Shown here piece after piece: positions 1 through 64,000 of a stretch of DNA of 64,000 nt. The position numbers were made by a program, and so were the translations under genes. How positions within the stretch are numbered: the stretch's first letter is position 1; each line of letters begins with the position of its first letter. The stretch comes from a virus. The notes beneath the pieces were generated by a model. That model searched no databases, was not told where the DNA came from, and was given only the letters and a program-made list of their open reading frames with translations. The stretch is from IMG/VR virus record IMGVR_UViG_3300036861_000507, positions 29,969-93,968 of that record. The stretch is one strand, 5' to 3'.

Positions 1-1022
1 TCGTTCTGAGCTGGTAACAGCGCGCTGTTGACAAAGAGGCCGCCCGCGCTGCCCCACATCGTTGTATCAGTCGTTGCGCCACTATTGACCCATCGCACCT
101 CCTGATTACGCGCCAATTCGATTGCCACGCCACCGGCGCTGACGCCGACCGACGTGTCGAGATCGTCAAAAACAATGATCCCCTTGCGAAATGTTGCCGT
201 AACAGAAGTGCCGATGATCAGGCCGGCCGAGCAATTGGCGGTATAGCCGCTGTAGCCCGCCGAAATATTGATGCCGAGGGTGCTGCCGGGCAACACTCCG
301 GAATACGGAGTCAGATCAACGATTGATCCAGCATTTGCGACGGTGAATTCGTTCTCGGTAGCGCCGCCAACACCGATATTGCGGATCGCGAGACCGTAAA
401 CGCCAACCGCAATGGGGAATACGCCGCTCGTGTCGTCATTCAAGCCGAAACCGCTGACACCTTGCGATCCTCCAGACGCCGAACCTGCCCACGAGAAGAA
501 ATCGCACGTGCGCGCCCCCCCGACCACGCCAAGCGTCCCGATTGCGCTGACGGCCGACAACTGCGCATTTTGAGTCGATGCTGGGAATGTAGTCTCCAAC
601 CAATCTGGGGTCGACATCGGAGCGTCAGAGCTGCCGAGCGCAGCCGTGCCCACAAACAGTCGATTGAGCCGATGGACCTTGGCTGTTCCAGGGTTTGTAA
701 AGTATGTCGGATTCCAGAACGTAGCTGGACTGCCGATGACGGCGGAACTATCATTGAGGCGGCCAGCGGCACCAAACGTAACCGAAGCCGGCACCATCAG
801 GTTGTCGCTGTCGTCGATGGTGACGCCGGAGCCCTGCAGGAGCCCGGTGCTGGCGTCGTAGCGGATGACGGCATTGTCCGTGGTCGCGCTCGGAATGCCG
901 ACGCCGACGATCAGGTCGGCGACCGTGATCCGACGCGAGTTACCGCTCAGGACCCCGTAGAGGTAGTCCGTGGAGAGGATCGAGACGCCAGGTGGCAGGG
1001 ACGAGAGGGCCTTGTCGCTCAT
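1..1022 (-). CDS. Virion/tail-fibre-like protein, runs off left edge (not in ORF track)
   Basis: Manual translation from ATG 1022: MSDKALSSLPPGVSILSTDYLYGVLSGNSRRITVADL...TDNAVIRYDASTGLLQGSGVTIDDSDN..., open to position 1; ATGA overlap with upstream gene; G/S/T/V-rich. Confidence 0.7.
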   Translation of the reverse strand, partial: MSDKALSSLPPGVSILSTDYLYGVLSGNSRRITVADLIVGVGIPSATTDNAVIRYDASTGLLQGSGVTIDDSDNLMVPASVTFGAAGRLNDSSAVIGSPATFWNPTYFTNPGTAKVHRLNRLFVGTAALGSSDAPMSTPDWLETTFPASTQNAQLSAVSAIGTLGVVGGARTCDFFSWAGSASGGSQGVSGFGLNDDTSGVFPIAVGVYGLAIRNIGVGGATENEFTVANAGSIVDLTPYSGVLPGSTLGINISAGYSGYTANCSAGLIIGTSVTATFRKGIIVFDDLDTSVGVSAGGVAIELARNQEVRWVNSGATTDTTMWGSAGGLFVNSALLPAQN

Positions 1023-1273
1023 ACGACGGGCTCCGTGACCCGCTTGGTGATGGTCGCGCCGATGGCGGTAACGTCTCCCTCCAATTTCAGGGCATCGGTG
1101 CCGATGTCCTGCATGTCACCTTCCAGCAGCAGCACGCCCTCCTGATCACCCTCCAAGGCCAACAGGAAGGAGATGCGCGAGGTGTTGAAGGCTCCCGTCG
1201 GGGCCTCCGACACGCGCACGGTCTTCCCGCCGGATGCAGCGCCGCTGATCCGCTTGGTGACGGTCGTGGGCAT
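1019..1273 (-). CDS. Hypothetical late protein
   Basis: Coupled ORF in late operon with LxLEGD repeats. Confidence 0.65.
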   Translation of the reverse strand: MPTTVTKRISGAASGGKTVRVSEAPTGAFNTSRISFLLALEGDQEGVLLLEGDMQDIGTDALKLEGDVTAIGATITKRVTEPVV

Positions 1274-1279
1274 AGGGTG

Positions 1280-1606
1280 CTAGCGGTTCTCGCTGGACCA
1301 GACGTAGAGCCGGCCAGCGCCAGTGGCGCCGGCCTTCGTGACGCGCAGGCGCTCACCGTGGGCATGGACCACGACGCCAGTGTCTGTGGGGTCGAAGGAG
1401 GCGCGCAGTTGAGGTGAAAGCCCAGTCGACACAATCAGCCAGCCATCGCCCGTATCGCCAGCCCGCGGATAGAGCCCGATCTCGAGCGAGCCGCCGGTGT
1501 CGCCGGATATGTTGACCCAGCGCCACTGCTCGACCCGACCCGAGAGATTGGGGCCCGTGTCGGTCTGCGTGCCGGTGTCGTTGAGCTCGAAAAGATGGCG
1601 CTGCAT
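1280..1606 (-). CDS. Hypothetical virion-associated beta-rich protein
   Basis: ORF with RBS in late operon. Confidence 0.65.
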   Translation of the reverse strand: MQRHLFELNDTGTQTDTGPNLSGRVEQWRWVNISGDTGGSLEIGLYPRAGDTGDGWLIVSTGLSPQLRASFDPTDTGVVVHAHGERLRVTKAGATGAGRLYVWSSENR

Positions 1607-1620
1607 GGCGCTGGCCCTCT

Positions 1621-2025
1621 TCAGTGCGCGCGAATGGATTTGCCGGTGGTCGCAACGAGTGCATCCAGCACGGGCTTGGGCAGGTCGTAGTAGCTGCGCG
1701 AGTAGTACACGACCCCGGCGATGGAGCGCTGGAAGACGATCGCCAGCTTCAGGTCGTGGGGGTAGACCTGGACCAGGACGTCGTCCTCGTCGAAGCGGAT
1801 CGGCCTGAGCGCGCCCTTGGCCGCGAATGCCTCGATGGCATTGGCCACCGCGTCGTCGAACACGGGACGCTGGAGCTTCTTCTGGCTTGCCGTGACGAAC
1901 TTGCGCTTGGGCGCGTACTGGGTCCGATAGTTGGTCAGGTTGGCCACGACGCGCGGGTGGATCACGACGTGGCCGGAGGCCTTGAGGCCACCGAGGTGCT
2001 CACCGTTCACGCGGTCAAGGGGCAT
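1621..2025 (-). CDS. Hypothetical protein
   Basis: MPLDRVNGEH..., overlaps end of terS. Confidence 0.6.
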   Translation of the reverse strand: MPLDRVNGEHLGGLKASGHVVIHPRVVANLTNYRTQYAPKRKFVTASQKKLQRPVFDDAVANAIEAFAAKGALRPIRFDEDDVLVQVYPHDLKLAIVFQRSIAGVVYYSRSYYDLPKPVLDALVATTGKSIRAH

Positions 2026-2536
2026 CCGGCTCATCCTTCTTGTCGACCTGGGCCTCGCGCAGGATGTCGAGCACGGCCCTGGCGACGTCGCGGGAGGAGG
2101 CATCCGGGATCAATGGGGCGCCGTCCTTGCCGGTCACCTCGTTGGACACCCGCTCGCGCCACTTCTCCGGCTGCCTGTTGGTCAGCCAGAACTTGGCGGC
2201 GCTGACGTCGGGAGGCACATGCTCCTTGTGGGGCACGATCACCGGGACGCCCTCGTACTGCATGATCTTCACGGCGTCGTAGGTGTAGCCGACGGCGCGC
2301 TCGTAGACCGAGAAGCCGACGCGCTCGTCCGCGACCTCCTTGCCTACCCTCACTGCGTCTGAAAATTCCTGATGCGCTGCAAGCCATTGGTAGATGGTTG
2401 AACGCACAACGCCGAACTTGTCGGCGAGCTCGGCCATGGTGGCGCCGCGGGCGCACATCTGGACGGCGATGTCTGCAAATTCAGGGCGGTAATCGGTCGG
2501 TCGACCCGGGCCGCTGTCGGTGCTGGCGTCGCTCAT
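2015..2536 (-). CDS. terS: Terminase small subunit
   Basis: GRPTDYRPEF..HTH..STIYQW..F..A, PPDVSAAKFWLTNRQPEKWR and EVTGKDGAP motifs. Confidence 0.88.
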   Translation of the reverse strand: MSDASTDSGPGRPTDYRPEFADIAVQMCARGATMAELADKFGVVRSTIYQWLAAHQEFSDAVRVGKEVADERVGFSVYERAVGYTYDAVKIMQYEGVPVIVPHKEHVPPDVSAAKFWLTNRQPEKWRERVSNEVTGKDGAPLIPDASSRDVARAVLDILREAQVDKKDEPDAP

Positions 2537-2736
2537 GTCTCGGCGATGGTCTTCTTGCGGGCGGGCTTGTGCTTGTAGAGCTCGCACCAGCCATCCGGGC
2601 TGATGGTGCCGGCGACGGCCGTGCAGGCGTGCGGCGGCCGGAACATCGTGCACTTGGCGCACTGCCGGTCACCCCGGGGGCGATCCTGGTAGCGGACGAT
2701 GCCCTTGCTGCTCTTCTTGTCGGCGTACGTTGCCAT
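2533..2736 (-). CDS. HiPIP-like 4Fe-4S protein without Tat signal
   Basis: YQDRPRGDRQCAKCTMFRPPHACTAVAGTISPDGWCELY matches the short HiPIP/Iro pattern C-x2-C...C...GWC. Confidence 0.8.
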   Translation of the reverse strand: MATYADKKSSKGIVRYQDRPRGDRQCAKCTMFRPPHACTAVAGTISPDGWCELYKHKPARKKTIAET

Positions 2737-3113
2737 GCTCGATTGCTCGATTGAACCTCGCACGCTTCGGCTGGGCACCCGGTATTTCATCAGCCGCTCG
2801 AGCCCGTTCCTCCGCCTTGGATCCTGAGATCGTTTGGTGCGCGGGGCGTACGGGTATCTCGGTAACGGCGAGTGAAACTGGGTACTCCGCTGGAAGCGGG
2901 TAGCTGATTTGCGCTTGAGCGCGAAGGGGTCATGTCGCCGAAATACCAAAGCATCGACATGAGGGGATGGATGTGTCGGCGCCGACGACATGCGCGGGGC
3001 CAGAAATGCGAAGCCCCAGCGCTTGGGCCGGGGCTTGTGCTCACCTGATTCGGGAGCGTGCCTACATTGGCTGACACAGACCCGGCCGCCCGTCCAATCA
3101 CGTCTTCGTGATA

Positions 3114-3308
3114 TTAGTTAACCGAAGTTCGCGCCCACTCCATCGCCTGCTTGCAATCGGTCATCTTGGTGTGACCGAACATGCAGGCGCCGCCGTGCGG
3201 AACCTTGTCGGTCCACAGCAGATAGACGCACTGCCAGCACACCTTGCAGTAGGCCGAGAACGGCTCATCGGGGAAGGCGAGAGCGCGGCGGTCGGGCAGA
3301 TTGTCCAT
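3114..3308 (-). CDS. Small Cys-rich hypothetical protein
   Basis: CxxC plus further Cys; RBS-like context. Confidence 0.5.
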   Translation of the reverse strand: MDNLPDRRALAFPDEPFSAYCKVCWQCVYLLWTDKVPHGGACMFGHTKMTDCKQAMEWARTSVN

Positions 3309-3311
3309 GGC

Positions 3312-3524
3312 TCACCCCTTCCCTCCCGGCACCTTGCCGTCCAACTCCCTGCTCACCCGCATCGCCCAGGCAACCGCCTTGCCGATGGCGCGAGCTCGCC
3401 GAAGCCTCGAGGCGTAGTCGTCCCGGTGCGAGGTAGCGGGCTCGACCATGGTCGCCTTCTTCCAACCGAAGCGGCGAGCAGGAGGCCAGTCGGCGGCGAT
3501 TCTCTGCTTGTCGATGTCGGTCAT
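3312..3524 (-). CDS. Hypothetical protein
   Basis: MTDIDKQRIAADW..., GAGG upstream. Confidence 0.5.
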   Translation of the reverse strand: MTDIDKQRIAADWPPARRFGWKKATMVEPATSHRDDYASRLRRARAIGKAVAWAMRVSRELDGKVPGGKG

Positions 3525-3560
3525 GGTCCTAACCTCGTGTGACGGGATTCGTGCGGGCTG

Positions 3561-3587
3561 GTTTTCGCTGTTTTCGCTCTGTTCGCA
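3561..3587. repeat. Tandem (G)TTTTCGCT repeats, putative integrase arm sites
   Basis: GTTTTCGCT GTTTTCGCT CTGTTCGCA about 110 bp from the att core. Confidence 0.45.
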
Positions 3588-3688
3588 TGTTTTGGCCACC
3601 TTGGACAGTGCCGAGATTCGCGCTTATCATTCTAATTCCATGACATTTTCCGGGTTGAAGGCGCAATACGCGTACTTAGCCTGCTGAA

Positions 3689-3733
3689 TTTGTAAACCGT
3701 TGGTCGGGGGTTCAAATCCCTCAGCCGGCACCA
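3689..3733 (+). other. attP core: 3' half of tRNA-Thr(UGU)
   Basis: TT-TGT-AA ACCGTT GGTC GGGGG TTCAAAT CCCTC AGCCGGCA CCA = anticodon loop to CCA; no 5' half; adjacent to integrase 3' end. Confidence 0.88.
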
Positions 3734-3763
3734 TGAAATCATTAGCTTTTTGCCATTCCACCG

Positions 3764-5128
3764 TTACTCAAGCTCATCGATTGTGACGGCCTTTGTGCGG
3801 CCCGCTGTCGCGGATTGCGCCGGACCCGGCAAGGCGGTGTGACGGCTCCCCTCCTCGAACGCACGACCGCGATCAAGCGCGGCATGCAAATGCTTCACCT
3901 CGAGGAAGGCGTAGGCGCGCTCGGTCTGCTCGATCGAGGCGTGTCCCAGCCACTTCGAAACTTCCTCCATGGAGAGCCGCAGGTCCTGCAAGAGCCGGCA
4001 CCCGCACGTGCGTCTCAGGTCATGCCAGCGCAGATCGGGGATGACGTCGGCCCAGGCCTGCTTCTCCTGGAGGGCGGCGATCTCAGTCCGGCGTGCCGGG
4101 GTCAGCTTCAGTCCCTTCTGCGCGAGCTTGGTCACCTCGCGGCGAAAGATGTAGGTGCGCCCGCCTGTGGCAATGTCCTTGAGCATGGGCAGCAGGTCAA
4201 AATAGCGGCTGCGGGTCTCGCCATCCTGGTGCCATAGCACGAACGGAGCCTTCTCACGCCCGCGCGGGTCGTTCTTGCCGGCCAACACATCGGCGGCCCG
4301 CGGCAGGGCTTTCAAGATCTTGACGCTGCGCTGAGGGATCGGAATAGTGCGGCCCTTGCCCGTCTTGCGACCAGTCTTGGCGAGCTCTCTTGGGACGTGC
4401 CACTCCGGCGTAGCCTTATCCAGATCGATCATGGTCCAGTCAGCAGCGAGCAACTCCTCCTTGCGCAAGCCTATGTCGATCGTCAGCACGATACCGGCGA
4501 ACAGCATGATGTGGTCCTCCTGCCGCATCGCCTCGCCATCCCAGCGCGTGAGCTTACCCCGGCAACGCCTGATCAGTTCGTCCTCCTCCTGGTGGCTCAG
4601 ATAGCGGGTGCGGGTCGGCGCTGGCAACAGCAGGCCGCGCTTGGCGCGATTGCGCACGTAAGCTGCCACGCGGTTGCCCTCCACCCACTCCCACTCCATG
4701 GCGCAGGTGAACATGGCGGATAGGCAGGTGAGGTCGTTCAGGATCGTGCCGCTGGTGACGCCATCGCGTCGGCGCTTCTGCTCGAACTCCGACAACGTCG
4801 ACGAGGTGATCTCGTCCAGCATCTTGCCCTTGAATTGCGCGGTGAGCACCTTGAGGGACTGCAGATAGCGCTGCGCTCCACGCGGCTTCAACCGCGGCAG
4901 ATGTTCGTCTATGAACTTGTTAGCTGCCTCCGTGTAGGAGCGCGCAGGCTTTTCTCCCCAGCCTTGACCCTCGAGCTCTGCGAGCCACTTCTTGACCCGC
5001 TCTCGAGCAACCTTTGGATCCTTTGTTCCAAGAGGGTCTCGGAATGGCTTTCCATTCTTTTCCTTGCGCCCCCACGCCCACTCCCCGCGCCACCAGACGT
5101 TGTCGATTTTCGGCTTCTTGCTTGCCAT
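3764..5128 (-). CDS. int: Tyrosine integrase
   Basis: GLRKEEL, HDLRRT, LGHAS, TERAY catalytic motifs. Confidence 0.95.
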   Translation of the reverse strand: MASKKPKIDNVWWRGEWAWGRKEKNGKPFRDPLGTKDPKVARERVKKWLAELEGQGWGEKPARSYTEAANKFIDEHLPRLKPRGAQRYLQSLKVLTAQFKGKMLDEITSSTLSEFEQKRRRDGVTSGTILNDLTCLSAMFTCAMEWEWVEGNRVAAYVRNRAKRGLLLPAPTRTRYLSHQEEDELIRRCRGKLTRWDGEAMRQEDHIMLFAGIVLTIDIGLRKEELLAADWTMIDLDKATPEWHVPRELAKTGRKTGKGRTIPIPQRSVKILKALPRAADVLAGKNDPRGREKAPFVLWHQDGETRSRYFDLLPMLKDIATGGRTYIFRREVTKLAQKGLKLTPARRTEIAALQEKQAWADVIPDLRWHDLRRTCGCRLLQDLRLSMEEVSKWLGHASIEQTERAYAFLEVKHLHAALDRGRAFEEGSRHTALPGPAQSATAGRTKAVTIDELE

Positions 5129-5331
5129 GCGGTCTTCCTCTTGGCGCCGGCCGCGAGCCAGCGCTCGAAGGCCTGCAGGTCGAATAGATAGGAGGTGTGA
5201 GCGCCAGCGGGCTGGGTGGCGAAGTCGATCTTCTCCTCCGACGCCATGCGCTGCCAGTAGCGCGCGGTTTTGCCGGTGCGCTCGGCAAGATACTTGGCAC
5301 TGACGAGAGGGGGGCGCTCATGGATGATCAT
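4909..5331 (-). CDS. xis: Excisionase-like HTH protein overlapping int 5' end
   Basis: N-terminal AlpA/HTH_17-like domain (LVSAKYLAERTG..FDLQAFERWL) directly upstream of int. Confidence 0.65.
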   Translation of the reverse strand: MIIHERPPLVSAKYLAERTGKTARYWQRMASEEKIDFATQPAGAHTSYLFDLQAFERWLAAGAKRKTAWQARSRKSTTSGGAGSGRGGARKRMESHSETLLEQRIQRLLESGSRSGSQSSRVKAGEKSLRAPTRRQLTSS

Positions 5332-5735
5332 TCGTAAATCTCCCCGCTATGCTCACGCACCCATACCCGCAGTGCATCCAGATCATCCGGGCACATGCGG
5401 AACCACTCGCAGTGCATGCGCTGGGCGCGGAATTGCTTGTGTAAGGCGCGCTCGTCGCGGCCCTGTCCCTTCGCGACAGCCCACAGCTTGAGTTGGAAGG
5501 GGCAGCCAGGCTGCAGATTGGCCATCCGGGCCCCTGCGCTGTCTTCGGTGTATCCGAGCTTGATGCAGCCACAGCATTCGATGAAGTACACGCGACCGCG
5601 GTTAAGGCGATCAATCTCGCGTCGCGCAGCTCGACGCTCCTTGACGCTCTTCGAAGTGATCTTGGCGGTCAGCGCCAATGCCTCGGCCACCTCGTCGCTT
5701 GCGACCATCACGGACGGGTGCAGGCGTCTACCCAT
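5328..5735 (-). CDS. GIY-YIG (T5orf172/MUG113-like) nuclease
   Basis: VYFI..IKLGYT..R..LQ..ERALHKQF..EWF. Confidence 0.8.
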   Translation of the reverse strand: MGRRLHPSVMVASDEVAEALALTAKITSKSVKERRAARREIDRLNRGRVYFIECCGCIKLGYTEDSAGARMANLQPGCPFQLKLWAVAKGQGRDERALHKQFRAQRMHCEWFRMCPDDLDALRVWVREHSGEIYE

Positions 5736-6414
5736 GTCTCTCCCCTTCCCCCGCCGCCGTGAGCGCCCCGTCCGGTGCACGAGAGCCGGGCCTTGTCTCG
5801 AGGTCATCGTCCTCGGGCCCGTCGTGGCAGACGCAGTCGCATGGCTCGTCGGTGTCGTCGCCGTAGCGCTCCCTTGCACAGTCGAGGGCGTCGTCGTGTA
5901 GGCATGCGCAGTGGCGCCTCATGACGCTTCCTCCGGCTTCGCCGCCTTGCACCACTCCGCGCACTTCTTGAACGAACGAGGCCGTGAGCCAGCGTGCGGC
6001 GAAGCCGGGCCGCTCCTGGATACCCACCGGCATGCGCTGCTCGCCGTCCTTGACCACGCCGGCGACGTTGCTCAAGAGCTCGTGCGCCCTGGCGACCTGG
6101 TCTCTCAGCTTGAAGGCTTCGTCCGGGCTGGCCCAGCCGCTTTCGATGAGGCGCTCGATGACCTCCTGGGCGTGCGGGTCGCAGCCGCAGTGGGGCCAGT
6201 CGCAGTCCTGGGGCGGGTCGGCTGTGGGCTGGGCTTTGCACTTCCAACTGACGAGCGCATGCCACTCGCGGATCGGCTTGACGACGACATGGCCGCCCAC
6301 ATCCATGCCGATGCCGCCGCCTTGGGTGACGTGCAGGCTGGGCGCGTAGTAGTCGCCTTCGCGCTCGCGCCAGAGCTCGCGGTCGGTGTTCTGCTTGCCG
6401 ACTTGATCGGTCAT
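5728..6414 (-). CDS. Hypothetical protein
   Basis: Coupled ORF with PQDCDWPHCGCDP motif. Confidence 0.6.
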   Translation of the reverse strand: MTDQVGKQNTDRELWREREGDYYAPSLHVTQGGGIGMDVGGHVVVKPIREWHALVSWKCKAQPTADPPQDCDWPHCGCDPHAQEVIERLIESGWASPDEAFKLRDQVARAHELLSNVAGVVKDGEQRMPVGIQERPGFAARWLTASFVQEVRGVVQGGEAGGSVMRRHCACLHDDALDCARERYGDDTDEPCDCVCHDGPEDDDLETRPGSRAPDGALTAAGEGERHG

Positions 6415-6575
6415 GATCTGCCCCGATCGTGAGAGCCGTCGTGGTGACCGGCGATGTAGCCGGCGATGCTCACGAAGGCGATGGCGATGGCCGACGCCGC
6501 GTTGTGGTGCGCGACCCAGGCGATGATCACGAGCGTCGAGACCGCAATGCTGACTGCGAGGGTGGTGCGGGTCAT
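6411..6575 (-). CDS. Small membrane protein
   Basis: MTRTTLAVSIAVSTLVIIAWV...; ATGA overlaps at both ends. Confidence 0.55.
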   Translation of the reverse strand: MTRTTLAVSIAVSTLVIIAWVAHHNAASAIAIAFVSIAGYIAGHHDGSHDRGRS

Positions 6576-7267
6576 GCCGCCTCTCCGCTCTTCTGCTGCT
6601 CGGGAAGGTTGAGGGCGCGCTTCACGGCCGCTTCCGCCGCGATGATGGCTTTGAGGATCGCCGTCCCGACCTGCGGGACAATCGCATCCCCGAAGGCGCT
6701 TCTGCAGTCGGCAGCCAGTGTGGAGGAAATCCCATCACCCACTCGTAGATGGCGAGCAAGACTTGCGGGTCCGTCACGCCAGCCGCTGTGAGCTTGTCGG
6801 AGGTGCGGAGCCCCCGCATGGATAGCGCCCACCACCAGTGGCCAGCAGGCGTAACCGCAGGCTTCCAGCTTCCCAAGTACTCGGTCGACGCCGCGAGTTC
6901 TGAGGCGAGGGCTGTTCTCAAGACATGCCCAATGAGGCCGTACCTCGTCGATGATCCGGACCGCTTCGAAGACGAGTCTCGTCTCGGCGCCGTCGATCCC
7001 GCGGCCGCGATGATTGGCAGCGCTGGCGTCCTGGCAGGGAGGACTTCCGAGAACAAGATCAACTGCTCCGCATCCATCCTTGTCGAGCCTCTTGGCTGTC
7101 AGCTTGGTCACGTCGCGATAGAGCCGCACGCCAGGAAAATGAGCCGCGTAGTGGGCGCGCTTCCAGGCGTCGATCTCACAAGCGGCCACGGTCTCGATGC
7201 CGCAGGCATGTGCTGCGAGCGTCCAGCCGCCGATGCCGGAGAAGAGATCGAGCACGCGCAGCATCAC
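6572..7267 (-). CDS. DNA cytosine-5 methyltransferase, alpha polypeptide
   Basis: Motif I FSGIGG, IV GSPPCQ, VI ENSP, VIII GAPHLR, X FGDAIVPQV; motif IX absent. Confidence 0.88.
   Translation of the reverse strand: MMLRVLDLFSGIGGWTLAAHACGIETVAACEIDAWKRAHYAAHFPGVRLYRDVTKLTAKRLDKDGCGAVDLVLGSPPCQDASAANHRGRGIDGAETRLVFEAVRIIDEVRPHWACLENSPRLRTRGVDRVLGKLEACGYACWPLVVGAIHAGAPHLRQAHSGWRDGPASLARHLRVGDGISSTLAADCRSAFGDAIVPQVGTAILKAIIAAEAAVKRALNLPEQQKSGEAA
6622..7077 (-). CDS. C5-MTase beta polypeptide in overlapping frame
   Basis: Nested ORF carries motif IX-like YEWVMGFPPHW and a QLILF N-terminus. Confidence 0.7.
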   Translation of the reverse strand: MDAEQLILFSEVLPARTPALPIIAAAGSTAPRRDSSSKRSGSSTRYGLIGHVLRTALASELAASTEYLGSWKPAVTPAGHWWWALSMRGLRTSDKLTAAGVTDPQVLLAIYEWVMGFPPHWLPTAEAPSGMRLSRRSGRRSSKPSSRRKRP

Positions 7268-7473
7268 TCCACCCCCATCCTCGCCAATGCCAACTCGATC
7301 TTGCGGATCACGTCGTCGAGCGTCTGGGCCAATGCCTTCTGCTCTTCCCGTGCCGTGTAGGTGCCGAGCTTCTCGGCCAGCATGTGGCCGACGAGCGCGA
7401 GCTTCTTGAGCGCGACCAGCTCGATGCCGCGCACTTCGATGGTGACGGAGGCGGTGTCGACGATGTTGAGCAT
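7264..7473 (-). CDS. Hypothetical protein
   Basis: Coupled ORF MLNIVDTASVTIEV... Confidence 0.6.
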   Translation of the reverse strand: MLNIVDTASVTIEVRGIELVALKKLALVGHMLAEKLGTYTAREEQKALAQTLDDVIRKIELALARMGVE

Positions 7474-7679
7474 CACGTGGTCTCCACCTTCGCCAACCTC
7501 TTCCGGTGATAGTCGCCCCGATGCTGCTGCAGTGCCCTCTCGGTCTTGAACCGCCTTGAACACAGATCGCACTTGATCCTGGTGAGCCGTGCGGCCTTGT
7601 CGGCCTGCTCGTGGGCGTGCTGGGACTCGCGCTCTGAGGTGAGGGTTGGGGAATGGGCGATGGATTGGGTGCTCGGCAT
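7473..7679 (-). CDS. C2H2 zinc-finger protein
   Basis: KCDLCSRRFKTERALQQHRGDYH. Confidence 0.65.
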   Translation of the reverse strand: MPSTQSIAHSPTLTSERESQHAHEQADKAARLTRIKCDLCSRRFKTERALQQHRGDYHRKRLAKVETT

Positions 7680-8431
7680 CAGGCGGCCTCCGCTCTAGCC
7701 GCACTCACTGGGAATTGCCGGACCATGAGATCGTCCGGGATCGGTTTCTTGCCGGTCATCTGCTTGAAGAAGAAGGCGACGCCAGCCGTGGCGCATTCGT
7801 CGCGAAGATCACGCGCCCATTGCGGGTCCATCATGCGGGCCCCGGTGCCGCTCTCTCCGCCGCAGATGATCCAGTCGGGCACTGGGTAGACATCCCGGAG
7901 CGAGAGCGGTCCGAGCGCGGGCTCGTAGCTGATGAAGTGCACGGCGGCTGACACGCTCGCGAGGTGCCGGTAGCGCTGCTCAAGATGGTTCTGATCTTCC
8001 GCCGTCGTGCCAAGCCACACGTTCGGAAAATGCCCGGCCTGCACCCACAGGCTCGGCAGCATCTTGCGGATGTTCTGCGGCCGCTTCGTCAGCAGCAGCC
8101 AGTCAAGCTCTGGCGTCTTCAGGATCAGGCTCCACAGATCAACTCGCCACTCGACCGGCACCTGGTTGTCGAACACATCGGCGAGCGAGGCGCAGAACAC
8201 GCGCGGGCGCTCACCCGATGCACGCGCCGCCTTCGCCCATTGCAGAGGCTTTTTCCAGGTCTCGGGCGACGTGCGCTTGCGCTCGCCGTGCGGACCCCAG
8301 CCCTGGACCCAACCCCAGCGCTCGTTCATGACGCGCGCGTAGCAATGATCGCAGGCTGGCGACATCTCCTGGCAGCCAATCCATGGGTTCAGCGTATGCG
8401 TGGCCCACTCGATCTTGGTGTTCTCGGCCAT
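7679..8431 (-). CDS. Gp37/Gp68 (DUF5131) radical-SAM-like protein
   Basis: TKIEW..NPWIGC..SPACDHCYA, LLTKRP, WIICGGESG, FFFKQ. Confidence 0.9.
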   Translation of the reverse strand: MAENTKIEWATHTLNPWIGCQEMSPACDHCYARVMNERWGWVQGWGPHGERKRTSPETWKKPLQWAKAARASGERPRVFCASLADVFDNQVPVEWRVDLWSLILKTPELDWLLLTKRPQNIRKMLPSLWVQAGHFPNVWLGTTAEDQNHLEQRYRHLASVSAAVHFISYEPALGPLSLRDVYPVPDWIICGGESGTGARMMDPQWARDLRDECATAGVAFFFKQMTGKKPIPDDLMVRQFPVSAARAEAA

Positions 8432-8802
8432 CACTCCACCGCCCCCTCGTACTTCCTGAACCGCCAGGACTCGACCGTGCATTCGCCCCACTTGCCGGCG
8501 ATCTCCATCAGCAGGACGATGTCGTCGCGGTCCCACTGCGACGTCTTGCTGCGCGAAGGCTCCTGGTTGATCAACGCCGAGACGATGGCGAGCTTGCCGG
8601 CTGACGGCTCGGAGTAGACGGAGAACTCCGGGATCTGCTCGACCAGATCGCCGATCTGGAACGGATTGGTGCGCTGCACCGCGGGCAAGAGGTCGCGCAG
8701 GACGCGCGCCTGCATCGCAAGCGACGGCGGCGATGGCGGCTTGCCATGGTTCCGATCGAAGAGGCGCTGCAGGTCGGCGGCGCTGAGCATGACTTTTTCC
8801 AT
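8431..8802 (-). CDS. Hypothetical protein
   Basis: Coupled ORF. Confidence 0.6.
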   Translation of the reverse strand: MEKVMLSAADLQRLFDRNHGKPPSPPSLAMQARVLRDLLPAVQRTNPFQIGDLVEQIPEFSVYSEPSAGKLAIVSALINQEPSRSKTSQWDRDDIVLLMEIAGKWGECTVESWRFRKYEGAVE

Positions 8803-8904
8803 CTCTCTCTTTCCTTCAGGTGAGGCGGCGGCTCCGGGGCGACTGCTCATGGGCAACAAGCCGATCGCTCACTCTTGCCGGGGCCGCCGCCCCATTCGTG
8901 AAAC

Positions 8905-9183
8905 TCACGCTGCTTTCGCCTCCTGCATCATGCCTCGCATCTCCAAGGCCGCGACGCGCAACGCGAGGACGTCGAACTCCGCCCGCGATACGCTCTTGGC
9001 AACGGGGTACATGAAGTGCTCCCGCTTGTAGGCCTTGACCCACTTCGGCATTCTTCCCCGTCCGAACCATCTCTGTCCGGTGTCGGGGTCCTCGCAGACG
9101 AAGGGCGGGACCTGGGCACGCTGGCGGCGCTCCCGCTGGAGGGGAAGGGAGAGCTGGGCCGGGGTCTGGGTCGGGCGGATCAT
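8905..9183 (-). CDS. H-NS DNA-binding-domain protein
   Basis: DPDTGQRWFGRGRMPKWV matches the H-NS/Bv3F C-terminal motif. Confidence 0.72.
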   Translation of the reverse strand: MIRPTQTPAQLSLPLQRERRQRAQVPPFVCEDPDTGQRWFGRGRMPKWVKAYKREHFMYPVAKSVSRAEFDVLALRVAALEMRGMMQEAKAA

Positions 9184-9455
9184 GCTGCGCTCTCGTCCTC
9201 GACCCGCTCCACCTTGATCAGGCTGTCCCCCAGCAGCTCCTCGAACATCTCCATCACCTCGGCCATGACGACGTCGTAGACCCGGTGCCGGTTGGTGCTC
9301 GACAATTCCTCCGCCTCTCGCAACTGCGAGGCCAGATCCTTGCCGCGCCGGAAGCGGGCGAGGTTGGACCTGGGCTGGGCGGGCCGGCGGATGATGCGCT
9401 CCGGCCCCGTCTGCTGGACCTTGACGATGCCGAGGTTGAGGGGTTGAGCGGTCAC
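9180..9455 (-). CDS. Hypothetical protein
   Basis: Coupled ORF, GTG start. Confidence 0.55.
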   Translation of the reverse strand: MTAQPLNLGIVKVQQTGPERIIRRPAQPRSNLARFRRGKDLASQLREAEELSSTNRHRVYDVVMAEVMEMFEELLGDSLIKVERVEDESAA

Positions 9456-9670
9456 GCTGCGACCTCCGGCTTCCTGTGTCTCGCCAGCCAGTCGATCGCC
9501 GCCGCCCGCGAGGGGAACTTGGCATCGAGCCACGGCATGCCGCGCTTCCGCTCGCGCAGGAATATCTTGGCGTGCACGACGCCTTTCTCTTTGTGCAGCA
9601 CGAACCGGTAGGGACCTTCGGTGGCCACATCCATCTTGCCGGTGGTGCGGACGAAGTGGAGCTCCTTCAC
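9452..9670 (-). CDS. Hypothetical protein
   Basis: Coupled ORF, GGAGG RBS. Confidence 0.55.
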   Translation of the reverse strand: MKELHFVRTTGKMDVATEGPYRFVLHKEKGVVHAKIFLRERKRGMPWLDAKFPSRAAAIDWLARHRKPEVAA

Positions 9671-10137
9671 GCCGCCTCCTCCCGGAACATGTCGCCCTGC
9701 GCGCGCTTGCCGTTGAGGTAGGCGAGCGCTTCGGCCTTCACTTTCTCCAGTGCCTCCTGCGCATCCTCCGGCATCAGCGGAGATTTGCCGGTGGCGCTGT
9801 ATTGGGCGTAGGGCAGATGCGGTGTGTTGAGGACCAGCGGGGAATTGGCCGTGCCCAGATGCACGAACGCGGTGATGGTCGCGCCCTCCACGTCCTCGTC
9901 GGACTTGGAGAACGACACGCCGCCGATGGTGATGGCGCCGTTCCACTGCTCCAACTTCAGTTCGAGGATGCCGCGTAGATGCTTGACGAGAACGTCGAAC
10001 GCCTTGGTGAAAGACGGGGACGGCTCATCCGAGCACTTGAGCAGCGTCGTCTTGACGTTCTCGGCGAGGTTGCCGATCGGCTCCTCGGCCGTGATCTCGA
10101 CCTTGCCGTCCTTGTATTTGACCTTGGTGATGTCCAT
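9667..10137 (-). CDS. Hypothetical protein ending in QGDMF (clamp-binding-like) motif
   Basis: MDITKVKYKDG...YLNGKRAQGDMF. Confidence 0.65.
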   Translation of the reverse strand: MDITKVKYKDGKVEITAEEPIGNLAENVKTTLLKCSDEPSPSFTKAFDVLVKHLRGILELKLEQWNGAITIGGVSFSKSDEDVEGATITAFVHLGTANSPLVLNTPHLPYAQYSATGKSPLMPEDAQEALEKVKAEALAYLNGKRAQGDMFREEAA

Positions 10138-10361
10138 CACACCAATCCTTTCTCGGTCGCCACACGCTCTGGCATCGTTACGGTGCCGTCGTCGTTCACC
10201 TCGCACTGGCTCTTCGGAATCCAGAACCACTTGTCCCGTTGTGTAATCTCACCCGTCCTCGGGTCGGCGTGTTCCTCCGTGGTCCCATCGGTGATGGCGA
10301 TGGCTTTCTCGGTCTCGCGCACGACCTTGCAGGCGATGTCCACCAGCGTTGCGTCGCTCAT
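10137..10361 (-). CDS. Conserved small phage protein
   Basis: ETEKAI..WIPKSQ..TVTMPE..A.EKGL. Confidence 0.7.
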   Translation of the reverse strand: MSDATLVDIACKVVRETEKAIAITDGTTEEHADPRTGEITQRDKWFWIPKSQCEVNDDGTVTMPERVATEKGLV

Positions 10362-10590
10362 CCCTTCCTCCTGCACAGTTCCCGATACGCCGGCACGCTC
10401 ACCCGCCTCCACTCCAGGCCAGCCGCCTGGTCGGCCCTGACCTGCTCCAGGTAGTCCGCGCGCCGCTTGGCCCTGCCAGTAGAGAGCGTTTCGCCGTTGG
10501 CGTGCTTCCTCTCCGCCGCGAGCTTGCGCTTGCGTGCCGTGCGCTTGGCGAGACGCTTGGCCTGCCGCAGCCCGCACATTCTCTCCGCCA

Positions 10591-10899
10591 TCATCCGCAT
10601 CGCGCGCTCCCGTTGACCGGCCGGCCCCCGGCAGGAACCAGTGCGGCTCTTTCGTGTGCAAGGCTGTCGAGGTCCAGTACCAATGCCTTGGTGGCGTCCG
10701 ACTCGGCGCCGCGATAGGCGAGCGCATTCGCCAGGCGCATCGCATCCCATGGCGTTCGGCTGCGACGGAAGCCCTCGATCTCCAATCGGACGGCGTAGGA
10801 ATCCGGACTGGCAGCGACGGCGCGGTCGCACAGATTGTCGACCAGCTCGGACTCCATCGGGCGCAGATGCGCGAGGCCTTCGCCGGGCGTATCGCTCAT
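10591..10899 (-). CDS. Hypothetical protein
   Basis: Coupled ORF. Confidence 0.55.
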   Translation of the reverse strand: MSDTPGEGLAHLRPMESELVDNLCDRAVAASPDSYAVRLEIEGFRRSRTPWDAMRLANALAYRGAESDATKALVLDLDSLAHERAALVPAGGRPVNGSARCG

Positions 10900-11177
10900 G
10901 GCCCCGCCCCCTGCATGGAATTGTAAGCACCCGCCCCGCCCTGCTGGACCGTCTCTGCCTGCGGCGGCAGGAGGTCGATGTGGGAGAGCGGCTTGTAACC
11001 GGAGAGCCCCTTGAGCTTGACGACCGGCTTGCCGCCGCTGAGATGGAAGACGCGGCCTGCGGTCTCGGTGTCGAAGTAGGGCGGGACGGCTTGGGCGTGC
11101 GACAGTTGCGGCGTCTTGCCCATCGGCCAGAAGCGCACGCGGATGCCGGCGCTGGGTAAATCGGATACGGTCGTCAT
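10896..11177 (-). CDS. Hypothetical protein
   Basis: Coupled ORF. Confidence 0.55.
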   Translation of the reverse strand: MTTVSDLPSAGIRVRFWPMGKTPQLSHAQAVPPYFDTETAGRVFHLSGGKPVVKLKGLSGYKPLSHIDLLPPQAETVQQGGAGAYNSMQGAGP

Positions 11178-11620
11178 GCGGAGTCTCCAGCTTGCATCAC
11201 GCTCGCACGCGCATCGGATTTCTTGCGGCTGCCGACCCGGCTGCAAATCTCGACTGCCCGCTGGCACAATTCCTCGTCGAACATCCCGACGTGGCACTGC
11301 TCGAATGCGATCCCCAGCTCACGTGCCAGCCAGGCGTAGGCCTTGCGCCGCGCGATGCCCTTGCCGCACTTGTCCCTGGCCTGCTTGGCCTGCCACAGCG
11401 GATCGAAGACGGCGTGGACGCCCTGCTTCGCACGGCGGAGCTCGGCGTTGGCGAGGATGCCGAGCGGCTTGGTGGTGCCGGGATGACATCCAACCCATGC
11501 TCCGCAAGGCGCGCAGTGCCAGAAGCGCTTCGCAGCCAGGTCCTCCCGGTGCGGATAGATGGCGGAGCCGGGGACGAGGGTGGCTGGGTTGCGGCAGTAG
11601 GTGCAGAGGATGTCGGTCAT
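11174..11620 (-). CDS. DUF3268-type zinc-finger phage protein
   Basis: CTYC..IYPHR..CAPCGAWVGCH..PLG..FDPLW..AYAWLA..CHVGMF. Confidence 0.82.
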   Translation of the reverse strand: MTDILCTYCRNPATLVPGSAIYPHREDLAAKRFWHCAPCGAWVGCHPGTTKPLGILANAELRRAKQGVHAVFDPLWQAKQARDKCGKGIARRKAYAWLARELGIAFEQCHVGMFDEELCQRAVEICSRVGSRKKSDARASVMQAGDSA

Positions 11621-11979
11621 GCCGCGATCTCCCGCGCATGGCTCTGCGCCACCAGCCACGCCTCGAACTTGGCTTTCCAGTAGTCGAACTCACCCCGCGC
11701 CTTGTTGGCCTCGTAGCGCGCTCGCGCGATCTCGCCGACGTGGTCGTGCCAGGATTGCGTGGCCTTCACCTCGCGCTCTGCAGCGGCAACGGAAAGCTCT
11801 CCGCCCAGCGCCTTGCAGCGCCTCGCCAGCTCGGCGGTCTTCTTCTCCTCCAGCTCGTAGGCCTTGGCGTCGGCCTCCGCCCAGGCGAGCGCGAACACCC
11901 TCAGTTGCTCGGGGATGTCCATGCCGGCGATCTGGGCGAGGCGCACGGCGCTGTCGAGGGCTCTATGCAGCTGCGGCAT
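11617..11979 (-). CDS. Helical hypothetical protein of recombination module
   Basis: Coupled to exonuclease gene. Confidence 0.6.
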   Translation of the reverse strand: MPQLHRALDSAVRLAQIAGMDIPEQLRVFALAWAEADAKAYELEEKKTAELARRCKALGGELSVAAAEREVKATQSWHDHVGEIARARYEANKARGEFDYWKAKFEAWLVAQSHAREIAA

Positions 11980-12589
11980 GCTTGTACCCCCTGATCTGAT
12001 CGACGGTCCTGGCTAGCTCGGCGTTGAAGAGCTCGACGGCGTCCGCCAAACCGCGGATATAGGCCTCGTCGCGATAGGCCCGCTTCACGAACAGCGGCAT
12101 CTTCGGCCAATAGACGCACAGATCTATGTGGTCGCGCTCGGCAATCCAGAGCGCCCCTTGGCACTGAGCACGATGCGCCGGCGGGAACTCGTCCTTGAGC
12201 AGCGTCTCGATCAGCAGATCGCCGCGCTGGGTCTTGATCTCGAGCATTCCGTTCTCGCCGATCAGAGAGTCCGGCGAGCACCCCTTGGGACCGTTGCGGA
12301 TGAACCCCACGCGCTTCGGCTCGGCGTCGTGCATGAAGGCGTAAAGGTCGCGAGCCTCCGCTTCCATAGCCTGCCCTCTGGCCATATCGGGGCTGCAATA
12401 CGTCTCGACCGGCGCGCCCGTGAGAACTTCGGCCGCCAGGCGCAACATGTAGCTGCGCCGCATCTTGCTCTCACCGCCGCCGCGGCCATTGGCCAGGAGG
12501 CAGTGGAACTCGGAGGCCGTAACGAGCCCGCGGCGCAACTCTCGCCATTGGTCCGTTCCCTGTTCGACATCGGCAATGATTTGCAGCAT
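11963..12589 (-). CDS. YqaJ/lambda-type exonuclease
   Basis: EQGTDQW..R.G.VTASE, GCSPD, LEIK, AQCQG. Confidence 0.9.
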   Translation of the reverse strand: MLQIIADVEQGTDQWRELRRGLVTASEFHCLLANGRGGGESKMRRSYMLRLAAEVLTGAPVETYCSPDMARGQAMEAEARDLYAFMHDAEPKRVGFIRNGPKGCSPDSLIGENGMLEIKTQRGDLLIETLLKDEFPPAHRAQCQGALWIAERDHIDLCVYWPKMPLFVKRAYRDEAYIRGLADAVELFNAELARTVDQIRGYKHAAAA

Positions 12590-12598
12590 GGCGCGACC

Positions 12599-13723
12599 CT
12601 AGTAGCTCACAGTGATGTGGGGGATTTCCCCGCGCGCGATGGCGGCGATGACGATGTGCGCCGTCTTGGTATCGAGGCCGGCACAGTCCCCCAGCGCATC
12701 GGCAATCGCCTTGTTGATCTTGGCGACGTGCTTGGCGTTAGCCTCGCGCTTGGCGGCGGCCGCGTCCTCTGCGGCCTTGGAGTCGGCGACGCGCTTGCGT
12801 TCGGCCTCGATGGCGGCGAGTTGGTCGCGCGCGGCCTTCTCCTCGGCCTCCTTGCGGGCGCGCTCGGCCCTTTCGGCTGCGGCATTCTTGTCGGCTTCGG
12901 CGCGCTCGGCGCGGGCGATGGCGTCGGCCTTCTCGCGCTCGGCACGCAGCCGCTCCTGCTCGATGCGCTCACGCTCAAGGGCGGCGCGACGCTCTGCCGC
13001 GCGGGCCTCGGCTTGGGCCTTCTCCTCGGCTTGCTGGCGGGCGCGCTCGGCTGCCGCGGCAGCGATCCTTTCCTCGCGCTCACGTTGCTCGCGAGCGGCG
13101 GCTTCCTGTCTCAACCGCTCCAGCTCGGCGCGCTCGGCCTCGCGCTTGACCGCCGCCTCGCGCAATGCCGTCAGCTTTTTGCGTACTCCCTCTGCGGCCT
13201 CGGCAGCCCGCACCGTGAACTCCTGCCAATCGCGCTGCGGGGCGGCGTCCAGTTCGGCGAGATGGGCGTCGATCTCCCGGACGGAGGGCTCGAGGTGGAA
13301 CGTGCCGCCGATGGCGATCAGCTGTGCCAGCGCCTGCTCGTGCGCATCGACGCGCGCCTGCTCGGCGTTCTCCCAATCGGTCAGGGGCTTGCGGACCTCG
13401 TCCCGCAGCGCGTCCAGCGCCTTCTCGATGAGGGTGCGTTCATTCGAGATGGCCTTCCAGGCGTCATAGTGGGTGCGGCCCAACTCCTGACCCCACTTGT
13501 CGAGCAGCGTCTTGGAGCGGGCGACCTTGTAGGCGAACGAGGCGATGTCCTTCCTGCCGATGGCCGTGGACATGTCACCCTTGAAGGCGCGCACCTCGGC
13601 CGTGATGCGGGCGAGCACGGCGTCGACCCCGCCCTCGGTGCTGAACACTTGCGCCGGGGTGAGGACCTTGGGGTCGATCAGCTCGGTGGAGGGCATGCGC
13701 TCCAGGGTGACGGCGTCGTTCAT
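12599..13723 (-). CDS. Coiled-coil phage protein (TolA-like annotation class)
   Basis: GRKDIASFAYKVARSKT, VRKPLTDWE, long E/A/R coiled coil, GEIPHITVSY. Confidence 0.8.
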   Translation of the reverse strand: MNDAVTLERMPSTELIDPKVLTPAQVFSTEGGVDAVLARITAEVRAFKGDMSTAIGRKDIASFAYKVARSKTLLDKWGQELGRTHYDAWKAISNERTLIEKALDALRDEVRKPLTDWENAEQARVDAHEQALAQLIAIGGTFHLEPSVREIDAHLAELDAAPQRDWQEFTVRAAEAAEGVRKKLTALREAAVKREAERAELERLRQEAAAREQREREERIAAAAAERARQQAEEKAQAEARAAERRAALERERIEQERLRAEREKADAIARAERAEADKNAAAERAERARKEAEEKAARDQLAAIEAERKRVADSKAAEDAAAAKREANAKHVAKINKAIADALGDCAGLDTKTAHIVIAAIARGEIPHITVSY

Positions 13724-14505
13724 TGGCTCTTCTCCCGGCGCTGATCGAGTCGGGTCATGGCTTCGTCGAAACGCGTGGCGGGCAGATCATCCACCTTCGC
13801 GATCTTGAAGTACTTGTTGAACTTCACGAGGTCGACGTTGGTGTCGACGATGGCCAATTGCAGCTTGGAGAGTTGCTCTTCGGAGATGGCTGCCGACGCG
13901 CCGGCCCCGTTGCCGTCGTCGTTCGCGTTGCCCTCTTCCGACGCGATGCCGGTCACCGCCTCGTAGGTCGCGAGCTTGAGATAGGTGGTGGTCGACTTGA
14001 TCTGTTGGATCGGGTTCTTGGAGCCCGACACGTCGGGTGGACCTGACAGTGACACGCGCTCCGAGTGCCCTCTGGCATGGGTCAGAACGCACGTGACCTT
14101 GATGCTCTTCTCGCCCTGATCGAACTCCCAACTGGCATCGAGCCCGTGCTTGCTCAGAGCCTCGTTGGTGGCGCCGACCACGTTGCCGATCGACGAATAG
14201 CTGGAATCGTACTGCTTGTTCTTCATGTCCTTGATGATGGTCGGGGCATTCGCCTTGAAGGCGGCCTTTGCCTCGGTGAACGCCTTCTTCGCCTGCGCCT
14301 GATCCATGCGCTGATAGAAGTCGAACGCCTGATTGATGCGCTCGATGGGCAGGTTGGTGTCCGTCATGATCCGCTCGAGGATCGCGAACATCGCTCCGCT
14401 GCTCTGAGGGAGCGCCGCGATCTGGGTGTTCGTAGCGGGAGCCCGATGGGCGACCGCCGTCGTTTCCCCCTCGGCTTCCATCAGTGCTGCGTTGGCGTCG
14501 GCCAT
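13720..14505 (-). CDS. erf: ERF-family single-strand annealing protein
   Basis: VTCVLTHARGH, GSKNPIQQIKSTTTY, DDG. Confidence 0.85.
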   Translation of the reverse strand: MADANAALMEAEGETTAVAHRAPATNTQIAALPQSSGAMFAILERIMTDTNLPIERINQAFDFYQRMDQAQAKKAFTEAKAAFKANAPTIIKDMKNKQYDSSYSSIGNVVGATNEALSKHGLDASWEFDQGEKSIKVTCVLTHARGHSERVSLSGPPDVSGSKNPIQQIKSTTTYLKLATYEAVTGIASEEGNANDDGNGAGASAAISEEQLSKLQLAIVDTNVDLVKFNKYFKIAKVDDLPATRFDEAMTRLDQRREKSQ

Positions 14506-14518
14506 GTCACGTCCTCCT

Positions 14519-14872
14519 TCACACTTCCACCGCACGCGTATAGAGCCGCTTGATCCAACTGCTTTCCGGGTCGGAGTAGGCCTGCCTGATGGCTCGGTCG
14601 ACCACGTCCTGCACGCGGTGGTTCCACGGATCGGACAGCAGTCGCAGCTCGATGCGCTGGGCGATGTCCTTGGGCGGAGCGATCTTCTCGATGATGGCCA
14701 CGTTGGTCCCGGCCCTGATCTCGACCCGGCCCAGTTCGATCTCGATGCTCATCACCCGCCACAGGCCGTCCTTGCCGAAGTCGATGGCGGCTGTGCCGTC
14801 GGCCAGGAGGCCGATCGAGCCACGGTCGTTGGAGAGGATGGGCAGGTCCTCGAAGTGGTATTCGCAGAGCAT
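14519..14872 (-). CDS. Hypothetical protein
   Basis: ORF in operon. Confidence 0.6.
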   Translation of the reverse strand: MLCEYHFEDLPILSNDRGSIGLLADGTAAIDFGKDGLWRVMSIEIELGRVEIRAGTNVAIIEKIAPPKDIAQRIELRLLSDPWNHRVQDVVDRAIRQAYSDPESSWIKRLYTRAVEV

Positions 14873-14938
14873 GGGGTCGTCCGTGGTGAGAGTGTGGGGC
14901 TCAGGAGTGGGTTGGGCGCGGGGTTGCGGGCGGGGCGA

Positions 14939-15244
14939 TCATGTCCGCACCCTCAGATGCATGTATTCCTCGGGGGTCATCTGTGGTGGTGCGAACTCGC
15001 CAAACAGTTCTTTCTGTGCTTGCTCGGCCCAGGCGGCGTCCCAGGCGGCTGCGAGCGCGTGCTTGTAGCCCGCCGCCGCATCCGGCACCCAGACGATGGG
15101 CCGTTCCGCGAGCCCGAGCGCAGCGATGTGGGCTCGCATCGCGGTCTCGACGCCAGCGCGGTCAAGCGTCGGCCGCCGCACATCGAACCGATGCAACCGC
15201 GCAATCGCTGCGCTCGCTTCCTTGCCGATGGTCGCCATGGTCAA
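14939..15244 (-). CDS. Hypothetical protein with AAWDAAW motif
   Basis: Coupled ORF. Confidence 0.5.
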   Translation of the reverse strand: MTMATIGKEASAAIARLHRFDVRRPTLDRAGVETAMRAHIAALGLAERPIVWVPDAAAGYKHALAAAWDAAWAEQAQKELFGEFAPPQMTPEEYMHLRVRT

Positions 15245-15588
15245 TCCGCCACCACCCGCATCTCGCCAGCATCAAACTCCCGTTGACGACGCACCCGATA
15301 GGTGCCCTGCGGCAACGCGATCGCGTCATGCTCCTCATGCTTGAGCGTGGCGCCACCCTTGTTGGCGATCTTGATGTGGCCGAGATAGAGTTGGGACGGG
15401 AGGTCGCGCGCGAGCGCGTCGTCGCGGAACATCACGGCGCCGCCGTAGAAGGCATGCCGGTGTCCCGTGACCTCGCCGCGCGCCAGCACGACGGCGCCGT
15501 CTGGGTCTACGTTGATGGGCTCCGAAGGCGCCGCGTCGGCGACGCGCTCCAGGATGATGTCGCCCTGGGCAAAAAATTCACGATGCAT
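15241..15588 (-). CDS. Conserved phage protein
   Basis: QGD..LARGEVTGHRH..HEEH..I.LP.G.Y.VRRQRE..RVVAD. Confidence 0.75.
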   Translation of the reverse strand: MHREFFAQGDIILERVADAAPSEPINVDPDGAVVLARGEVTGHRHAFYGGAVMFRDDALARDLPSQLYLGHIKIANKGGATLKHEEHDAIALPQGTYRVRRQREFDAGEMRVVAD

Positions 15589-15915
15589 ATTCGTTCTCCG
15601 GTTCTCGAAACGCGCACGCGTCTGTCTCAACCAATCGGGACGGCGAGCCCCTCCAAGATCAGCGATGCCCCGCATCGCGCGACCCCGTACGCACCACCAC
15701 TGACTCGCCGAACTCGCCGTCCCTCGGCCTTGCCTTGCGCTCACCCCGCACGGGCCGGGCCCTCACGCGGCCCACTTACGCAAGACTTCCCGCACCGGCC
15801 GATCTCTAAAAATTCGCCATTGCCGCGAACAGCACGATCCAGGCGATGGCCAAAACGCCGTACCAATCATCCAGCATGGGGCGCCTCCGCGAACCAGCCC
15901 GCGACCACGTCGGCG

Positions 15916-16040
15916 ATCTCGGCGAAGGTGTGCTTGTGACATGCTCCCCGGCCTTCAGACCGGAGCTTCCCAGTGGGGTTCTCCTGGCTCACAGCGGGGC
16001 TCCTTCTGCAAGCGTGCCCAGTCCGGCACGGGCGATGTTG
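15916..16040 (-). ncRNA. Putative omegaRNA 3' part with guide AAGCACACCTTCGCCGAGAT
   Basis: Overlaps tnpB 3' end and right end; guide inferred as flank after TCAC; 5' boundary unknown. Confidence 0.55.
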
Positions 16041-17095
16041 AGTGCGGCGTTAACGTCGCGATCGTGGACCGCTCCGCACTCGCTGCACTCCCATCGCCTT
16101 ACTCCAAGGTCTGCGATACCTTTCGGCCTCCCTTCCGGCAGTGCGCCGCAAGCGGAACAGACTTGGGAAGTGAAGCGCTCATCCACTTCCACCATCCTGC
16201 CCCCATGCCTCATGGCCTTGTAGGACAGCTGCGTGCGAAGCGTGGACCAGCCGGCATCGAGCACGCTCTTTGCCATCCTGGTCCGAGACAATCTGCTGCT
16301 CGACACGTTGCCCACGGCGATCAGGCCGTGGGCCAAGGCGATGCGAGCACTCGCCTTGTGAAGGTGATCCTTGCGTGCGTTGGCGATCTTCGTCGCAATG
16401 CTGCAGGCGAGCCGCTTCTTGTTGGCGCGCTGCGCCTTGCCGAGCTTCTCTTGCAGCCGACGATAGTGTTGCGGCGCGGCGATCTTCTCGCCCGTCGAGA
16501 GCGTGGCCAGCTCCTTCAGGCCGAGATCGATGCCAACCGCCGCTGCGCCCGATTTGGCGAACGCTTCGGCTGGGAACTCGACCGGCACGTTGATGTACCA
16601 GTGGCCCTTGGTATCGGCATTGAAGCTGCCCGCGTGGATCACGGAGCCCGCGGGAATGTCGCGCAGGTGCATCGGCTGATACTTGATGCCGCGGAACTTG
16701 AACGCTACACCATCGAACGTGACGTGCCCCTGATTGAACGGCACCCAGCCCAGGGACTTGCGGCCGCGAAACCGTAGCCACGCCTTCTTGTGCTGTTTCC
16801 GCGAGCGGTCGTACTGCTGGCACACCTTCTGAATCGTGTGGGCATGCAGGTCGAGCCACTTGCCGGCGCCAGCAGTGAGGCGCTGGAGGTCGACGGCCGT
16901 TAGCCACCTGCGCCCCGACTTGGCTGCCTTCTGCTGGGTCTCGTTGGCGTAGTTCCAGACATAGTGGACGGAGCGTGCCTGCCGGTTCAATTCGCGCGCA
17001 TGCTTGTCGCGCAGCCTGAACTTGAGCACCAACAGGATGGGCTCGCTATCCCCGCCCTGAAGGACGGGTCTTGCGCTCGCGAGTTCGTGGCTTGG
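15936..17095 (-). mobile_element. TnpB-only (IS1341-like) IS200/IS605-family element
   Basis: Left-end hairpin GACCCGTCCTTCAGGGCGGG after TTGAA; right-end hairpin CTCCGGTCTGAAGGCCGGGG ending TGTCAC; no tnpA. Confidence 0.8.
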
Positions 17096-17110
17096 TTCAA
17101 ACAGGGTCAT
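15989..17110 (-). CDS. tnpB: TnpB RNA-guided nuclease with rearranged RuvC-II glutamate
   Basis: GIDLG, IAVGN, VDERFTSQVCSACG, WECSECG, HDRDVNAALNI; start uncertain (in frame with phage ATG 17110). Confidence 0.92.
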   Translation of the reverse strand: MTLFEPSHELASARPVLQGGDSEPILLVLKFRLRDKHARELNRQARSVHYVWNYANETQQKAAKSGRRWLTAVDLQRLTAGAGKWLDLHAHTIQKVCQQYDRSRKQHKKAWLRFRGRKSLGWVPFNQGHVTFDGVAFKFRGIKYQPMHLRDIPAGSVIHAGSFNADTKGHWYINVPVEFPAEAFAKSGAAAVGIDLGLKELATLSTGEKIAAPQHYRRLQEKLGKAQRANKKRLACSIATKIANARKDHLHKASARIALAHGLIAVGNVSSSRLSRTRMAKSVLDAGWSTLRTQLSYKAMRHGGRMVEVDERFTSQVCSACGALPEGRPKGIADLGVRRWECSECGAVHDRDVNAALNIARAGLGTLAEGAPL

Positions 17111-17322
17111 GTGCTGCCTCCCTTTCGCGCCTCGTACGCTTCCCTCGACACGCACTCGATCCCGCGCGCCACCGGAACCCTCAAGCCGTCGGCGAGGATG
17201 ACGGTGCGCAAGATGCCGGCGTGCACCTGCTGCAGATCGGCAAGGCACTGGGCCTGGCTCGGCTGCGGCAGCGCGATCCGCTGGCCGGTGGTGAGGACCT
17301 GGATGATGAGGAACCACTTCAC
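17107..17322 (-). CDS. Small secreted protein
   Basis: MKWFLIIQVL, two Cys. Confidence 0.55.
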   Translation of the reverse strand: MKWFLIIQVLTTGQRIALPQPSQAQCLADLQQVHAGILRTVILADGLRVPVARGIECVSREAYEARKGGST

Positions 17323-17849
17323 GACGGCCGCCTCCCATCGTTACGTGAATGGACGATCTGTCGCCGCTTCTCGGCCAAATCGCGGATGGCACCGAGCGCG
17401 AACCGCTCGCGCACCTCGCGCATCAGCTCGACGCAATGGTCGGGATCGTGCCGGTGGCGCAGCCATAGCGCGAACAGCTCCCGGCGCAGCGCATAGGGAT
17501 CGATGGCCCGTACCCACCACCAGGACTCCTCCCCGTCGGGATGGTGGTGGAGGCTGTCATGGCAGTGCCAGCAGAGTGGGACGACGAACCAGTCGGGAGG
17601 CTGGCGCCCGAGCCCCGCCATGCGCCCCGCTTCTCCGAAGCGGATGTGGTGCGCGTGCATGGCGCGATTTTCGGGGCAGGTGCAGCACGACACCTGATTG
17701 ATGATGGCGACGTAGCGGGGCATGCGCCAGCCGGGCGGGACGGACACGCCCTTGCGCGCTTGGAAGCGCTCGGCGGGGCTGGGTCTGAAGTTGGCTAGCA
17801 CGTGCGGTGTCTCAATCTCGTAGGCTCTATCCCGTCGACGCATGGTCAT
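17319..17849 (-). CDS. DUF968/Ref-like His-Cys nuclease
   Basis: CCTC..HAHH..VVPLCWHCH..H. Confidence 0.75.
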   Translation of the reverse strand: MTMRRRDRAYEIETPHVLANFRPSPAERFQARKGVSVPPGWRMPRYVAIINQVSCCTCPENRAMHAHHIRFGEAGRMAGLGRQPPDWFVVPLCWHCHDSLHHHPDGEESWWWVRAIDPYALRRELFALWLRHRHDPDHCVELMREVRERFALGAIRDLAEKRRQIVHSRNDGRRPS

Positions 17850-17960
17850 GAACGCAACCTCCGCAAATGAACTCGTTGTCGCCGGACGCCCTGTCCGTGG
17901 GATGTGGGGCCCGCGGTACCAATGGGGGTTGGGGCGGGCCGGAGCATCCGGCGACAAACA

Positions 17961-17990
17961 TCACTCTACCAACTCGGTAGAGAATTGCAA
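17961..17990 (-). promoter_or_regulatory. Leftward early promoter with operator CTCTACC-N5-GGTAGAG
   Basis: TTGCAA-16-TAGAGT on minus strand; palindrome 17964-17982; half site 18010-18016. Confidence 0.75.
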
Positions 17991-18171
17991 GGCCTATTTT
18001 CTCAAATTCGGTAGAGGCTGTTCCACAGGTGTGCCGCCGCTGCAACAAAGTTCCATAATTTGTGAAGCTCGCGCATAGACCCGATTGCAACTGCTGCTAG
18101 AGTGCGACGTCTACGTACGTTAGTGACGACACAGCAAAAAACGGGAACACACCTGTTGGGGGGGTGGAGGT

Positions 18172-18888
18172 ATGCGTGCGGCTATATTGACCTTGCGTGT
18201 GGAGTGGGATCGGAGGTGGCAATTCAACGGGCGGCCGAGAAACCTGTTGATCGCTGCGGCGAGCATGGCGGCGGCGACGGGCGTCGGCCTCGCTGCGGGG
18301 CGCTACGGCATTCTGTGGTATGGCTCGCCCTACGTCGCCATCGTGGCGGTAATCGCCAACCGTCTCGGACTCCGTGCGGCACTGCTGGCGGCGGCCATGG
18401 GCATCGCCGCTCTGCATTTTCTGTTCATGGATGCGGACTACACGTGGCCCACCCGCTGCGTGGCCTACCTATCGATCATTGCGGTTGCGGTGTTCGTGGC
18501 CCGGCCGAGGCCGCCGGCGACGACCACGGTCTATGACCGCGGGCCGGACCTGCCATTCACCGGACGCAACGGCGGCAGTAGCGCCGAAGAGAACCAGCAA
18601 GGCGACCGCAGCCTGCATTCGGCAGGCTGGGTTTACTGGGACGTGCGCCCGTCAGGCAAATGGGCCGAGGATTGCCGAGTCGGCAGCGAGTACTGCCGCA
18701 TCTGGATCAACCGCGCTCTCCATGCCGAGCGCGTCCCTCTACTATCTTGGATCGTCCATGACATGGTGCGCGCAGGTCGCTGGTCGGGCGTAGAGGCGGG
18801 CTTCACCAGTGCCTTGGAAAAGCTGGCACTTAGGCCGACCCCACGGGCACCGGGTTCCGCAGAACCACCCCCACAATCGTCGGGTTGA
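18172..18888 (+). CDS. Membrane protein next to CI
   Basis: About four hydrophobic segments then soluble domain; GGAGG RBS. Confidence 0.65.
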   Translation: MRAAILTLRVEWDRRWQFNGRPRNLLIAAASMAAATGVGLAAGRYGILWYGSPYVAIVAVIANRLGLRAALLAAAMGIAALHFLFMDADYTWPTRCVAYLSIIAVAVFVARPRPPATTTVYDRGPDLPFTGRNGGSSAEENQQGDRSLHSAGWVYWDVRPSGKWAEDCRVGSEYCRIWINRALHAERVPLLSWIVHDMVRAGRWSGVEAGFTSALEKLALRPTPRAPGSAEPPPQSSG

Positions 18889-19384
18889 CGGTCGGGTCGC
18901 TCAGGTCGATCGCCAGATTGGCGCCGCCGCGATTGGTGACTAGCATGGATGGCGGCACGAACTGCCGCAGGGCCCGCTTGCGTTCCGGCCCGATCTCCAC
19001 CAGCACTACGTCGAGACCCTTGGGATTGGCCACGGCCTCGGGCGATTCGTCAACGGTGATGACGTCTCCGGGACCGATTCCCAGGTTGACCACGGACCGC
19101 TCGGTGACGCGGTAGACCCGCAAGCCCCGGCTGGCGATGGCCGCCACCACGGGGCTCGATTCCATCGGCTCGACCTCGACCGCGACCTCTGCCGCCACGA
19201 CATTGGCGATCAGATCGGCCGGGTGGCAGTTCAGAACCTCGGATAGCCGTTCCATCCATTCCTGCGTCAGCTTCGTGGCGCCGCTCTCGAGGCGCCAGAT
19301 GTGATTGGCCGTGGTCCCGACGAGGTCGGCCAGGGCTTCCTGGGTGAGCGTGGCTCGTTCGCGCAGTTCTTTGATGCGGTTCAT
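18830..19384 (-). CDS. CI-like repressor (XRE HTH plus degenerate S24 domain)
   Basis: MNRIKELRERATLTQEALADLVG..WRLESG; divergent from cro. Confidence 0.88.
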   Translation of the reverse strand: MNRIKELRERATLTQEALADLVGTTANHIWRLESGATKLTQEWMERLSEVLNCHPADLIANVVAAEVAVEVEPMESSPVVAAIASRGLRVYRVTERSVVNLGIGPGDVITVDESPEAVANPKGLDVVLVEIGPERKRALRQFVPPSMLVTNRGGANLAIDLSDPTVNPTIVGVVLRNPVPVGSA

Positions 19385-19483
19385 GGCGGGTTCTGCATAG
19401 CCACGCCACTTTTCGCATTCATCTACGAAGCTAGTCGGTTGTACTGGCATGACGCAAACCCGTAACTGAGATACTCCACAGCA

Positions 19484-19512
19484 TTGACGTAACTCTACCC
19501 ATCCGGTAGAGT
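19484..19512 (+). promoter_or_regulatory. Rightward promoter with operator CTCTACC-N5-GGTAGAG
   Basis: TTGACG-17-TAGAGT; palindrome 19493-19511; cro ATG 8 nt after -10 (leaderless). Confidence 0.8.
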
Positions 19513-19520
19513 GCTTCGCC

Positions 19521-19724
19521 ATGAAGCTAACCGACTACCTGAAGAAGCACAAGATTTCGGTCGCCGACTTCGCCAAGAGCGTCGGCGTCGATCAGGACAG
19601 CGTCTACCGCTACTGCAACGGCACGCGGCGGCCGAGTTGGCGCGTGCTCCCCAAGATCATGTCGGTGACGGGCGGAAAGGTGAAGGCCGAGAGTTTTTTG
19701 CCTCGGCCCAGCCGCGCCGCGTGA
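19521..19724 (+). CDS. cro: Cro-like regulator
   Basis: MKLTDYL..FAKSVGV..VYRY..G.RRP..I..VTGGKV. Confidence 0.88.
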   Translation: MKLTDYLKKHKISVADFAKSVGVDQDSVYRYCNGTRRPSWRVLPKIMSVTGGKVKAESFLPRPSRAA

Positions 19725-19756
19725 AGCGAGTGAACCGAGGCTCTGGATAAAAAACG

Positions 19757-20422
19757 ATGACCCGGCGGTCGATAGCATCACTGGCACCCGAGGAGGTGAT
19801 CGGCGACGGCTCGCAGGCGGTCTACCTGTACTTTGCCGAAACGGAGCGCCGGCTCGCATGCCTTGAAGGACGCTACCGCTGGCCCTGCAAGATCGGCCGC
19901 ACGGGCGGCGATGTCGCCCAGCGCATCTATCAGCAAGGAACCACGGCCTGCATGGCTAGGGCCCCGATCGTCGGGCTCTCGATCCAAACCGATGACGCCA
20001 TTCAGTTGGAGCGCAGCATCCATCTTCATCTGCGCCTGAAGGGCGCCGCGCTCCCGGGTGCGATCGGCCGGGAATGGTTCGAGACCTCGCCCGGTGAGGT
20101 GCGTGATCTCTTCCTCTCGGGCGTAGCGAGCACCATCCCAATACTGCCCCGCCGGGCCGCGTCGTTGAAGGCGAAACGACCGAAGGCAGAGAGGGATCAG
20201 GCTCTGCTTGAGGCCTTTGCACGCATGCGCCCAAGCGCAATCGCAACCAAGCTCGGGCTGACGGCGGCCGCCGTATGCGCATGGAGGACGATCCCGGCAA
20301 AGCATGTGCGTGTGGTCCAGCAATTGACCGGGATAGGCGCTCATTTGCTGAGACCTGATCTGTTTCGTCCAGAGCACAGCCGGAGTTTCGCAGCAATGGC
20401 GCTGACGAGTTCCCCTCCGTAG
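19757..20422 (+). CDS. GIY-YIG nuclease fused to YdaS/Cro-like HTH
   Basis: VYLY..KIGRT..LERSIH..REWF then IATKLGLTAAAVCAW..LRPDLF. Confidence 0.72.
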   Translation: MTRRSIASLAPEEVIGDGSQAVYLYFAETERRLACLEGRYRWPCKIGRTGGDVAQRIYQQGTTACMARAPIVGLSIQTDDAIQLERSIHLHLRLKGAALPGAIGREWFETSPGEVRDLFLSGVASTIPILPRRAASLKAKRPKAERDQALLEAFARMRPSAIATKLGLTAAAVCAWRTIPAKHVRVVQQLTGIGAHLLRPDLFRPEHSRSFAAMALTSSPP

Positions 20423-20824
20423 CGTTCCCCGTTCCGTTGCGTCCCTGCGCGTCGCCTTCGGCTCGTCCATCACGGTTGGTTGGGAGAGCCCAAGTCGATC
20501 ACGTCGCGTTTCCCGTGCGTGGATCATAGGAGGGCGCTGTAGGTGGCCGCCCTAGCACACTAAGACCCCCTGCGCGCCCGCCGCGCACCGGCCTTCGACA
20601 TTGGGCCGCAGACACGGGCAAGGAGGTCGAGCCGCCGGCGTGAGGTTGCGTCTCCTGCGTCAAGAGAAATCCGGTTCAGGCTGGCGTCGGCGTGCGTGCT
20701 CGCTTCCGTCAGTCATCGTTTCGCCAGTGCTGCGGTGAGGCCTCACGCGGCGCGGGAACGATGACTGCTCCACCGGAGGCAGCGCGTGGCGCGGCCGGCC
20801 TGAACCAGAACACCGGAGCCGCAC

Positions 20825-20980
20825 ATGCTCGTCTCTCCCAAATCGATGCTCCAACTGCTGGGGCTGGTCCTGCTGATGGCCGTGGCCGTCAACCTCGCCG
20901 CCTGCTCGCAGGCGCGATTCCTCGGCACCGAGGACTTCTACGCGACCCAGGCCCGTCAATCGGGCGGGTCAGCGGAATGA
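20825..20980 (+). CDS. Small lipoprotein
   Basis: Hydrophobic leader ending LAAC. Confidence 0.5.
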   Translation: MLVSPKSMLQLLGLVLLMAVAVNLAACSQARFLGTEDFYATQARQSGGSAE

Positions 20981-20992
20981 CAGGGGCGTGCC

Positions 20993-21550
20993 GTGAGCGG
21001 CTGGACTGACGAAAGGGTCGAGCTTTTAAAGCAGCTGGTGGCCGACGGCCTGAGCGCTGCGCAATGCGCCGCTCGGCTCGGCGGCTTCAAGCATTGCGCC
21101 GATGGTGGGCGCTCCGCCGTGATCGGCAAGACGCATCGGCTCGGCATCGCCCAGAGCCGCTCCAGTTATGTGTCCAAGCCACGACGCGGAGCAGGCAAGA
21201 CCAAGCCGCGCAAGCTGCACCGGCTCTCTCCAGATCACGCCGCCCTGGCGCAGATGCGGCGGGAGGCGTTCCGGGCCGAGCCGGACCTCGTCGTGCCCGA
21301 GAACGAGCGGCGCGGCCTGCTCGATCTGCAGCCTGGAACTTGTAAATGGCCGATTGGGGATCCCAAGGCACCCGACTTCCACTTCTGCAATCGGATGCAG
21401 ATCGGCACCGACTCGCACGCCCGCCGCGGCATGCACGTCTACTGTGAATTCCACGCAGCCCGTTCGAGCGATGGCCCGGCCGTTCGCAGCCGGAGACCTT
21501 CTGCCGCTCCGGCTCCGGCTCGCCAGCGCGAAGACATGGAGACCGCATGA
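20993..21550 (+). CDS. gcrA: GcrA-family regulator
   Basis: WTDERVELLK..GLSA..RSAVIGK.HRLG and LLDL..CKWPIGDP..FHFC..YCEFH. Confidence 0.9.
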   Translation: MSGWTDERVELLKQLVADGLSAAQCAARLGGFKHCADGGRSAVIGKTHRLGIAQSRSSYVSKPRRGAGKTKPRKLHRLSPDHAALAQMRREAFRAEPDLVVPENERRGLLDLQPGTCKWPIGDPKAPDFHFCNRMQIGTDSHARRGMHVYCEFHAARSSDGPAVRSRRPSAAPAPARQREDMETA

Positions 21551-21810
21551 CTCCCGAACAAGCGCGCGCCGACATCTCCGTCATCCTCGCCACCAGGGCC
21601 GAGTTCTGGGAGCGCATCTGGGGCATGGCCTCGGCCGGCTACAAGCCGCCGGGCGTGGCCGGACCGCCCCTCCTGTCACAGCACCAGCGGGCCATGCTCG
21701 GCCACTCGCTCGGGGAGCGGAAGGCGCGACACATCCAGCAGGAGATGCGCGAGGGGCGGAGTGTGCGCGAGCGGGCGCGCGGCAGTGGGTGGGTGGTCAG
21801 GAATTCATAA
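21547..21810 (+). CDS. Hypothetical protein
   Basis: Coupled ORF. Confidence 0.5.
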   Translation: MTPEQARADISVILATRAEFWERIWGMASAGYKPPGVAGPPLLSQHQRAMLGHSLGERKARHIQQEMREGRSVRERARGSGWVVRNS

Positions 21811-21828
21811 GGGGACGGAGAGGGACAG

Positions 21829-23508
21829 ATGCACGTGAAATCGGACGGAGCCTTTCAGCGCTACACGCTCGGGCCGCTTGGATTGGCAGCGTCGCTGATC
21901 ATTCTGGCCGTCAGCGCGAGCATGAACTATCGCTTCGGCTACAGCCTCGGCAAGTCGCCACTCGACTCGCTGATCTACGGCTGGGCCTCGGTCGGCGCCG
22001 ACATCTTGAAGGCGATCGCGCCGTTCCTGTTCTTCGCCGCCGTCACCAGCCGGCGCAAGGCGGTGGCGGTGGCGGCAGGGCTCGTATGGGTGGTAACGAC
22101 CTGTTACGGCCTCACCAGCGCCGCCGGCCATGCCGCGCTCAACCGGCTCGACACCACCGGACAGCGCGCCGTGGCTGCGGATAGCTACAAGGACACCCGC
22201 TCCGATCTGTCCGAGGCCCGCAAGGCGCTCGGTTTCATCCCGGCGCACCGCGGCGAGTCGGCGGTGCGCGCCGAGCTCGAGAAGCTCAAGACCAACCGGG
22301 CATGGTCGCAGACCAACGAATGCGGCGAGGTCGGCGGCAAGGCAGAGCGAACCTTCTGCGCGCAGTACCAGACGCTCAAGGGCGAGCTGGGCAACGCCGA
22401 GAACGCCACCAAGCTGACGGCGCGCATCGATGTCCTGACCGCCAAGCTCGACAAGGTTTCCGAAGGCGGCGGCGCCGTTCTCTCCGAGGCCGATCCGCAG
22501 GCCTCGATCCTGGCCCGGCTGTCGCGCCAGGACGTGCCGACCGTGCAGTTGGGGTTGGCCCTCCTGATCGTCTTGATGCTGGAGATCGGCGGCGGGCTCG
22601 GTCCCTACGCCTCGCTCTGGTACATGACGGGTGGCGTCAGGGTCGTCGATCTGAAGCCGGAAAGCGCGCCCGATGCCGTGGCTGCAGCGGCACCGACAGT
22701 TGCATTGGCATCGCCGCTAGCTGTTCTGGCCTTGGCGGGCGTTCCCTCGGGTTCACCCGCGGGCCCCGCGTTGCCGGCCCAACCGGCGATAATCGGGGAA
22801 TCCGCGATCGCAGAGGCCAAACCCGAGCCCGTTCCGGCGACCGCCGGGTTGCCGAAGCCCACGCCCAAGGCCGCCGACAACCGGCCCATCAACATCTTCC
22901 TGGGCCGGCCGATCCCCGGTTCCGAACCGGAGCTGCGTTCCTTCGGCTTCCCGGTCGACGGCCGGCCGCCGGGACCGGCGCGCTCCAAGCTCCCCGTCAA
23001 GGACGAGGCCGATCAGTTCTGCCGGGCACTGAGGGCCTACGGCATGGCCGATACCCCGATCTGGCGGAACGAGGTGCCCAAGCTCTACCGCCAATACTCG
23101 ATCGCCAACCACCGCGAGATGGTGGAGGAGGCGGCGCTCCTCGATGTGATGCAGAGGATGCGCTCCAAGGGCGTCGAGTACGGCAACATGCGCTACGACG
23201 GCGACAACAAGCGCCTGTCCTACCGCATTGCCGGCAAGCAGTACCCAAAGCCGAAAGTCTCCAACGACAACACCGCCCCCAAGGAGGTGGGCGGACCGAA
23301 GTCTTTCCCTACCGTATCGTCGGCGGAGCCGGCGAATGACGCTCCGCCGCAGAAGCCCGCCCTCCGCATCGTTCCCCGCGCTCCCGCCTTCCTCAGCGAG
23401 CACGAGCGCTGGGACATCGCCGAGGCGCGCAAGGTGAAGTGGGAAGCCACGGCTCGCTCGAGGAAACAGCGTGGATCACGTGTGCATAAGCTGGGGAGAG
23501 CGGCCTAG
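21829..23508 (+). CDS. Multi-TM membrane protein with coiled coil and Pro-rich tail
   Basis: Three N-terminal TM segments, coiled coil with C..C, further TM. Confidence 0.75.
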   Translation: MHVKSDGAFQRYTLGPLGLAASLIILAVSASMNYRFGYSLGKSPLDSLIYGWASVGADILKAIAPFLFFAAVTSRRKAVAVAAGLVWVVTTCYGLTSAAGHAALNRLDTTGQRAVAADSYKDTRSDLSEARKALGFIPAHRGESAVRAELEKLKTNRAWSQTNECGEVGGKAERTFCAQYQTLKGELGNAENATKLTARIDVLTAKLDKVSEGGGAVLSEADPQASILARLSRQDVPTVQLGLALLIVLMLEIGGGLGPYASLWYMTGGVRVVDLKPESAPDAVAAAAPTVALASPLAVLALAGVPSGSPAGPALPAQPAIIGESAIAEAKPEPVPATAGLPKPTPKAADNRPINIFLGRPIPGSEPELRSFGFPVDGRPPGPARSKLPVKDEADQFCRALRAYGMADTPIWRNEVPKLYRQYSIANHREMVEEAALLDVMQRMRSKGVEYGNMRYDGDNKRLSYRIAGKQYPKPKVSNDNTAPKEVGGPKSFPTVSSAEPANDAPPQKPALRIVPRAPAFLSEHERWDIAEARKVKWEATARSRKQRGSRVHKLGRAA

Positions 23509-23639
23509 ATGAAGCGTTACGAGCCCACCACGCCGATCATCCGACGCACCCGCCTCATCAGGGTCGAGAGGGTCGTGCGCGTGTCGAGGGTGGCGGCACG
23601 CAGGAAGAGGTTGGCGTTGCTCGATAGGAGGGCGGCCTA

Positions 23640-23708
23640 GTGACTGATCTGATCCGCGACTACCTGCCATGGCTGCTCTCCGCCATCACTGGGGGCGCAC
23701 ATGGCTGA
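23640..23708 (+). pseudogene. 5' remnant of PnuC-like gene interrupted by HNH insertion
   Basis: MTDLIRDYLPWLLSAIT matches N-terminus of 24234 gene (IIIAYLPWLLSALT). Confidence 0.7.
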
Positions 23709-24237
23709 ACTGACGGTCGAGCGTCTGCGCGCTCTATTGGATTACAATCCCCTAAGTGGCGTGTTCACTTGGAAAACGAGAACCGTGTTCACGAAGTGGG
23801 ACAAGGTGTGGAACACGCGTTTCGCTGGCAAGACGGCTGGCGGCAAATCTCAACTGAAGCACCGTAAGAGTCCACAATGGACGATCGCGATTGATAACCG
23901 CAAATACCTAGCTCACCGCCTTGCGTGGCTCCATCACTACGGCGTCTGGCCGACTCTGGACGTCGACCATCGCGACACCGACAGCTGCAACAACAGGATT
24001 GCTAATCTGCGCGAGGCAACGGGCGCGCAGAACCAGGCGAACGGCGGCTCTCACTCTCACAGCCACTGTGGGATCAAGGGCGTGTCATTCCATAAGCTGA
24101 CCGGCAGGTGGATGGCGCGCATCGCAGCCAACGGCAAGCAGCACTATCTTGGTCTGTTCGACAGCGCGGACGCAGCACGCGCCGCCTATGCCGCCGCCGC
24201 ACCAATCCATCACGGCGAATTCGCGAGGCTCCGATGA
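23701..24237 (+). CDS. HNH-AP2 homing endonuclease
   Basis: YLAHRLAW, DHRD..NNRIANLR, GIKGV..W.A.I..YLGLF..HGEFA. Confidence 0.9.
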   Translation: MAELTVERLRALLDYNPLSGVFTWKTRTVFTKWDKVWNTRFAGKTAGGKSQLKHRKSPQWTIAIDNRKYLAHRLAWLHHYGVWPTLDVDHRDTDSCNNRIANLREATGAQNQANGGSHSHSHCGIKGVSFHKLTGRWMARIAANGKQHYLGLFDSADAARAAYAAAAPIHHGEFARLR

Positions 24238-24536
24238 CGTGGCGCGACATCATCATCGCTTATCTGCCGTGGCTGTTGTCGGCACTGACGGTTTACATGA
24301 CCCTTCTTGCCGGCAACAAGCACCCGTCAGCGTGGGCCGTCGGCCTCGTCAATCAGGCGCTGTGGCTCGGCTGGATCGTCACGGTCGGCGCCTGGGGATT
24401 GCTGCCGATGAACGCGGCGCTGTGGGTCGTCTACGCGCGCAATCACTTCAAGTGGAGGATGCCCAATGACGTGATCCCGAAAAGCGAGAAGGCCCCGGAG
24501 GGCGAACCCCGGGGCCTTCGAATTCCAACCGCGTAA
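24234..24536 (+). CDS. PnuC-like small membrane protein
   Basis: Trp-rich TM helices WAVGLVNQALW. Confidence 0.65.
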   Translation: MTWRDIIIAYLPWLLSALTVYMTLLAGNKHPSAWAVGLVNQALWLGWIVTVGAWGLLPMNAALWVVYARNHFKWRMPNDVIPKSEKAPEGEPRGLRIPTA

Positions 24537-24598
24537 GCGTCCACCCGACCAAAGGAGACACTCACAATGTCACAGCGAAACCAGAGGAGATTTCAACC

Positions 24599-25504
24599 GT
24601 GAACGCACAGAATGTACACGACAAAGGCAGCAAAAGCAAGGCGCCAATGCCGTGGTTCAAGATGTATCCAGAGGCATATCTGGAGGGCACACGAAAGCTA
24701 ACACCAGAGCAGCGCGGTATTTATTCCGACTGCCTGATGCTGCTCTACAAGCACGACAAGCCGCTTCCGAAAAATGATGCCTGGATGGCGTGCGAGCTGC
24801 ATGTGAACGTCAAGGTCTGGCGACGGGTGCGGGATCTTCTGCTCTCGCTCGGGAAGCTGATCGAAATGCCAGATGGGTACATCAACAACCGCGCCGCAAT
24901 CGAGTGTGAAGAGCGGTTGAAACGCCGTTCCAACAAGGTTGCAAGCCAGTTGCAACTTGGTTTGCAACTCGGTTCCAAACCAACTGCAACCGAGTTGCAA
25001 ACCGTTTCCGACCCAGGATTGCCCAGCGATAACAACGACCGGCCTCCGAAGTTGCATGTTATTGCGGGCGCGACTTCGGCACCAAATGGCCCGAGACACG
25101 CGTGCGCGCGCGCGCGCGCCTCAGATCATCAGATCATAGAAGAAGAGAAAGATAGTTCTTCTTCTGATGCTCCGCTGATTGATGATGATCCCCTCAAGCG
25201 CAGGCGGACGTTGCCGTCACATTTGGTGATGGCGCTGGCTAACCACGTCGGGACCGAACGCGCGCAGGAGATCGCCGACGAGTACATGGGCAGTGAGTTC
25301 GGCAGAGGCGCCAAGGTCTTTGAGCGCGCCTTCCCGGCATGGGTGCTGAAAGTTCACAAGATCAACATCGACGCAGCGCATGCGCCGACGTTAGCCGCAG
25401 AGATCATCGCTCTGTGTGGAACCGATGCGAGCGGCAAGCTGGACTTGTCGTTACCGAAGCGTGTGAGCCAAGCACCCCCGCCGAACAAGGGGAGGGCTGC
25501 GTAA
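24599..25504 (+). CDS. DUF1376/YdaU replication initiator
   Basis: PWFKMYPEAYLEGT..L.PEQRGIY..L. Confidence 0.8.
   Translation: MNAQNVHDKGSKSKAPMPWFKMYPEAYLEGTRKLTPEQRGIYSDCLMLLYKHDKPLPKNDAWMACELHVNVKVWRRVRDLLLSLGKLIEMPDGYINNRAAIECEERLKRRSNKVASQLQLGLQLGSKPTATELQTVSDPGLPSDNNDRPPKLHVIAGATSAPNGPRHACARARASDHQIIEEEKDSSSSDAPLIDDDPLKRRRTLPSHLVMALANHVGTERAQEIADEYMGSEFGRGAKVFERAFPAWVLKVHKINIDAAHAPTLAAEIIALCGTDASGKLDLSLPKRVSQAPPPNKGRAA
24931..25002. repeat. Iteron-like (G)TTGCAA repeats, putative origin
   Basis: GTTGCAA, GTTGCAAC, TTTGCAAC, GTTCCAA, CTGCAAC, GTTGCAA at about 11-bp spacing inside the initiator. Confidence 0.65.
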
Positions 25505-26130
25505 TGGATAACGCTCCTTTCGGCTCACCGATTGAGATCGAGCTGGCGGCCGGCATCGTCGAACATGGCGGAATGCAATTCGTGCCCAAGTTCGGCTTGC
25601 CTTACGAGGAGATCCGCAACGAAGCAGCGAAGGCCATTGGCCGAAGAGACCAGGCGCGCCTCAAGAAGGCGGTCGTTTTTCCGCAAGTGAAGATCGCCAA
25701 GTATGTCGTCGATTTCCTGGCTCTGTTTTGGGACGACCGCGATTTCATCATGCCGATCGCCGTCGAGTGCGACGGGCATGATTTTCACGAACGCACGCCC
25801 CGACAGGCCCAATACGACAAGCTGCGCGACCGTTTCTTCGCAACCAACTCGATTTTCGTCATGCGGTTCACGGGCCGCGAAATCAAGCGCGATCCCGTCG
25901 ACTGTGCGCGCCAAGTCTATCGAGCGACGGAGTTCACCGCACGCGGTCCATCCGCCAGCTTGGTGGGCGTGCAGTGGATCCTCTCCGAAGCTGAACTCGA
26001 TGTGCTGCTTGAAGCGCAAGAGCACGAAGCCGAGCAAGAGTATTTCCGCGAGCAGCAGATCGAGGACTTCAAGCGCAAGCTGAGCATCGATGAGATCATG
26101 TCGGGTACCTACGAGGGCCTCTACCCATGA
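25504..26130 (+). CDS. DUF559/Vsr-like endonuclease
   Basis: SPIE, YVVDF, AVECDGHDFHE, D..RDR, RFTG.EI. Confidence 0.85.
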   Translation: MDNAPFGSPIEIELAAGIVEHGGMQFVPKFGLPYEEIRNEAAKAIGRRDQARLKKAVVFPQVKIAKYVVDFLALFWDDRDFIMPIAVECDGHDFHERTPRQAQYDKLRDRFFATNSIFVMRFTGREIKRDPVDCARQVYRATEFTARGPSASLVGVQWILSEAELDVLLEAQEHEAEQEYFREQQIEDFKRKLSIDEIMSGTYEGLYP

Positions 26131-26324
26131 CCCTCTACCACCTCACCACCGGCCACTACCCTTCCAAGGCCTACGCCGTCCGCGCTGGCACGCACCAGGA
26201 CGAGCCCGTCATCGCCTGGGTCCAGCGCAAGGGTGCGGCCGCCCTGTTCAAGAAATCCGATGCGCTGAAGTTGGCGCGCAGAATGCGCAAGGTGGTGCGG
26301 GTGAAATTGGAGGTGGCCGCATGA
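26127..26324 (+). CDS. Hypothetical protein
   Basis: Coupled ORF. Confidence 0.55.
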   Translation: MTLYHLTTGHYPSKAYAVRAGTHQDEPVIAWVQRKGAAALFKKSDALKLARRMRKVVRVKLEVAA

Positions 26325-26557
26325 CGCCCTGCACCTACTGCTCCCACCCCCTCAAACCCACCGACTCCCACCTGACCGTCAACGCCATGGACGGGGTCTC
26401 CGGGATGTTCTGCTCGACGCTGTGCTTCGACGGGGCGCGCATGCGGGGAGCGGTGGTGGAGACGGGGTTGCTGCTGGCCGATCTCGATGGAGCACGCGGC
26501 TGGTACGAGTTGATGCTGGAAACGGTTGCACCGCGGATGATCGGGAGGTGTGCGTGA
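26321..26557 (+). CDS. CxxC...FCSxxC zinc-binding protein
   Basis: CTYC, FCSTLC. Confidence 0.55.
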   Translation: MTPCTYCSHPLKPTDSHLTVNAMDGVSGMFCSTLCFDGARMRGAVVETGLLLADLDGARGWYELMLETVAPRMIGRCA

Positions 26558-26562
26558 TGAGG

Positions 26563-26635
26563 GATTCGGGATCAGTTCGGCGGTGTGCCGGTACGGCGGC
26601 TGGAGAAAGTCATCGGACCGTTGGAGCAACGGAGG
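26563..26635 (+). repeat. 73-bp upstream element, copy 1
   Basis: 58/73 ungapped identity to 40672-40744. Confidence 0.75.
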
Positions 26636-26642
26636 GTAAGCC

Positions 26643-27344
26643 ATGACCATCTCGACCTCGACGATCGCTCGACCGAAGGGTCACTCCGCCGTCATGGCGG
26701 GGCGTGTCGAGCCGCCCAGCAGCTTGGACTTTTTCCCGACCCCGCCGTGGGCGACGCGCGCGCTCTGCGAGTGCGTGCTGACCGAGTCCGATTGGCATGG
26801 CCGCAGCGTGTGGGAGCCGGCCGCCGGCGAAGGGCACATGGCCGACGTGCTGCTGGAGTATTTCGCATTTGTCCTCGCGTCCGACGTGCACGACTACGGC
26901 CGTGGTCATGCGATCGGATCATTCACGGGCAGCGGCCCGGACGTGATCGAGTGGGACGGCGAGCATCGTGAGCCGGATTGGACGATTACGAACCCACCGT
27001 TCAACGCTGCAGTCGACTTTGCCGAGCGGGCGCTGCAGGAAGCAACGCATGGGGTCGCGCTGCTGTTGCGCTCGGCCTGGATCGAGGGAGCGGAGCGCTA
27101 CAACCGACTGTTCTCCCGGTGTCCTCCGAGCGTCGTCGCGTTCTTCGTCGAGCGCGTGCCGATGGTCAAAGGCCGCTGGGACCCAAATGCATCGACGGCA
27201 ACGTCCTACGCGTGGTTCGTTTGGCGCATCACCGAAGGCTCACAGCCGACGCAGATGATTTGGATACCGCCGGGCCAGCGCAAAGCCCTGGAGCATCCCG
27301 ACGATCGCCGTCGCTTCGGACCGCAAGAGGTTGCCGTGTCATGA
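26643..27344 (+). CDS. DNA adenine/N4-cytosine methyltransferase
   Basis: FFPTPPWAT, WEPAAGEG, ITNPPF. Confidence 0.88.
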   Translation: MTISTSTIARPKGHSAVMAGRVEPPSSLDFFPTPPWATRALCECVLTESDWHGRSVWEPAAGEGHMADVLLEYFAFVLASDVHDYGRGHAIGSFTGSGPDVIEWDGEHREPDWTITNPPFNAAVDFAERALQEATHGVALLLRSAWIEGAERYNRLFSRCPPSVVAFFVERVPMVKGRWDPNASTATSYAWFVWRITEGSQPTQMIWIPPGQRKALEHPDDRRRFGPQEVAVS

Positions 27345-28222
27345 CCTGCCGACACCACCGCAAGTTCCGCCACCCCAGCGCCTGCAAATTGTGCCGCGCG
27401 GACACGAGTGACACCATACCGCTCGCACCGTCTGAGCGCGCGAAGATGGAACTCTCCAAGCGTGGACGGATTGCATCGCAATTGCGCTTGGCGCTCGGCG
27501 ACGAAAAGCCGGCGACTCGTGTCACCGCCGAGCCGCCGCCCCAGCCAGCCCATCGCCGGGCCCGGCCGCGGCACCTGGCCCTGGTGCTCGCCCTGCTGCT
27601 CCTGGGCGTGCTGCTGGGCCTGCCGACGCCAGCCTGGGCACAGGTCGAATCCCACCCCGACTGGAAGGCCATCCGGGCACGCCAGGTCGGCAAGTGGGTG
27701 TGGCAGTGCCGGGAATGGCCGGTCGGTTGCGCCTGGGAGTATCGGCGGCGCTGGGTGCGGCGCTACCGGCCTCCGGTCTACAGCTACGTGCGCCGCGATC
27801 GCGACGAGGACGACGTGCCGGAGCGCGCCAACTGCCTGTGGCACCATCCGCTCGTGCGCGCCACGGGCGACGACAAGCTGACCGACAACGACGCCAAGAT
27901 CAGCGCCCAGGATCGATGGTCGATCGAGGTCGAGACGCGCTATGGCACGCGCTACTCGGGCATCGACAATGCCGAGCGCTTGACGACCGCGTGCGTGAAG
28001 AAGGTGCCGACCAGCACGATCGAGAAGGGTCAGGCGGGTTTGGGCATCCGGCATTTCGTGTGCACTGTCGAAGCCGTGCCGTGCCCGCCCGACAAAATCC
28101 ACGAGGATGTAACGAAGCGCCGCTCCGAGAAGATCAGCGAGGATGTGGGGCGGCGCAACGATCCGCGCTGGGACGAGGAGCCGCCGAGGAAGCGCTGGTA
28201 CCAGCGCTACAGGAGGCAGTGA
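27341..28222 (+). CDS. Membrane-anchored/secreted Cys-containing protein
   Basis: Hydrophobic stretch LALVLALLLLGVLLG-PTPAWA. Confidence 0.6.
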   Translation: MTCRHHRKFRHPSACKLCRADTSDTIPLAPSERAKMELSKRGRIASQLRLALGDEKPATRVTAEPPPQPAHRRARPRHLALVLALLLLGVLLGLPTPAWAQVESHPDWKAIRARQVGKWVWQCREWPVGCAWEYRRRWVRRYRPPVYSYVRRDRDEDDVPERANCLWHHPLVRATGDDKLTDNDAKISAQDRWSIEVETRYGTRYSGIDNAERLTTACVKKVPTSTIEKGQAGLGIRHFVCTVEAVPCPPDKIHEDVTKRRSEKISEDVGRRNDPRWDEEPPRKRWYQRYRRQ

Positions 28223-28611
28223 TGAAACCGCTCTCCGCCTACGCCGCCAAGCGCGACGAAGCGCTCTGGCTGCGGGTCTACCGCAGCGATGCCCATGGCA
28301 AGCAAGGCGGGCGCTGCGCCTACTGCCGCTCGCCGATGCGCAAGCCACAGACGACGGCGGATCACGACCGGCCGCGCTCCGGCGGCGGCCTCACCAAGGC
28401 GGAAAACATCAAGGCAGCGTGCGAGCCCTGCAACAACGCCAAGCGCTCGCGCACCGGCAAGGACTTCCGCAAGGCCATCTCGGGCCCACGACCAGATGGA
28501 CCGTACTACGGGATCTGGCGCGCGTGGATGCGGCTGCGGCTCAGCAAGCGCATCGAGCAGGCCGAGCGGCGCATCTTGGGCGTCGTGGGGCTGAAGGAGG
28601 CCAACCCATGA
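28222..28611 (+). CDS. HNH endonuclease
   Basis: CAYC..TADH..PRS.GG..N..ACEPCN..K. Confidence 0.82.
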   Translation: MKPLSAYAAKRDEALWLRVYRSDAHGKQGGRCAYCRSPMRKPQTTADHDRPRSGGGLTKAENIKAACEPCNNAKRSRTGKDFRKAISGPRPDGPYYGIWRAWMRLRLSKRIEQAERRILGVVGLKEANP

Positions 28612-28877
28612 GCGATGTAGCACCGAGACCGGCAATGTTCGTTGATGGAGAGCCGTGGTGGCATTTCCTCTACAGCTACGATTGGGAAGGCAAGACCTAC
28701 GTCTTCGCAATCTGTGCGCGCTCCAGCGAAGAGGCGAATGCGCGATTGAAGCGGCTTCCGCTCGCCCGCTTCGATGGGCAGGCAGACGGCAATCCCATCC
28801 CCGCAAACGCTGCCACCGGCATCTACGTTCGTGCGCTCATCTGGTGGAGAAATTGGCGGAATGGGGGCGGGGTGTGA
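28608..28877 (+). CDS. Hypothetical protein
   Basis: Coupled ORF. Confidence 0.6.
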   Translation: MSDVAPRPAMFVDGEPWWHFLYSYDWEGKTYVFAICARSSEEANARLKRLPLARFDGQADGNPIPANAATGIYVRALIWWRNWRNGGGV

Positions 28878-29089
28878 TGTACGTCGAGCCGTCGCCGCAT
28901 ATGAAGCGCCGCGCACTGGAGCAAGTTCGCACTGCCGGCCGCGACGGTCTGCTCGTCGATATAGGCTGGGAGAGCCGAACGCAGATGCACCTCGTCGCGG
29001 ACGGTTTGCTGTGGCAGTCGGTGGCGCGCGGCGGCAAGTACAAGTTCGAGCTTACACCGCTAGGTCGGCGTGCATTGGAGCAAAACTGA
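28877..29089 (+). CDS. Small wHTH-like protein
   Basis: LVADGL..ELTPLGR. Confidence 0.5.
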   Translation: MYVEPSPHMKRRALEQVRTAGRDGLLVDIGWESRTQMHLVADGLLWQSVARGGKYKFELTPLGRRALEQN

Positions 29090-29219
29090 TGGGAGTGTGA
29101 CTCGCCCGTCCTTGCACTGAGAGAGTCCGCCGAGTAAACGCTTACGGTTTGTAACCAGTTGCGTCGCCCGAGTTGAAACGGTCCGCGCTGTTCAGCGCAT
29201 CACCTTGGAGACGCATCGC

Positions 29220-29930
29220 ATGAAACTCAAACACCTCTTCGCTCCCATCCTGGCGCTCGGTCTGTGCGCGGGGATCACCTCGGTTCAGGCCGAAACCATC
29301 CGCAACCGTACGCCCGCCACTGCCAACGTGTTCGCCGACGCGCCTGTCGCCAAGGTCAGTTGGACCGGAGTCTACGTGGGCCTGCACGGCGGCTACGGCG
29401 CCGCCAACGGCGAACTGAGCTTTGGGCCCGCCACCATCGACGGCTTCTCCGCCACCGGTCCGGCCGGCGGCATCCATGTCGGCGCCGACGTGCAGATTCC
29501 CGGCTCCATGCTGGTCCTGGGCGCGCGCGGCGGCTACACCTGGGAGAACACCGAGTTCACCATCACCGCGCCCGGCGGCGCCTTCAAGGCCGGCATCGAT
29601 CGCGGCTGGAACGCGGACGGCCGCATGGGTCTCGCGATGGGGACTGCCCTGCCCTACATTTTTGGGGGCTACACCAAGGTCGAGACCTCGGCCTCGCTGA
29701 CGGGAGCGCCGGCCATCAGCACGCCAGACCTCAAGGGCTGGCGCGCCGGCGGCGGCGTCGAGTTCCGCCTGCCCAAGGTGGCCTCCGGCCCGGTCACGCC
29801 GACGCTCGCCCTCGAGTACATCTGGACCGATTTCAGCGACGTGACGCTGGGCACGGGTCCGTTTGCGCCCAACCTCAACGTCACCGAGCAGGTCGGCATG
29901 GTCAGGCTAAACCTGCGGTTCGGGCAGTAA
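29220..29930 (+). CDS. Omp25/Omp31/RopB-family outer-membrane beta-barrel
   Basis: Signal peptide, SWTGVYVGLHGGYG, GW.AGGGVE, LEY, C-terminal LNLRF. Confidence 0.88.
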   Translation: MKLKHLFAPILALGLCAGITSVQAETIRNRTPATANVFADAPVAKVSWTGVYVGLHGGYGAANGELSFGPATIDGFSATGPAGGIHVGADVQIPGSMLVLGARGGYTWENTEFTITAPGGAFKAGIDRGWNADGRMGLAMGTALPYIFGGYTKVETSASLTGAPAISTPDLKGWRAGGGVEFRLPKVASGPVTPTLALEYIWTDFSDVTLGTGPFAPNLNVTEQVGMVRLNLRFGQ

Positions 29931-29935
29931 GCAAT

Positions 29936-29978
29936 CCCCCCTCACCCCAGCCCTCTCCCCCTCGAGGGGGAGAGGGGG
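29936..29978. repeat. REP-like palindrome CCCTCACCCCAGCCCTCTCCCC..GGGGAGAGGG
   Basis: Hairpin CCCTCTCCCCC-TCGA-GGGGGAGAGGG preceded by CCCTCACCCC. Confidence 0.65.
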
Positions 29979-29999
29979 AACGCAACAGGAGACGCACGC

Positions 30000-30578
30000 A
30001 TGCTGGAACATCTAACGCCTGAGCAGAAGCTCCGAATGCACTGCCTCGCCATGGCCGTGCACTGCAACGAGGAGGTGACCGGCGAGATGCCGTTCATCAT
30101 CGGCGACGCGGCAAGCGCCTACGATTTTGTCATGCAAGGCGCAACGAAGCCCGCCAGCGAGGTCGCGCCCATCGGGGACACGATGGCCAAGATCGCCGAC
30201 GCGGTGCTGCCGGCGGGGATCGCGCCGCTCAGCGACCCGTACACCGCGCGCGATCTGGCGCTGCCCAAGAGCAACGTCTTCAGGATGGCCGACCCCGGTG
30301 AGAGCCAGTTCTTGGGCGACCCCAAACCCAGCCCCGCCACCGACCCGGAGCCGACCCCAGAGCGCAAGCCGCGCGGACCCAGCAAGGCCGCACTGGCGAA
30401 GGCTGCCAAGGAAGCCAAGAAGGCCGAGCGTGCCAAGCGCAAGGCCGAGAAGGCGGCAACCAAGGACAGCGATACGGCAACGGTTTCCGAAGGGGAAAAA
30501 GACGCCCCCGTTGCCAACGGAGCCGGGGAGCACACGTCGCCCATGCCGGTGGACGAACCGCAGCCGGTCGCGGCGTAA
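30000..30578 (+). CDS. Hypothetical protein with K/A-rich segment
   Basis: AGGAG RBS. Confidence 0.6.
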   Translation: MLEHLTPEQKLRMHCLAMAVHCNEEVTGEMPFIIGDAASAYDFVMQGATKPASEVAPIGDTMAKIADAVLPAGIAPLSDPYTARDLALPKSNVFRMADPGESQFLGDPKPSPATDPEPTPERKPRGPSKAALAKAAKEAKKAERAKRKAEKAATKDSDTATVSEGEKDAPVANGAGEHTSPMPVDEPQPVAA

Positions 30579-30590
30579 CGGGAGCACCAC

Positions 30591-31121
30591 GTGCAGAACA
30601 AGCGACAAGGCGAGCAGATGAAGCGGGCACGGTATCCGCGGCTGCTCGCCTTGCGTGCTGCTCGAGCGCAGCGGGAGGCGGTCATTCGCGAACCGCTGGA
30701 GCGGGAACTGCAAACCGCCGCGAGCATGATCCGCGAGCTCGGACACCAGTTGGATCAGTTGCGACGGTTCTTGGGGACCGAGATCAGCAAGCACGTCACG
30801 AAGCCGATCGGGCACGCGACCGGCAATGCGCTCCGGCGGGAGATCGTGCGAGCACTCTCCGCCGCAGGACGCAAAGTCGAGGGTGACGACTTGGTGCGGA
30901 TGGAGTTCTCGGCTGCCGAACTGCGGTGGGCTGACCCGGATTCGGTGGAGCGCCGCGTCCTCGAGGATTGGAAGGCGCGCAGCGCCCCACATCTGCGGGT
31001 CACGTTCCCGAAAACCGGAGAACTCATGAAGGCATCCGACGTGACGGCGGTGCTCGACGTGCGCGTCCCCGAACTTGGCTATCGCCAGTACATCAACAAC
31101 CACGCACTGGAGCGGGTGTGA
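30591..31121 (+). CDS. Hypothetical protein
   Basis: ORF in operon. Confidence 0.6.
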   Translation: MQNKRQGEQMKRARYPRLLALRAARAQREAVIREPLERELQTAASMIRELGHQLDQLRRFLGTEISKHVTKPIGHATGNALRREIVRALSAAGRKVEGDDLVRMEFSAAELRWADPDSVERRVLEDWKARSAPHLRVTFPKTGELMKASDVTAVLDVRVPELGYRQYINNHALERV

Positions 31122-31122
31122 C

Positions 31123-31302
31123 ATGGCGGACCATCAAATGATCGACGACGCCTTCAGGGTCCGCCCTCCCTACGGAGCGATGCTCGCCGTCACCCTCGGT
31201 CTCGTATTGGGGCTGAGCACGGCCTGGCTGGTCTACGACTTCGTATCGGGCGGAGTAGTCGACTGGGGGCGGCAGATGGCGCAAGTCGCGAAGGTGAGGT
31301 GA
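31123..31302 (+). CDS. Small membrane protein
   Basis: One TM segment. Confidence 0.5.
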   Translation: MADHQMIDDAFRVRPPYGAMLAVTLGLVLGLSTAWLVYDFVSGGVVDWGRQMAQVAKVR

Positions 31303-31309
31303 GGCCACG

Positions 31310-31627
31310 ATGACGACCCCCGCCACCTGCTGCCAGGACTGCGACCGCCCCTACGGGGCCGAGCACGGGTTCCCTGATCTCATCATCCCGTTCGACGTGT
31401 GGAAGCGCATCTCGCCGAGCGGCGACGAAGGTGGCCTGCTCTGCCCGTCGTGCATCTGCGCACGCCTACACAAGGCTGGCATCCGCTGCGAGGGCGCCTT
31501 CATGTCGGGGCCGATTGAGAGCGTGTCCTACCACACCATGGATGCGCTACGCCGCATCGAGAACATCGAGCTTGCCATCAAGGGCCGGAACAACGCGTGG
31601 GGCGGAGTGAGGGAGATGGTGGAATGA
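31310..31627 (+). CDS. Zinc-binding hypothetical protein
   Basis: CQDC..W..LLCPSC. Confidence 0.6.
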   Translation: MTTPATCCQDCDRPYGAEHGFPDLIIPFDVWKRISPSGDEGGLLCPSCICARLHKAGIRCEGAFMSGPIESVSYHTMDALRRIENIELAIKGRNNAWGGVREMVE

Positions 31628-31980
31628 GCCGGCTAGACAAGGTCACCCGCGTCGAGGTCATTGAGAAGGGCAGCGGCCGGGTGTACGTGCGCTACGGGGT
31701 GGAGAAATTGGAGTTGAGCGAGCAGGACGAGGGGCGGACGCTGAAGGTGTTCGTGGAGGCGCGGCTGGCAAGGCGGGCGAAGACGCACATGGTGAAGGGC
31801 ATGACCCCGGGCGACAGAGCGGCACGCCGGGCAGCTTCGCAGATCGGGAAGCCCATCACCGGCACCTGGACCAAGCGGGACGACAAGACGGCCAAGTTCA
31901 TGGACGTGAAGGCGGACCCCAAGCCGTTCAGGGGCGTGCGCAAGGGGAAGGGAGTCGTGTCACGACCACGATCGCGGTGA
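31624..31980 (+). CDS. Hypothetical protein with WTKRD..FMDVK..KPF.GVRK motif
   Basis: Basic C-terminal motif recalled from small alphaproteobacterial proteins. Confidence 0.55.
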   Translation: MSRLDKVTRVEVIEKGSGRVYVRYGVEKLELSEQDEGRTLKVFVEARLARRAKTHMVKGMTPGDRAARRAASQIGKPITGTWTKRDDKTAKFMDVKADPKPFRGVRKGKGVVSRPRSR

Positions 31981-32504
31981 CCAAGCACGAGATCGCAGCC
32001 GATGGGCTGGTCCAGGAGGACGGCATCGTCATGGAGCGCAACGGGCGCAAGATCATCGTCGAGGATCGGGTGATCTATGCGCTCGCCGGCACGACCGCCT
32101 GCCTTGCGCCGCTGATCGCCTGGCACAAAGCCGGCGCCGATGCGGACAAGCTGCCGAAGTTCGGCGACTGCCACTGGGCTCTGCTCGTCATCAAAGGGGG
32201 CCAAGCGCCCGTCGTCTACAGCCACCAGCTCCCCCATCCGGAGGAGCAGCGCTATCCGTTCGCGATGGGCAGCGGAAGGCTTCTGGCACGCTCTGCCATG
32301 CTGCTCGGCAAGACGGCGCGGCAGGCCGTAGAGTTCGCATGCGCCAATGATGTGCACTCGGGAGGTGACATCCTGGAGGTGAACATCCCCAAGGCGCTCG
32401 GCCTCTCGCAGCCCGGCGACGTGCCGGCGCAGAGCTATGTCCCGCATCCGGAAAAGCCCGGCAAATTCATCGTGCGGCAGACGAAGCGGGAGCGGGCGGC
32501 GTGA
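31962..32504 (+). CDS. HslV/proteasome-like Ntn hydrolase (start codon reads ACG)
   Basis: (M)TTIAVTKHEIAADG..RKI..AG..AMGSG..A..AM..G..A.QAV..A...D..SGG. Confidence 0.78.
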   Translation, partial: TTTIAVTKHEIAADGLVQEDGIVMERNGRKIIVEDRVIYALAGTTACLAPLIAWHKAGADADKLPKFGDCHWALLVIKGGQAPVVYSHQLPHPEEQRYPFAMGSGRLLARSAMLLGKTARQAVEFACANDVHSGGDILEVNIPKALGLSQPGDVPAQSYVPHPEKPGKFIVRQTKRERAA

Positions 32505-32737
32505 TCGTCGACACGGCCACGGAGGCGGGCCACATGCGCGGACTGAGCATTACATTGGCGGGAGCCGCAGCGGCGATCGCGATCGTCGGACGCACGTATC
32601 ACATCGTCTGGCATCCAGAGTGGACAGAGCCTCAAGCACTGACGGAGCTGTGGATGGTGTGGACGCTCACGGTGTCGTGTGCTATCGCCGCGGTCGCCGC
32701 GTCGGCGATTGGTGGCCAGCGCTCGCACCTCTCCTGA
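32501..32737 (+). CDS. Small membrane protein
   Basis: Two TM segments. Confidence 0.55.
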   Translation: MIVDTATEAGHMRGLSITLAGAAAAIAIVGRTYHIVWHPEWTEPQALTELWMVWTLTVSCAIAAVAASAIGGQRSHLS

Positions 32738-32758
32738 ACCCCTCCACCTTAGGACTGC

Positions 32759-33574
32759 ATGCCCTCCCCGCCCGATTCCCGACCCAAGCTCGCGGCCCCT
32801 CCCAAGGCCCAGCAGGTGCATGCCAAGAAGAAGAGCGGCGGCCTGCTCGGGTCGCTCCCGGGGTTGATGGGGGGGCGCAAGAAGAAGGGCAAGCGGGAAG
32901 CCTCCCCGCCGGTCCGCACCGCCACCACATCGGCAACCCCGACCACCGAGCGCAAGTACAAGGAGCCCTACGGGTGGCTGACGCAAGAGCACGTCGGCGG
33001 CCAGGTTGGATACCGGCCCAAGGTGTTCGTGGACGTGTTCGATCATCACTTCGACGACGAGGACCGGGAATCGATCGCACTGCTGTTGGCGGCCTGGGAA
33101 CTCGCCACGCGGGTCCGGGTGACCTCGGATCGGGCCTACACCGGCAAGCCGTTCACGGGCGGTGTCATCGATGTCGAGAGCGCGAAGGGGCCGACGCGCA
33201 TCGGCCAGCGCCTGCTCACGGAGAAGAACCAGCAGGACCTGGAGATCTTCGCGCATGCCTACCAGCTGCTGGTCGCGGACTCCGCCGAATTCTGGGAGCC
33301 ACTGAAGGCGCACGTGCTGCGCATCCCCGACGAGCGTACCGGCCGCCTCCCGACGATCGCCGATCTGGGGGCCGCGGTGACCGACTACAAGCTCGGGACC
33401 GACAACGCGACGGCCTCGGGGTTGGGCTTCATGAAGGCCTGCATCAAGAGATGGCGGGAGTGCGTGCAGGGCGCGCACCGCATCGTCGGCTACAAGCGAC
33501 GCCAACGACAAGAGCAGATGGCCAAGGCTGTCACACAGCACGCCATGCGTGAGCAGGCGAAGCGGAGAGCTTGA
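32759..33574 (+). CDS. Hypothetical protein ending the rightward operon
   Basis: High-GC codon usage; position where late regulators often lie. Confidence 0.65.
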   Translation: MPSPPDSRPKLAAPPKAQQVHAKKKSGGLLGSLPGLMGGRKKKGKREASPPVRTATTSATPTTERKYKEPYGWLTQEHVGGQVGYRPKVFVDVFDHHFDDEDRESIALLLAAWELATRVRVTSDRAYTGKPFTGGVIDVESAKGPTRIGQRLLTEKNQQDLEIFAHAYQLLVADSAEFWEPLKAHVLRIPDERTGRLPTIADLGAAVTDYKLGTDNATASGLGFMKACIKRWRECVQGAHRIVGYKRRQRQEQMAKAVTQHAMREQAKRRA

Positions 33575-33579
33575 CGCTC

Positions 33580-33804
33580 CTATCTTGCTGCTTTCTCACG
33601 GCGCCAAACCGCGACCGTGACCCAGATTGCGACTGATGCCGTTCCGATAATCATGCTCGCCGCCCCGACGTAGTGTATGAGCGTTGCCGGCACGTCGATC
33701 GGGTCAACCAGGAACCAAAACGCGGCACCGACCACGACGAGAAACAAGCCAGACAATCCGACGCGGATCGGTCCTATCTGTTCGCTGAAGGGCTCGCGCT
33801 CCAT
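33580..33804 (-). CDS. Small membrane protein
   Basis: Two TM segments, AGGAG RBS. Confidence 0.6.
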   Translation of the reverse strand: MEREPFSEQIGPIRVGLSGLFLVVVGAAFWFLVDPIDVPATLIHYVGAASMIIGTASVAIWVTVAVWRREKAAR

Positions 33805-33811
33805 GATGCTC

Positions 33812-34192
33812 CTATCGTTCTGTCGATTTGCGCAAATCTTCCACCGAAGCCATGTCCCGCAAGTGGTCCTCGATGAGTGCTGCTATCCTGCGGTAGCCAG
33901 TCATCCAGTGCTGGCACGCGACGCCGCCAACCGCATACGGGCACGCGGTCTCCACCTCGCCGAGCTCGGCGGCTCGTTCGCCCATCTTCTGCCACTTGAT
34001 GACCGAGCCCACGCGCACCTCCCTATCGGAATTGACCGTCGCAGAGATAGCGATGCGCAGCAGCCATCTTGAAAGCGTACCGCCATCGCATCGGTCCTGC
34101 GCCATGCCGCTTGCGGCGAACGATCCACAGCGCTCGCGCCCACATCTTCCAGCCGTAGAGCCATCGCCAGGCGTGCACGTGCTGCTCCTCAA
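33812..34192 (-). CDS. Protein with Rmf/CrpP-like motif
   Basis: G..A......CPY.......W..GY. Confidence 0.45.
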   Translation of the reverse strand: MRSSTCTPGDGSTAGRCGRERCGSFAASGMAQDRCDGGTLSRWLLRIAISATVNSDREVRVGSVIKWQKMGERAAELGEVETACPYAVGGVACQHWMTGYRRIAALIEDHLRDMASVEDLRKSTER

Positions 34193-35210
34193 TTTCTCTC
34201 GCGAATGCGGCGCCTAAGCCGTCGCGCGGCCTCTGTCTTCTCGACGATCAGATCGCCAATATCTGCGTGCGGCTGGTTGGCCTCAGCGATCCGCAGCGCC
34301 TCTAACTGCGCCAACGTCGCCTCAAGCTCCGCCGCGAGTTTCGCCTTCTTCTGCAACCTCACAGAGGTACGCATCGTCTCTCCTATCTTATCAGGGGTCG
34401 CCAGCGAACACGTCGTTGGCGCCAGCTTCGATTTCATCTCCATCGCGCTCAGTCATCTCGTTGCGAAGACGCTCAAGGAGAGCATGCGTTGTGTTTGGAA
34501 CGGGCGTCGGGAACTTGGCTTCCACATACTCGCCCCAGCTTACAAGCTGGCGCACTTCGTCATCACTTAGCTCGAACATCGCGTCGCTCCTCATTTCCGC
34601 ACTTCGATGACGCGCGTTGATTGACCGTCAAGCATCGCCCGCTTGCGCTCCGCATCGGCCGACAATCGGTCCGCGAAGCACGTGGCGTAGCTCTGGCTTT
34701 TCATCCACCCAGCGACACGATGCCACCAGCGCTGCGGATATTGGTCGTCTTCCGGCCACTCAATTACGAAGGGCATCGCGCGCTCCTCATTTTCTGTCCC
34801 GCGTCTCGTCGCTGTGCCCATTCAGCGGCTGCCTTGAGCATGGCGGGCGCGAGTCCTTGGAATTTGTCGGCCACCACGTAGAGCATCGACGACACGATGA
34901 TGCCGTCCACCTCCAGCAGCAACATCTTGGCGGCGTCGTCTCTGAGCCATCGCACTTCTATCGGCATGCGGGTCTCCTATCTTTTCGTTGCAAACTTGCG
35001 CACGGCCTCGCGCGCCAGCATTCCGGTATCTGTACGGATTGATCCAAACGGCTCACCCTCGCTCCGGTTGTACCGATCTTCGTCGGCGACGTAGGCAGCC
35101 AGTAGATCGGACACGACGCGCAACAGGTCGCGAGCCGCTGGCGGGCACGATGTCCACACTCCATCTTGGAGAACTTCCAGCGTTCCAGTCTCTGTGAACC
35201 TGTGCCGCAA
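34189..35210 (-). CDS. Cluster of five small hypothetical ORFs (34189-34443, 34391-34594, 34591-34821, 34764-34967, 34977-35210)
   Basis: Consecutive leftward ORFs with GGAG RBSs; exact starts uncertain. Confidence 0.5.
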
Positions 35211-35220
35211 GCTGTCTCTC

Positions 35221-35658
35221 CTATGCTGTCGCTAGCGGTTCACGGACGATCTGCGCGTCGATCCACTGGCGCACGCGGGCGAACCGCGCCTCAGGCGTCT
35301 CGCGCGAATAGTCGTCGTTGACATCGGCGATCTCGCAAGCCATCGCGCGAGCGATCCCGAAGGCGCCTGCCACGCTCTCAGACTCATACGGATCAAGGCG
35401 GCTCATATCGAGACCGCGCGCACGCCCGACAGCTCCAAGCATGCAGACATCGCGTCGCGGTCGGAATGGCATGCCGGTGGCCTCGGCTTCTAGGTCATCA
35501 CGGATCAGCCGCTTTTCGGGTAGCGCATCGAGCGCCGCCAGCGCCTCTCTCAAGAATGCTTGGCCGCGCTTGCCCTTGAGGGCATTCCGCACAGCGCTGC
35601 GCCACCTGCCCATCGCCAGCACGTCGTCGCAGTCGTCGGTGTAGCCTGATCGGCTCAT
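35221..35658 (-). CDS. Conserved phage protein
   Basis: MSRSGYTDD..GRW...V..A.KGKRGQAFL..ALDALPEKRLI. Confidence 0.75.
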   Translation of the reverse strand: MSRSGYTDDCDDVLAMGRWRSAVRNALKGKRGQAFLREALAALDALPEKRLIRDDLEAEATGMPFRPRRDVCMLGAVGRARGLDMSRLDPYESESVAGAFGIARAMACEIADVNDDYSRETPEARFARVRQWIDAQIVREPLATA

Positions 35659-35670
35659 GTGGCCCGCTCC

Positions 35671-36012
35671 TCAATTGTTCAGCTTCAGACCGACAACCGC
35701 GCGCATCGCGGGCGACAGCTCTTTCGCAATCGACTGCCCCGAGGCGGACTTGGCCCACTCGTCGCTTTCGTCTGCGGTCGCATCGAAGTCGCCATTTGCG
35801 ACGCGGTCGGCGAGAGTGTGCAACCCGTACTGGCGGCACAGCCGATGCAGCTCGGTGATCGGACAGGCGTGCGTGTCGGCGTAGTCGGTGAACTCCCCAA
35901 GGGCCGCGCGATCCGCGAGCTTGTGATGCCTGGGCTCCGTCGCAGCTTCGTTGATCGCGGCGGCTTGTCTCTCGGCGGCTGCCTTTGTGGCTGGACCCCA
36001 TTCAAGACTCAT
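35671..36012 (-). CDS. Hypothetical protein
   Basis: GGAG RBS, repeated LADR..GEF/GDF. Confidence 0.6.
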   Translation of the reverse strand: MSLEWGPATKAAAERQAAAINEAATEPRHHKLADRAALGEFTDYADTHACPITELHRLCRQYGLHTLADRVANGDFDATADESDEWAKSASGQSIAKELSPAMRAVVGLKLNN

Positions 36013-36293
36013 GTCCGGTCTCCCGGTGTTGGTATGCGCCAATCGAAACGGTTCTTGGTGCCTTCCACCTGTACCGTCGTGTGTTGCACGAGGCGAAGAT
36101 GGAGGCGTCCAGATGCCAGCAAGCGAATGCGGTCCGCCCACCCGAAATGCAGGCGGCTTTCAGTGCACATCCAGCCCTGCATGCCGTCGATACCTTCCGG
36201 CTCGGCGCCGAGATGATACCGAAATCCGAGCCAGCGCCATGCGCGCTCACTCAGCGTCGGTACGTGGTACATCGCCCCATTTTCAACGGCCAT
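36009..36293 (-). CDS. Hypothetical protein
   Basis: Coupled ORF. Confidence 0.55.
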   Translation of the reverse strand: MAVENGAMYHVPTLSERAWRWLGFRYHLGAEPEGIDGMQGWMCTESRLHFGWADRIRLLASGRLHLRLVQHTTVQVEGTKNRFDWRIPTPGDRT

Positions 36294-36490
36294 TCTCTGC
36301 TCCTATTCTGCTGACGGTTTTTGCAAACCCCACAACACTGCGGCTTTGATCAGACCACCCATGCCGCTCAAGATCATTCCTGCAGCAACCCACCAGTTGG
36401 GCGCAGCTCCGAGCAGCGCAAAAACGCCAGCAGCGCAGCACCAATTTGCGCACAGCAGCAGGTGAACTCGCTCGCTCATGCTGCGCCTCG

Positions 36491-36784
36491 TCAGTTGTTG
36501 GGTTCATTTTCGCAAATGCAGTCCTGCGCAGGCTTGCCGCACAGGTCACACTCGATCACAAACGGCTTGCGAACCGAGTGGCGCACCGCCGGGCCTTCCG
36601 CGTTCCGTCGCGCCTTCTTCAGCGCGTTGATGACCATGGTCGCTACGCCGCGGCACTTTCCTTGCTCTTCCTTAGAACAGTCCTCTGGCCAGCGCATCTT
36701 TGGGAGGAAGTCGGGGTTCCAATCCACGAGCATATGACGCGCGAGGATTTCTGCCACCGCCTCGACCTCCATCTTCGCCGTCAC
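36491..36784 (-). CDS. Hypothetical protein with C-terminal Cys cluster
   Basis: AGGAG RBS; CDLCG..CIC. Confidence 0.5.
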   Translation of the reverse strand: MTAKMEVEAVAEILARHMLVDWNPDFLPKMRWPEDCSKEEQGKCRGVATMVINALKKARRNAEGPAVRHSVRKPFVIECDLCGKPAQDCICENEPNN

Positions 36785-36986
36785 GATGCCGCTCCTTTAT
36801 TTCAAGCCGTCTTTGGCGTGCTCGCCGTAGGATGCGCCGCACTTCTGGCAACACCAGAACTTGCCGCGCATGACCAAGACTGGTCGACGCGGGGTAGGCG
36901 ACCTGGGGGACCAGCTTTGGCATTCGGGCTTTAGGCATACGCCAGTCGGCACTAGCGCTTGGTCTTCGCAGCTCACCACCATGCTC

Positions 36987-37271
36987 CTATTCTGGGCGAT
37001 GTTGTTTGCGCCAATCGAACATGGCGAGGCTGCAGTCCATCGCTTCGCCAGCCTTCGCCACATCGGGCGTCAGCGTGTAGCGGGAACTGTGCTTCGTGAC
37101 CATGTCGCAGAAAACGGCGTGTGCTGCTTCGATGTCGCCATAGCGCAGCTTCGACCAGACCGAGACGAGATGCCCAGCAAGTGGATCGCGCGCGAGCAAC
37201 GTGAACATCGGCTCGTCCGGCTCAGCGCTCGCGTAGCAGTCGAATGATCCGGGCTTGTTCTTCGTTCCCAC
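36987..37271 (-). CDS. Conserved phage protein
   Basis: MGTKNKPGSFDCY..AEPDEPMF.LLARDP.A. Confidence 0.7.
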   Translation of the reverse strand: MGTKNKPGSFDCYASAEPDEPMFTLLARDPLAGHLVSVWSKLRYGDIEAAHAVFCDMVTKHSSRYTLTPDVAKAGEAMDCSLAMFDWRKQHRPE

Positions 37272-37286
37272 GTCCAGCCTCCTGTC

Positions 37287-37901
37287 TTACCGTTTGCGCC
37301 TAGCCTTGGCGCGCTTCAGATAGTTGTTCACTGACGCGGGACTTATGTCGAATTTGAGCGCCAGCGACGACACCGTTGCGCCTCGCTTGCGCATCCGCAC
37401 GAGGGTTGCCGCTTGGCGCGCGGTGAGTTTCGGCTGCGCTCCGTACATGAAACCGGCATCCTGTAGAGCCTTGATGCCAGCCGACGTGCGCTCTGACGTG
37501 CGGTCCACTTCGAGCTGCGCTAGTAGCGCCGTAAGCCCCATGGTGAAGCGACCGATCGGCGTCTTTACTTCCAAATGCGGCTCTGTGATCGAGCGAATTA
37601 TGCAGCCGGACTTCTCGACCCGCTCGAGAAGCTTGTAGGCGTCGGAGGTGTTGCGCACGAGCCGGTCGAATTTCCATACCAGCAGCACATCGCCTGGGCG
37701 CAGGTCTATCAGCGCAAGCTCTAGCTGCGGCCGCTTGTGCCGCGTCGCGCTGCGCTTCTCCTGATAGATGTTCCAGCAACCGGCTTTCTCCAATGCCGCG
37801 ACTTGCATTCGTAGGTCTTGGTCGTCGGTGCTGACCCTCGCGTAGCCGATCAGCTTGCCGGTCTCCTGCTTCTTCTGCACGCCAACCCCAGCGGTTTCCA
37901 C
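37287..37901 (-). CDS. Serine recombinase (resolvase/invertase)
   Basis: IGYARVST..Q, RPQL, GD.L.VWKFDRL.R, C-terminal HTH. Confidence 0.92.
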   Translation of the reverse strand: METAGVGVQKKQETGKLIGYARVSTDDQDLRMQVAALEKAGCWNIYQEKRSATRHKRPQLELALIDLRPGDVLLVWKFDRLVRNTSDAYKLLERVEKSGCIIRSITEPHLEVKTPIGRFTMGLTALLAQLEVDRTSERTSAGIKALQDAGFMYGAQPKLTARQAATLVRMRKRGATVSSLALKFDISPASVNNYLKRAKARRKR

Positions 37902-37931
37902 AGCTCAACATCACATTTAGCGCAAATCCCC

Positions 37932-37962
37932 TTGACTGTCTAGTAGGCGTACGCTAGTTATA
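37932..37962 (+). promoter_or_regulatory. Rightward promoter with CTAG..CTAG dyad
   Basis: TTGACT-17-TAGTTA; CTAGTAGGCGTACGCTAG. Confidence 0.55.
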
Positions 37963-37987
37963 CACCATCAGGCACGGGAGAGACGTA

Positions 37988-38227
37988 ATGGACCGCTTCA
38001 ACGTCGCAGATCATGAGACCTTCGTACTTGTGACTGAGAAGACCATTCCGGGGCGCAGCTTTTTCTCATGCTTCGGCGCGAAAAAGGCGAGCTGGGGCTA
38101 TCGCGGCTGCGGCGTGTTCAGCGTTCCGAGCGGCGAGCGCGAGGCTAACGTCAAGGCTCTGCTCACCGGCAAGTTTCATCGCTATCGCGTGTTTGATAAC
38201 GACACCGGCCGCGAACTCACGATCTGA
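37988..38227 (+). CDS. Hypothetical protein
   Basis: GGAG RBS. Confidence 0.6.
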   Translation: MDRFNVADHETFVLVTEKTIPGRSFFSCFGAKKASWGYRGCGVFSVPSGEREANVKALLTGKFHRYRVFDNDTGRELTI

Positions 38228-38235
38228 GGCCCGAC

Positions 38236-38502
38236 GTGACGGAATGGAAAGACATCAGCTCATTCTCGCGAGGCGAGACGGATCGCACCCCGACCGTATG
38301 GGAGCTGCGACCAACACCATCCGTGCGGTTGACAGTTCACCGCCACATCTCGAATCCGGGCGCTTGGCATCTGTCGTGCGAACCGTGGTATTCGACCTTC
38401 AAGATTTCTGCGCAAGGTGCTGACGAAGCGAAACAACAAGCCATTGCAATGATCCGCAGCAGAGCCAGAGAACTGTTGGCTGAACTTCGCGAACCAGACT
38501 GA
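38236..38502 (+). CDS. Hypothetical protein
   Basis: EWKDISSFSRGE..VHRHI..W.LSC. Confidence 0.6.
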   Translation: MTEWKDISSFSRGETDRTPTVWELRPTPSVRLTVHRHISNPGAWHLSCEPWYSTFKISAQGADEAKQQAIAMIRSRARELLAELREPD

Positions 38503-38520
38503 CAAGGAAAGGCCCCGCGA

Positions 38521-38892
38521 ATGATGCAGCTATCCGCAGACAAGATCGCCATGGTGCTGGCGGAAGAAATCGGCATCGCGCATCTGGCCGTGAAGCTGGC
38601 CGAGATGGGAGAGCGCGGCGAGCTCGCGCCAATCCCGGCACCCATCGCGCGACCGATTGAGACGCATCCGCACTCGGGCCGGTTCTGGGCGTGGTGGCGC
38701 ACCGAGCGCCTGCAAGAGTGGTCATCCGTTGTGTGGAAGGACGGCGCCCTCTGGACTGCCTGTGGCGTTGCCGTCAACGAGCCAAAGACCGCGTTTTCTC
38801 ACTGGCTCCCTGAGCCGGCGCCGCCGGCCGTAAATGTTCCGCAGACGTATCAAGAGGCGCAAGAGGCGGCGTTCCACGAACGCTTGCCTTGA
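38521..38892 (+). CDS. DUF551-like protein
   Basis: RPIET.P..SHWLP.PAPP. Confidence 0.55.
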   Translation: MMQLSADKIAMVLAEEIGIAHLAVKLAEMGERGELAPIPAPIARPIETHPHSGRFWAWWRTERLQEWSSVVWKDGALWTACGVAVNEPKTAFSHWLPEPAPPAVNVPQTYQEAQEAAFHERLP

Positions 38893-39085
38893 CCGCAGGA
38901 AAGGCCGATCCAATTCCCGCAAGGGACCGAGGCAGGCCGGTTCGAGTCCGGCTCGCTGACCGAGATCAGGTGAAGGACCGGGTTCGAGACCCGGACGGCC
39001 GAAAGGCTAAGGGAGTGCCCCACCGTGGTATGGGGAGGTCTGGCAGGTTGTGGGTGACGAGAAATCGGAACCCTCGCCGACAACA
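38893..39085 (+). ncRNA. Candidate structured RNA with two T-arm-like hairpins
   Basis: GCCGG-TTCGAGT-CCGGC, CCGGG-TTCGAGA-CCCGG, TCCC-GCAA-GGGA, GGCC-GAAA-GGCT. Confidence 0.5.
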
Positions 39086-39089
39086 AGGA

Positions 39090-39320
39090 ATGCCCCGAGG
39101 CAAAATGACGTTCCCAGTCATACCCGCAGAGATGGCCGGCGCCGACGAGCAATCCAGCGCACGCTTTCGCGTTCTCGTGAAGTTCGATGGCGAAACAGAG
39201 ACGGTTATGGTGCGAGTGGACCGGCCCAAGCGCAGCGGTCTCGCTGACGTGGAGTCAATCATTCTGACGCCAGACGAAGCAGAAGCGTTGCGCATCGCTC
39301 TCGCGAACGCACTCGACTGA
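39090..39320 (+). CDS. Hypothetical protein
   Basis: IILTPDEAEAL..AL motif. Confidence 0.55.
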   Translation: MPRGKMTFPVIPAEMAGADEQSSARFRVLVKFDGETETVMVRVDRPKRSGLADVESIILTPDEAEALRIALANALD

Positions 39321-39335
39321 TAACGGAGCCCCGCG

Positions 39336-39575
39336 ATGCCGCGCCCCACAGTAGCAACGATGACATCGGGACAGCTCAAGCTGCACTTTGCAAGCCTGTG
39401 CCGGTATCACCACGCAGATGGCGTGCGCGCCCTCGGCCTTGCCCATCGCATATCTACTGATGACATGCGCACGCACCTTCTGGCCTACGAGGCGGCAGCC
39501 AAGGTCGAGGATTGGAAGGCAGCGGAAAATGCGCTGTTGCGCATCATGGATGAGATCAACCCCGCAACCGTATAA
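39336..39575 (+). CDS. Hypothetical protein
   Basis: GGAG RBS. Confidence 0.55.
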   Translation: MPRPTVATMTSGQLKLHFASLCRYHHADGVRALGLAHRISTDDMRTHLLAYEAAAKVEDWKAAENALLRIMDEINPATV

Positions 39576-39586
39576 CCGAGGCCCGC

Positions 39587-39853
39587 ATGCCGACCCGTGC
39601 TGACCAGCCGGACCTCAAGCCCTGCCCGTTCTGCGGCAGCGAGCCGGAGCTGCGTAAGCACAACAGCGAGGACTATGATTTCCGATGGGCTGACGTGCAC
39701 TGCTCTGTATGTGAGGCGACCATCCATCGTTCGGCCAGAAGTGAATTGGGCGGCGACCATGTGAGTGCGGTCGTGAGGCGTTGGAATCGCCGCGCAACCG
39801 ATGGCCTGATCAGCGACATGATTGAGAGCCTTCGGCGGCTCAAGAGCGACTGA
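39587..39853 (+). CDS. Lar-family restriction-alleviation-like protein
   Basis: LKPCPFCG..C..C..WNRR. Confidence 0.75.
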   Translation: MPTRADQPDLKPCPFCGSEPELRKHNSEDYDFRWADVHCSVCEATIHRSARSELGGDHVSAVVRRWNRRATDGLISDMIESLRRLKSD

Positions 39854-39871
39854 TCCGGAAAGGCCCGAGAG

Positions 39872-40111
39872 ATGACGCGCGTGGTGCAGACAGGTGGGAT
39901 GAAGGACGGCGACGTGCAGCTCGCACTCTATCGCTACTACGTCAATGCCCACGACAACGAGCTGTCCGAGTTTGGCATCACCCGCGACGACGTACTTGCG
40001 CTGGCGCGCGATCTAGAGGGCGACAGCGGCTATCGTCGCACTGAGTTGGAAACCATCGCAGACCAAGTGATACGCGCCTACATCGCGGGTCGCCGCAAAA
40101 CCAACAGCTGA
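39872..40111 (+). CDS. Hypothetical protein
   Basis: ORF before terminator. Confidence 0.55.
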   Translation: MTRVVQTGGMKDGDVQLALYRYYVNAHDNELSEFGITRDDVLALARDLEGDSGYRRTELETIADQVIRAYIAGRRKTNS

Positions 40112-40141
40112 AGCCCCGCGTTCTCCGGACCCCAGAAACGC

Positions 40142-40171
40142 AAAACGCCCGCCGGATGTCCGGCGGGCGTT
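40142..40171. terminator. Intrinsic terminator between convergent operons
   Basis: AAAACGCCCGCCGGA-TG-TCCGGCGGGCGTT. Confidence 0.75.
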
Positions 40172-40293
40172 GGCATATCCGGCAATGGCGGGGAAGCGTC
40201 AGGTCCACGGCCAGTGCAGGACGATGTAGAACGACCCCACCACGACGGCCGACAGCCACAGGAACCGGTCGTCCCAAATCCGCTCGATGCAGG

Positions 40294-40644
40294 TCATGGC
40301 AGCAGAACCCTCTGCAGGAGAGGCGAGAGCATCTGCCAGGCGGCGCTGCCGAGGCCCCACAGCGCTCCGCCCCAGGAGATCGCCCTGGGGAGAAGCCACA
40401 AAAGCCCGCGCCACAGGGGCGGCCCGATCTGCGCCAGCACCTCGCCGGCCTTCAGGAGAGCTTCCGGGGACAGCTTGGTGCGGTGCGAGGGCGAGCAAGT
40501 CCTCGAGGTCGTCGTGCCATGTGCGGGGCATAGGGGTCTCGCCTCCAGGGCCTGGATACGCGCTTTGAGCTCCCCGAGCGCTGCCGCCATGTCCAGCAGC
40601 TCGCTCAGCACGAATTTTGCCAGGGATTGCGACATCCATCTCAT
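40294..40644 (-). CDS. Membrane protein at end of lysis operon
   Basis: Coiled coil plus C-terminal TM. Confidence 0.5.
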   Translation of the reverse strand: MRWMSQSLAKFVLSELLDMAAALGELKARIQALEARPLCPAHGTTTSRTCSPSHRTKLSPEALLKAGEVLAQIGPPLWRGLLWLLPRAISWGGALWGLGSAAWQMLSPLLQRVLLP

Positions 40645-40671
40645 GCCTCGCGTTCGTGGTGGGCGTGGTAA

Positions 40672-40744
40672 GATTCGAGTTCAGGCCGACGTGGTGCCTG
40701 TACGTGCGTTGGAGAAAGTCATCGTGACGTTGGAGCAACGGAGG
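40672..40744 (+). repeat. 73-bp upstream element, copy 2
   Basis: 58/73 identity to 26563-26635. Confidence 0.75.
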
Positions 40745-40749
40745 CGATC

Positions 40750-40986
40750 ATGGAATGCTGGACAGGAGTTGTCGCAATCGCAGTTGCCGGCCTGCTCGTG
40801 GTCGCCCACATAACCCTCAGCAGATACGTCGCGAATCTGGCGGAGCATGTGTTGGCGCTTCAGGCGGCTAACCGCCAGCTAGGCGGCTTGCTTGCCGACC
40901 AATGGGACCGCGAGGAGCGGTCGCCACACGCGCCAAACAAACCGATGACCGAACCAACAGCGGCCGCAGGCGCGTCGCCCTCCTGA
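40750..40986 (+). CDS. Small membrane protein antisense to lysis operon
   Basis: N-terminal TM, GGAGG RBS. Confidence 0.55.
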   Translation: MECWTGVVAIAVAGLLVVAHITLSRYVANLAEHVLALQAANRQLGGLLADQWDREERSPHAPNKPMTEPTAAAGASPS

Positions 40987-40992
40987 ACCGGC

Positions 40993-41364
40993 TTACTTCA
41001 GCACCTTCGCGGTCTTGGTCCGCTTCGCTGGCGGCAGCCGCTCCTCCGCCAGGGTGGTGAGCTTGTCGATCCTGGCTTTGATCTCGGCGAGCTCTGCCAT
41101 CACCGGCTCGAGCGACTCCACCATGACCTTGATCGGCTGTGGTGCCGGACGGTCGGCGGCGAGGATCGGTCCCGCAGGCGTGGCGGCGTTCAGCTTCTGA
41201 TACCCGACCGCACCGCCCGCACCCACCATCGCAGCGACCAGGAGCGGGATCACCGTGTTGAGGGAAGGCAGCAGGCCGACCGCGAAGGTCCAGCCGTTGG
41301 CGGTGGCCTCGGCGGCGCGGGTGGCGAGCGACGGGGCGGGGGTCGGAGTCGGGGCGTCGGTCAT
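40993..41364 (-). CDS. Membrane protein of lysis region
   Basis: AAGGAG RBS, TM plus coiled coil. Confidence 0.6.
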   Translation of the reverse strand: MTDAPTPTPAPSLATRAAEATANGWTFAVGLLPSLNTVIPLLVAAMVGAGGAVGYQKLNAATPAGPILAADRPAPQPIKVMVESLEPVMAELAEIKARIDKLTTLAEERLPPAKRTKTAKVLK

Positions 41365-41684
41365 GGTGATCTCCTTGCTTCTGCTTCGGCCTTCCTCACG
41401 ATCCTGCGCGCCATCCGGCGCACGATCCGATTGGTGCGGCCGTGCTTCCAAAATGCGGGGCTGGATCGGCGCGGCGATGATGGGCATCCGTGCGTCGGAT
41501 GTATCAACGTGCCATCGCCTAACGATATCGGGAACGAATGCCCGACCAAGCCCGGATGCCTCAACAGATGGCGGCGTTTCTGCTCAAGGGAGTAGGACGC
41601 TCGCGGACATGTGGGCCTTGCGCAACGCGCCCACCCAAGGGGGCAATTGCACTTCTGTTCCGAGGGTGCGGACTGGTCGGTCAT
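41361..41684 (-). CDS. Hypothetical protein
   Basis: ATGA-coupled both ends. Confidence 0.45.
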   Translation of the reverse strand: MTDQSAPSEQKCNCPLGWARCARPTCPRASYSLEQKRRHLLRHPGLVGHSFPISLGDGTLIHPTHGCPSSPRRSSPAFWKHGRTNRIVRRMARRIVRKAEAEARRSP

Positions 41685-41932
41685 GACGTCGGCTTCGGCG
41701 GCGCGCACGCGACCTGCCGCTTGCACACCTTCGCCCGCCCGAGGTTGTTGGCCTCCACTTGCGAGGCCGTGCCTTCCGTCAACTGATCGTCCTTCGAGAT
41801 ACACACTGTGTGTACAGCCCGGCAGAAGGGCTCCGAGGTCGGGACCAGGATGGGCTTGGGGGCGGAGGCACAGCCAGACAGTGCGCCATTGAATGCGCAG
41901 AGGAATGCGCCTGTGAGCATTCTAGCGCGCAT
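41681..41932 (-). CDS. o-spanin-like lipoprotein
   Basis: LSGC lipobox after i-spanin-like gene. Confidence 0.65.
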   Translation of the reverse strand: MRARMLTGAFLCAFNGALSGCASAPKPILVPTSEPFCRAVHTVCISKDDQLTEGTASQVEANNLGRAKVCKRQVACAPPKPTS

Positions 41933-42200
41933 CGGTGGCCTCCTGACAGTCGCGACAAAACTGCGCCCTGAGCCGCGCGATCGAACCCGGCAGCGCCGCC
42001 GGCAGCCGTGCGTCCTCGGCCGCATCAGCATCGCGCCTGGCCTTCTCGGCGGCCTCGGCGTCGCGCTCTACATAGCGGGCGACAACCTTCGCCTCCCGGC
42101 GGTCGCCGATCTCATCGACGATCCAGAGCAGCCCGATGAGACTGGCCGAGATCGCCGCCGTCCACACGAACGGCATGATGCGGAAGGGGAGACCGATCAT
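41922..42200 (-). CDS. i-spanin-like protein
   Basis: N-terminal TM plus helical domain after endolysin. Confidence 0.65.
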   Translation of the reverse strand: MIGLPFRIMPFVWTAAISASLIGLLWIVDEIGDRREAKVVARYVERDAEAAEKARRDADAAEDARLPAALPGSIARLRAQFCRDCQEATDAR

Positions 42201-43279
42201 GGCGTGGCTCCTCTGGGCAGATAACGGCCATCTTTCGCTGCCGCGGCCAGCCCCTTCTCGATCTTCTTGGCAAAGTAGTAGGCGATGCCGATCAAGACGA
42301 CGGCGACCACACCGGTGCAGATCGCGGCCAGCAGGAAGGGATGCTGCTCTCCCCAGGAGCCGACGATCTGGGCGGTTCCCTTGTTCGGGTCGACCAGAGT
42401 TGCCGCAGCGCCGCCCGTGGTGATCGTGGTGGCGGTGCCTTTCCAGATAATGCCCTTGAAGGACTTGAGGCTGGTGGCGGTGCGGCTGCCCTTCTCGGCG
42501 AGGTCATCGAGCACCTTGAAGTTGAAGCGGTCCCAGAACGACGCGCCTGGTGTGTCTGACTCCTGGTCGCGGTCGGTTTCCGCGACTGGCAAGGATTGCT
42601 CGGCGGTTGCCAGCAAGGGCGTATCGGCGGTGGTCATGGCGACGACACTGACCGCGCCCTTCGGCGCCCACTCGCTCGCCAGGTCCTCGCCACCGAACAC
42701 ATTGAGGTCGATGCCCTTGGTCGAGATGCCCGGCACGTCGTGCGGTCCAGGACCGGCCCCGTCACCCGTGTATTGGTGCAGCCAGTACCCGCTCCAGCCG
42801 GCCGGCAGCTTCGGCACCGCGTTGTAGTGCGCGATCCAGAGCCGGTGCTGATTGAAGAACGCGTCCGGGCGTCTCAGCTGCTCCTTGATCAGGTTGCCAG
42901 AGTAGAGCACCGGGCGCTGTCCCGTCTTCTCGTAGACCAGCTGCAGGAACCGGCGGGCCTGCTTGAGCGAGCCGGTGCGGTGCTTGTTCTCCTCGTAGTC
43001 GAGTGCCAGCAACAGGTCCGCATCTGGCTGCGCCGCCTCCAGGAAGTTGGCGACCTGGGCCTCGATGTCGGTGTCGTTCATGAAATGATACGCGCCATAG
43101 AGCAGCCCGGCCTTGCGCGCGCGCTCCTTGCGCATGGCGTAGACCTTGTCGCGGAAGTTCGATCCCTCGGACGCTTTGTGGATCACCCCGCGGATGCCGA
43201 AGGCGTAGACCTCGGTCCAGTCCTTGACGTCCTCGCCCTGGTAGCAGTCCACCACCAAGGGATTCATCGTGTTGGTCAT
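42197..43279 (-). CDS. GH25 endolysin with C-terminal membrane segments
   Basis: HKASEG, GAYHF, ALDYE, LWIAHY, HQYT, IDLN; hydrophobic C-terminus. Confidence 0.92.
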   Translation of the reverse strand: MTNTMNPLVVDCYQGEDVKDWTEVYAFGIRGVIHKASEGSNFRDKVYAMRKERARKAGLLYGAYHFMNDTDIEAQVANFLEAAQPDADLLLALDYEENKHRTGSLKQARRFLQLVYEKTGQRPVLYSGNLIKEQLRRPDAFFNQHRLWIAHYNAVPKLPAGWSGYWLHQYTGDGAGPGPHDVPGISTKGIDLNVFGGEDLASEWAPKGAVSVVAMTTADTPLLATAEQSLPVAETDRDQESDTPGASFWDRFNFKVLDDLAEKGSRTATSLKSFKGIIWKGTATTITTGGAAATLVDPNKGTAQIVGSWGEQHPFLLAAICTGVVAVVLIGIAYYFAKKIEKGLAAAAKDGRYLPRGATP

Positions 43280-43525
43280 GCGTTGTTCCTGTGCGTGCAG
43301 GCTCACGTTCGGTGTGTGGACTGATTTGCGGGCGAGGTGAATCGCGAATTCGCACGCGCCTTCAACGCTTGCTGCGCTTCTTGCGCTTCTTCTTCGCCGG
43401 CTTTGGCTTGTCGTACATGAAGCTGAGGTCGAGGCCGGACATCGAGACCATGATCGTCATCGAGGGTGTTGCTCCTGTGGAGTGTGGATAACGGGGAACA
43501 CTCGGGGATTTTCGCAGCAGATCAC

Positions 43526-43563
43526 TTGCGCTGCCCACGACATTCCCGTACATGCGACGACAT
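43526..43563 (+). promoter_or_regulatory. Promoter of RHH/TIGR-Tas operon with ACGACAT direct repeats
   Basis: TTGCGC-17-TACATG; leaderless ATG 43562. Confidence 0.55.
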
Positions 43564-43753
43564 GAGAAAAACGGCACCCATCTCGTTTCGGATCACGCCC
43601 AAATTGAAGAGCGCGCTGGAACGTCTGGCCAAGGCCGACCGTCGGTCGTTGTCGGCCTACATCGAATTGTGTCTGGAGGATTCCGTCGAGCGCGCGAGCC
43701 GCTCGCGACCTGAGCACACGAGTGCGCGTCAGCAACCGGGGGACCGCCCATGA
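43562..43753 (+). CDS. Arc/CopG ribbon-helix-helix regulator
   Basis: PISFRITPKLKSALERLAKADRRSLSAYI. Confidence 0.85.
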   Translation: MRKTAPISFRITPKLKSALERLAKADRRSLSAYIELCLEDSVERASRSRPEHTSARQQPGDRP

Positions 43754-44670
43754 GCGAGCGCTTCACCAAGGCCGACTTCACCCGCCTGATCCGGCGCGGT
43801 TACGCATCGAGCGATCAGCCCTTTGGCAAAGAGGTCGCCACGCTTCTGGCGTGGGCGGGGTGGTTCGTATCGTGGATGGACGTAGGCGATGAGACGCGTT
43901 TCACGAGCCTTAAGAGAAAGATGCGCGAACGTCGGCCGTTCAATAGCGCCGACCAGGAACAGATCATCACGTTCTTCAGTGGGTCAGACCGTTACTCACC
44001 TGCGCACGGGCTCGTCGTCTACGCCATGCGGCAGATGCAGCAAGAGATCGACAAGCTACGGAAACAGCTTGTCGATGGGGAAGGCCACAGGATGGCTGCC
44101 CGCAAGGGCCATCCGTCGACTGCCTCCCCATCGACTTCCGAACGAGAGGGTGCGGGCCATGAACGAGGTGCCGGAAACGGCCAGTCCTCTTGTGCCTCGC
44201 CCTCTCACTCCCCTGAAGACGACGCGGGCCAACGAGATCATGCCGGCAATGGCCACTTGCCGCTTGCCCCGTCGTCTTCTCCTCTTCGCGACGAGCCGGC
44301 AATCAGCAAGCCTCAGAGGCCGATGCCGGGACTGGGTGCCAGGTTCAAGAAGAAGCCCAACCGCTCGAAGTGGGGAACGGCACGCGATATCCAGGGCGCC
44401 GTCTCCAAGAACCTGCGCGACAGCATGCTGTGGGTCATCAATGGCGAGGGACGGCCGATGCCTCTTAGGAAGGCGGGCTATACCGAGCTGGCATCCTACG
44501 CGAAGCAGGGCGGTGCCGTGGCCATCATCTGCAAGCAGGTGCACTTCCGTCACCAGCGCAATCCCAACCGCTTCAAGCTGTCTGTCGAACAGCTTGAGCC
44601 TGATATCGACGGCATGGAGAAGCGAGCCATCGAAGCGGCTGATCGTGACTTCAAAAGGAGCGCAGCGTAA
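43750..44670 (+). CDS. Hypothetical protein containing three in-frame guide units
   Basis: ATGA overlap with RHH and TAATG overlap with tasA-like gene. Confidence 0.7.
   Translation: MSERFTKADFTRLIRRGYASSDQPFGKEVATLLAWAGWFVSWMDVGDETRFTSLKRKMRERRPFNSADQEQIITFFSGSDRYSPAHGLVVYAMRQMQQEIDKLRKQLVDGEGHRMAARKGHPSTASPSTSEREGAGHERGAGNGQSSCASPSHSPEDDAGQRDHAGNGHLPLAPSSSPLRDEPAISKPQRPMPGLGARFKKKPNRSKWGTARDIQGAVSKNLRDSMLWVINGEGRPMPLRKAGYTELASYAKQGGAVAIICKQVHFRHQRNPNRFKLSVEQLEPDIDGMEKRAIEAADRDFKRSAA
44071..44279 (+). ncRNA. TIGR-like stem-loop array units 1-3
   Basis: GGCCA-N9-TGCC-N6-GGCCA-N9-TGCC at 44083, 44155, 44227 (72-nt period), each closed by its own stem. Confidence 0.88.
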
Positions 44671-45698
44671 TGGCCAAGAAGACCAAGCCGTCAAAGCCAT
44701 CCGCAGACGAGGCCATCAAGGCCCTTGTCCATCTAACGAAGCGGCGCAAGGGCTTCATCCAGTTCGAGAACGCCAACACCAACAGGGTCAGAGCCATCAG
44801 CGCCGGTGCACTCGGCTATCACTCCGACTTGTCGGAAGAGGAAGGCGAGGCGATCACCAAAACGGCGGCGGCGATCATCACTGCCTATCTGAACGACAAG
44901 CCCTTGCCGCGAGAAGCCGCACGGATCAGCGAGGATATCTGGGGTGACCTCGCTGCATGCAGGGTGATGCTGGAGCCTATTCTCACACGGCGCCACGAGA
45001 TCGAATTGCAGATGAAGCAGACAGTGCGCCATCTTCCCATCGCCAAGTGGGCGAAACACAAAGACCGCAATGGACTTGGCGAAGTCGGGCTGGCTGCGGC
45101 CATTGGCGAGGCTGGCGACTTTTCGCTCTATTCCAGGGATGGCCTGCGCAAGCGCTTGGGGCTTGCCCCATTCACGCGCGCCAGTGACGGTGTCACGCGC
45201 GCCTGCTCGACATGGCGCATGGGCGGCGGTCTCAGCAAGGACGAATGGTCCGACGACGACGAGACGGGCTACAAGGGCCCTGGATATTCGCCGCGGCGCC
45301 GCGCGACCATCTACGCCGATGTGCAGGACTCGCTGCTGCGTGCCCAGTGGCGTGGAGCCGACAAGCATCCGAGCGGCAAAGCCGGCCCGATCGGTCCGTA
45401 TGGCGCAATCTACGGGACTTACAAAGCCAAGCAGATCGCACTCAATGAGGCTGGCGCCTTCAAGGACCTCGCCGAGGCGATTGTGGCCTCGTTGCGCAAG
45501 AACGGCAAGACCGTGCCGAAGGCGAACCTCGAAGGCCGCCTGACGGCGAAGCACATCGACAATCGCGCCAAGCGCTACATGGTGCAGAAGCTCTTCGACC
45601 ACATCGGGTCGGAGTGTCGGCGGCGGGCCAGCGGAGTGGTGCCTGAGAGGGCCTCTTTCCAGTTGCCCGCCGCCATCGAACACAGGCCATCAGCCTAG
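44670..45698 (+). CDS. TasA-like Nop/IS110-related protein lacking RuvC/HNH
   Basis: Coiled coil, GLGEVGLAAAIGEAGDF..LRKRLGLAP, GYSPRRR, HIDNRAKRYM; no DEDD domain; flanked by dual-spacer repeats. Confidence 0.82.
   Translation: MAKKTKPSKPSADEAIKALVHLTKRRKGFIQFENANTNRVRAISAGALGYHSDLSEEEGEAITKTAAAIITAYLNDKPLPREAARISEDIWGDLAACRVMLEPILTRRHEIELQMKQTVRHLPIAKWAKHKDRNGLGEVGLAAAIGEAGDFSLYSRDGLRKRLGLAPFTRASDGVTRACSTWRMGGGLSKDEWSDDDETGYKGPGYSPRRRATIYADVQDSLLRAQWRGADKHPSGKAGPIGPYGAIYGTYKAKQIALNEAGAFKDLAEAIVASLRKNGKTVPKANLEGRLTAKHIDNRAKRYMVQKLFDHIGSECRRRASGVVPERASFQLPAAIEHRPSA
45619..45674 (+). ncRNA. TIGR-like unit 4 within tasA 3' end
   Basis: GGCGGCG GGCCA-GCGGAGTGG-TGCC TGAGAG GGCCT-CTTTCCAGT-TGCC CGCCGCC. 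Confidence 0.8.
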
Positions 45699-45714
45699 CA
45701 AACGGGAGGTTGTA

Positions 45715-45999
45715 ATGCGCAAAGCTCTGATGCTGACAGTCCTGCTGATCTCATCCGCCATGCCGGCAGTCGCCGACGACACCTATGTTCAGGGCTACGT
45801 GCGAAAGGATGGCACCTACGTCCAGCCGCACTATCGGTCCGCGCCGAACAATTCCAACAACGACAACTGGTCCGTGCAGCCCAACTACAACCCCCATACG
45901 GGGAGGCAGGGCACCGATCGCCCGACCTTCGACGACAGGCCGCCGCCATCCAACCCGTTCAGCTTCGGAGGATCACGGAACAACTCCGGCTATCGTTGA
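45715..45999 (+). CDS. Small secreted protein
   Basis: Signal peptide; V.GY.RKDGTYVQPHYRSAPN..DNWS..N.NP.TG. Confidence 0.8.
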   Translation: MRKALMLTVLLISSAMPAVADDTYVQGYVRKDGTYVQPHYRSAPNNSNNDNWSVQPNYNPHTGRQGTDRPTFDDRPPPSNPFSFGGSRNNSGYR

Positions 46000-46004
46000 G
46001 CCAT

Positions 46005-46320
46005 CCGCCTAACGGCGGTGCGGGCGGCCATGACAGCGGTGCGCTTCGGCGCCAGAGCTGCGTTGCCGCCCGCTCTGACACAGGAAGGAAGCGACTTGAA
46101 ACCGAATGACGGGGATGCTGGCCACCCCAGCAGTGCCAGCAATGGCCAGCGCACAGCTGCCGGCGCCCCGTCTCCCTATGGCGACGGAGCGGGCCAGATG
46201 TGGAGTGCCAGCGATGGCCAGCATACAACTGCCCGCCCGTCGCCTCACAGCTACCGCGCAAGCGGTGCGGGCGGCCAGACAACACATGCGCTTCGGCGCT
46301 TGGCATAGAGTGCCGCCCGC
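46005..46320 (+). ncRNA. TIGR-like stem-loop array units 5-8
   Basis: GGCCA starts at 46026, 46120, 46192, 46273 with paired 9-nt variable segments and closing stems. Confidence 0.88.
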
Positions 46321-46339
46321 TTCTATTCGTGAGGACCGC

Positions 46340-46591
46340 ATGACCAAAGCAGAACAGATCGCCGACCGCCTTCTCGCCCTGATCAACAGCTCCCCGCGAA
46401 CGCCAACACGGGAGCAGATGGTCGAGGAGATCAAGCAGATACTGAATGCCGGTGATGTCTGGAGCGCCTTCGTCGCTGCCGTCGTCAGAAGCGATCCGCC
46501 GCTCCTCGTTGTCCGCGACGGCCGCACATGGATCGACTTCGAGCTCGACGAGCCGGGCCGGATGGAAGTTGTCCTGCCCGAGAAACAGTGA
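46340..46591 (+). CDS. Hypothetical protein
   Basis: GAGGA RBS. Confidence 0.6.
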   Translation: MTKAEQIADRLLALINSSPRTPTREQMVEEIKQILNAGDVWSAFVAAVVRSDPPLLVVRDGRTWIDFELDEPGRMEVVLPEKQ

Positions 46592-46598
46592 GGACCGC

Positions 46599-46826
46599 AT
46601 GACCGAGACGATTGGCGATGACAAGCGGAGCTTAGAGAAGCGCACGGCCTACTGGACGTGCGACAGCGACGAGCTGGCTGGCCACCTCTACTACTTCGCT
46701 CCGACCAACGCCGCGCCGCCGCCCTACACCAAGCAGCGCGAGGTCAAGGCCATCATCGACATCGCCGACGACGGCACGCTGGCGGGCGTCGAGCTAATCG
46801 ATGACATGCCGCCACCGCCGAAATGA
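46599..46826 (+). CDS. DUF2283-like protein
   Basis: LYY..IIDIADDGTLAGVELI. Confidence 0.55.
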   Translation: MTETIGDDKRSLEKRTAYWTCDSDELAGHLYYFAPTNAAPPPYTKQREVKAIIDIADDGTLAGVELIDDMPPPPK

Positions 46827-46841
46827 GGACAGCACCGACAA

Positions 46842-47006
46842 ATGAGCCGCCAACAGACATTCGCGCCGGACGAGAGGAAGTACCGCAGCGATGCCCTGCG
46901 CTCGGTCCATGTCACGGTAGAGGGGCTGCACCGGATCGGCCTGGTCGACAAGAAGACCATGCACCGGTTCGATGAATTATGCCTGACGCCGCGAACCGAC
47001 GGTTGA
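46842..47006 (+). CDS. HigA-type antitoxin N-terminal domain only (54 aa, not in ORF track)
   Basis: KYRSDALRSVHVTVEGLHRIGLVDKKTMHRFDELCLTP then stop. Confidence 0.7.
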   Translation: MSRQQTFAPDERKYRSDALRSVHVTVEGLHRIGLVDKKTMHRFDELCLTPRTDG

Positions 47007-47118
47007 CAGAGGCGCGTCGCCCTCGTGAACCTCATTTTCCCGATTCACGCGCGCCCCCGGCTCTGCTAGATTGCAGGGAGTGACCGCGTTCGCTTCAGCC
47101 GCAGAGGAGACGAACGCC

Positions 47119-47619
47119 ATGTCCCGTCCCGAGCAGCGCTCCGACAAGGCTCATCTGGCTGTCGTCAGGCTGCGCTCGCCGAAGTCGCATCTGCGCTCGA
47201 TAAGGAGCTGGCTCGGCCGTCAGGCATCGATCGGCGGGCGGCCCTATGCGGAACGCATCGTCAAGTCGGACGAGTTCGCGGCGCGCTTCATGAACGGGCT
47301 CGACAGCGAGACGCGCATGAAGGCGTTGGCCACCGTCGCGGCCGTCCTGGCAAAGGCCCCCGCCAAGCCGGTGCCGCTGGTCCCATCGCCGAACTCGCGG
47401 GTCAAAATCCGCTGGAGCGACGAATTCATAGCCCGGTTTCGCATCCAAGCGCCGCACCACCGCAGTGATGGCGAGCTCGCCGCGGCTCTCGGCCTGCCGC
47501 CATACTGCGCCGAAGCGCTACGCCGGGCGCGCCGGCGCTTCGGCGGGATGTATGTGGGCGCAACATCCCAACGATGCCCAGGCGCCACGGCAAGTGCGGT
47601 TCTTCCCTTGGCGGCCTGA
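47119..47619 (+). CDS. Hypothetical protein, possible C-terminal HTH
   Basis: GAGGAG RBS. Confidence 0.55.
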   Translation: MSRPEQRSDKAHLAVVRLRSPKSHLRSIRSWLGRQASIGGRPYAERIVKSDEFAARFMNGLDSETRMKALATVAAVLAKAPAKPVPLVPSPNSRVKIRWSDEFIARFRIQAPHHRSDGELAAALGLPPYCAEALRRARRRFGGMYVGATSQRCPGATASAVLPLAA

Positions 47620-47736
47620 GCTAGCGCCCGTCTTGAGGCGATGCTTTGCCCATTCGTGGCAGGCGCCCCTGTGTGCCCTCCAAGGGCCCTGCCGCCCCGG
47701 TCGGGGATGGCGGGGAGGGTTGCTACGGCAAGGGCG

Positions 47737-47943
47737 CTACTTGCGCCCCCGCATCGCATCGAGCCCCTTGGCGATGATCCTGCGAAGCACCGAGGATTTG
47801 TCGGCACCCTCTCGCTCGCCTGCGATCACCAGTTCGTCGATCTCGGTCATGACCGATGGAGGCAGCCGAATGGTGATGGGCTTCAATAGCGTCTCGCCCT
47901 CTGTCGGAGGACGCCCCCTGCTGCGCTTTGGCGCTTTGGACAT
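47737..47943 (-). CDS. CopG-type RHH regulator
   Basis: RGRPP..ITIRLP...IDE....S.VLRR. Confidence 0.75.
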   Translation of the reverse strand: MSKAPKRSRGRPPTEGETLLKPITIRLPPSVMTEIDELVIAGEREGADKSSVLRRIIAKGLDAMRGRK

Positions 47944-48171
47944 GGGGCACTTTACGTAGCCGTATCGCCGCTATCAAATCACGCAATCGTGATACCGTCG
48001 GTGGGTTGCGCGTATTGAGTTATGTAGCCGGATCGAGTACGTTGAATTTGGCGGGTCCGGTCTCGCGTCCCGCCGCGTCTGTGCATCCCAAACAAGCCGG
48101 GCCAGAAAGGGGTTGGCTCCCGATCTGGCCCTTCGTCTCAACCACCCATCCGCAAAGAAGGGAGTTTCGAC

Positions 48172-49128
48172 ATGAGTACCTCTACCGTAGTGCGCTCTTG
48201 GAGCGCAATCATCGTCGGCGTGTTCTTCACCGCCGTCACCGCCTACGTCCTGCTGGAAGACGTGTTCCGGCATGGCGCCGCGCTCACCACCAAGCACGTC
48301 ATGACGCTGGCCGTGTTGGCCGGCACCGTCTACTTCGGCCACAGATGGTGGGCGGAGATGCGTGCCTGGCGACTGGGCACCATGCTCGGTTGCGCTATCC
48401 TGTTCGCGGCCGGTACCCTGACCTGCGTTCTCATGAGTGCCGGGCGCAACGCCGAGGTCGTCACTAACAAGACGCTCGCGGCGAATGCGGTCAACACCGA
48501 CCGTGCTCGCGTCCACAACGACCGCGACGAGGCCAAGGCCCGCTACCTGGCGGCGCTGAAAGCCGAGGAAGCGGAGTGTGCGTCGGGCCAGGGCGAGAAG
48601 TGCCGGTCCAAGCGCATCACCACCACGCTGCGTCGAGAAGACTTCGATGCGGCGGAGAAGGTGCTGCGCGGCCAGAAGCCGGAGCAGATCGCCAACGCCG
48701 ACATTCGAGCCGCAGCCGAGTTGATCAGCCGACTGCCGTATGTGACAGCGTCGGTTGTCGCGATCGAGGCCCTCCTGCAATTGGCCTTCCCGTTCCTGCA
48801 GAGCCTGTTCTGCGAGATCGGGGCGATCGTCGGGTTCTCGATCGGCATGGGGCACGCAGCCAAGGTTGCTCGGTTGCCGCCACCGTTGCCAAAGGTTCCG
48901 CCGCAGTTTCCGGTGGAAACCGAGGTCCGACACGGTTCGGCAGACGATGCGGTCATCGCCGCACTCGCCAAGACCGAGGGGCCCGTCAGCAACGACGAGC
49001 TTGCGGCCCTGATGGGCGTCACGAAGGGTGAATCGAGCAAGCGCGTTGCAGCGCTCAACGGGGTCATCCAGAAGGATCGGGTCGGCCGCAAGGTCGCGAT
49101 CCGCCTGAAAGAGCAGAGACTGCACTGA
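48172..49128 (+). CDS. Multi-TM protein with C-terminal wHTH
   Basis: Three TM, coiled coil with C..G..C, TM, NDELAALMGVTKGESSKRV. Confidence 0.75.
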   Translation: MSTSTVVRSWSAIIVGVFFTAVTAYVLLEDVFRHGAALTTKHVMTLAVLAGTVYFGHRWWAEMRAWRLGTMLGCAILFAAGTLTCVLMSAGRNAEVVTNKTLAANAVNTDRARVHNDRDEAKARYLAALKAEEAECASGQGEKCRSKRITTTLRREDFDAAEKVLRGQKPEQIANADIRAAAELISRLPYVTASVVAIEALLQLAFPFLQSLFCEIGAIVGFSIGMGHAAKVARLPPPLPKVPPQFPVETEVRHGSADDAVIAALAKTEGPVSNDELAALMGVTKGESSKRVAALNGVIQKDRVGRKVAIRLKEQRLH

Positions 49129-49152
49129 AGCGTACGAGAGTTTCGTACTGTT

Positions 49153-49186
49153 GCCCGGTTGCCGAAAGGTGGCCGGGCTTTTTCTT
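49153..49186 (+). terminator. Intrinsic terminator
   Basis: GCCCGGTTGCC-GAAA-GGTGGCCGGGC-TTTTTCTT. Confidence 0.75.
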
Positions 49187-49360
49187 GCCCTGGAAACCGT
49201 TGCCGTGCTTTGCTGGCGCCATGCCCTGTCGCCGCAAGCATCCTGCCCGACTGCCCAAGCGCCCAACCCCGCCCATCCCCGTCACCATCGCGGGCGTGAC
49301 CTACCGGCCCAAGGTACGGCCCGTGGAGTACACGCCGCGGGAGCGCGAGATCCGGCTGCA

Positions 49361-50044
49361 CTAGAGCAGCAAGCCGAGCGACTGGGCGTAGTCGATGGGG
49401 TCCTTCGCGTGCTTCCGGTTGTTGCAAGGCTGACAGAGCATCTGGAGATTGCGCCTGTCGTTCGTGCCACCCCGGCGCAGCGCCTTGATGTGGTCGACGT
49501 GCATCTTGCCCTTGCGGAGCTTCTTGCGGCAGTAGGCGCATCGATGTTTCTGCGCCTTTAGGATATCTTCGACGTCTGCCTTTGTGTGGGTCCCAGGCGC
49601 GCCTTCCTTTCGAGCGCGATATTCTCGAGATAGTTCATAGACCCGCTCGGGGTGCTCAGCACGCCACCGTCTGCCGAATTCCAGACAGGTCTCCGTGTTG
49701 GCGCGATAGTAGGTGCGCGACCTCTGCCGGTGCTTTTCTGGCTCCTTGGCGTAGGAAATCCTAGCTGAGGAACGATTGCCGGCTCGGTGCTGCTCCCTGT
49801 GCGTCTCGCGCCACTTTGTCTTGATCTCTCGTGACCGCTCCGGATTGGCTTGTTTCCACTGTTGGGCCTGGATCCGGCTCTGCTCTTGCGCCCTCTCCGG
49901 GTTCGCCTTCCGCCGCGCTTTGACAGCTGCAACGTCCCGCGCCTTCTTCTTGTCCCTTAGAGCATTGCTGCATGTTGGCGAGCAGGTCTTCGCGCCACGG
50001 AGTGCGTTATACGGTTGGCTGCAAATTATGCACGTTTTGAGCAT
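49361..50044 (-). CDS. HNH endonuclease
   Basis: CAYC..HVDHI....GG.N...NLQMLCQPCN..K. Confidence 0.88.
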   Translation of the reverse strand: MLKTCIICSQPYNALRGAKTCSPTCSNALRDKKKARDVAAVKARRKANPERAQEQSRIQAQQWKQANPERSREIKTKWRETHREQHRAGNRSSARISYAKEPEKHRQRSRTYYRANTETCLEFGRRWRAEHPERVYELSREYRARKEGAPGTHTKADVEDILKAQKHRCAYCRKKLRKGKMHVDHIKALRRGGTNDRRNLQMLCQPCNNRKHAKDPIDYAQSLGLLL

Positions 50045-50061
50045 GCCCCATCATAGCAAAT

Positions 50062-53000
50062 CTACCGCATGCTGGGGAGCCGCTCGTCGGGTACAGGCTG
50101 CCGGAAATTGGGGGTTTTCGACAGATTGGGCGTCGGGCTCCTGCGCTTCTTGACGGTCTTCTCCCACTTCATGCCCAGCATGTCCTCGTCCTGGATCAGC
50201 TGCTCGACCCGATCCTTGACCTCGAGCCACTTCTCTTGGTCGTCCGCATAGTCGCCGACCTTGGCTTTGCGCCGACGCTGCATCAACTCGTCGAACACGG
50301 GCTCGGACGAGCCCTTCAATTCGTCGAGCACGGGCTGCGGATTGCGAATCTCGCGCTTCTCCCACCCCGGCCTACCGATATCGTGTAGCGCGTTCCACAC
50401 CTCGATCGCCGAGAGGCGCCCCAGGATGTCGTCGAGCTCGACCCGCTTTTGGGGTGAGAGCGGGATGGTCTCGCCCTTCTGGCCAGGCTGGGTGTTGACG
50501 AGCCGGTCCATCGCCATCTCCCGCTTCATGGCCTGGTCGATGGTGAAGATCGCTCGAGCCCGGTTCAGCGGGTGAGCCTCTTTCTCGGTGGGCTTGAAAT
50601 GCTTGTCGAGCACCGCATAGACCCGCTCCTCCGGCTTCAGCCCTGCCAGGAAGGCCTTGACGCTGTCCTCGCTGCCGGACTTCAGGACGTCGTCGTAGTC
50701 CTTGGCGGCCGCGGCATAGGGACCCTGGCCCTTGCCGGCGAGCCGCCAATACTCGCGCACCGACTCCGAACGTCTCGAGGGATCGAGCGTGAACCGGTTC
50801 ACCATGGTGCCGACGATCGGGTAGTCCGTGAGCTTGGGTGCCCGGTTGTCCTTGCCCGTGAAATAGTCCGTGTCAGTTTTGATCTCACGGCCCCAGTAGG
50901 CCAGTTCGGTCTGCAGGGCATAGTCGATCTTGTAGGGCGAGACCTCGATTCCCACGACATGCAGGGCGGTGGCCCATTCGTTGGCGAAGGCCGAGGTATA
51001 GGGTCCCCGCTGCCGCACCGCCGACAGCCCCGAGGCATAGTCCGGCACGATCGGCCGCCCGGTCCTGGGATCGACGCCGGTTCTGAGTGCGGCCTGCAGG
51101 TTCAGTGCCTGCGGAATCACCGGCGGGGTATGGCTGGCGAGGAAGCCGTCACGCAGCTTCTCCCACACGCGCGGATCGCCCTTGGCGAGCAGATCGAACG
51201 CAGCTTCGGTGGCAATGGCCGGATAGCCGAACTCGAAGCGCTTCAGCCGGTACCAGGTGTCCCCGGCCTTGAACACCCAGTGGTTGTACTTGGTCTGGTC
51301 GTCGGTGGTGCGGATGTCGTCATACTCGGGATCGTCCTTGTAGAGCATGGCGAGCGCGGCACCCGCGACACCGATCAGAGAGAGCCAGATCCACATGCGC
51401 ATGCCATCGCGGATCGCCTTCTGGTCGCGCTGCGACATGGTCTCCTTCATGGCCTGCTCGGCGCTGGCCCTGCGTGTAAGCGCGTAGCGCAGGTAGACCT
51501 TGAGCTTCTCCATGTCGGCGGCGCCGTAGAGCGTCCAGCCCACCCCCGCGCCGGCGGCGGCGCCCAATGCGGCCCCGACCGGGCCCGCCGGCATACCCAT
51601 CGCCGCGCCAGCGAACATGGTCCCCGCCGCACCCAAGAGTCCGCCCTGCACCGCGGGGATGGTGATGGCGCGGCCTCGTTCGCCCTCGATCATCCAGGCC
51701 TGTCGGTGCGCCTTGCCGACGCCCTGGATGTTGCCGTTGAAGAAGCTCACCGCGCGCAGCACCGCGCCCATCTGGAAACCGCGGCGGTCGAACGGCAAGG
51801 TATCGTTGGCCGTGAACACGCCCTCGCGGATCGCGTCGATCTCCGACATCGAGGGATCGAAGGCCTTGGCGCGCTTGGTCGCCCATTCCGCGACACCGCG
51901 CCGGCCGAACGTCTCCGACAACTCCGAGAACTTGGCAAACGCCGCCATGGAATTCTGGCCGAACAGCATGCGGGCCATCATGGCGCCGACCGAGACGCCG
52001 AGGGTGGCCCCGACGATTGCGCCGGTCGTCGCCGCGCCCGCGACGGCACCAGCAGCGGCGCCTGGCAGCCCCGCAGCCCGATAGCCCAGCACGCCGCCGA
52101 CCACGGCACCGGGCACGGCGAGGACGGCGCCAGCCCCCGCGCCCACCGCCGCGCCGACCGCGCCACCCGCCACTGCCGTCCCGAGCCCGGCCATGGCCCG
52201 GATATCGAACACCTGGTAACCCTTGTTGCGCAGCGCGGTGAGGTCGACGCCCTGACGGCGGCCCCGGGCGTGCTGAATGTCGGCCGTGATCTGGCCGCCG
52301 GCGATCAGCCCGACGCGGTCCTGCATCTGCGCCACGTCGGAGGGCGTGATGCCGAGCTTGGTCAGGCCAGTGCGAAATGCCGGGTAGCTCGACAGCTCGT
52401 GCCAGGCACCCCTGAGGTGCGTGTAGACCGGCGGGGCTCCGGTCAGCACGAGGGTATTCTGCATGTCGCCGATGATGTTGGCCATGATGTAGGCCGGGTG
52501 CATGACGACGCCGGCGCGCAGCACTTCCGCAGGGAACGCCACGACCCTGGTCAGGATGTCAGACATGGGCCGGCCGATCTCGTTCATGGCGGCCAGCAGG
52601 CGCGCGCCGTTCAAGGCGTCGTTGAAGCGGATAAGCTTCCGCTCGCCGTTCTCCCAGAACGGCATGATGATGCCGCGCTTGGGGCCGAGATGCTGGGGAT
52701 TGTAGATCAGCTGCACCTCGGCGTCGGAGAGGTGCGCCTCCATCTCCCGCACCAGCACTGCGGCATCCTGCGGGTCCATGCCCATCCCCACCGCATAGCG
52801 GGTGAGCTTGGCGAAGGTGCGCTCGTCGGCCGGCAGTGTCTCCTCGACCTCGATGCGCTCGACGATCTTGGCGGCCCCCGGCACCCGATCGGACAGGATG
52901 GCAAAGGCGCGCGCCACCTCGTTCCTCTGGATCGCCTCGGCCGTCGCGTAAGCACGCATCGCCATGGTCTCGAGCGCGCCGATGATGTTGCGGTCCGAGC

Positions 53001-56000
53001 CGACGAACGGCTTGGCCTTCTGGAAGCTCCTTTGTGCCGCCGGCGCTGCCTGGATACCCTGCAGCACCGCAGGAACGTCGGAGAAGTCACGCTGATTGGG
53101 AACGTAGTAGTTCTTGTGTCGCGACAGGTTGCGGTACTCCTCGTCGCTCCACAGCCCGGCCTGCCATTCCAGCGTGAGCAGCCGATGCTGCCAGTCGCGG
53201 GCCATCACCGAAGCGCCGCGCGCGCGCGGATTGGTCGTCTCGATCATCTCGATGGCGTGCCAGTATTCCTGGAACGCCTTTCGGTAGGGACGGCGTCCGC
53301 CTTCACGCGGCCCCTCGGCGATGATGGCGGCGATCTCCGGGGAGCCGCGGTAATAGTCGATGACCTGGACCGTGATCGCCGGATCCTGCAGGTTGCGCGC
53401 CCACTCGACGATGGCGCGCTGGGCCTCTAGGTAGCCCTGGAAGGTTGCCACCTTTGTCTCGGTCCAATCGAACCGTGCGCGGCCGCCCAGGAACTCGACC
53501 ATGGCGCCATGCAGGGTGGGACCTTTGGCCTCCAGATCACCGTAGCTTGTCACGCCGTTGACGATCAACTGGTGACCGACTTTGAAGGACTGCGGCAGCA
53601 TCCTCTGATGGTAATGGGGGTCCTCGGTGATGCGCAGCGAGATCGGCCGGCCCTCGGCGTCGCGCGCACCGCTGGCGTCGAGCTGGCGCAGCAGAGCCTG
53701 CTTGAGCTTGAGGCTCGGGTTGGTCATGTCGGCCAGGTTGAACGAGGCACTGGAAAGCCACTGGTCCACGACCTCGGCCTGGTTGTCGGTCTTGAAGAAG
53801 GCCTTGATCTTGTCCCAGGCCGTCGGAGGGCGCAGGGTGGCCACATCGGCGACGAGGCGCTCCACCGCCGTCGCCTTCTGGTAGTCCTGGTAGTCCTTGC
53901 TCAAGGTGGTGAGCTGGACCCGATCGAGCCCGTCGAGGATGTCGGGGCGCTCGGCATCCAACAGTTCGTTGAAGGCCTGGTAGAAACCGGGCGCTCCGAC
54001 CTGCGCCTTCTCTGGGGCCAGCACGTAGTCCCGGAAGAACTCGGCGAAGCCCTCGCTGAGCCAGCCCTCGTCCTCTTCGGAGGTGACCGAGGCCACCTGG
54101 CCCGCATAGGGCGACAGCTCCTCGGCATGGGTGGCGATCAGGTCCCGCAACGGCTCCCCGATCACGTGCTCCAGGTGGTGCCCGCCCTCGTGTGCGATGG
54201 CGTCGATGTCGGTCGACAGCCGGATCCTGGCAACTCCGCCGGGGGTCTGGTACTGGCCGGCGACGTTGGCCTGGGGTGAGAGCCGGCGGGAATACCCCGT
54301 CGCGGGGTTCCTGACCGTGATGCCGCCAAGGCCCTGCGTCACCGGCATCTGCAGGGCGCGCTTCAGGTCGGCGATGATGGCGGTGAGCGAGCGGGGCGAT
54401 GCTCCCAGCCCCTGGGCTCTCGGGTCATAGCCGGGGCCGATCTCGTCGCGGCGGAAGGAGGGCTCGAGTCTACCCTCGTTGCCGTTGCCATCGTTGGAGG
54501 CCTTGAAGGCGGCCATCAACACCGAGGAGCCTTCGCTCGCGGGGTCGAAGGATGCGTTGACGGAGCGAATATTGGAAGGGTCGAAGACGACAACCTCGTC
54601 GGACCCGTCGGGGTACCGGGCGATGACGCCGTCGTGGCCCGATGCCTGCAGCTGCTCCGTCAGCTGCGCTCCGTCATCCTCGCGAGCGGCCCGCTGCAAT
54701 TCCCTGATCTGCTGCGCGGACTGGTCATTCCACATGAAGGGGTTCTCGAGGCGCACGTACACTTCGCGCACATGCCCGCGCAGGAGACCGCCCTTGTAGG
54801 ACCTAGCGAGGCTGGAATCGCTGGTCAGGTAGATGCCGCGCCCATATTGGTTGACGCCCGTGCTCTCGGTGGCCCGGTCGAGGTCGAACGCATCGAACCG
54901 GCGTTGCTCGGGGGTGCCGTGGTAGTAGACCTTGCTGGCATCGAACCCCATCGCCTCCGCCCTTGCCTTCCTGGCTTGAGGCGACATGTCGAGGTCGGGG
55001 GAGGACTTGAAGGCCGCCATCAACTGCGAGCTGGCCTCCTGGGCCGGGTCGAAGGTGGCGTCAACCGAACGGATATTGGCGGGGTCGAAGACGACCAACT
55101 CGTCGGGATAAACGTGTCGACCCTGCTCATCGGTATCGACCGGGACAGCGTCTCGGTTGCCACGCAGGACGACGCTGGCGAAGCCTTCAGCCTTCAACTT
55201 CTCCAGGTCCTTGATGACGGTCGCTGGGTAATTGTACGTCGTCGCCAATATCTCGGCTTGTCGCCCGCGCACATAAACCGGCACGACCCTGCCAAGCCCC
55301 TCCCGACCGGTCTGAATGGCCCTCGCGTTGGCGTAGCCAGATGCCGTTTCACGATGCGAAGAAAAGAACACACCTTGAGCGCTCAGCGAATGGCGTCGAT
55401 CGCTACGACTGCCATCGAAGGCTGAAAAATATCTGCCCGTCCCGTGAAACCATACCCTACTCGTATCGAACCCCATCGCCTCGGCTCTGGCCTTGCGGGC
55501 ATCAGGCGACATGTCGAGGTTGGGAGAGGGCTTGAAGGCGGCCATCTCCGGGCCGGAGCCAACCCGCTCTCCGCCACGCTTCTGCGCATCGACCAGCTTG
55601 CGGTGGATGTTGATGATGTCTTCGACGTGGTTCTTCGACAGGCCGACGCTTGCGGCCGTGTTGATCAGAACATTGGCGATGTTCTGCACCGACGGGTCGA
55701 CTGCCGCCATGGCGATGGTCGCCGCATCGAAGAAAGCTTTGATCTCCGGCATCCTCATCAAGACGAGAGGATTGCGCCGCCCGCGCTCGATCTTGAAGTG
55801 GCGCGCGATGGCCTCTTCCCACACTTTGATCGGGCTGGCCCATCCCCGTTCCGGGAACTGAGAGATGGCCGCCATCTCTGGGCTCTCACCGAACGTCGGC
55901 TCGATCCGCTCTCCCCCTTCAGGCGTGCGCACGTTCTCCCCGAAGGCCTGCTCCAGCACGGCGTCGGCCGTCCTGAATCCCAGCCCGTTCAGCGCATTCC

Positions 56001-59000
56001 TGACCGCCTCGAAGAACTTGGCGATGCGCTCCAGCAATCTGTCGATGGCGGTGCCGTAGGAGGCCTTGCCGGCCACGAAGTCCTCGACCATGTGGGAGAC
56101 CATCTCCTGGTCGAGCATCTCCTTCAGGATCGCCTCTTTGACGGAGGCCGAGGCATCCGGATAGTGCTCCTCCACCGATTGCCGGTAGGTATCGCGGTAG
56201 AACTCGCGCCGGCCTTCCCGCCCCCCGAGCTTCTCGCCCTGCCCCAGCTTCTGGGCGCGGTCGGTCAGTAGCTTCCACTCCGGGTCGGACCACAGCCCCA
56301 TGCCCCGAAGCACATGGGCGGCCTCGTGCGCGCCGGTGCTCAGGGCTTCCGCGAACGTCCGGTCCCCCAGCGCGATGTTGATGATCCACGGGTCGGTATG
56401 GGCCCGACGCGGGCTGACCGAGCCCACCATCTCCGCGCCCGAGGCATGGAACAGCCGGTCCGCCATGCGGATGGCGACATCCTCGGGCAGCATCCTGCGC
56501 AGTTGCGCTTCGAGCGCCGGGGCGAACTCGGGCAGGGCTTGCTTGAAGACGTCGGCGTAAGGGTGGTCGGCGAAGGCGGCTAGGCCTTGCGGGCCGCCGC
56601 CTGGTCCTTCGCCTTCTTCTTTAGCGCTTCCACCTCGGTTGGTGTCAGCTTCGGTCCGCTGCTCAGCGCCTGATCGATCCAGCCCTCGTTGCGCTCCTCC
56701 CACTCCTCCAGCGAGCCGGGTGCGAACTTGCTCTTCGACGGCGTCGGCGAGGCCTGCAAAAGCTGCAGTTGCCTCGCGGACAACCCAGTGTTCTTCGTCG
56801 TCAGTCGGGGATACGCGCGCGTGCTCATAGACGGCCTCCTCGGAGACGGCGTTAGCATAGGCCTCGCTCGGGTTCAAGTCGTCGAAACGGTCCAAGGGCA
56901 CCGCCCGTCCGCTGCGGCGCCACCTGTCCACAGCCCGCTCCATGGCGATGGCTTTGGGCGTGTCGATGAAGATCAGGGTGGGCGCGTAGCCCTTCGACCA
57001 GAGCCACGCGGCGCGATCGGCGACCTTGGGCCATGATCCCAGCGTCTCGACGACAACGTTGTCGCCCGTGGCGATCAACTGGTCCGTCGTCAGCTTGGCA
57101 AGCTTGCTGCTCTCCTCGTGCACGCCCTCGCCGTTCTTGCCCCCATCGTATTCGGGGATGATGTCCTTGGGGATGTCCGACACCATGTGCGCGGCGCGGA
57201 ACTGTACCGACAGTGCGCGCGCGATGGTGCTTTTGCCGGCGCCGGGGTATCCGATGATGAGGTAGGCTTGCTTCTCGCGGGCGACGCCGCCAGGAACCTT
57301 CTGCTCGGCCTGGTCGGCAAGGTACCGCACCGCGTCGGCAACGCCCTTGATCTCCCTGCCATCCGCGGCCGCGTAGCGGCGCTCCCTGATCCACGTTGGG
57401 TCGCGCATGTAGCCGGGCTGGTTGTAGGTATAGAGCGAGGGGTCGGCCGGCTTCTCACCGGCGGCCTTCCACGCCGGACTCTCCATCACCCCCCGTGCCG
57501 CGGCTTCCCGTTCCTCCAGAGACCTCTGGGACCGTGGGCTGGCGAAGCTAAAAAGCGGTTGGCCTTCACCATAGCGCTCTATGAACGATTGGCGCACCCA
57601 TCGCTGTTCATCAGGCGGCAGTTCTGAATACGGTTTTCCGAACAGCTTCTGCGCGTGGGCTTCAAAAAGCTGCGGACCTTCAACGCCTGCGTTGGCTTTG
57701 ATTTCCTCTCCCAGCTTCCTGATGGCATCGTCAGCAAGCTCGTAGAGGCGAACTCGTTTTGCTATATCCTTGCCCTTCGCGATGAGACGGACATGCCCTT
57801 TCAGGGCGTGGTACGCGAGGATGGCGGAAGCAGCAGCGATGGCGCCGCCCGGAGCGGAACCCTGAGTTGCGGCGTAGAGACCGCCAGCACCGCCCGTTAT
57901 GCCAAGAGCACCTTCAATGTCGAGATCGCCCATGCCATGGTTGCGGCGCGCGCGGATTTCTAGTCTTAGATGATCCAAGGCAGCCTTGCCCCACAGACGT
58001 ATCTCATCCGCAAATGATGGCGGGGTCTCAGCGAGCGTCTTCTTCACAAAGTCGCGAATGATGCCTGTCGCTAGCCCCTCGTCACCTACCCTATAGGCGT
58101 CCTCTGCGGTCGAGCGAATTGCATTGGGCGCATTGGAAACTGCGCGCTTGAAGCCAGCGAAGCTAAAAAGCGGCATCCCCTGGGACAGCACGGAGGCCTT
58201 GACCTTGTCGGTCAGGGGGAAGGTGTGGAAGAGGATGGGCGGCGTTCCCTTGCGCTCTGGGCCAACCGAGCCGGGGCCGCCCGCTGTTTCCCAGCCGGTG
58301 ACCTTCTCGCGGTCGCTCGTGAAGACGCGACCGTCCATCGAAGACTTGAGCGGTTTCTCCTCCCCCTTGACGGACGGGTCCATCTTGGAGAGCAGCTTGG
58401 AGAGCATGCGGGGGTACATCTGGTCGTAGGCGTAGAGCATCCCGTGGCCGCCGATTTGCACTTGGCCAAGGTCGCTAAGCGTGTGCCACTCGCCCTGGCT
58501 TGCCTTGTCGTAAGCCGGTGTTTTGGCGAGCAACGCCTCCGTCATCTCTTTGCCGATGACGCTCGGCAAATCGCCCGGCTTGAACTCACGGCGCCCGCTG
58601 TTGTCCGTGAAGGTCTGCCATTGATTGCGGAATCTGTCGGTGGTGGGCGCGTACTCGAGGATACCCGTCTTGGGATTGTAACGCAGACCCGAGGCGACCT
58701 GGCTCAACTGCGGGTAGCGATCGACGCTGGTATTGCCGGGAGAGATGGCAATTGACTCCGCCCCCGCCTCTACGGCTTGCCGTATCAATCTACGGAAGGC
58801 AGTTGTCGTCCACTGGTCGGTGGTGTTGACGAGGGGATGGCCGGGGGTGGCGGCTGTTGCTGTGCGATGCTCAGCATCGAGTAGATTGAGGCTACGGCGT
58901 GCGTTGCCGAGCGCTTCGGCATCCTCTTTGCGGCCGCTTGCCCGCAATTGCTTTTCGAGTTGCTCGCCAGTCGTTGATCGGCCCATACCCCTAGCATTGG

Positions 59001-62000
59001 CGCCGTAGAGAGAGGTGGCGGCTTGATCCGCAAGGACGTTGTACTGATCGCGCGCCTCGTTCAGACGCGTCGCAAGCTCCGCAATCTTCGCCTCGTCCCG
59101 CGCTCCCCCATCCCTGAGCTTCTGAGCACCAGATGCTTGCAGTTCATCGACAAGGAACACGGGCTTGCCTGCCGCATCCTTCTGTAGCGACGTTCTTGAG
59201 TGGAAGAGGTAGCCGGGGATTTCAGAGTAGTGTCCCTCCTGGTAGCCGCCAATGCCGCCATCCCACTGACTGACGATGGCCCGCAAGCGATCAAGCTCAG
59301 ACTGCATGTCTGAGCGGTAGGGCTGCTCTTTCAGAGCTGCAAGCTGTGCGCGAGCATCGGATACGGTCTCTGGCTCACCAAGCGAGACGACCTGTTCGCG
59401 GTTTGTCGGGTTGCGTGGATCGACCGTCCAGTTCGTGTATTTAGCGTGGCGACGTGCGGGGCCGTTCGCGATCTGCGCCGCCCGCAGTCGCTCCATCAGA
59501 CCGCGCTGCTCATCGGATAGGTCAGGGGTGGGCGCGGTCTCGCCGTCCCGCACCTCTTCCATCATCGCGCGCGCTTCGCTTGGGCGCAGATGCGGATAGT
59601 CGTTGGCTAGGAATGCGAGATATTTCTGCTCAGCCGCCACAAGCGCCGTGAATTCGGGACCGCCGTAGACGCTCTCCCTCAGCTCCACCCTGTGCTCTTC
59701 CAGGAAGGAGACGATGTCGGACTTGGTGATGCTCTTCTTGCCCTCCAGGAACGTGTCCAGCTTGGTGGCGGCAAGCTCCGCCTCCTTGACGCCCGTGCCC
59801 TTGGTGAGCATCGAGCGCATCTGCTCCGGCGTGCCCTTCTCCTGCTTCAGGGCTTTGGCGGCTTCCAGGGCTTGGGAGTAGAAGCCGAGGGAGTCGAAGG
59901 CGCGGCGCTGATCCTGGCCCTGCTCCGCAAACGCGGCCATCTCCACGCTGTCGGCATATTTGGCAAGATCATCGTGGCGCTTCTGGATCGAAGCGAGCGC
60001 CGCTTCCTTGGTGGTCTTCGCGGTGGGCCGCCGGCCGACCAGATGGGCAAGCTCCAGCACCTCGGCCTTGCTCAGCCGACCCGCGCGTCCGGTCTGCGCC
60101 CGTCCCGAGGCGGCCTCGGTCAGTGCCGCCATCTCCCGCTCGAATGCGGGAGTGCCGCGTGCCGTCTCGATGGTTTCCGCCCAGTTGCGGACCGTTTCGG
60201 AGACGGGCTTGCCGGTCTCGGCCTCCCTGATCCGCACCGCGCTGGCGATGCGCACATCGGGCGGGATGGCCTGCGTCTCGGCGAGCGGCCGCGTCCGCGA
60301 TTCGCGCGGCGCGACGCGCACCAGCTTGGTGCGACGCACGTTCGGCACGCTGGCCTTGAGATGGGCGTCGGCCTCCGGTGACAGGACCGGAGTGGGAGCA
60401 CCTTCGCCCATGGCGCGCGTGTAGGTGTTGAGCTCGCTCGCCACTTCAGGCGATGGCGCGGTGCGGATGGCCTTGACGAGGTCGGGTGCCCCGTACCTCT
60501 GCAGCAACCCGGCCTCGACCGCCTCGTCGACCAGGGTGCCGAGCTTGGCCTCGTCGACATTGAGCATGCGGGCCCAGGACGATTTCGGCGACTTGCCCGC
60601 CAGCAGGGACCGGAACCTCTGTCTTAGGGCGCGCTCGTGCTCGCGCTCGGCGGGGCCTGGCTGCCGCGCTTGCTGAGCAGCACGTTGAGATGGGCCTGGC
60701 GGTTGAGCGCGGCCGCCCGCTCCGGGTCGGGCTCTTGTTGCGCCCACTCCTGCAGCTGCTGGGCCATTTGCCCGTGCACCTCCGGGGACGCCAGCGGCTT
60801 GACCGGCTGGCGCGGCTGCGGTGCGGCCGCCTGGCTGGGTTCCGGACTCGCCTCGCCCTTCACCGGCTCCGGTTGGGGTTTCGGCTTGGGCTTCCTCGCG
60901 GCCGGCCCTTTCCGCTTCGAACCTTTCGACGGCATAGCGCTCCAGCGCCTCCTCTGCGGCGAGCCCCTGGGCCATGTGGAAGGCGACGGATCGGACGTCC
61001 TCGTCGCCCAGGTCCCAGGCCACGCCCTGCTCGTTATACACGGCCTCGATGTCGGCGCCATAGCCGGCGAGGTTCTGGTCCACGTCGCGCTCGAGAGCGG
61101 AGCGCTGTTCATCCGTGAGCGGCTTGGCGATGCTGGCCAGTTGCGTGGCCAGCTCGCGCTGCCAGGCCGGAGCCGCCTTGGTCAGCTCCGCCGCCGGGAC
61201 GCCGGTGTTGGACCCCTCGACGGTGGCCCACCGTCCGTCGGGCGAAAGCCACGTGACCTTGCGCGGCTCGGTGAATTGGTCGGTTCCGCCCGAGGTCCAC
61301 TGCACCTCGTCGCCGACGGCCACCGATGGCGGGGCCGCCTCTTGACCGGCAACGCGATCAACGGCCTCGGCCCCGCCGACGGGCTTGATGTCGCCCAGAC
61401 CGCGGCCGAGCACCGGCTTGCGCACCATGGCGGCCATGCGCATGCCGTCCGGCTCTTGGTCGGCCGCCGCAGTCGCTGCCGGAACGATGACCGCACCAGC
61501 CGTTCCCGCAGGCTGGCCCTCTCCTGAACCGGCTTTCTCTTTCCCTTCCGCAGCCTGATGCACCGCCTCGGTGCCGGGGAAGAATTCCGGCTGCGCGAAG
61601 GCTGGGGCCTGCTGTTGCGCGGGCGCGGTTTCCGTTGGCGCCGCGCCCGGCTCTACATCGGACCGAACGCCTCCCGCGCGCACCTTGGCCTCGCGCACCG
61701 GCGTCGCGGCAGGCGCCCCTTCGGCTTCCTGCCCGCGCATCTTGCGGTAGACGTCGGCAATCGCCTGGCTCTTGGCGCCCAGCAGTCCGCCGATCAGCGC
61801 GCCATCCCAGGCGCTATCGTCCCACCGGCGCTTGTCGTCGTAGAAGTGGCGGGCCGTGACGTTCTCGGCCACCGACTGGGCGAACTCCTGCCCGCCTTCC
61901 TCGTAGGCCTGGGCGAAGATGCGCTTGATCCATGCGCCCTTCTGACCGTGGAACAGGTGGGCGATCGGCGCCGCTTCCGTGGCGCCGATCGGCAGGGCGA

Positions 62001-63282
62001 GCAGGGTGGCGGCAAAGATGTCGTCCTCGTCGACAGCCACGCCATCGACGGTCTTGCCGGCCTTGAAGGCCTTCAGCGCATCGTCGCCCATGGCGCCGGC
62101 CTGGCTCATGGCACCGGCGCCGCCAGCGGTCACCCCGACATTGACATAGGGGTTGGCGATCAGATTGGGGATCAGGCTCAGGCCGGCCCGCTGCATCCCG
62201 AAGCGCGCGACATTGAGCGCTGCCGCCGGCCCCATAAAGCCGATCATGGAGCCCAGGCCCTCGCCGAACTGCGCCTTGAACTCGTTGGCCCTGGCCTCAT
62301 CCTTGGGGAAGGCGGCATCGGCCCAGTCCGACACGTCCTTGCCGACCTTGTAGAGCGCGCGCTCCTGCACTGTGCCCATCGGTGTGGTGTCGAGCTTTAC
62401 CGGGCTTTGGTCATCGGGGGCGTAGAAGTCGTAGCCCTTGATGCTCTCCACCGCGGCGCCAGCGTAGGCGACGCCCTTCAGCACGTTGGCCACCACGCCG
62501 TCGACGATGCCGTGGCCGGTGGTGTCGGCGATCAGGCGGCCTGTACCAGTCCTGGGCCCTTCCTTGAGGCCCATCTCCATCAGGTCGGCGGCCTCGCGGC
62601 GCTGGCGATGGAAGGCGATCTGCTCGTTGACCTTGCGCTGCAGCCAGGTCGACTCGCCAGCCGGCTGGCGTCCTTCCGCCTCCAGATTCCGGGCCGACGG
62701 GTCGGCAAGGTTGTCCTTGGCCCACGTCCACCAGCCCGCGGCCTTGGTGGTGTAGTCCTTCTCGCCCTTGATCCAGTCGGCGCGGCCTTTGTCGTCGAGG
62801 TTGTCCCAATCGCCAAACAGGGCGCGCGAGGACGTGCGCTGGGCACCCTCCTCCTCCAGCTGCCGCTCCACGGCCTGGCGGTTGCCGAGGTCGTCGAAGA
62901 CGCCGCGGTCCTGCAGTTCCTTGGCCAGCGGGCTGGTCCCGACTTCCTCCTGCTGCGCAGGCTCGCGCGCGCGCCGCTCCCACGGCGGGGTCTCGTCCTC
63001 AGGCTCTGCCGTCTTGGCCGCAATCCTCGTGAACCCCGCATCGCCCTCATCGAGGTCTTCGATCAGTTCCGGCGCATAGACCGGCATGCGCCTGTCGATG
63101 TCGGGCTCGGGTGCAGGGCGCATGATGCCCTTGTCGTCGCCGCCAGCCGTGTTGAGCAGCGTCTCCTCGTAGCTCTGGGTAGGCAGGTACGCTCTGCCGC
63201 TCAGATCTTCGGGATCGTCCGGGTTGTCGAGCACCGTGCGGTCCGGCCACCACGGCTTGGCTGCTTTCGGGAGGGTTGCCAT
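50062..63282 (-). CDS. Giant (4406 aa) polyvalent virion/ejection protein
   Basis: Zeta-toxin-like P-loop (GYPGAGKS), two ART-like domains (HGT..F/Y..E.VVFDP.NIRS), two HExxH motifs, glycine zippers, LPD38-like C-terminal region. Confidence 0.85.
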   Translation of the reverse strand: MATLPKAAKPWWPDRTVLDNPDDPEDLSGRAYLPTQSYEETLLNTAGGDDKGIMRPAPEPDIDRRMPVYAPELIEDLDEGDAGFTRIAAKTAEPEDETPPWERRAREPAQQEEVGTSPLAKELQDRGVFDDLGNRQAVERQLEEEGAQRTSSRALFGDWDNLDDKGRADWIKGEKDYTTKAAGWWTWAKDNLADPSARNLEAEGRQPAGESTWLQRKVNEQIAFHRQRREAADLMEMGLKEGPRTGTGRLIADTTGHGIVDGVVANVLKGVAYAGAAVESIKGYDFYAPDDQSPVKLDTTPMGTVQERALYKVGKDVSDWADAAFPKDEARANEFKAQFGEGLGSMIGFMGPAAALNVARFGMQRAGLSLIPNLIANPYVNVGVTAGGAGAMSQAGAMGDDALKAFKAGKTVDGVAVDEDDIFAATLLALPIGATEAAPIAHLFHGQKGAWIKRIFAQAYEEGGQEFAQSVAENVTARHFYDDKRRWDDSAWDGALIGGLLGAKSQAIADVYRKMRGQEAEGAPAATPVREAKVRAGGVRSDVEPGAAPTETAPAQQQAPAFAQPEFFPGTEAVHQAAEGKEKAGSGEGQPAGTAGAVIVPAATAAADQEPDGMRMAAMVRKPVLGRGLGDIKPVGGAEAVDRVAGQEAAPPSVAVGDEVQWTSGGTDQFTEPRKVTWLSPDGRWATVEGSNTGVPAAELTKAAPAWQRELATQLASIAKPLTDEQRSALERDVDQNLAGYGADIEAVYNEQGVAWDLGDEDVRSVAFHMAQGLAAEEALERYAVERFEAERAGREEAQAETPTGAGEGRGESGTQPGGRTAAAPAGQAAGVPGGARANGPAAAGVGATRARPGAGGRAQPPGPSQRAAQQARQPGPAEREHERALRQRFRSLLAGKSPKSSWARMLNVDEAKLGTLVDEAVEAGLLQRYGAPDLVKAIRTAPSPEVASELNTYTRAMGEGAPTPVLSPEADAHLKASVPNVRRTKLVRVAPRESRTRPLAETQAIPPDVRIASAVRIREAETGKPVSETVRNWAETIETARGTPAFEREMAALTEAASGRAQTGRAGRLSKAEVLELAHLVGRRPTAKTTKEAALASIQKRHDDLAKYADSVEMAAFAEQGQDQRRAFDSLGFYSQALEAAKALKQEKGTPEQMRSMLTKGTGVKEAELAATKLDTFLEGKKSITKSDIVSFLEEHRVELRESVYGGPEFTALVAAEQKYLAFLANDYPHLRPSEARAMMEEVRDGETAPTPDLSDEQRGLMERLRAAQIANGPARRHAKYTNWTVDPRNPTNREQVVSLGEPETVSDARAQLAALKEQPYRSDMQSELDRLRAIVSQWDGGIGGYQEGHYSEIPGYLFHSRTSLQKDAAGKPVFLVDELQASGAQKLRDGGARDEAKIAELATRLNEARDQYNVLADQAATSLYGANARGMGRSTTGEQLEKQLRASGRKEDAEALGNARRSLNLLDAEHRTATAATPGHPLVNTTDQWTTTAFRRLIRQAVEAGAESIAISPGNTSVDRYPQLSQVASGLRYNPKTGILEYAPTTDRFRNQWQTFTDNSGRREFKPGDLPSVIGKEMTEALLAKTPAYDKASQGEWHTLSDLGQVQIGGHGMLYAYDQMYPRMLSKLLSKMDPSVKGEEKPLKSSMDGRVFTSDREKVTGWETAGGPGSVGPERKGTPPILFHTFPLTDKVKASVLSQGMPLFSFAGFKRAVSNAPNAIRSTAEDAYRVGDEGLATGIIRDFVKKTLAETPPSFADEIRLWGKAALDHLRLEIRARRNHGMGDLDIEGALGITGGAGGLYAATQGSAPGGAIAAASAILAYHALKGHVRLIAKGKDIAKRVRLYELADDAIRKLGEEIKANAGVEGPQLFEAHAQKLFGKPYSELPPDEQRWVRQSFIERYGEGQPLFSFASPRSQRSLEEREAAARGVMESPAWKAAGEKPADPSLYTYNQPGYMRDPTWIRERRYAAADGREIKGVADAVRYLADQAEQKVPGGVAREKQAYLIIGYPGAGKSTIARALSVQFRAAHMVSDIPKDIIPEYDGGKNGEGVHEESSKLAKLTTDQLIATGDNVVVETLGSWPKVADRAAWLWSKGYAPTLIFIDTPKAIAMERAVDRWRRSGRAVPLDRFDDLNPSEAYANAVSEEAVYEHARVSPTDDEEHWVVREATAAFAGLADAVEEQVRTRLAGGVGGAQRGLDRSGAEQRTEADTNRGGSAKEEGEGPGGGPQGLAAFADHPYADVFKQALPEFAPALEAQLRRMLPEDVAIRMADRLFHASGAEMVGSVSPRRAHTDPWIINIALGDRTFAEALSTGAHEAAHVLRGMGLWSDPEWKLLTDRAQKLGQGEKLGGREGRREFYRDTYRQSVEEHYPDASASVKEAILKEMLDQEMVSHMVEDFVAGKASYGTAIDRLLERIAKFFEAVRNALNGLGFRTADAVLEQAFGENVRTPEGGERIEPTFGESPEMAAISQFPERGWASPIKVWEEAIARHFKIERGRRNPLVLMRMPEIKAFFDAATIAMAAVDPSVQNIANVLINTAASVGLSKNHVEDIINIHRKLVDAQKRGGERVGSGPEMAAFKPSPNLDMSPDARKARAEAMGFDTSRVWFHGTGRYFSAFDGSRSDRRHSLSAQGVFFSSHRETASGYANARAIQTGREGLGRVVPVYVRGRQAEILATTYNYPATVIKDLEKLKAEGFASVVLRGNRDAVPVDTDEQGRHVYPDELVVFDPANIRSVDATFDPAQEASSQLMAAFKSSPDLDMSPQARKARAEAMGFDASKVYYHGTPEQRRFDAFDLDRATESTGVNQYGRGIYLTSDSSLARSYKGGLLRGHVREVYVRLENPFMWNDQSAQQIRELQRAAREDDGAQLTEQLQASGHDGVIARYPDGSDEVVVFDPSNIRSVNASFDPASEGSSVLMAAFKASNDGNGNEGRLEPSFRRDEIGPGYDPRAQGLGASPRSLTAIIADLKRALQMPVTQGLGGITVRNPATGYSRRLSPQANVAGQYQTPGGVARIRLSTDIDAIAHEGGHHLEHVIGEPLRDLIATHAEELSPYAGQVASVTSEEDEGWLSEGFAEFFRDYVLAPEKAQVGAPGFYQAFNELLDAERPDILDGLDRVQLTTLSKDYQDYQKATAVERLVADVATLRPPTAWDKIKAFFKTDNQAEVVDQWLSSASFNLADMTNPSLKLKQALLRQLDASGARDAEGRPISLRITEDPHYHQRMLPQSFKVGHQLIVNGVTSYGDLEAKGPTLHGAMVEFLGGRARFDWTETKVATFQGYLEAQRAIVEWARNLQDPAITVQVIDYYRGSPEIAAIIAEGPREGGRRPYRKAFQEYWHAIEMIETTNPRARGASVMARDWQHRLLTLEWQAGLWSDEEYRNLSRHKNYYVPNQRDFSDVPAVLQGIQAAPAAQRSFQKAKPFVGSDRNIIGALETMAMRAYATAEAIQRNEVARAFAILSDRVPGAAKIVERIEVEETLPADERTFAKLTRYAVGMGMDPQDAAVLVREMEAHLSDAEVQLIYNPQHLGPKRGIIMPFWENGERKLIRFNDALNGARLLAAMNEIGRPMSDILTRVVAFPAEVLRAGVVMHPAYIMANIIGDMQNTLVLTGAPPVYTHLRGAWHELSSYPAFRTGLTKLGITPSDVAQMQDRVGLIAGGQITADIQHARGRRQGVDLTALRNKGYQVFDIRAMAGLGTAVAGGAVGAAVGAGAGAVLAVPGAVVGGVLGYRAAGLPGAAAGAVAGAATTGAIVGATLGVSVGAMMARMLFGQNSMAAFAKFSELSETFGRRGVAEWATKRAKAFDPSMSEIDAIREGVFTANDTLPFDRRGFQMGAVLRAVSFFNGNIQGVGKAHRQAWMIEGERGRAITIPAVQGGLLGAAGTMFAGAAMGMPAGPVGAALGAAAGAGVGWTLYGAADMEKLKVYLRYALTRRASAEQAMKETMSQRDQKAIRDGMRMWIWLSLIGVAGAALAMLYKDDPEYDDIRTTDDQTKYNHWVFKAGDTWYRLKRFEFGYPAIATEAAFDLLAKGDPRVWEKLRDGFLASHTPPVIPQALNLQAALRTGVDPRTGRPIVPDYASGLSAVRQRGPYTSAFANEWATALHVVGIEVSPYKIDYALQTELAYWGREIKTDTDYFTGKDNRAPKLTDYPIVGTMVNRFTLDPSRRSESVREYWRLAGKGQGPYAAAAKDYDDVLKSGSEDSVKAFLAGLKPEERVYAVLDKHFKPTEKEAHPLNRARAIFTIDQAMKREMAMDRLVNTQPGQKGETIPLSPQKRVELDDILGRLSAIEVWNALHDIGRPGWEKREIRNPQPVLDELKGSSEPVFDELMQRRRKAKVGDYADDQEKWLEVKDRVEQLIQDEDMLGMKWEKTVKKRRSPTPNLSKTPNFRQPVPDERLPSMR
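56580..56828 (-). CDS. Nested same-strand ORF after zeta-like domain
   Basis: GAGGAGG 6 nt before ATG; 82-aa protein-like product. Confidence 0.55.
   Translation of the reverse strand: MSTRAYPRLTTKNTGLSARQLQLLQASPTPSKSKFAPGSLEEWEERNEGWIDQALSSGPKLTPTEVEALKKKAKDQAAARKA
60624..60935 (-). CDS. Nested same-strand ORF in giant-gene linker
   Basis: GGAG upstream; helical MAQQLQEWAQQEPDPERAAALNRQAHL. Confidence 0.45.
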   Translation of the reverse strand: MPSKGSKRKGPAARKPKPKPQPEPVKGEASPEPSQAAAPQPRQPVKPLASPEVHGQMAQQLQEWAQQEPDPERAAALNRQAHLNVLLSKRGSQAPPSASTSAP

Positions 63283-64000
63283 CAGGGCTGCTGCCTCTTG
63301 GCGAGTTCACGCGCATAGGCGCCGCGGCCGAACTGCCGGTCGAAGTTCTCTTGTCGGCTGGGCTTGGCCAGCGCCCAGGCGATGTCGTCCTCGCTCGGGG
63401 TCTGGCGCGCCTGCCGGGCAGCGTAGTTCGTGATGCCGGTGAGAGTGTCCGTAGGCGTGGCGATGGCGGGACGCTCGGGCGCCCCAACTCCGGTCGCCGG
63501 GAACTGGCCCTGGCCCTCGAACAGCCGCCCGACCCGGTCAATCTCCTCGAGGTTGCGCGCGCTCTCCAGACCCTGGCGCACATCGCGCAGGTCAGCGGGG
63601 CTGAAGGCATTCATACCTTTGCCGCTGGCGTAGGTGGCAATGACCTTGGCCATCACCCGGTCGGCGTCTTTGACGTCGGCCTCCTTGGCGAGATGGAAAC
63701 CGATGGCATCCTCGAACGCCCGGCGCCCGTACTTTGGGCCGTAGGTGGCATAGAAGCGGTCGGCCGCCGCCTTGACGCCGTCCATGTAGGTCTTGCTCTC
63801 GATGTCCTTGTAGACACCCTTGGGCATCTGCAGCACCGCATCGGCCTCTTCCCGCGAGATCAGCTTGGGATTGGCGATGCCGAGCCGGGTCTGGGCCTCG
63901 AGGCGCGCCTCGAGCAGCATCTCGCGCGCCGTGATCGGATCGGTTCTGAGCGTGGTGAACAGCTTGCCGTTGATGCCAGCCGGGGTGCGTTGGCTCTCCT
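63282..64000 (-). CDS. Virion protein, 3' part (runs in from right edge)
   Basis: TGATG coupling to giant gene; C-terminal FDRQFGRGAYAREL. Confidence 0.7.
   Translation of the reverse strand, partial: ESQRTPAGINGKLFTTLRTDPITAREMLLEARLEAQTRLGIANPKLISREEADAVLQMPKGVYKDIESKTYMDGVKAAADRFYATYGPKYGRRAFEDAIGFHLAKEADVKDADRVMAKVIATYASGKGMNAFSPADLRDVRQGLESARNLEEIDRVGRLFEGQGQFPATGVGAPERPAIATPTDTLTGITNYAARQARQTPSEDDIAWALAKPSRQENFDRQFGRGAYARELAKRQQP

Follow-up and report, generated by a model that had tools for sequence, protein, structure and literature searches.

The locus is located in a 64-kb window (the whole stretch of DNA analysed) of a 94-kb contig of a soil phage. Its genes and guide units lie on the + strand (Table 1), and their order appears to be that of a single operon: an RHH gene, a partner gene with units 1–3, tasA with unit 4, a small gene and units 5–8. 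The stop codon of the partner gene overlaps the start of tasA (TAATG). A sigma-70 promoter scan revealed no promoter-like site, and a search for terminator-like sites on the + strand was likewise negative. An integrase gene is present at 3764–5128 of the window.

Table 1. Genes and tigRNA units of the locus; positions are those of the 64-kb window.
Feature	Position	Strand	First CCA start	Spacers	Remarks	R1 score (bits)
RHH gene, 63 aa	43562..43753	+			first in apparent operon; stop overlaps next start (ATGA)	
Partner gene, 306 aa	43750..44670	+			N-terminal domain, in-frame linker of units 1–3, C-terminal domain of ~115 aa	
tigRNA unit 1	44069..44138	+	44085	CAGGATGGC / TCCGTCGAC		71.1
tigRNA unit 2	44141..44210	+	44157	TGAACGAGG / GTCCTCTTG		65.1
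tigRNA unit 3	44213..44282	+	44229	ACGAGATCA / CTTGCCGCT		62.4
tasA, 342 aa	44670..45698	+			Nop-domain protein without nuclease domain	
tigRNA unit 4	45612..45681	+	45628	GCGGAGTGG / CTTTCCAGT	in the 3' end of tasA; second box C is CCT	63.7
Small gene, 94 aa	45715..45999	+			between guide blocks; signal-peptide-like N-terminus, predicted secreted	
tigRNA unit 5	46012..46081	+	46028	TGACAGCGG / GAGCTGCGT	GCGC-UUCG-GCGC inner hairpin	61.3
tigRNA unit 6	46106..46175	+	46122	CCCCAGCAG / GCGCACAGC		71.3
tigRNA unit 7	46178..46247	+	46194	GATGTGGAG / GCATACAAC		71.3
tigRNA unit 8	46259..46328	+	46275	GACAACACA / GGCATAGAG	scaffold as in unit 5; second box C is CTT	54.6

Exactly eight guide units were found, arranged in three blocks on the + strand, all at a distance of no more than 1.6 kb from tasA. 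Each is composed of a closing stem, CCA-N9-TG, a 10-nt loop, a second CCA-N9-TG and the other side of the closing stem, with a constant core of 38 nt (CCA-N9-TG-N10-CCA-N9-TG). Deviating second boxes C are present in units 4 and 8; the CUU of the latter is a published variant of box C (10.64898/2026.09.09.750476). The initial annotation had placed the units around the 342-aa gene, and their position agrees with this; all eight units and sixteen 9-mers that it listed are present in the sequence. The pattern GCCA-N9-TGC-N(3–14)-CCA-N9-TGCC has six matches in the window versus none in 100 dinucleotide-preserving shuffles. Column entropy is 0 bits at the first box C and at both boxes D, and 1.65 and 1.63 bits at the two spacers.

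The consensus structure predicted by RNAalifold includes a 13-bp closing stem and a 4-bp inner hairpin, with the spacers unpaired. Compensatory changes were detected in 11 of the 17 pairs overall and in 9 of the 13 pairs of the closing stem, in accordance with the earlier observation that each closing stem is specific to its unit yet still pairs. Paired cells account for 87.5% of the observed alignment versus 67.6% in shuffles, none of the 500 being as high, and for at most 49% once the stem partners are slid by 1–3 columns. Folding of single units gives energies of -32 to -43 kcal/mol.

A covariance model made from the eight units of the window alone (R1) scores these units at 54–71 bits, while the highest-scoring other match in the window reaches 15.9 bits. 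This match (13838–13908, E=0.17) has no second box C and no second spacer and was rejected. No further units were found in the whole 94-kb contig by a relaxed regular-expression scan, and Rfam gave no match at E≤1 for positions 43000–47000. Judging from the flanks, only units 1, 3 and 8 (about three of eight) have the triplet CTT at or adjoining the base of the stem; CUU at the stem base is reported as a processing-site motif, frequent and not obligatory (Xu et al. 2026, 10.64898/2026.09.09.750476). Units 5 and 8 are identical at 42 of 52 positions of the scaffold and flanks, and at 3 of 18 positions of the spacers (Fisher p=2e-6).

The model of TasA (pLDDT 87) is represented by a coiled coil of three long helices (residues 12–119), a C-terminal RNA-binding domain (124–320) and a disordered tail (321–342). 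Among PDB chains, the profile of the TasA family matched TaTasR (9mty, E=1e-12) and TasH (E=2.3e-4), and no IS110 chain; a single-sequence phmmer search of the 342-aa protein against PDB sequences gave no match, the profile search alone being successful. Foldseek E-values for the model were weak (best 0.013), and Tas structures scored above IS110 structures. Structural alignments begin at residues 1–14 of the model versus residues 46–66 of TasH and residue 111 of TasR, that is, past the nuclease domains of these two proteins (HNH and RuvC, respectively), which leaves no room for a nuclease domain in TasA. Pfam contains no family matching the protein, and no nuclease domain was identified in it. 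Accordingly, the initial assignment of the locus to TIGR-Tas-like systems with a nuclease-less protein of the Nop/IS110 type is upheld by the profile and the fold, and the CCA/UG architecture is that described in PMC12045711. The protein possesses the Nop-type RNA-binding domain with a coiled-coil dimerisation arm expected of the effector, and the nuclease is absent.

The tasA gene is intact: all invariant residues of the family are kept, the ribosome-binding site is strong and GC3 is of the coding type. The 22 residues after the last helix contain no Tyr and no string similar to 'KLGH', as judged by eye against the tails of TasH, TasR and FpTasA. Unit 4 encodes approximately residues 317–337 of this tail. 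In the closest relatives (P0002–P0005, 43–59% identity), whose orthologous 3' unit was examined through the alignment of the proteins, the residues encoded by the scaffold (RRA, VPE, LPAA) are kept, while those encoded by the spacers vary. Data S1 of PMC12045711, the seed alignment for the nuclease-less clade, includes a sequence with the LWKRLGLAP motif of the family to which the TasA of the window belongs.

The partner gene forms a single reading frame, with a GC3 of 0.77 in the N-terminal domain, 0.60 in the array part and 0.78 in the C-terminal domain. Its homologues P0122–P0125 and P0128 contain similar repeats, read through in the same frame. In at least 25 related loci, the gene immediately preceding tas is a partner gene with a conserved C-terminal domain, although the likeness of this domain to that of the window is weak (hhalign probability 58%, E=1e-4). 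No Pfam or PHROG family and no fold match was found for the partner gene of the window. The small gene between the guide blocks matched PHROG 29674, of unknown function (E=1.2e-16), and has a GC3 of 0.80 and the ribosome-binding site GGGAGG. The RHH gene, noted earlier, is present, on family matches that are weak: Pfam NikA-like (E=3.4e-4) and RHH_1 (E=3.4e-3) both lie below the curated cut-offs, the PHROG of Arc-like repressors was matched with E=2.3e-6, and partition-type RHH PHROGs were matched as well. The RHH protein might conceivably be autoregulatory, as proposed in the initial annotation. No RHH homologues beside tas were detected by tblastn in 80–81 related viral loci, and the partner, small-protein and downstream genes of the window gave no tblastn match in 80 such loci.

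In 81 viral loci encoding homologues of TasA, R1 detected 85 units at E≤0.01, all of them beside or inside the gene and 84 of them on its strand; they span locus positions 2767–5132, the gene starting at 4001. Since R1 was built from the units of the window alone, its matches beside homologues provide independent support for the reading of the units. A search of the related loci with the regular-expression version of the unit was also carried out. The 9-mers differ among the relatives as well as within the array, as expected from their initial description as variable spacers, and invariance in related phages was not observed. Scans of genomes and metagenomes for close relatives yielded nothing useful except one distant locus (L081). 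No match was found in GenBank phages queried with the 342-aa protein (tblastn) or with 20 kb of the window (megablast); no sibling phages were found via the neighbouring endolysin, and the IS element, compared by megablast with plasmids as a clue to the host, gave no match.

In the 94-kb contig itself, no guide has a match with two or fewer mismatches. The search of viral contigs for exact 18-mers of spacer A and the reverse complement of spacer B, with a gap of 0–2 nt, was carried out for six guides, which matched 4, 2, 68, 2, 0 and 0 contigs, respectively; no contig was matched by more than one guide. These matches look like background, and no natural target was found by this type of search, which the initial annotation had proposed. 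The 68 matches of unit 3 comprise 51 near-identical contigs and about 10 unrelated sites, all reading E-I-x-S-G-K; because this is a common codon string, expected as background from coding bias, they are kept as a lead only. The runs holding the stretch are two soil-metagenome DNA runs, with no RNA run listed; both are identical in sequence and therefore offer no microdiversity to read.

Box C (CCA), box D (UG), spacers of 8–12 nt, usually 9 nt, stem-loop arrays associated with TasA, and sub-arrays are described by Faure et al. 2025 (PMC12045711); the location of guides in coding sequence and the repression that TasA exerts under RNA guidance by Xu et al. 2026 (10.64898/2026.09.09.750476); and structures of PlTasA by Guan et al. 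2026 (10.64898/2026.08.11.744272). Stem-loop arrays, guides within coding sequence and TasA as an RNA-guided repressor are thus already published. The closest systems are the stem-loop TasA of a Peromyscus leucopus gut contig (PlTasA), of Bifidobacterium longum (BlTasA) and of Minisyncoccota (MbTasA), with which the system of the window, known here from its sequence, shares a nuclease-less Nop-domain protein starting at the coiled coil, the phage setting, two 9-nt spacers per hairpin, each between box C and box D, closing stems that are variable yet palindromic, and sub-arrays upstream, downstream and in the coding sequence on the strand of the gene. It differs in its sequence, which is remote from the solved Tas chains and matches them by profile only, with no direct phmmer match, and in having CCA/UG boxes and a 10-nt loop with a 4-bp hairpin, whereas PlTasA has CCA...CG and a short loop (Table S1). 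Three of its guides are located in a separate partner gene and not inside tas; such a partner is absent from the consulted portions of two TasA papers.

With the dual-repeat systems TaTasR (PDB 9MTY) and SpTasH (PDB 9W03/9W04) the locus shares the CCA/UG boxes and 9-nt spacers, but RuvC and HNH are absent, unit-specific stems replace the edge repeats, and no processing loop of the 'Y...KLGH' type is visible by eye in the tail of TasA. Unlike the IS110-family recombinases IS621 (PDB 8WT6) and ISCro4 (PDB 9T56), which use a bridge RNA, it has no DEDD domain and no element ends, and contains many single hairpins. In comparison with the box C/D snoRNP core proteins Nop5 and Nop56/58, and with Prp31, a fibrillarin-binding domain and a K-turn/L7Ae partner are absent, and the target, judging from the family, would be DNA and not RNA.

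The locus is a further example of the TIGR-Tas systems published in 2025–2026 and does not change the picture of the system. We regard it as very probable that it represents a stem-loop-type TIGR-TasA system in which a dimer would bind hairpin guides and act as a repressor sitting on DNA. Unit anatomy, covariation of the stems, the match to Tas by fold and profile, the absence of a nuclease domain, and the co-occurrence of units and homologues in many other phage contigs were observed directly. The following steps are taken from the published family and applied here to a system read from DNA. Host RNases would probably cleave the transcript to give hairpin tigRNAs of ~60–70 nt; a TasA dimer joined via the coiled coil would bind the tigRNA through two box C/box D pairs (CCA/UG), leaving the two 9-nt spacers exposed; spacer A would pair with one DNA strand and spacer B with the opposite strand of the adjoining 9 bp, so that the target would be the 18-mer composed of A and the reverse complement of B. 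Because TasA has no nuclease, the complex would sit on DNA and block transcription, perhaps also replication. The system may thereby serve as a natural programmable repressor, most likely directed against competing mobile elements or host genes.

A genuine TIGR-TasA system might also do a job other than transcriptional repression: its guided, DNA-bending complex could, for example, block replication or partition of rivals, label sites for packaging or for the integrase of the phage itself, or control the phage life cycle. Such roles are raised in PMC12045711, which notes ParB-like partners in some loci, and they are consistent with the integrase gene in the window, with the similarity of the RHH protein to partition-type RHH PHROGs, and with the failure of the target searches to reveal a natural target. 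We consider this unlikely, albeit worth retaining, since the sole TasA activity demonstrated experimentally in the account of 10.64898/2026.09.09.750476 is target-specific reversible repression with DNA binding, and the absence of guide matches with two or fewer mismatches in the contig argues against self-regulation or self-marking. That the locus is a decaying or silent relic, its units no longer expressed or bound and its 9-mers varying by drift, is highly improbable. Only DNA runs hold the stretch, targets were not found, and two units have the non-canonical second boxes CCT and CTT, which would suit such a relic; but pairing with compensatory changes is maintained in each of the eight stems, the boxes show no variation other than CUU, itself a published variant, tasA retains its invariant residues, ribosome-binding site and coding-type GC3, and the near-identical scaffolds of units 5 and 8 with unrelated spacers are the reverse of what uniform drift would give.

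An IS110-family mobile element or its remnant, with hairpins serving as bridge-RNA-like recombination guides, can be given almost no weight: the protein begins with a coiled coil and has no DEDD/RuvC domain, it resembles Tas rather than IS110 chains both in structural scores and in the profile matches to TasR and TasH, the guides are eight single hairpins with two 9-nt loops and not one two-loop bridge RNA, and neither terminal repeats nor copies of an element were seen. It is equally hard to credit that the units are a protein-level repeat in a low-complexity linker, or ordinary palindromic or terminator-like hairpins without guide function. Units 1–3 do have a period of 72 nt (24 codons) inside an open frame, as a protein repeat would; however, the compensatory changes preserve pairing and not amino acids, units 5–8 lie outside any convincing gene with spacings of 94, 72 and 81 nt, two of three being multiples of 3, the array part of the partner gene lacks the GC3 bias of its two domains, and R1 units in other phages occur only beside tas homologues. 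Terminator hairpins are opposed by the absence of terminator-like sites on the + strand.

Several features of the TIGR-TasA locus go beyond the initial annotation: a conserved partner gene that precedes tasA contains units 1–3 in frame, the 3' end of tasA contains one guide, and one pair of units has a common scaffold with unrelated spacers. In-frame units between two folded domains, in fixed codon phase across many diverged phages, suggest, tentatively, that the partner gene may be a functional third component; in that case, the pair of units 5 and 8 would record an active replacement of spacers and not drift. For example, the partner gene could link the maturation of tigRNAs to the translation or turnover of its own mRNA, or could supply a processing or spacer-renewal activity.

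TIGR-Tas systems bind DNA under RNA guidance, are PAM-free and very compact, and currently attract interest as genome tools. The locus adds a clean high-GC example from a soil phage with canonical CCA/UG boxes, a single array in which CCA, CCU and CUU boxes are mixed, guides embedded in two different genes, a conserved partner gene, and a pair of units whose common scaffold carries swapped spacers. Both this pair and the partner gene are relevant to the maturation of guides and the turnover of spacers.

All eight guide units proposed in the initial annotation were found on the + strand when the sequence was read from 43000 to 47000, and all 16 of its 9-nt spacers proved correct. Each unit is arranged as closing stem-CCA-9 nt-TG-10-nt loop-CCA-9 nt-TG-closing stem, with a core of exactly 38 nt in 8/8 cases; the second box deviates in units 4 (CCT) and 8 (CTT). 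The strict pattern occurs 6 times in the window against 0 in 100 shuffles, and relaxing the pattern revealed no unit beyond the eight anywhere in the 94-kb contig. Column entropy across the eight units is 1.65 and 1.63 bits in the spacers; no variation occurs in the first box C or in either box D.

Folded singly, every unit forms a long closing stem and holds its spacers in an internal loop (-32 to -43 kcal/mol). In the consensus fold, the stem has 13 pairs and the 10-nt loop forms a hairpin of 4 bp, with compensatory changes at 11 of these 17 pairs. Paired cells make up 87.5% versus 67.6% in shuffles, none of 500 shuffles reaching the observed value; with sliding stem partners, at most 49% of cells are paired.

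R1, a covariance model built only from the units of the window, scores these at 54-71 bits and the best other match in the window at 15.9 bits. Homologues of the 342-aa TasA protein are encoded by 80 viral contigs, in most of which a script detected CCA-N9-TG...CCA-N9-TG units bounded by palindromes, on the strand of the gene and either next to it or within it, their spacers all being different. When R1 was run on 81 homologue-encoding loci (638 kb, E<=0.01), 85 matches were obtained, 84 of them on the strand of the gene and all at locus positions 2767-5132, the gene start being at 4001. This RNA type is therefore generally associated with this TasA family.

The 342-aa protein has no Pfam match and, in a single-sequence search, no direct match to any solved chain. 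Its family is small (133 proteins, almost all metagenomic, at E<=0.001), and the IS110 domain PF02371 was found on one member. A profile of 43 members matched, among solved chains, the TIGR nuclease TaTasR over its Nop part (9MTY; E=1e-12), and also TasH (E=2.3e-4). The AlphaFold check proposed in the initial annotation yielded a confident model (pLDDT 87.3, pTM 0.82) of three long helices (12-119), a helical domain (124-320) and a disordered tail, for which all seven top Foldseek matches in the PDB are TIGR-Tas entries, with weak E-values. The three values of the structural comparison were 14.7, 216 and 3.3 for TasH; 13.9, 190 and 2.7 for TasR; about 12, 181-182 and 3.0-3.1 for IS621 / ISCro4; and about 7, 170-191 and 4.3-6.3 for Nop56/58 and Prp31. 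The alignments start at model residue 1-14 and, on the target side, past the nuclease domain (HNH or RuvC); by its predicted structure the protein is thus of the nuclease-free TasA type, in agreement with the nuclease-less Nop-type protein annotated initially. The family motif LWKRLGLAP also occurs in one sequence of the nuclease-less-clade seed alignment (Data S1, PMC12045711).

Features of the tasA locus, its phage contig and related or matching viral loci
Feature	Position	Strand	Remarks
RHH gene	43562-43753	+	
Partner gene, 306 aa	43750-44670	+	
tasA, 342 aa	44670-45698	+	
Units 1-3	within 44069-44282	+	first CCA 44085, 44157, 44229
Unit 4	45612-45681	+	first CCA 45628
Small secreted-protein gene, 94 aa	45715-45999		between unit 4 and units 5-8; PHROG 29674
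Unit 5	46012-46081	+	first CCA 46028
Units 6 and 7		+	first CCA 46122, 46194
Unit 8	46259-46328	+	first CCA 46275
Large integrase	3764-5128	-	PHROG 1, E=6e-45
IS-type transposase	15989-17392	-	PHROG 506, E=7e-68
tRNA-Glu (CTC)	57840-57912	-	ARAGORN; inside 4406-aa giant gene (50062-63282, -)
Upstream gene, related locus L002	3391-4032		
Upstream gene and tas with fused array, related locus L006	2887-3645 and 3614-5041		
Unit 3 match, viral loci L088-L155	e.g. L093:6633-6652		20-mer 30-50 nt inside 292-aa gene (MPFSSMDDLVNEITSGKF...)

The RHH, partner and tasA genes overlap at ATGA and TAATG, respectively, as in a translationally coupled operon, judging from the sequence, and tasA is preceded by the ribosome-binding site AAGGAG. 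Units 1-3 lie in frame within the partner gene with an exact period of 72 nt (24 codons). Read in one frame, GC3 is of the coding type in the N (0.77) and C (0.78) parts of this gene, but not in the array part (0.60); its database homologues have similar repeats, read through in the same phase. At least 25 related loci have, immediately upstream of tas, a gene with a conserved C-terminal domain, and the units of this gene occur in codon phase 'GGC CAN' in 21/26 cases, or 12/13 independent loci. Guide units of the upstream gene lie between its two folded domains and keep one codon phase; the layout of L002 matches that of the window, and L006 has an additional array joined in frame to the tas 5' end. 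Through its C-domain, the window partner is linked to this family only moderately (58% probability and E=1e-4 by hhalign), and structure comparison of the domain matched no known fold and gave no functional clue. The 94-aa protein has a signal-peptide-like start and YV.GY.RKDGTYV.PH repeats; its gene was not found adjoining tas in related loci.

Unit 4 lies within the 26 codons at the 3' end of tasA. In a protein alignment, the closest homologues keep the scaffold-coded RRA, VPE and LPAA and differ in spacer-coded residues, so the 9-mers are not invariant among relatives, whereas the initial annotation regarded invariance across related phages as evidence against its reading. The flanks, stems and UUCG inner hairpin of units 5 and 8 are nearly the same; scaffold and flanks agree at 42/52 positions, against 3/18, the random level, for the unrelated spacers (Fisher p=2e-6 for this contrast). 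This pattern of common scaffold and unlike spacers speaks for replacement of spacers and against uniform drift. Units 6 and 7 have a loop in common, as well as 6/9 positions of spacer B. Such likenesses suggest that units may be duplicated first and receive new spacers afterwards.

In TIGR targeting, the two spacers pair with opposite strands of adjoining segments, A with one and B with the other, a gap of up to 2 bp being allowed; from the reported 8-nt 3' overhangs, the target follows as A+revcomp(B) (PMC12045711), the form initially proposed. Natural targets sought in this form did not emerge: the eight guides have no match with 2 or fewer mismatches in their own contig, and among viral contigs match numbers were background-like for the six guides searched, with no contig matched by two of them. 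According to Xu et al. 2026 (10.64898/2026.09.09.750476), 18-nt targets yield many false positives. For unit 3, the target form with 2 bp between its halves, ACGAGATCA-CA-AGCGGCAAG, has exact copies in 51 viral contigs that are nearly identical to one another (~60% GC); other unit 3 matches are scattered E-I-x-S-G-K codon strings. Because the string codes this common motif, the match may be due to chance, and the unit 3 matches are a lead at most to a possible target.

The 93,968-bp viral contig comes from soil metagenomes and has genes of integrase, IS transposase and GH25 lysozyme and no close relative among deposited phages. The transposase and integrase are suggestive of an element that is temperate or integrates in another way. 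The tRNA-Glu could be a false prediction, or else an element resembling a tRNA that lies within coding sequence. The stretch is carried by two DNA runs of identical sequence and no RNA run.

In TIGR systems box C is CCA and box D is UG, and in the stem-loop array class variable palindromes stand in for edge repeats, as in the example of a TasA with three sub-arrays (Faure et al. 2025, PMC12045711). Xu et al. 2026 (bioRxiv 10.64898/2026.09.09.750476) catalogued 2,559 stem-loop arrays, with units upstream, downstream and in frame inside the tas coding sequence, a loop mostly of 9 nt in which a hairpin is possible, and CUU as a known box C variant; target-DNA binding and reversible, guide-dependent repression of transcription by TasA were shown there. 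Complexes of PlTasA have been solved (Guan et al. 2026). Every defining feature of stem-loop TIGR-TasA readable from sequence is present at the window locus, which on these features is a member of this known class, as the TIGR-Tas-like interpretation held. Relative to the available text of the published descriptions, only the partner gene, with its guides in frame, and the two units with swapped spacers on a shared scaffold are additional.

What the first reader, a model, noticed from the sequence alone, without database searches (positions are those of the whole stretch)
43750..44670. Guide array written in frame inside a protein-coding gene
Units 1-3 have an exact 72-nt (24-codon) period and lie in the middle of a 306-codon ORF coupled to the RHH gene (ATGA) and to the tasA-like gene (TAATG). 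They translate as a GH/GQ..A linker between two globular-looking halves. The same DNA would serve as mRNA and pre-guide RNA, so guide excision would cut the message upstream of tasA (possible feedback), and spacers must avoid in-frame stops. The host protein is a candidate partner or effector for the nuclease-less Tas (inference).
Basis: partly seen in the sequence, partly recalled or inferred. Interest (0 to 1): 0.88.

Follow-up and report, generated by a model that had tools for sequence, protein, structure and literature searches.

The report
Guide-RNA array inside tasA partner gene
In a soil phage, three hairpin guide-RNA units of a TIGR-Tas RNA-guided DNA-binding system lie in frame in the floppy middle of a conserved protein gene just upstream of the effector gene tasA, so one stretch of DNA appears to encode both guides and protein; papers report this only for tas genes themselves.

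Summary
Units at 44071-44135, 44144-44206 and 44215-44279 fit the published stem-loop tigRNA rule (CCA-N9-TG, 10-nt loop, CCA-N9-TG, closing stem). The skeleton occurs 6 times in the window, all on the + strand around one gene, against 0.12 expected. That gene (44670-45698) is a nuclease-less Tas: its family profile hits TasR 9MTY at E 6e-12, and its best fold hits are TasH and TasR.

The 306-codon ORF is a real gene. Both flanks show coding composition (GC3 0.77-0.78, against 0.58 in the array). Each flank alone has homologues that are also joined in frame to unit runs: 3, about 6, and 5+6 units.

Two loci found through Tas alone (L004, L006; GC 0.44) carry 6 units in an ORF just upstream of tasA. 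Their spacings are 69, 72, 78 and 81 nt, all multiples of 3. That frame has no stop; the others have 2-17. Spacers are replaced wholesale between the two loci.

Still inferred: translation, guide processing, feedback on tasA, and binding of the protein to TasA.

Papers describe tigRNAs only inside tas genes, so this is a new variant of a known kind. This scan has already noted the same layout on other DNA (e1-5328215, e1-5356165, e1-5901838).

The parts
43562..43753 (+). Small ribbon-helix-helix (Arc/CopG-like) gene, first gene of the apparent operon. Its TGA overlaps the ATG of the array-bearing gene (ATGA).
   Evidence: Pfam RHH_1 and NikA-like matches lie below their curated cut-offs. PHROGs gives Arc-like repressor at E 2.8e-6. 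The overlap is read from the sequence.
43750..44670 (+). Array-bearing gene (306 codons): N-terminal helical domain, linker made of three guide units, C-terminal domain. Its stop overlaps the tasA start (TAATG).
   Evidence: GC by codon position is 0.57/0.44/0.77 in the N-domain and 0.60/0.46/0.78 in the C-domain, against 0.61/0.49/0.78 in tasA.
43750..44067 (+). N-terminal domain (about residues 1-106), predicted helical, no known family.
   Evidence: BLASTP of this part alone against P0125 gives E 1e-14, 47% identity over 57 aa. The model shows helices but low pLDDT.
44071..44135 (+). Guide unit 1. Spacer A is CAGGATGGC, spacer B is TCCGTCGAC. CTT lies at both stem bases.
   Evidence: (-41.7 kcal/mol, z -6.4).
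44144..44206 (+). Guide unit 2. Spacer A is TGAACGAGG, spacer B is GTCCTCTTG.
   Evidence: (-34.9 kcal/mol, z -3.6).
44215..44279 (+). Guide unit 3. Spacer A is ACGAGATCA, spacer B is CTTGCCGCT.
   Evidence: (-32.1 kcal/mol, z -4.3).
44317..44667 (+). C-terminal domain (about residues 190-306): two short strands and four helices, no known family.
   Evidence: BLASTP of this part alone gives E 9e-20 against P0122 and 4e-14 against P0124. pLDDT is 75-86. There is no informative fold, Pfam, PHROGs or Atlas match.
44670..45698 (+). tasA: a nuclease-less Tas protein made of a coiled coil and a Nop-like domain.
   Evidence: 133 homologues. The family profile hits TasR 9MTY at E 5.9e-12 and TasH at 4e-5. 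The model has pLDDT 84, and its top PDB fold hits are TasH and TasR, then Nop5 and IS621. Pfam finds no nuclease domain.
45619..45674 (+). Guide unit 4, inside the 3' end of tasA. Its second box C reads CCT. It is read in another phase, as RRASGVVPERASFQLPAA.
   Evidence: The peptide is conserved in close Tas homologues. The tail from residue 324 is disordered in the model.
45715..45999 (+). Small gene for a protein with a signal-peptide-like N-terminus, lying between tasA and the downstream units.
   Evidence: ORF list. phrog_29674 at E 1.2e-16, function unknown. GC3 0.80.
46016..46077 (+). Guide unit 5, intergenic, with a GCGC-TTCG-GCGC loop hairpin.
46108..46172 (+). Guide unit 6, intergenic.
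46180..46244 (+). Guide unit 7, intergenic, 72 nt after unit 6.
46267..46320 (+). Degenerate unit 8. The first half is intact (CCA-GACAACACA-TG); the second box C is degenerate; the 9-bp closing stem is kept.
   Evidence: and reading of the sequence.

Best explanation
This is a stem-loop TIGR-TasA locus of a soil phage. Its guide array is split into eight units: three in frame inside a separate protein gene just upstream of tasA, one inside the last codons of tasA, and four after it.

The upstream gene is real and is read through the array. Selection keeps every unit a whole number of codons long and free of stops, so that the C-terminal domain is made. The array is translated as a disordered G-H/Q-rich linker.

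Inferred:
- Translation of the upstream gene is also kept up so that it carries over to the overlapping tasA start.
- The operon transcript (RHH gene, array gene, tasA, small gene, downstream units) serves both as mRNA and as pre-guide RNA.
- TasA binds the box C/box D hairpins, and host RNases trim them to guides of about 60-70 nt.
- Those guides direct a TasA dimer to an 18-bp DNA target, where it blocks transcription without cutting.
- Guide excision destroys the message that it comes from, so guide production and expression of the partner gene and tasA compete. This would be a built-in negative feedback.
For: Units as RNA:
- The published skeleton occurs 6 times against 0.12 expected, all on one strand around the tas gene.
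- All eight units fold with closing stems of 9-15 bp.
- Across 7 units, 8 of 14 consensus pairs keep pairing through changes on both sides. The box C cytosine pairs with the box D guanine, as in the published structure.

Tas identity.

The gene is real:
- The flanks show the coding GC3 pattern, while the array does not (0.72/0.65/0.58). The chance-open frame over the downstream units is flat at 0.69/0.69/0.68.
- The C-domain alone matches P0122 (E 9e-20) and P0124 (E 4e-14). The N-domain alone matches P0125 (E 1e-14). Each of these is fused in frame to unit runs of different number.
- No internal Met before the C-domain is conserved.
- P0122 and P0131 (same 90% cluster as P0124) have longest contigs of the same lengths as the Tas homologues P0005 and P0006.

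Loci found through Tas alone:
- L004 and L006 (GC 0.44) have 6 units in the ORF directly upstream of tas. L004 has an ATGA overlap with tas.
- Spacings are 72, 78/81, 69, 69, 69, all multiples of 3. Intergenic arrays give 64, 64 and 94.
- Stops over the array are 0 in the ORF's frame and 2-17 in the other five frames.
- Between L004 and L006 the N-domain DNA is identical and the stems are conserved. The spacers of units 2-6 are replaced, and a 3-nt indel keeps the frame.

The linker is predicted to be disordered (pLDDT about 30), as published for guides inside tas genes.
Against: - There are no expression data of any kind: neither listed run is on record as RNA.
- In the window itself the open frame is uninformative because of the high GC.
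- The protein homologues P0122-P0128 were found as called ORFs, so loci with broken frames would have been missed. Only L004 and L006 are unbiased, and they are one lineage.
- L006 has lost the C-domain through a 128-nt deletion, and its ORF ends 97 nt before tas. So neither the C-domain nor the coupling is indispensable.
- Homology between the C-domains of the window and of L004 is not significant (E 0.37).
- An in-frame ATG at 44323 preceded by AGAGG could start the C-domain separately in this phage.
- Hairpins of -32 to -42 kcal/mol would hinder ribosomes.
- Stop avoidance in spacers is not measurable.
Confidence: 0.78

Rival explanations
1. The array sits in a gene but is not translated through. 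The N-terminal part and the C-terminal domain are made separately, the latter from an internal start such as ATG 44323. Alternatively only the guides matter, and the long ORF is what is left of a gene that the array invaded.
For: An in-frame ATG at 44323 follows AGAGG. L006 lives without the C-domain. In this GC-rich window other frames over the array are open too. The strong hairpins are unfriendly to ribosomes.
Against: No start codon is conserved before the C-domain in P0122, P0124 or L004. Spacings inside the ORFs are always whole codons although their lengths differ, unlike intergenic arrays. In L004 and L006 (GC 0.44) only the ORF's frame is free of stops.
Confidence: 0.12
2. The repeats are only a protein-level repeat, a low-complexity linker. 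They are not functional guide RNAs. The true guides are units 5-8.
For: There are no RNA data. Units 1-3 give a regular G-H/Q..A..G-H/Q..AP peptide repeat.
Against: Units 1-3 have the same box C/box D skeleton, loop hairpin and closing stems as the intergenic units. The stems differ in sequence but stay paired. Codon-position composition in the array is not that of coding sequence. Between L004 and L006 exactly the N9 blocks are replaced while stems and boxes are kept, which is how guides vary and not how linkers vary.
Confidence: 0.04
3. The upstream ORF is the detached N-terminal extension of tasA: a split of the published layout in which units lie in the 5' part of the tas reading frame. 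It is not an independent partner gene.
For: Longer Tas homologues (P0008, P0009, P0012, P0020, P0034, P0039) carry unit-like G-H/Q repeats fused to their own N-terminus. The stop and start overlap by one base.
Against: In the fused forms the repeats run straight into the Tas coiled coil. Nothing in them resembles the 110-aa C-domain or the N-domain, and both of those have homologues of their own. The separate-gene layout recurs in L004 with an ATGA overlap. It probably recurs in the P0005 and P0006 loci too.
Confidence: 0.06

Closest known systems
Intragenic stem-loop tigRNAs inside tas coding sequences (Bifidobacterium longum BlTasA; TIGRFinder survey of Xu et al. 2026, bioRxiv 10.64898/2026.09.09.750476)
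   Same: Stem-loop units with box C (CCA) and box D (TG) around two 9-nt spacers lie in frame in a reading frame and map to disordered protein segments. The authors also propose a link between guide maturation and translation. Unit 4 here, at the 3' end of tasA, is exactly this published case.
   Different: Units 1-3 lie in a second gene that is not tas. That gene has its own conserved N- and C-terminal domains of no known family and is coupled to tasA by overlapping stop and start codons. The preprint describes units within the tas coding sequence only, and says nothing about neighbouring genes.
Stem-loop TIGR-TasA systems (Peromyscus leucopus gut contig PlTasA; Faure et al. 2025, PMC12045711; bioRxiv 10.64898/2026.08.11.744272)
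   Same: A nuclease-less Nop-domain effector. Tandem hairpin units with dual spacers, split into subarrays around the gene. Expected action is RNA-guided DNA binding or repression by a dimer.
   Different: In that locus the arrays are described as intergenic subarrays. Here 4 of the 8 units are in coding sequence, and the loop between the two spacer modules forms a 4-bp hairpin.
tasParB: a ParB-like gene in one operon with tasA (Faure et al. 2025, fig. S14)
   Same: A conserved accessory gene in an operon with a nuclease-less tasA, which suggests that TasA works with a partner protein.
   Different: No ParB similarity was detected for the protein here by Pfam, PHROGs or fold search. tasParB is not reported to carry guide units. 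Those loci have dual-repeat arrays.

Membership tests
TIGR-Tas system, stem-loop type | Tas protein with a Nop-like RNA-binding domain | tested here: met
   The profile of 29 homologues hits TasR 9MTY at E 5.9e-12 over the Nop/IS110-C region, and TasH at 4e-5. The model's top PDB fold hits are TasH 9W03/9W04 and TasR 9MTY (prob 1.00), then Nop5, IS621 and Prp31.
TIGR-Tas system, stem-loop type | [quoted passage not shown] | tested here: met
   There are 6 exact matches to CCA-N9-TG-N10-CCA-N9-TG against 0.12 expected, and a seventh with one box C change.
TIGR-Tas system, stem-loop type | Variable palindromic flanks that close each unit with a stem of at least 5 bp | tested here: met
   Stems are 9-15 bp in all eight units, with z -2.5 to -6.4. 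8 of 14 consensus pairs show compensatory changes.
TIGR-Tas system, stem-loop type | Units are transcribed, bound by Tas and processed to single guides | not testable with these tools
   The two runs that hold the stretch are DNA contigs.
TIGR-Tas system, stem-loop type | Conserved CUU at the base of the stem, marking the processing site | tested here: inconclusive
   CTT lies at both bases of unit 1 and at the 3' base of unit 3. It is not at every unit.
TasA subtype (no nuclease) | No HNH or RuvC domain N-terminal to the Nop domain | tested here: met
   342 aa, with no Pfam nuclease match at E up to 1. The model is a coiled coil plus a Nop-like domain only.
Published intragenic tigRNA layout (units inside the tas reading frame) | The host reading frame is tas itself | tested here: not met
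   Unit 4 meets this feature. Units 1-3 lie in a separate ORF that ends at 44670. Its flanks have no similarity to Tas and have homologues of their own.
Published intragenic tigRNA layout (units inside the tas reading frame) | Units are in frame, do not break the ORF, and fall in disordered segments | tested here: met
   Residues 103-206 have pLDDT about 30 between two folded or helical parts. Unit spacing is in whole codons here and in L004, L006 and five protein homologues.

The most novel reading that the evidence does not exclude
The array-bearing protein is a dedicated TasA accessory factor, and its mRNA is at the same time the pre-guide RNA. TasA-dependent excision of guides from the operon message cuts off synthesis of the partner and, through lost translational coupling, of TasA itself. 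The result would be a self-limiting circuit written by dual coding. The modular N- and C-domains exchanged around the array would make up a new family of Tas-associated proteins.
Probability: 0.3. Interest if true: 0.8.

Novelty: new variant of a known kind. Interest (0 to 1): 0.62.

Why it matters
Guide RNAs of prokaryotic RNA-guided systems are normally kept in non-coding arrays. TIGR stem-loop units were recently found inside tas genes. Finding them in frame in a second, conserved gene has three consequences.

- The overlap of guide and protein code is not an oddity of the effector gene. It is a tolerated layout, and possibly a selected one.
- It points to an uncharacterised protein family that travels with nuclease-less TasA. 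The function and natural partners of TasA are open questions.
- It gives a directly testable case of one transcript being both message and guide precursor, with a plausible feedback loop.

For annotation, array finders that mask coding sequence, and gene callers that skip repeats, will each miss half of such loci.

Tried and rejected
- The look-up of encoding contigs. The contigs of P0003-P0006 and P0122-P0125 could not be fetched, so their adjacency rests on equal contig lengths only.
- Complex prediction. No test of TasA with the C-domain was run.

Searches that found nothing useful:
- The word-based protein search for the ORF found only itself. With the alignment it found only the L004 protein.
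- Tas or partner queries found no relatives in viral contigs with P0002, P0123 or P0004. The first genome-contig scan found none. GenBank phages gave none.
- The ORF's domains have no match in Pfam or PHROGs, no informative fold match (best Z 5.2, helical and generic), and no usable Atlas hit.
- Rfam gave no match at E up to 1.
- The promoter and terminator scan found nothing above chance.

Analyses without a result:
- No RNA holder was listed. The contigs of two soil DNA runs are identical to the window and add nothing.
- Target search in the 94-kb phage genome, with spacer A on one strand, spacer B on the other and a gap of 0-2, gave no hit with 2 mismatches or fewer. Hits with 3 mismatches or fewer numbered 12, against a mean of 6.3 and a maximum of 15 for shuffled spacers.
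- Stop avoidance in spacers: intergenic units read in the same phase are mostly open too, so this test has no power.
- The 72-nt period as evidence of coding was rejected, because intergenic units 6 and 7 share it.
- The open frame over the downstream units (46018-46308) is not a gene: GC by codon position is flat.
- C-domain homology between the window and L004 is not significant.

Full report
**What is there**

The ORF 43750-44670 (306 codons) exists. Its ATG overlaps the stop of a small ribbon-helix-helix gene (43562-43753, ATGA). Its TAA overlaps the ATG of the next gene (TAATG).

In its middle lie three units, exactly 72 nt apart. Each reads CCA-N9-TG, 10 nt, CCA-N9-TG, and each is enclosed by a 12-13 bp stem with one bulge. 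This is the rule that the TIGRFinder preprint uses for stem-loop tigRNAs: box C of CCA, CGA, CTA or CAA; a 9-nt spacer; box D of TG or CG; two modules at most 15 nt apart; a stem of at least 5 bp.

The 38-nt skeleton occurs six times in the 64-kb window, always on the + strand, against 0.12 expected. Three copies are in the ORF and three lie downstream of the next gene. A seventh unit, with CCT as its second box C, lies in the last codons of that gene. A degenerate eighth ends the locus.

All eight units fold with closing stems, at -32 to -43 kcal/mol and z -2.5 to -6.4. In an alignment of seven units, 8 of 14 consensus pairs keep pairing through changes on both sides. The first C of box C pairs with the G of box D, and the 10-nt loop forms a 4-bp hairpin. 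Rfam has no family for them.

**The neighbouring gene is a TasA**

The 342-aa product of 44670-45698 has no Pfam match but has 133 homologues. A profile of 29 of them hits the TasR structure 9MTY of Faure et al. at E 5.9e-12, and TasH structures at 4e-5.

The AlphaFold model has pLDDT 84. Its best PDB matches are TasH and TasR, followed by Nop5/Nop56, the IS621 recombinase and Prp31. There is no nuclease domain, so it is of the TasA type. The window comes from a 94-kb virus record, and two soil metagenome runs hold the stretch.

**Is the 306-codon ORF a gene that is read through the array?**

The window alone cannot tell. At 65% GC, a second + frame and two - frames are also open over the array. 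The 72-nt period also recurs between intergenic units 6 and 7. Three other lines of evidence decide it.

(i) Composition. The flanks have the coding pattern of this genome: GC at codon positions 0.57/0.44/0.77 and 0.60/0.46/0.78, against 0.61/0.49/0.78 in tasA. The array does not (0.72/0.65/0.58). The chance-open frame over the downstream units is flat at 0.69/0.69/0.68.

(ii) Homologues of each flank.
- A full HMMER search found seven other proteins.
- P0122 (266 aa) and P0124 (325 aa) have other N-termini, 3 and about 6 G-H/Q units, and a C-domain that matches ours when ours is taken alone (E 9e-20 and 4e-14, ungapped or nearly so over 106-108 aa).
- P0125 shares our N-terminus (E 1e-14), has 3 units and then a different C-domain. 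P0123 has 5 units, a small domain, about 6 more units and that same other C-domain.
- Units in these proteins are 24 or 25 codons apart.
- No Met is conserved before the C-domain.
- P0122 and P0131 (in the same 90% cluster as P0124) have longest contigs of 21,852 and 22,043 nt. These are the same lengths as for the Tas homologues P0005 and P0006.

(iii) Loci found through Tas alone, which are therefore not biased towards open frames.
- L004 (JGI contig, GC 0.44, Tas 40% identical) has a 311-codon ORF that overlaps tas by ATGA. It contains six units of the form TCCA-N9-TG-AAAG-CCA-N9-TG.
- L006 is a second contig of the same lineage.
- Unit spacings inside these ORFs are 72, 78 or 81, 69, 69, 69, all whole codons. 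Intergenic arrays give 64, 64 (L001-L003) and 94 (window).
- Over the array the ORF's frame has no stop, and the other five frames have 2-17.
- Box C is read in the same phase (xxC-CAx, His/Gln) as in the window.
- Aligned, L004 and L006 are identical through the N-domain and conserved in stems and boxes. The N9 blocks of units 2-6 are replaced wholesale, and a 3-nt indel in a linker keeps the frame.

The model of the window's protein shows the array segment (residues 103-206) as disordered, with pLDDT about 30. It sits between a helical N-part and a C-domain with pLDDT 75-86.

**Limits**

- There are no expression data, because neither listed run is on record as RNA.
- L006 carries a 128-nt deletion after the array that removes the C-domain from the frame. 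Its ORF ends 97 nt before tas.
- The C-domains of the window and of L004 are not significantly alike.
- In the window, an in-frame ATG at 44323 preceded by AGAGG could start the C-domain on its own.
- Spacers show no measurable avoidance of stops, because intergenic units read in the same phase are mostly open too.
- Neither domain has a recognisable family or fold.
- No spacer pair has a target in the phage's own genome.

**How it most likely works**

Shown: a stem-loop TIGR-TasA locus with 4 of its 8 units in coding sequence, and a conserved, modular gene upstream of tasA whose linker is the array.

Inferred from the published biology of TasA:
- The operon transcript is both message and guide precursor.
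- TasA binds the box C/D hairpins, and host RNases trim them.
- A TasA dimer with one guide binds an 18-bp site, using one spacer on each strand, and represses transcription.

Further inference: excision of units 1-3 cuts the message of the partner gene and uncouples tasA from it, so guide production limits synthesis of both proteins.

**Comparison with what is known**

Xu et al. [quoted passage not shown] These fall in disordered regions, and the authors suggest a link between maturation and translation. Unit 4 here is that case. So are the longer Tas homologues with unit-like repeats at their own N-terminus, and so is the Myxococcota locus L007.

Units inside a second, non-tas gene are not mentioned in that preprint, in Faure et al. 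2025, or in the PlTasA preprint.

Earlier notes of this scan describe the same layout in other genomes (e1-5328215, e1-5356165), and an array in an unrelated late gene (e1-5901838). I did not test those notes.

**Verdict**

The feedback and partner roles are untested. This is a new variant of a known kind.

Noticed in passing
window 45715-45999; L004 6573-6866: A small gene for a protein with a signal-peptide-like N-terminus (phrog_29674, function unknown) sits between tasA and the downstream units. L004 has a similar small gene just upstream of its array-bearing ORF (BLASTP E 3e-5 over the N-terminal 40 aa). It may be a recurrent passenger of these loci.
   Followed up: partly
L004 4745-5593: L004 has a second, divergent Nop-like gene (282 aa) 2.3 kb upstream of its tasA. 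hhalign against the Tas profile gives probability 86% and E 5e-6. There may be two Tas paralogues in one locus.
   Followed up: partly
L004 6931-6964 and L006 175-208: One further guide unit lies in the 5' untranslated leader, about 40 nt before the ATG of the array-bearing ORF. Its spacers differ between the two contigs.
   Followed up: no
L006 columns 733-860 of alignment A3: A 128-nt deletion right after the array removes the C-terminal domain from the frame. The remnant downstream is about 75% identical to L004, while the N-domain is 100% identical. This points to a locus in decay or to a recombinant.
   Followed up: partly
window 46016-46077 and 46267-46320: Units 5 and 8 share a distinct scaffold: a GCGGGCGG stem and a GCGC-TTCG-GCGC loop hairpin. 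It differs from that of units 1-3, 6 and 7, so the locus has two scaffold classes, as another first-stage note on this window also says.
   Followed up: no
L007 5461-6576 (Myxococcota MAG, JBNLVK010000212.1): A distant Tas homologue (27% identity) has a unit with a very long stem at 5478-5509, inside the first codons of its own gene. This is the published 5'-end intragenic layout.
   Followed up: partly
window 42197-43306 (- strand): A 369-aa ORF on the opposite strand ends just upstream of the locus. I guessed from its sequence that it is a lysin with a C-terminal membrane anchor, but did not test this. If so, the TIGR-Tas cassette lies next to the lysis region of the phage.
   Followed up: no

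Follow-up and report, generated by a model that had tools for sequence, protein, structure and literature searches.

A candidate antitoxin gene overprinted in the +1 frame on the zeta-toxin module of a giant phage polyvalent-protein gene

In the toxin systems that have been studied, every zeta kinase has a protein neutralizer (PMC10532202). In the epsilon/zeta and PezA/PezT systems, a zeta-family P-loop kinase is bound and neutralized by a small helical protein (PMC10532202), and in EzeT of Escherichia coli, as relayed in two later articles, a cis-acting antitoxin domain is fused to the zeta toxin (Rocker and Meinhart 2015, via PMC10532202 and PMC4826407). The gonococcal ng_epsilon1/ng_zeta1 system comprises a zeta kinase and an antitoxin of unrelated fold (PMC5923241, PMC10532202). 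Zeta-like kinases are also among the domains catalogued in the polyvalent proteins (Iyer et al. 2017, PMC5512222). The founding paper on these proteins described no immunity partner for such domains, and the words overlapping, frameshift and linker do not occur in it (PMC5512222). Polyvalent proteins bring toxin-type enzymes into the next host, and how the producing cell survives has not been addressed so far. In the open-access full text searched, no earlier description came up of an immunity or antitoxin gene encoded within a toxin gene in an alternative frame.

The locus analyzed here lies in a window of 64,000 nucleotides (the term denotes the whole stretch of DNA that was analyzed), whose source is a virus record, and it is part of a single very large gene with the following features.

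50062 to 63282, minus strand: the giant polyvalent-protein gene of 4406 aa, host of the nested open reading frame (ORF) (from the ORF list and translation).
56737 to 57420, minus strand: the zeta-toxin-like kinase module, aa 1955-2182 (Pfam PF06414), which served as chain 1 of the complex prediction.
57226 to 57252, minus strand: the Walker A motif or P-loop, G-Y-P-G-A-G-K-S-T, aa 2011-2019 (direct reading of the sequence).

The 4406-aa protein contains the Pfam domains Zeta_toxin, ART-PolyVal (twice) and LPD38, that is, several effector and family-specific domains in one phage polypeptide, as is typical of polyvalent proteins, and its homologues are 21 multi-domain proteins of 2771-6987 aa with comparably mixed architectures. 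The DNA was identical in two soil-metagenome assemblies, with 0 differences and 0 gaps, and the sequence of the nested-ORF region is therefore real. The Pfam core of the zeta module spans aa 2002-2155 (window positions 56818-57279, E 2.1e-18), with a PF06414 score of 66.9 bits vs a curated cut-off of 22.3, and the modules of two homologues, P0003 and P0004, are 57-63% identical to it. The Walker A motif conforms to GxxGxGK[ST] and is invariant across six homologues, with G2011, P2013, G2014, G2016, K2017, S2018 and T2019 unchanged in the zeta alignment (A1). The module also contains S-D-I-P-K-D (aa 2035-2040) and G-R-A-V-P, matched by eye only to D67 (the catalytic Asp after the P-loop) and R158 (the Arg of the G-R-x-V-P lid) of zeta, and R2126 and P2129 are invariant. 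A PDB sequence search with the module aligned no solved zeta relative, and tblastn of the zeta region against phage and plasmid records returned distant zeta toxins only.

An earlier, sequence-only reading of this DNA had proposed that a candidate immunity gene is nested in the giant gene right after the zeta-like domain. The features that bear on this proposal are as follows.

56580 to 56828, minus strand: the nested +1-frame ORF, 82 aa from ATG 56828, with its stop TAG at 56582-56580.
56835 to 56841, minus strand: the Shine-Dalgarno (SD)-like sequence GAGGAGG, 6 nt upstream of the nested ATG 56828.
56584 to 56736, minus strand: the main-frame G/R/E-rich linker, aa 2183-2233 (51 aa with 14 G, 7 E and 6 R).
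56572 to 56586, minus strand: the G-L-A-A-F junction motif, in which the CTA Leu codon contributes to the nested TAG.

All sequence statements of that reading were confirmed. The ORF list and its translation contain the ORF at 56828-56580, which is in the +1 frame relative to the giant gene, begins where the zeta domain ends, and extends to 92 aa if the alternative start ATG 56858 is used; it is a complete ORF with its own start signals, on the same strand as the surrounding gene but in another frame, as expected of an embedded out-of-frame gene. The SD-like sequence at 6-nt spacing was confirmed, and the nested start is the only one of the 187 ATGs of the 13-kb gene at which AGGAGG and ATG are paired, although an SD-like motif of at least 5 bases at a distance of 4-10 nt precedes 4 of the 187. 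Other gene starts of the same phage are also preceded by SD-like motifs. The main frame does pass into a G/R/E-rich linker, which is written with the rare A-ending codons GGA, CGA, GAA and CAA. The nested stop does fall at the LAAF junction, where the rare Leu codon CTA and the G of the following codon make up the TAG within G-L-A-A-F, and the same type of junction is found in homologues as ELAAF or TLFSF. The nested product is small and basic (pI about 9.8). When it was modeled alone with AF2, helices were predicted at residues 21-36, 50-66 and 73-91 with no packed fold (pLDDT 69, pTM 0.26). The ORF is missing from the protein collection of its own contig.

The length of the nested ORF is no evidence for a gene, because such openness is commonly reached: 62% of synonymous shuffles keep the nested frame open, and 12 of the 95 stop-to-stop segments in the +1 frame of the giant gene extend over at least 92 codons. 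The choice of codons is more informative. Main-frame GC3 drops from 0.87-0.90 to 0.52-0.55 over the nested ORF, and the GC content of main-frame position 1, which is position 3 of the nested frame, climbs to 0.85-0.87. When the main-frame protein was held fixed and codons were drawn from the giant gene's own usage, the main-frame synonymous score had a z of -7.0 (GC3 0.52 vs about 0.85) and the nested-frame score a z of +4.3, with 0 of 5000 shuffles as extreme, and over the linker alone the main-frame score had a z of -5.8 with a GC3 of 0.48. The run of rare main-frame codons extends from 56814, just past ATG 56828, to the CTA that forms the nested stop. A scan for such flips in codon usage, which covered the window's candidate genes (about 12,400 codons in all), detected three others, one of them inside the giant gene and two at places where a neighboring real gene occupies the other frame. 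Judged by its codons, the nested frame bears the signature of a translated gene, and this codon evidence is strong. That the frame is open by chance in GC-rich DNA, or was created by a compensating pair of sequencing indels, is hardly credible: +1 open frames are indeed common in the giant gene, but none of the shuffles reached the observed codon deviation. The pair of indels was rejected in its own right, as the two assemblies agree without an indel and the search described below did not find the peptide in frame in any long protein.

Structure modeling points to binding between the nested peptide and the neighboring zeta domain. The predicted complex of the two had an ipSAE of 0.83 (0.79, 0.88 and 0.83 in separate runs), whereas the best of three controls reached 0.01. 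Of 80 solved complexes, 58 attained this mark, as did 2 of 110 mismatched pairs, and these counts apply only roughly since our own alignments were used. Contacts agreed between runs to at least 87%, and the pLDDT of the partner was at least 64. That the predictor reproduced a known complex is unlikely, because PDB sequence searches gave no solved relative for either chain. The contacts of lowest error join nested residues 60-65 with zeta residues 2059-2070 and 2090-2096, and the P-loop is absent from the listed predicted interface.

These nested residues belong to the part of the peptide that is conserved among its relatives.

56664 to 56702, minus strand: the conserved nested core W-E-E-R-N-E-G-W-I-D-Q-A-L, nested aa 53-65 (alignment A2), the predicted principal site of contact to the zeta domain.

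Among 1.84 billion protein representatives searched, six clusters of 66-96-aa ORFs had the WEERNEGWID core (41-53% identity, E 1e-9 to 2e-4). The nested peptide was found in frame in none of the long proteins. In these relatives, which reside on contigs of 1-4 kb, the small ORF was called as a gene in its own right. Over nested aa 47-66 the identity is 0.53, compared with 0.18 for the main frame on the same DNA, and conservation of the nested core peaks where the main-frame linker is least conserved. The identity to be expected depends on the distance of the matches. For a relative at the distance of P0004, with saturated synonymous sites, a nested identity of about 25% would be expected (at most 37% in 200 simulations), vs the 41-53% observed; if the matches are close relatives, at about 80% DNA identity, roughly 50% would be expected in any frame without selection, and minimal-change simulations permit up to 62%. 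When the nested matches were paired with giant homologues by dual-frame decoding, compatibility was highest for P0024 and P0004, at 48 of 70 positions, against a background of about 35-40% and with a register that is broken by indels; these two were rejected as the same DNA at this level and are related only. Related loci were also sought with the zeta region, alignments A1 and A3, and the homologues P0006, P0004 and P0030, with no match among viral contigs or genome contigs and a single one among metagenome contigs (L001), which is 28% identical and has a giant gene without the zeta module. For the nested peptide, neither tblastn against phage and plasmid records nor the homologous-protein search gave a match, the ESM Atlas contained sub-threshold fungal look-alikes only, Pfam had no family at E <= 0.01 and NCBIfam none of relevance, a PDB profile search matched no antitoxin, and Foldseek of the low-confidence peptide model had no match in the PDB.

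The starts of the relatives bear on how the nested frame would be read. A Met is found about 12-14 residues upstream of the conserved G of a G-L-S motif in five of the six lineages, and the starts of the relatives cluster at a common position. Alternatively, some ribosomes might slip by +1 after the zeta core and terminate at the TAG, giving a 2200-aa N-terminal product whose helical tail would bind the kinase in cis. The frame is the +1 frame, the complex prediction has the tail bound to the domain, and an internal SD sequence, such as the one present here, can stimulate +1 shifts, as in prfB (PMC5009743). However, a Met retained at the same site in five of six lineages fits initiation and not slippage, no slippery run or shift-prone combination of codon and stop was seen by eye between 56876 and 56800, and the window for a shift would be very narrow, because a nested-frame TGA lies just 6 codons upstream of ATG 56858. 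We regard such an isoform as highly improbable.

The separately called small ORFs could also be taken to mean that the genes of the relatives are unfused, and that the nested frame here is a functionless fossil of a former separate gene, or of a C-terminal tail in the other frame, which was swallowed by a frameshift fusion. A nested stop located exactly on the module junction and a main-frame linker that resembles out-of-frame text would be consistent with such an origin. Nevertheless, the linker motifs G-x-L-D-R-x-G-A, E-G-E-G-P and L-A-A-F are common to P0004, although its zeta module is only 63% identical, which argues that any fusion is old; the A-rich third positions should therefore have drifted to the gene's GC3 of 0.82, whereas the observed GC3 of 0.52 shows no decay towards that value. 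In addition, the canonical SD sequence and the ATGs, which are formed from rare TAT codons, are still kept, and the specific binding prediction would have to be coincidental. This makes a fossil rather unlikely.

The one other flip in the codon usage of the giant gene, at 60940-60700, allows a comparison within the same protein.

60624 to 60935, minus strand: a second +1-frame ORF, 103 aa from ATG 60935 (162 aa from ATG 61112), at the codon-usage flip 60940-60700.

Here the main-frame score had a z of -5.9 and the nested score a z of +2.4, and the homologous-protein search with this ORF gave no called homologue. This second flip adjoins no recognized toxin domain, and therefore such flips might have a cause unrelated to immunity. 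The rare A-ending codons and GGAGG runs of the linker may have been selected or tolerated for ribosome pausing between domains, with no second protein made and the gene-like frame as a side effect. Both flips sit in inter-domain linkers, and main-frame text rich in G, R, A and E raises nested GC3 automatically (the simulated nested score was 0.33 at the second-flip region). However, the nested score over the ORF ending at 56580 exceeds what the main-frame protein predicts (by the z of +4.3), no flip occurs at the other junctions of the giant protein, and both the conserved nested core and the specific complex prediction are left unexplained. Pausing with no second protein is very unlikely.

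Taken together, we lean towards the nested ORF being a real overprinted gene for a zeta-binding neutralizer, and the earlier reading of a toxin with its cognate inhibitor is supported as a candidate. The same codon, signal and homologue evidence would also be obtained if the gene were real and its product bound the zeta module without inhibiting it, as a folding or packaging chaperone, an adaptor for targeting to the capsid, or a regulator of proteolysis at the junction. The lack of any P-loop residue in the predicted interface and the presence of a second nested candidate beside a domain without a toxin signature would fit such a role. On the other hand, the predicted interface spans residues near the conserved E-T-L-G, R2090 and G-R-A-V-P, where the substrate cleft would lie by analogy with zeta and PezT, and a protein neutralizer accompanies every zeta kinase that has been studied (PMC10532202). 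A non-inhibitory partner is therefore considered unlikely.

Under the neutralizer reading, a protein-coding gene of about 82 codons would share its bases, in the +1 frame, with the end of the zeta module and the linker behind it. Ribosomes would start independently at ATG 56828 by means of the AGGAGG 6 bases upstream, and would stop at the TAG within GLAAF. The product would be a mostly helical peptide, whose helix W-E-E-R-N-E-G-W-I-D-Q-A-L is predicted to dock on the zeta kinase across helices and loops near the E-T-L-G and G-R-A-V-P motifs. Its most likely role would be that of an antitoxin or immunity factor. In the phage-producing cell, the peptide may silence the kinase within the polyvalent protein that is packaged into virions. 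As this protein is processed and enters the next host by injection, the peptide may stay behind or be lost.

One contig bears on recombination at the locus.

56097 to 57496, minus strand: the block swapped as a unit, aa about 1930-2396 (zeta module, nested ORF and first half of the HExxH domain).

On a 7457-nt contig of a relative (run X4), both flanks of this block were matched, and 1403 other letters replaced the 1400, in frame. It had been suggested that toxin and inhibitor travel as one cassette without breaking the 13-kb ORF. The in-frame exchange of the zeta-plus-nested block agrees with such a cassette in an intact ORF; over the nested ORF itself, runs X3 and X4 matched short or divergent pieces only. 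A toxin module and a neutralizer that are encoded on one stretch of DNA would therefore recombine as one unit and leave the giant ORF intact.

If the neutralizer reading is true, the overprinted antidote would answer the question of producer survival for the zeta kinase, and the peptide would be a zeta-binding neutralizer unlike those described to date. The locus would, in addition, be a rare instance of same-strand dual coding in a bacterial virus with a clear functional logic, since recombination cannot separate the toxin from the antidote. It is conceivable, although doubtful at present, that the linkers of polyvalent proteins are a general hiding place of +1-frame genes, each for a private neutralizer or chaperone of the neighboring module; two stretches of this kind are present in the giant gene. 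If so, effector and antidote would be the same DNA and would be shuffled between giant proteins as indivisible cassettes, a natural sequence entanglement that would let phages fill their virions with toxins and yet spare the producing cell. Nested ORFs like this one are never reported by gene callers, and the codon-flip scan could reveal more of them in giant phage and plasmid genes.

The comparison with known systems shows how the candidate departs from each of them. As in epsilon/zeta and PezA/PezT, a Zeta_toxin domain is accompanied by a small helical peptide that is predicted to bind it. However, in those systems the antitoxin is a separate upstream gene and the toxin is a stand-alone protein, whereas here the putative antitoxin is overprinted in the other frame on the 3' end of the toxin and the linker, and the toxin is a module within a phage protein of 4406 aa. 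The nested peptide matched neither epsilon nor PezA in sequence or fold (Pfam, PDB profile and Foldseek searches), which is no objection, because ng_epsilon1/ng_zeta1 shows that zeta antitoxins can have unrelated folds; that pair, unlike the nested ORF, is a conventional plasmid two-gene operon. EzeT, as summarized in the articles cited above, is alike in that toxin and neutralizer cannot be separated, as they share a single stretch of DNA and a single mRNA, but there they form one polypeptide in one frame, whereas here two polypeptides would be made from two frames of the same bases.

The arrangement of the reading frames matches that of Rz1 of phage lambda, a small gene with its own start in the +1 frame inside Rz, and the products of the two genes act together. 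As in Rz/Rz1, a complete small candidate gene that has a start of its own lies in the +1 frame within a larger phage gene. In contrast, Rz and Rz1 act in lysis as the spanin subunits, and Rz has 153 aa, whereas the nested ORF would pair a toxin with a putative neutralizer in a 13-kb polyvalent gene. Finally, the locus resembles polymorphic-toxin and CDI cassettes, in which modular toxin domains are exchanged among large carriers and the immunity gene travels with the toxin. In those cassettes the immunity gene follows the stop of the toxin gene, whereas here it would be nested within the toxin-carrying gene itself.

The giant gene carried by this virus record, its nested ORF and a second region of similar character have the following coordinates.

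50062-63282, minus strand: giant polyvalent-protein gene, a single ORF of 4406 codons
60624-61112, minus strand: second +1-frame flip, strongest at 60940-60700, the only other codon-usage flip in the giant gene
60935-60624, minus strand: ORF under the second flip as read from ATG 60935 (103 aa; 162 aa in full), with GAGGAGG 12 nt upstream of this ATG
56876-56874, minus strand: TGA in the nested frame
56858, minus strand: first ATG of the nested frame
56828, minus strand: second ATG of the nested frame
56582-56580, minus strand: TAG, stop of the nested frame

Pfam detected in the giant protein two ART-PolyVal domains, LPD38 and, at aa 2002-2155, a Zeta_toxin domain (E 2.1e-18). By this content it is a polyvalent protein as Iyer et al. 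2017 (PMC5512222) use the term, and zeta-like kinases are among the domains that they list. Metagenomic multi-domain homologues numbered 21, with sizes of 2771-6987 aa, and the related polyvalent proteins P0005, P0007 and P0008 have two zeta modules apiece (aa 1052-1246 and 3875-4105 in P0005). Three stretches of the giant gene, aa 1261-1491, 1691-1901 and 2571-2651 (about 59500-58810, 58210-57580 and 55570-55330), have weak codon bias and a lower GC of 0.585-0.62, with no other frame gaining codon score; this suggests modules from another genomic background and a mosaic gene.

The sequence-only reading had placed a candidate immunity gene in an alternative frame behind the zeta domain, and this ORF is real, being open in the +1 frame from ATG 56828 through its TAG. 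As had been described, GAGGAGG stands 6 bases ahead of the ATG, the main frame turns into a G/R/E-rich linker, and the stop falls in the G-L-A-A-F junction. The linker has 51 aa and spans the second half of the ORF, and the stop is built from the rare Leu codon CTA. Of the giant gene's 187 ATG triplets, 4 are preceded by an SD-like motif of at least 5 bases at 4-10 nt, and AGGAGG is found at only one of these four, ATG 56828; SD-like motifs also lie ahead of other likely gene starts in the phage. Both nested ATGs derive from TAT, the less used of the two Tyr codons in the giant gene (35 TAT vs 82 TAC). Logan contigs from two soil-metagenome runs span the region 56000-57600 and match it without any difference or gap, which indicates reproducibility rather than full independence, since the source sample could be one of the two. 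Paired compensating indel errors are argued against by this exact match together with the lack, among 1.84 billion representative proteins searched with HMMER, of any long protein carrying the nested peptide in frame.

The length of the open frame is not beyond chance, because 12 of 95 +1-frame segments of the giant gene are at least as long and the frame stayed open in 62% of synonymous main-frame shuffles. The codon pattern is a different case. Main-frame GC3 is 0.87-0.90 in the zeta core, 0.52-0.55 at about 56829-56560 and 0.88-0.92 beyond, and over the same interval main position 1 (position 3 of the nested frame) climbs to 0.85-0.87. With a score restricted to synonymous choice, from which the effect of amino-acid composition is removed, only two parts of the 13-kb gene combined a strongly negative main frame with a gene-level +1 frame, aa 2151-2200 (the nested ORF) and aa 790-850. 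When the main-frame protein was held constant and codons were redrawn according to the giant gene's own usage (n=5000), the nested-ORF region gave z = -7.0 for the main frame and z = +4.3 for the nested frame, with 0 of 5000 shuffles equally extreme, and we give chance or artefact hardly any weight. Rare main-frame codons (GTA, ACT, GAA, GTT, GCA, GCT, TTT, GGA, CGA, CAA, CTA) start at 56814, just past the second ATG, and the run closes at the CTA forming the nested stop; from about 56736 on, preferred codons are nearly exclusive in the nested frame. Such a run of rare codons might instead pause the ribosome with no second protein being made, which we consider improbable.

A control scan over the window's candidate genes (about 12,400 codons) flagged only the two giant-gene stretches and two overlaps with neighbouring real genes. 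The latter, at 27002-27092 (plus strand) and about 5317 (minus strand), are 5' extensions of stop-to-stop ORFs entering the neighbouring gene's frame, and they are positive controls for the scan, not findings. Since the only other flagged places hold real neighbouring genes, the flip acts as a marker of real coding in this genome. At the second flip the main-frame synonymous score was z = -5.9 and the nested score z = +2.4, and its ORF ends in a TAA formed out of the Leu codon CTA, at the point where the main frame becomes conserved again. The main frame there is a G/A/R/P-rich linker common to 6 of 6 aligned homologues, and a protein homologue search found no called homologue of the ORF. The second flip may mean that nested genes recur in these linkers, or that some other force shapes them.

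A 7457-nt contig from a fourth soil run (X4) matches 56000-56096 and 57497-57565 near-perfectly, and in between 1403 unrelated or diverged letters replace the window's 1400 (56097-57496), with break points within homologue-invariant stretches at aa about 1929 and about 2396. The contig thus has either a swapped block, still in frame, or a deeply diverged allele; read as a swap, it would make a single in-frame exchange unit of the zeta module, the nested ORF and the first half of the HExxH domain that follows, which fits the earlier idea of a travelling cassette.

A full HMMER pass with the 92-aa nested product as query gave six matches, all ORFs of 66-96 aa (E 1e-9 to 2e-4, 41-53% identity), on contigs from ENA and JGI that are 1-25 kb long. 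The window's own nested ORF is absent from the protein collection, as expected because gene callers forbid nested genes. The relatives have in common, in order, G-L-S-x-R-Q-L-x-L-L, P-G-S-L-x-E-W-E-E-R-N-E-G-W-I-D-x-A-L and P-x-E-x-x-A-L-K-x-K-A-K, and 5 of 6 lineages have a Met some 12-14 residues ahead of the conserved Gly, at the place of ATG 56828. This conserved Met, the TGA close upstream and the absence, by eye, of a slippery site disfavour a +1 frameshift isoform, which we regard as very improbable. One short relative, P0026 (96 aa, on a 1020-nt ENA contig), has a twin-arginine-like leader (S-R-R-E-V-L, then an Ala-rich stretch), a T-E-G-W-I-D-Q core and a K-Q-K-A-K tail; it may represent an exported variant of the nested peptide that stands alone, or just out-of-frame GC-rich text.

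Identity was 0.53 across nested relatives in the nested core (aa 47-66), 0.18 across giant homologues for main-frame aa 2188-2207, encoded by the same DNA, and 0.56 in the zeta core directly upstream, an apparent opposition between the two frames that is suggestive only, because nested relatives and giant homologues are different sets. In simulations at a distance like that of the giant homologue P0004, saturated synonymous sites left about 25% nested identity (maximum 37%), and zero synonymous change left up to 62%; the 41-53% observed requires either that the nested frame is under selection or that the relatives are closer than their decoded residues indicate. The linker motifs G-R-L-D-R-P-G-A, E-G-E-G-P and E-L-A-A-F are common to the window and P0004, so the fusion of frames is old. 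The ORF could be an inert fossil of an old gene fusion; codon choice that still runs against the bias and an SD that has been kept fit a fossil poorly, and we judge it unlikely.

The nested peptide is basic and hydrophilic, and alone it was predicted to form three helical segments (21-36, 50-66 and 73-91) without a packed fold (pLDDT 69, pTM 0.26). Co-folded with the zeta module (aa 1955-2182), it gave an ipSAE of 0.83 (runs 0.79, 0.88 and 0.83), with contact agreement of at least 87% and partner pLDDT of at least 64, and the best of 3 controls gave 0.01. Of 80 solved complexes 58 reached the ipSAE mark, as did 2 of 110 mismatched pairs; these counts are rough, as own alignments were used. The most confident predicted contacts join nested W60-L65, the peptide's most conserved residues, to zeta 2059-2070 and 2090-2096; more lie near V-E-T-L-G-S, P-L-D-R-F-D-D-L and S-D-I-P-K-D, flanking family-invariant residues. 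By analogy with zeta and PezT, the contacted residues are probably situated on the cleft's substrate side. By sequence, no solved relative exists for either chain, and therefore recall of a known complex by the model is unlikely. The model supports, and does not demonstrate, binding of the peptide to the zeta module.

We lean, at slightly better than even confidence, toward an overprinted gene whose product would bind the zeta kinase and silence it in the cell that makes the phage. This 9-kDa product would be translated from the late mRNA that also encodes the giant protein, and free kinase would become active only once processed and injected into the next host, where weakening of the wall has been suggested (Iyer et al., PMC5512222). 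A real nested binder with a different role, such as a chaperone or adaptor, seems rather unlikely to us.

The proposed inhibitor recalls epsilon/zeta and PezAT, in which a small helical protein blocks the zeta kinase (PMC10532202). However, it is not a member of the epsilon/PezA family, to which searches against Pfam and the PDB, by profile and with Foldseek, found no similarity, and its gene position is different; a gonococcal system shows that the folds of zeta antitoxins can be unrelated (PMC5923241). In a search of the open-access full-text literature, no description turned up of an antidote that is overprinted on its toxin, or of an immunity partner for any polyvalent-protein domain. The nearest case of an inseparable toxin and antidote is EzeT, in which the pair is fused in one frame. 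In lambda Rz/Rz1 one gene is embedded in the +1 frame of the other, and this is the nearest architectural precedent for the nested ORF.
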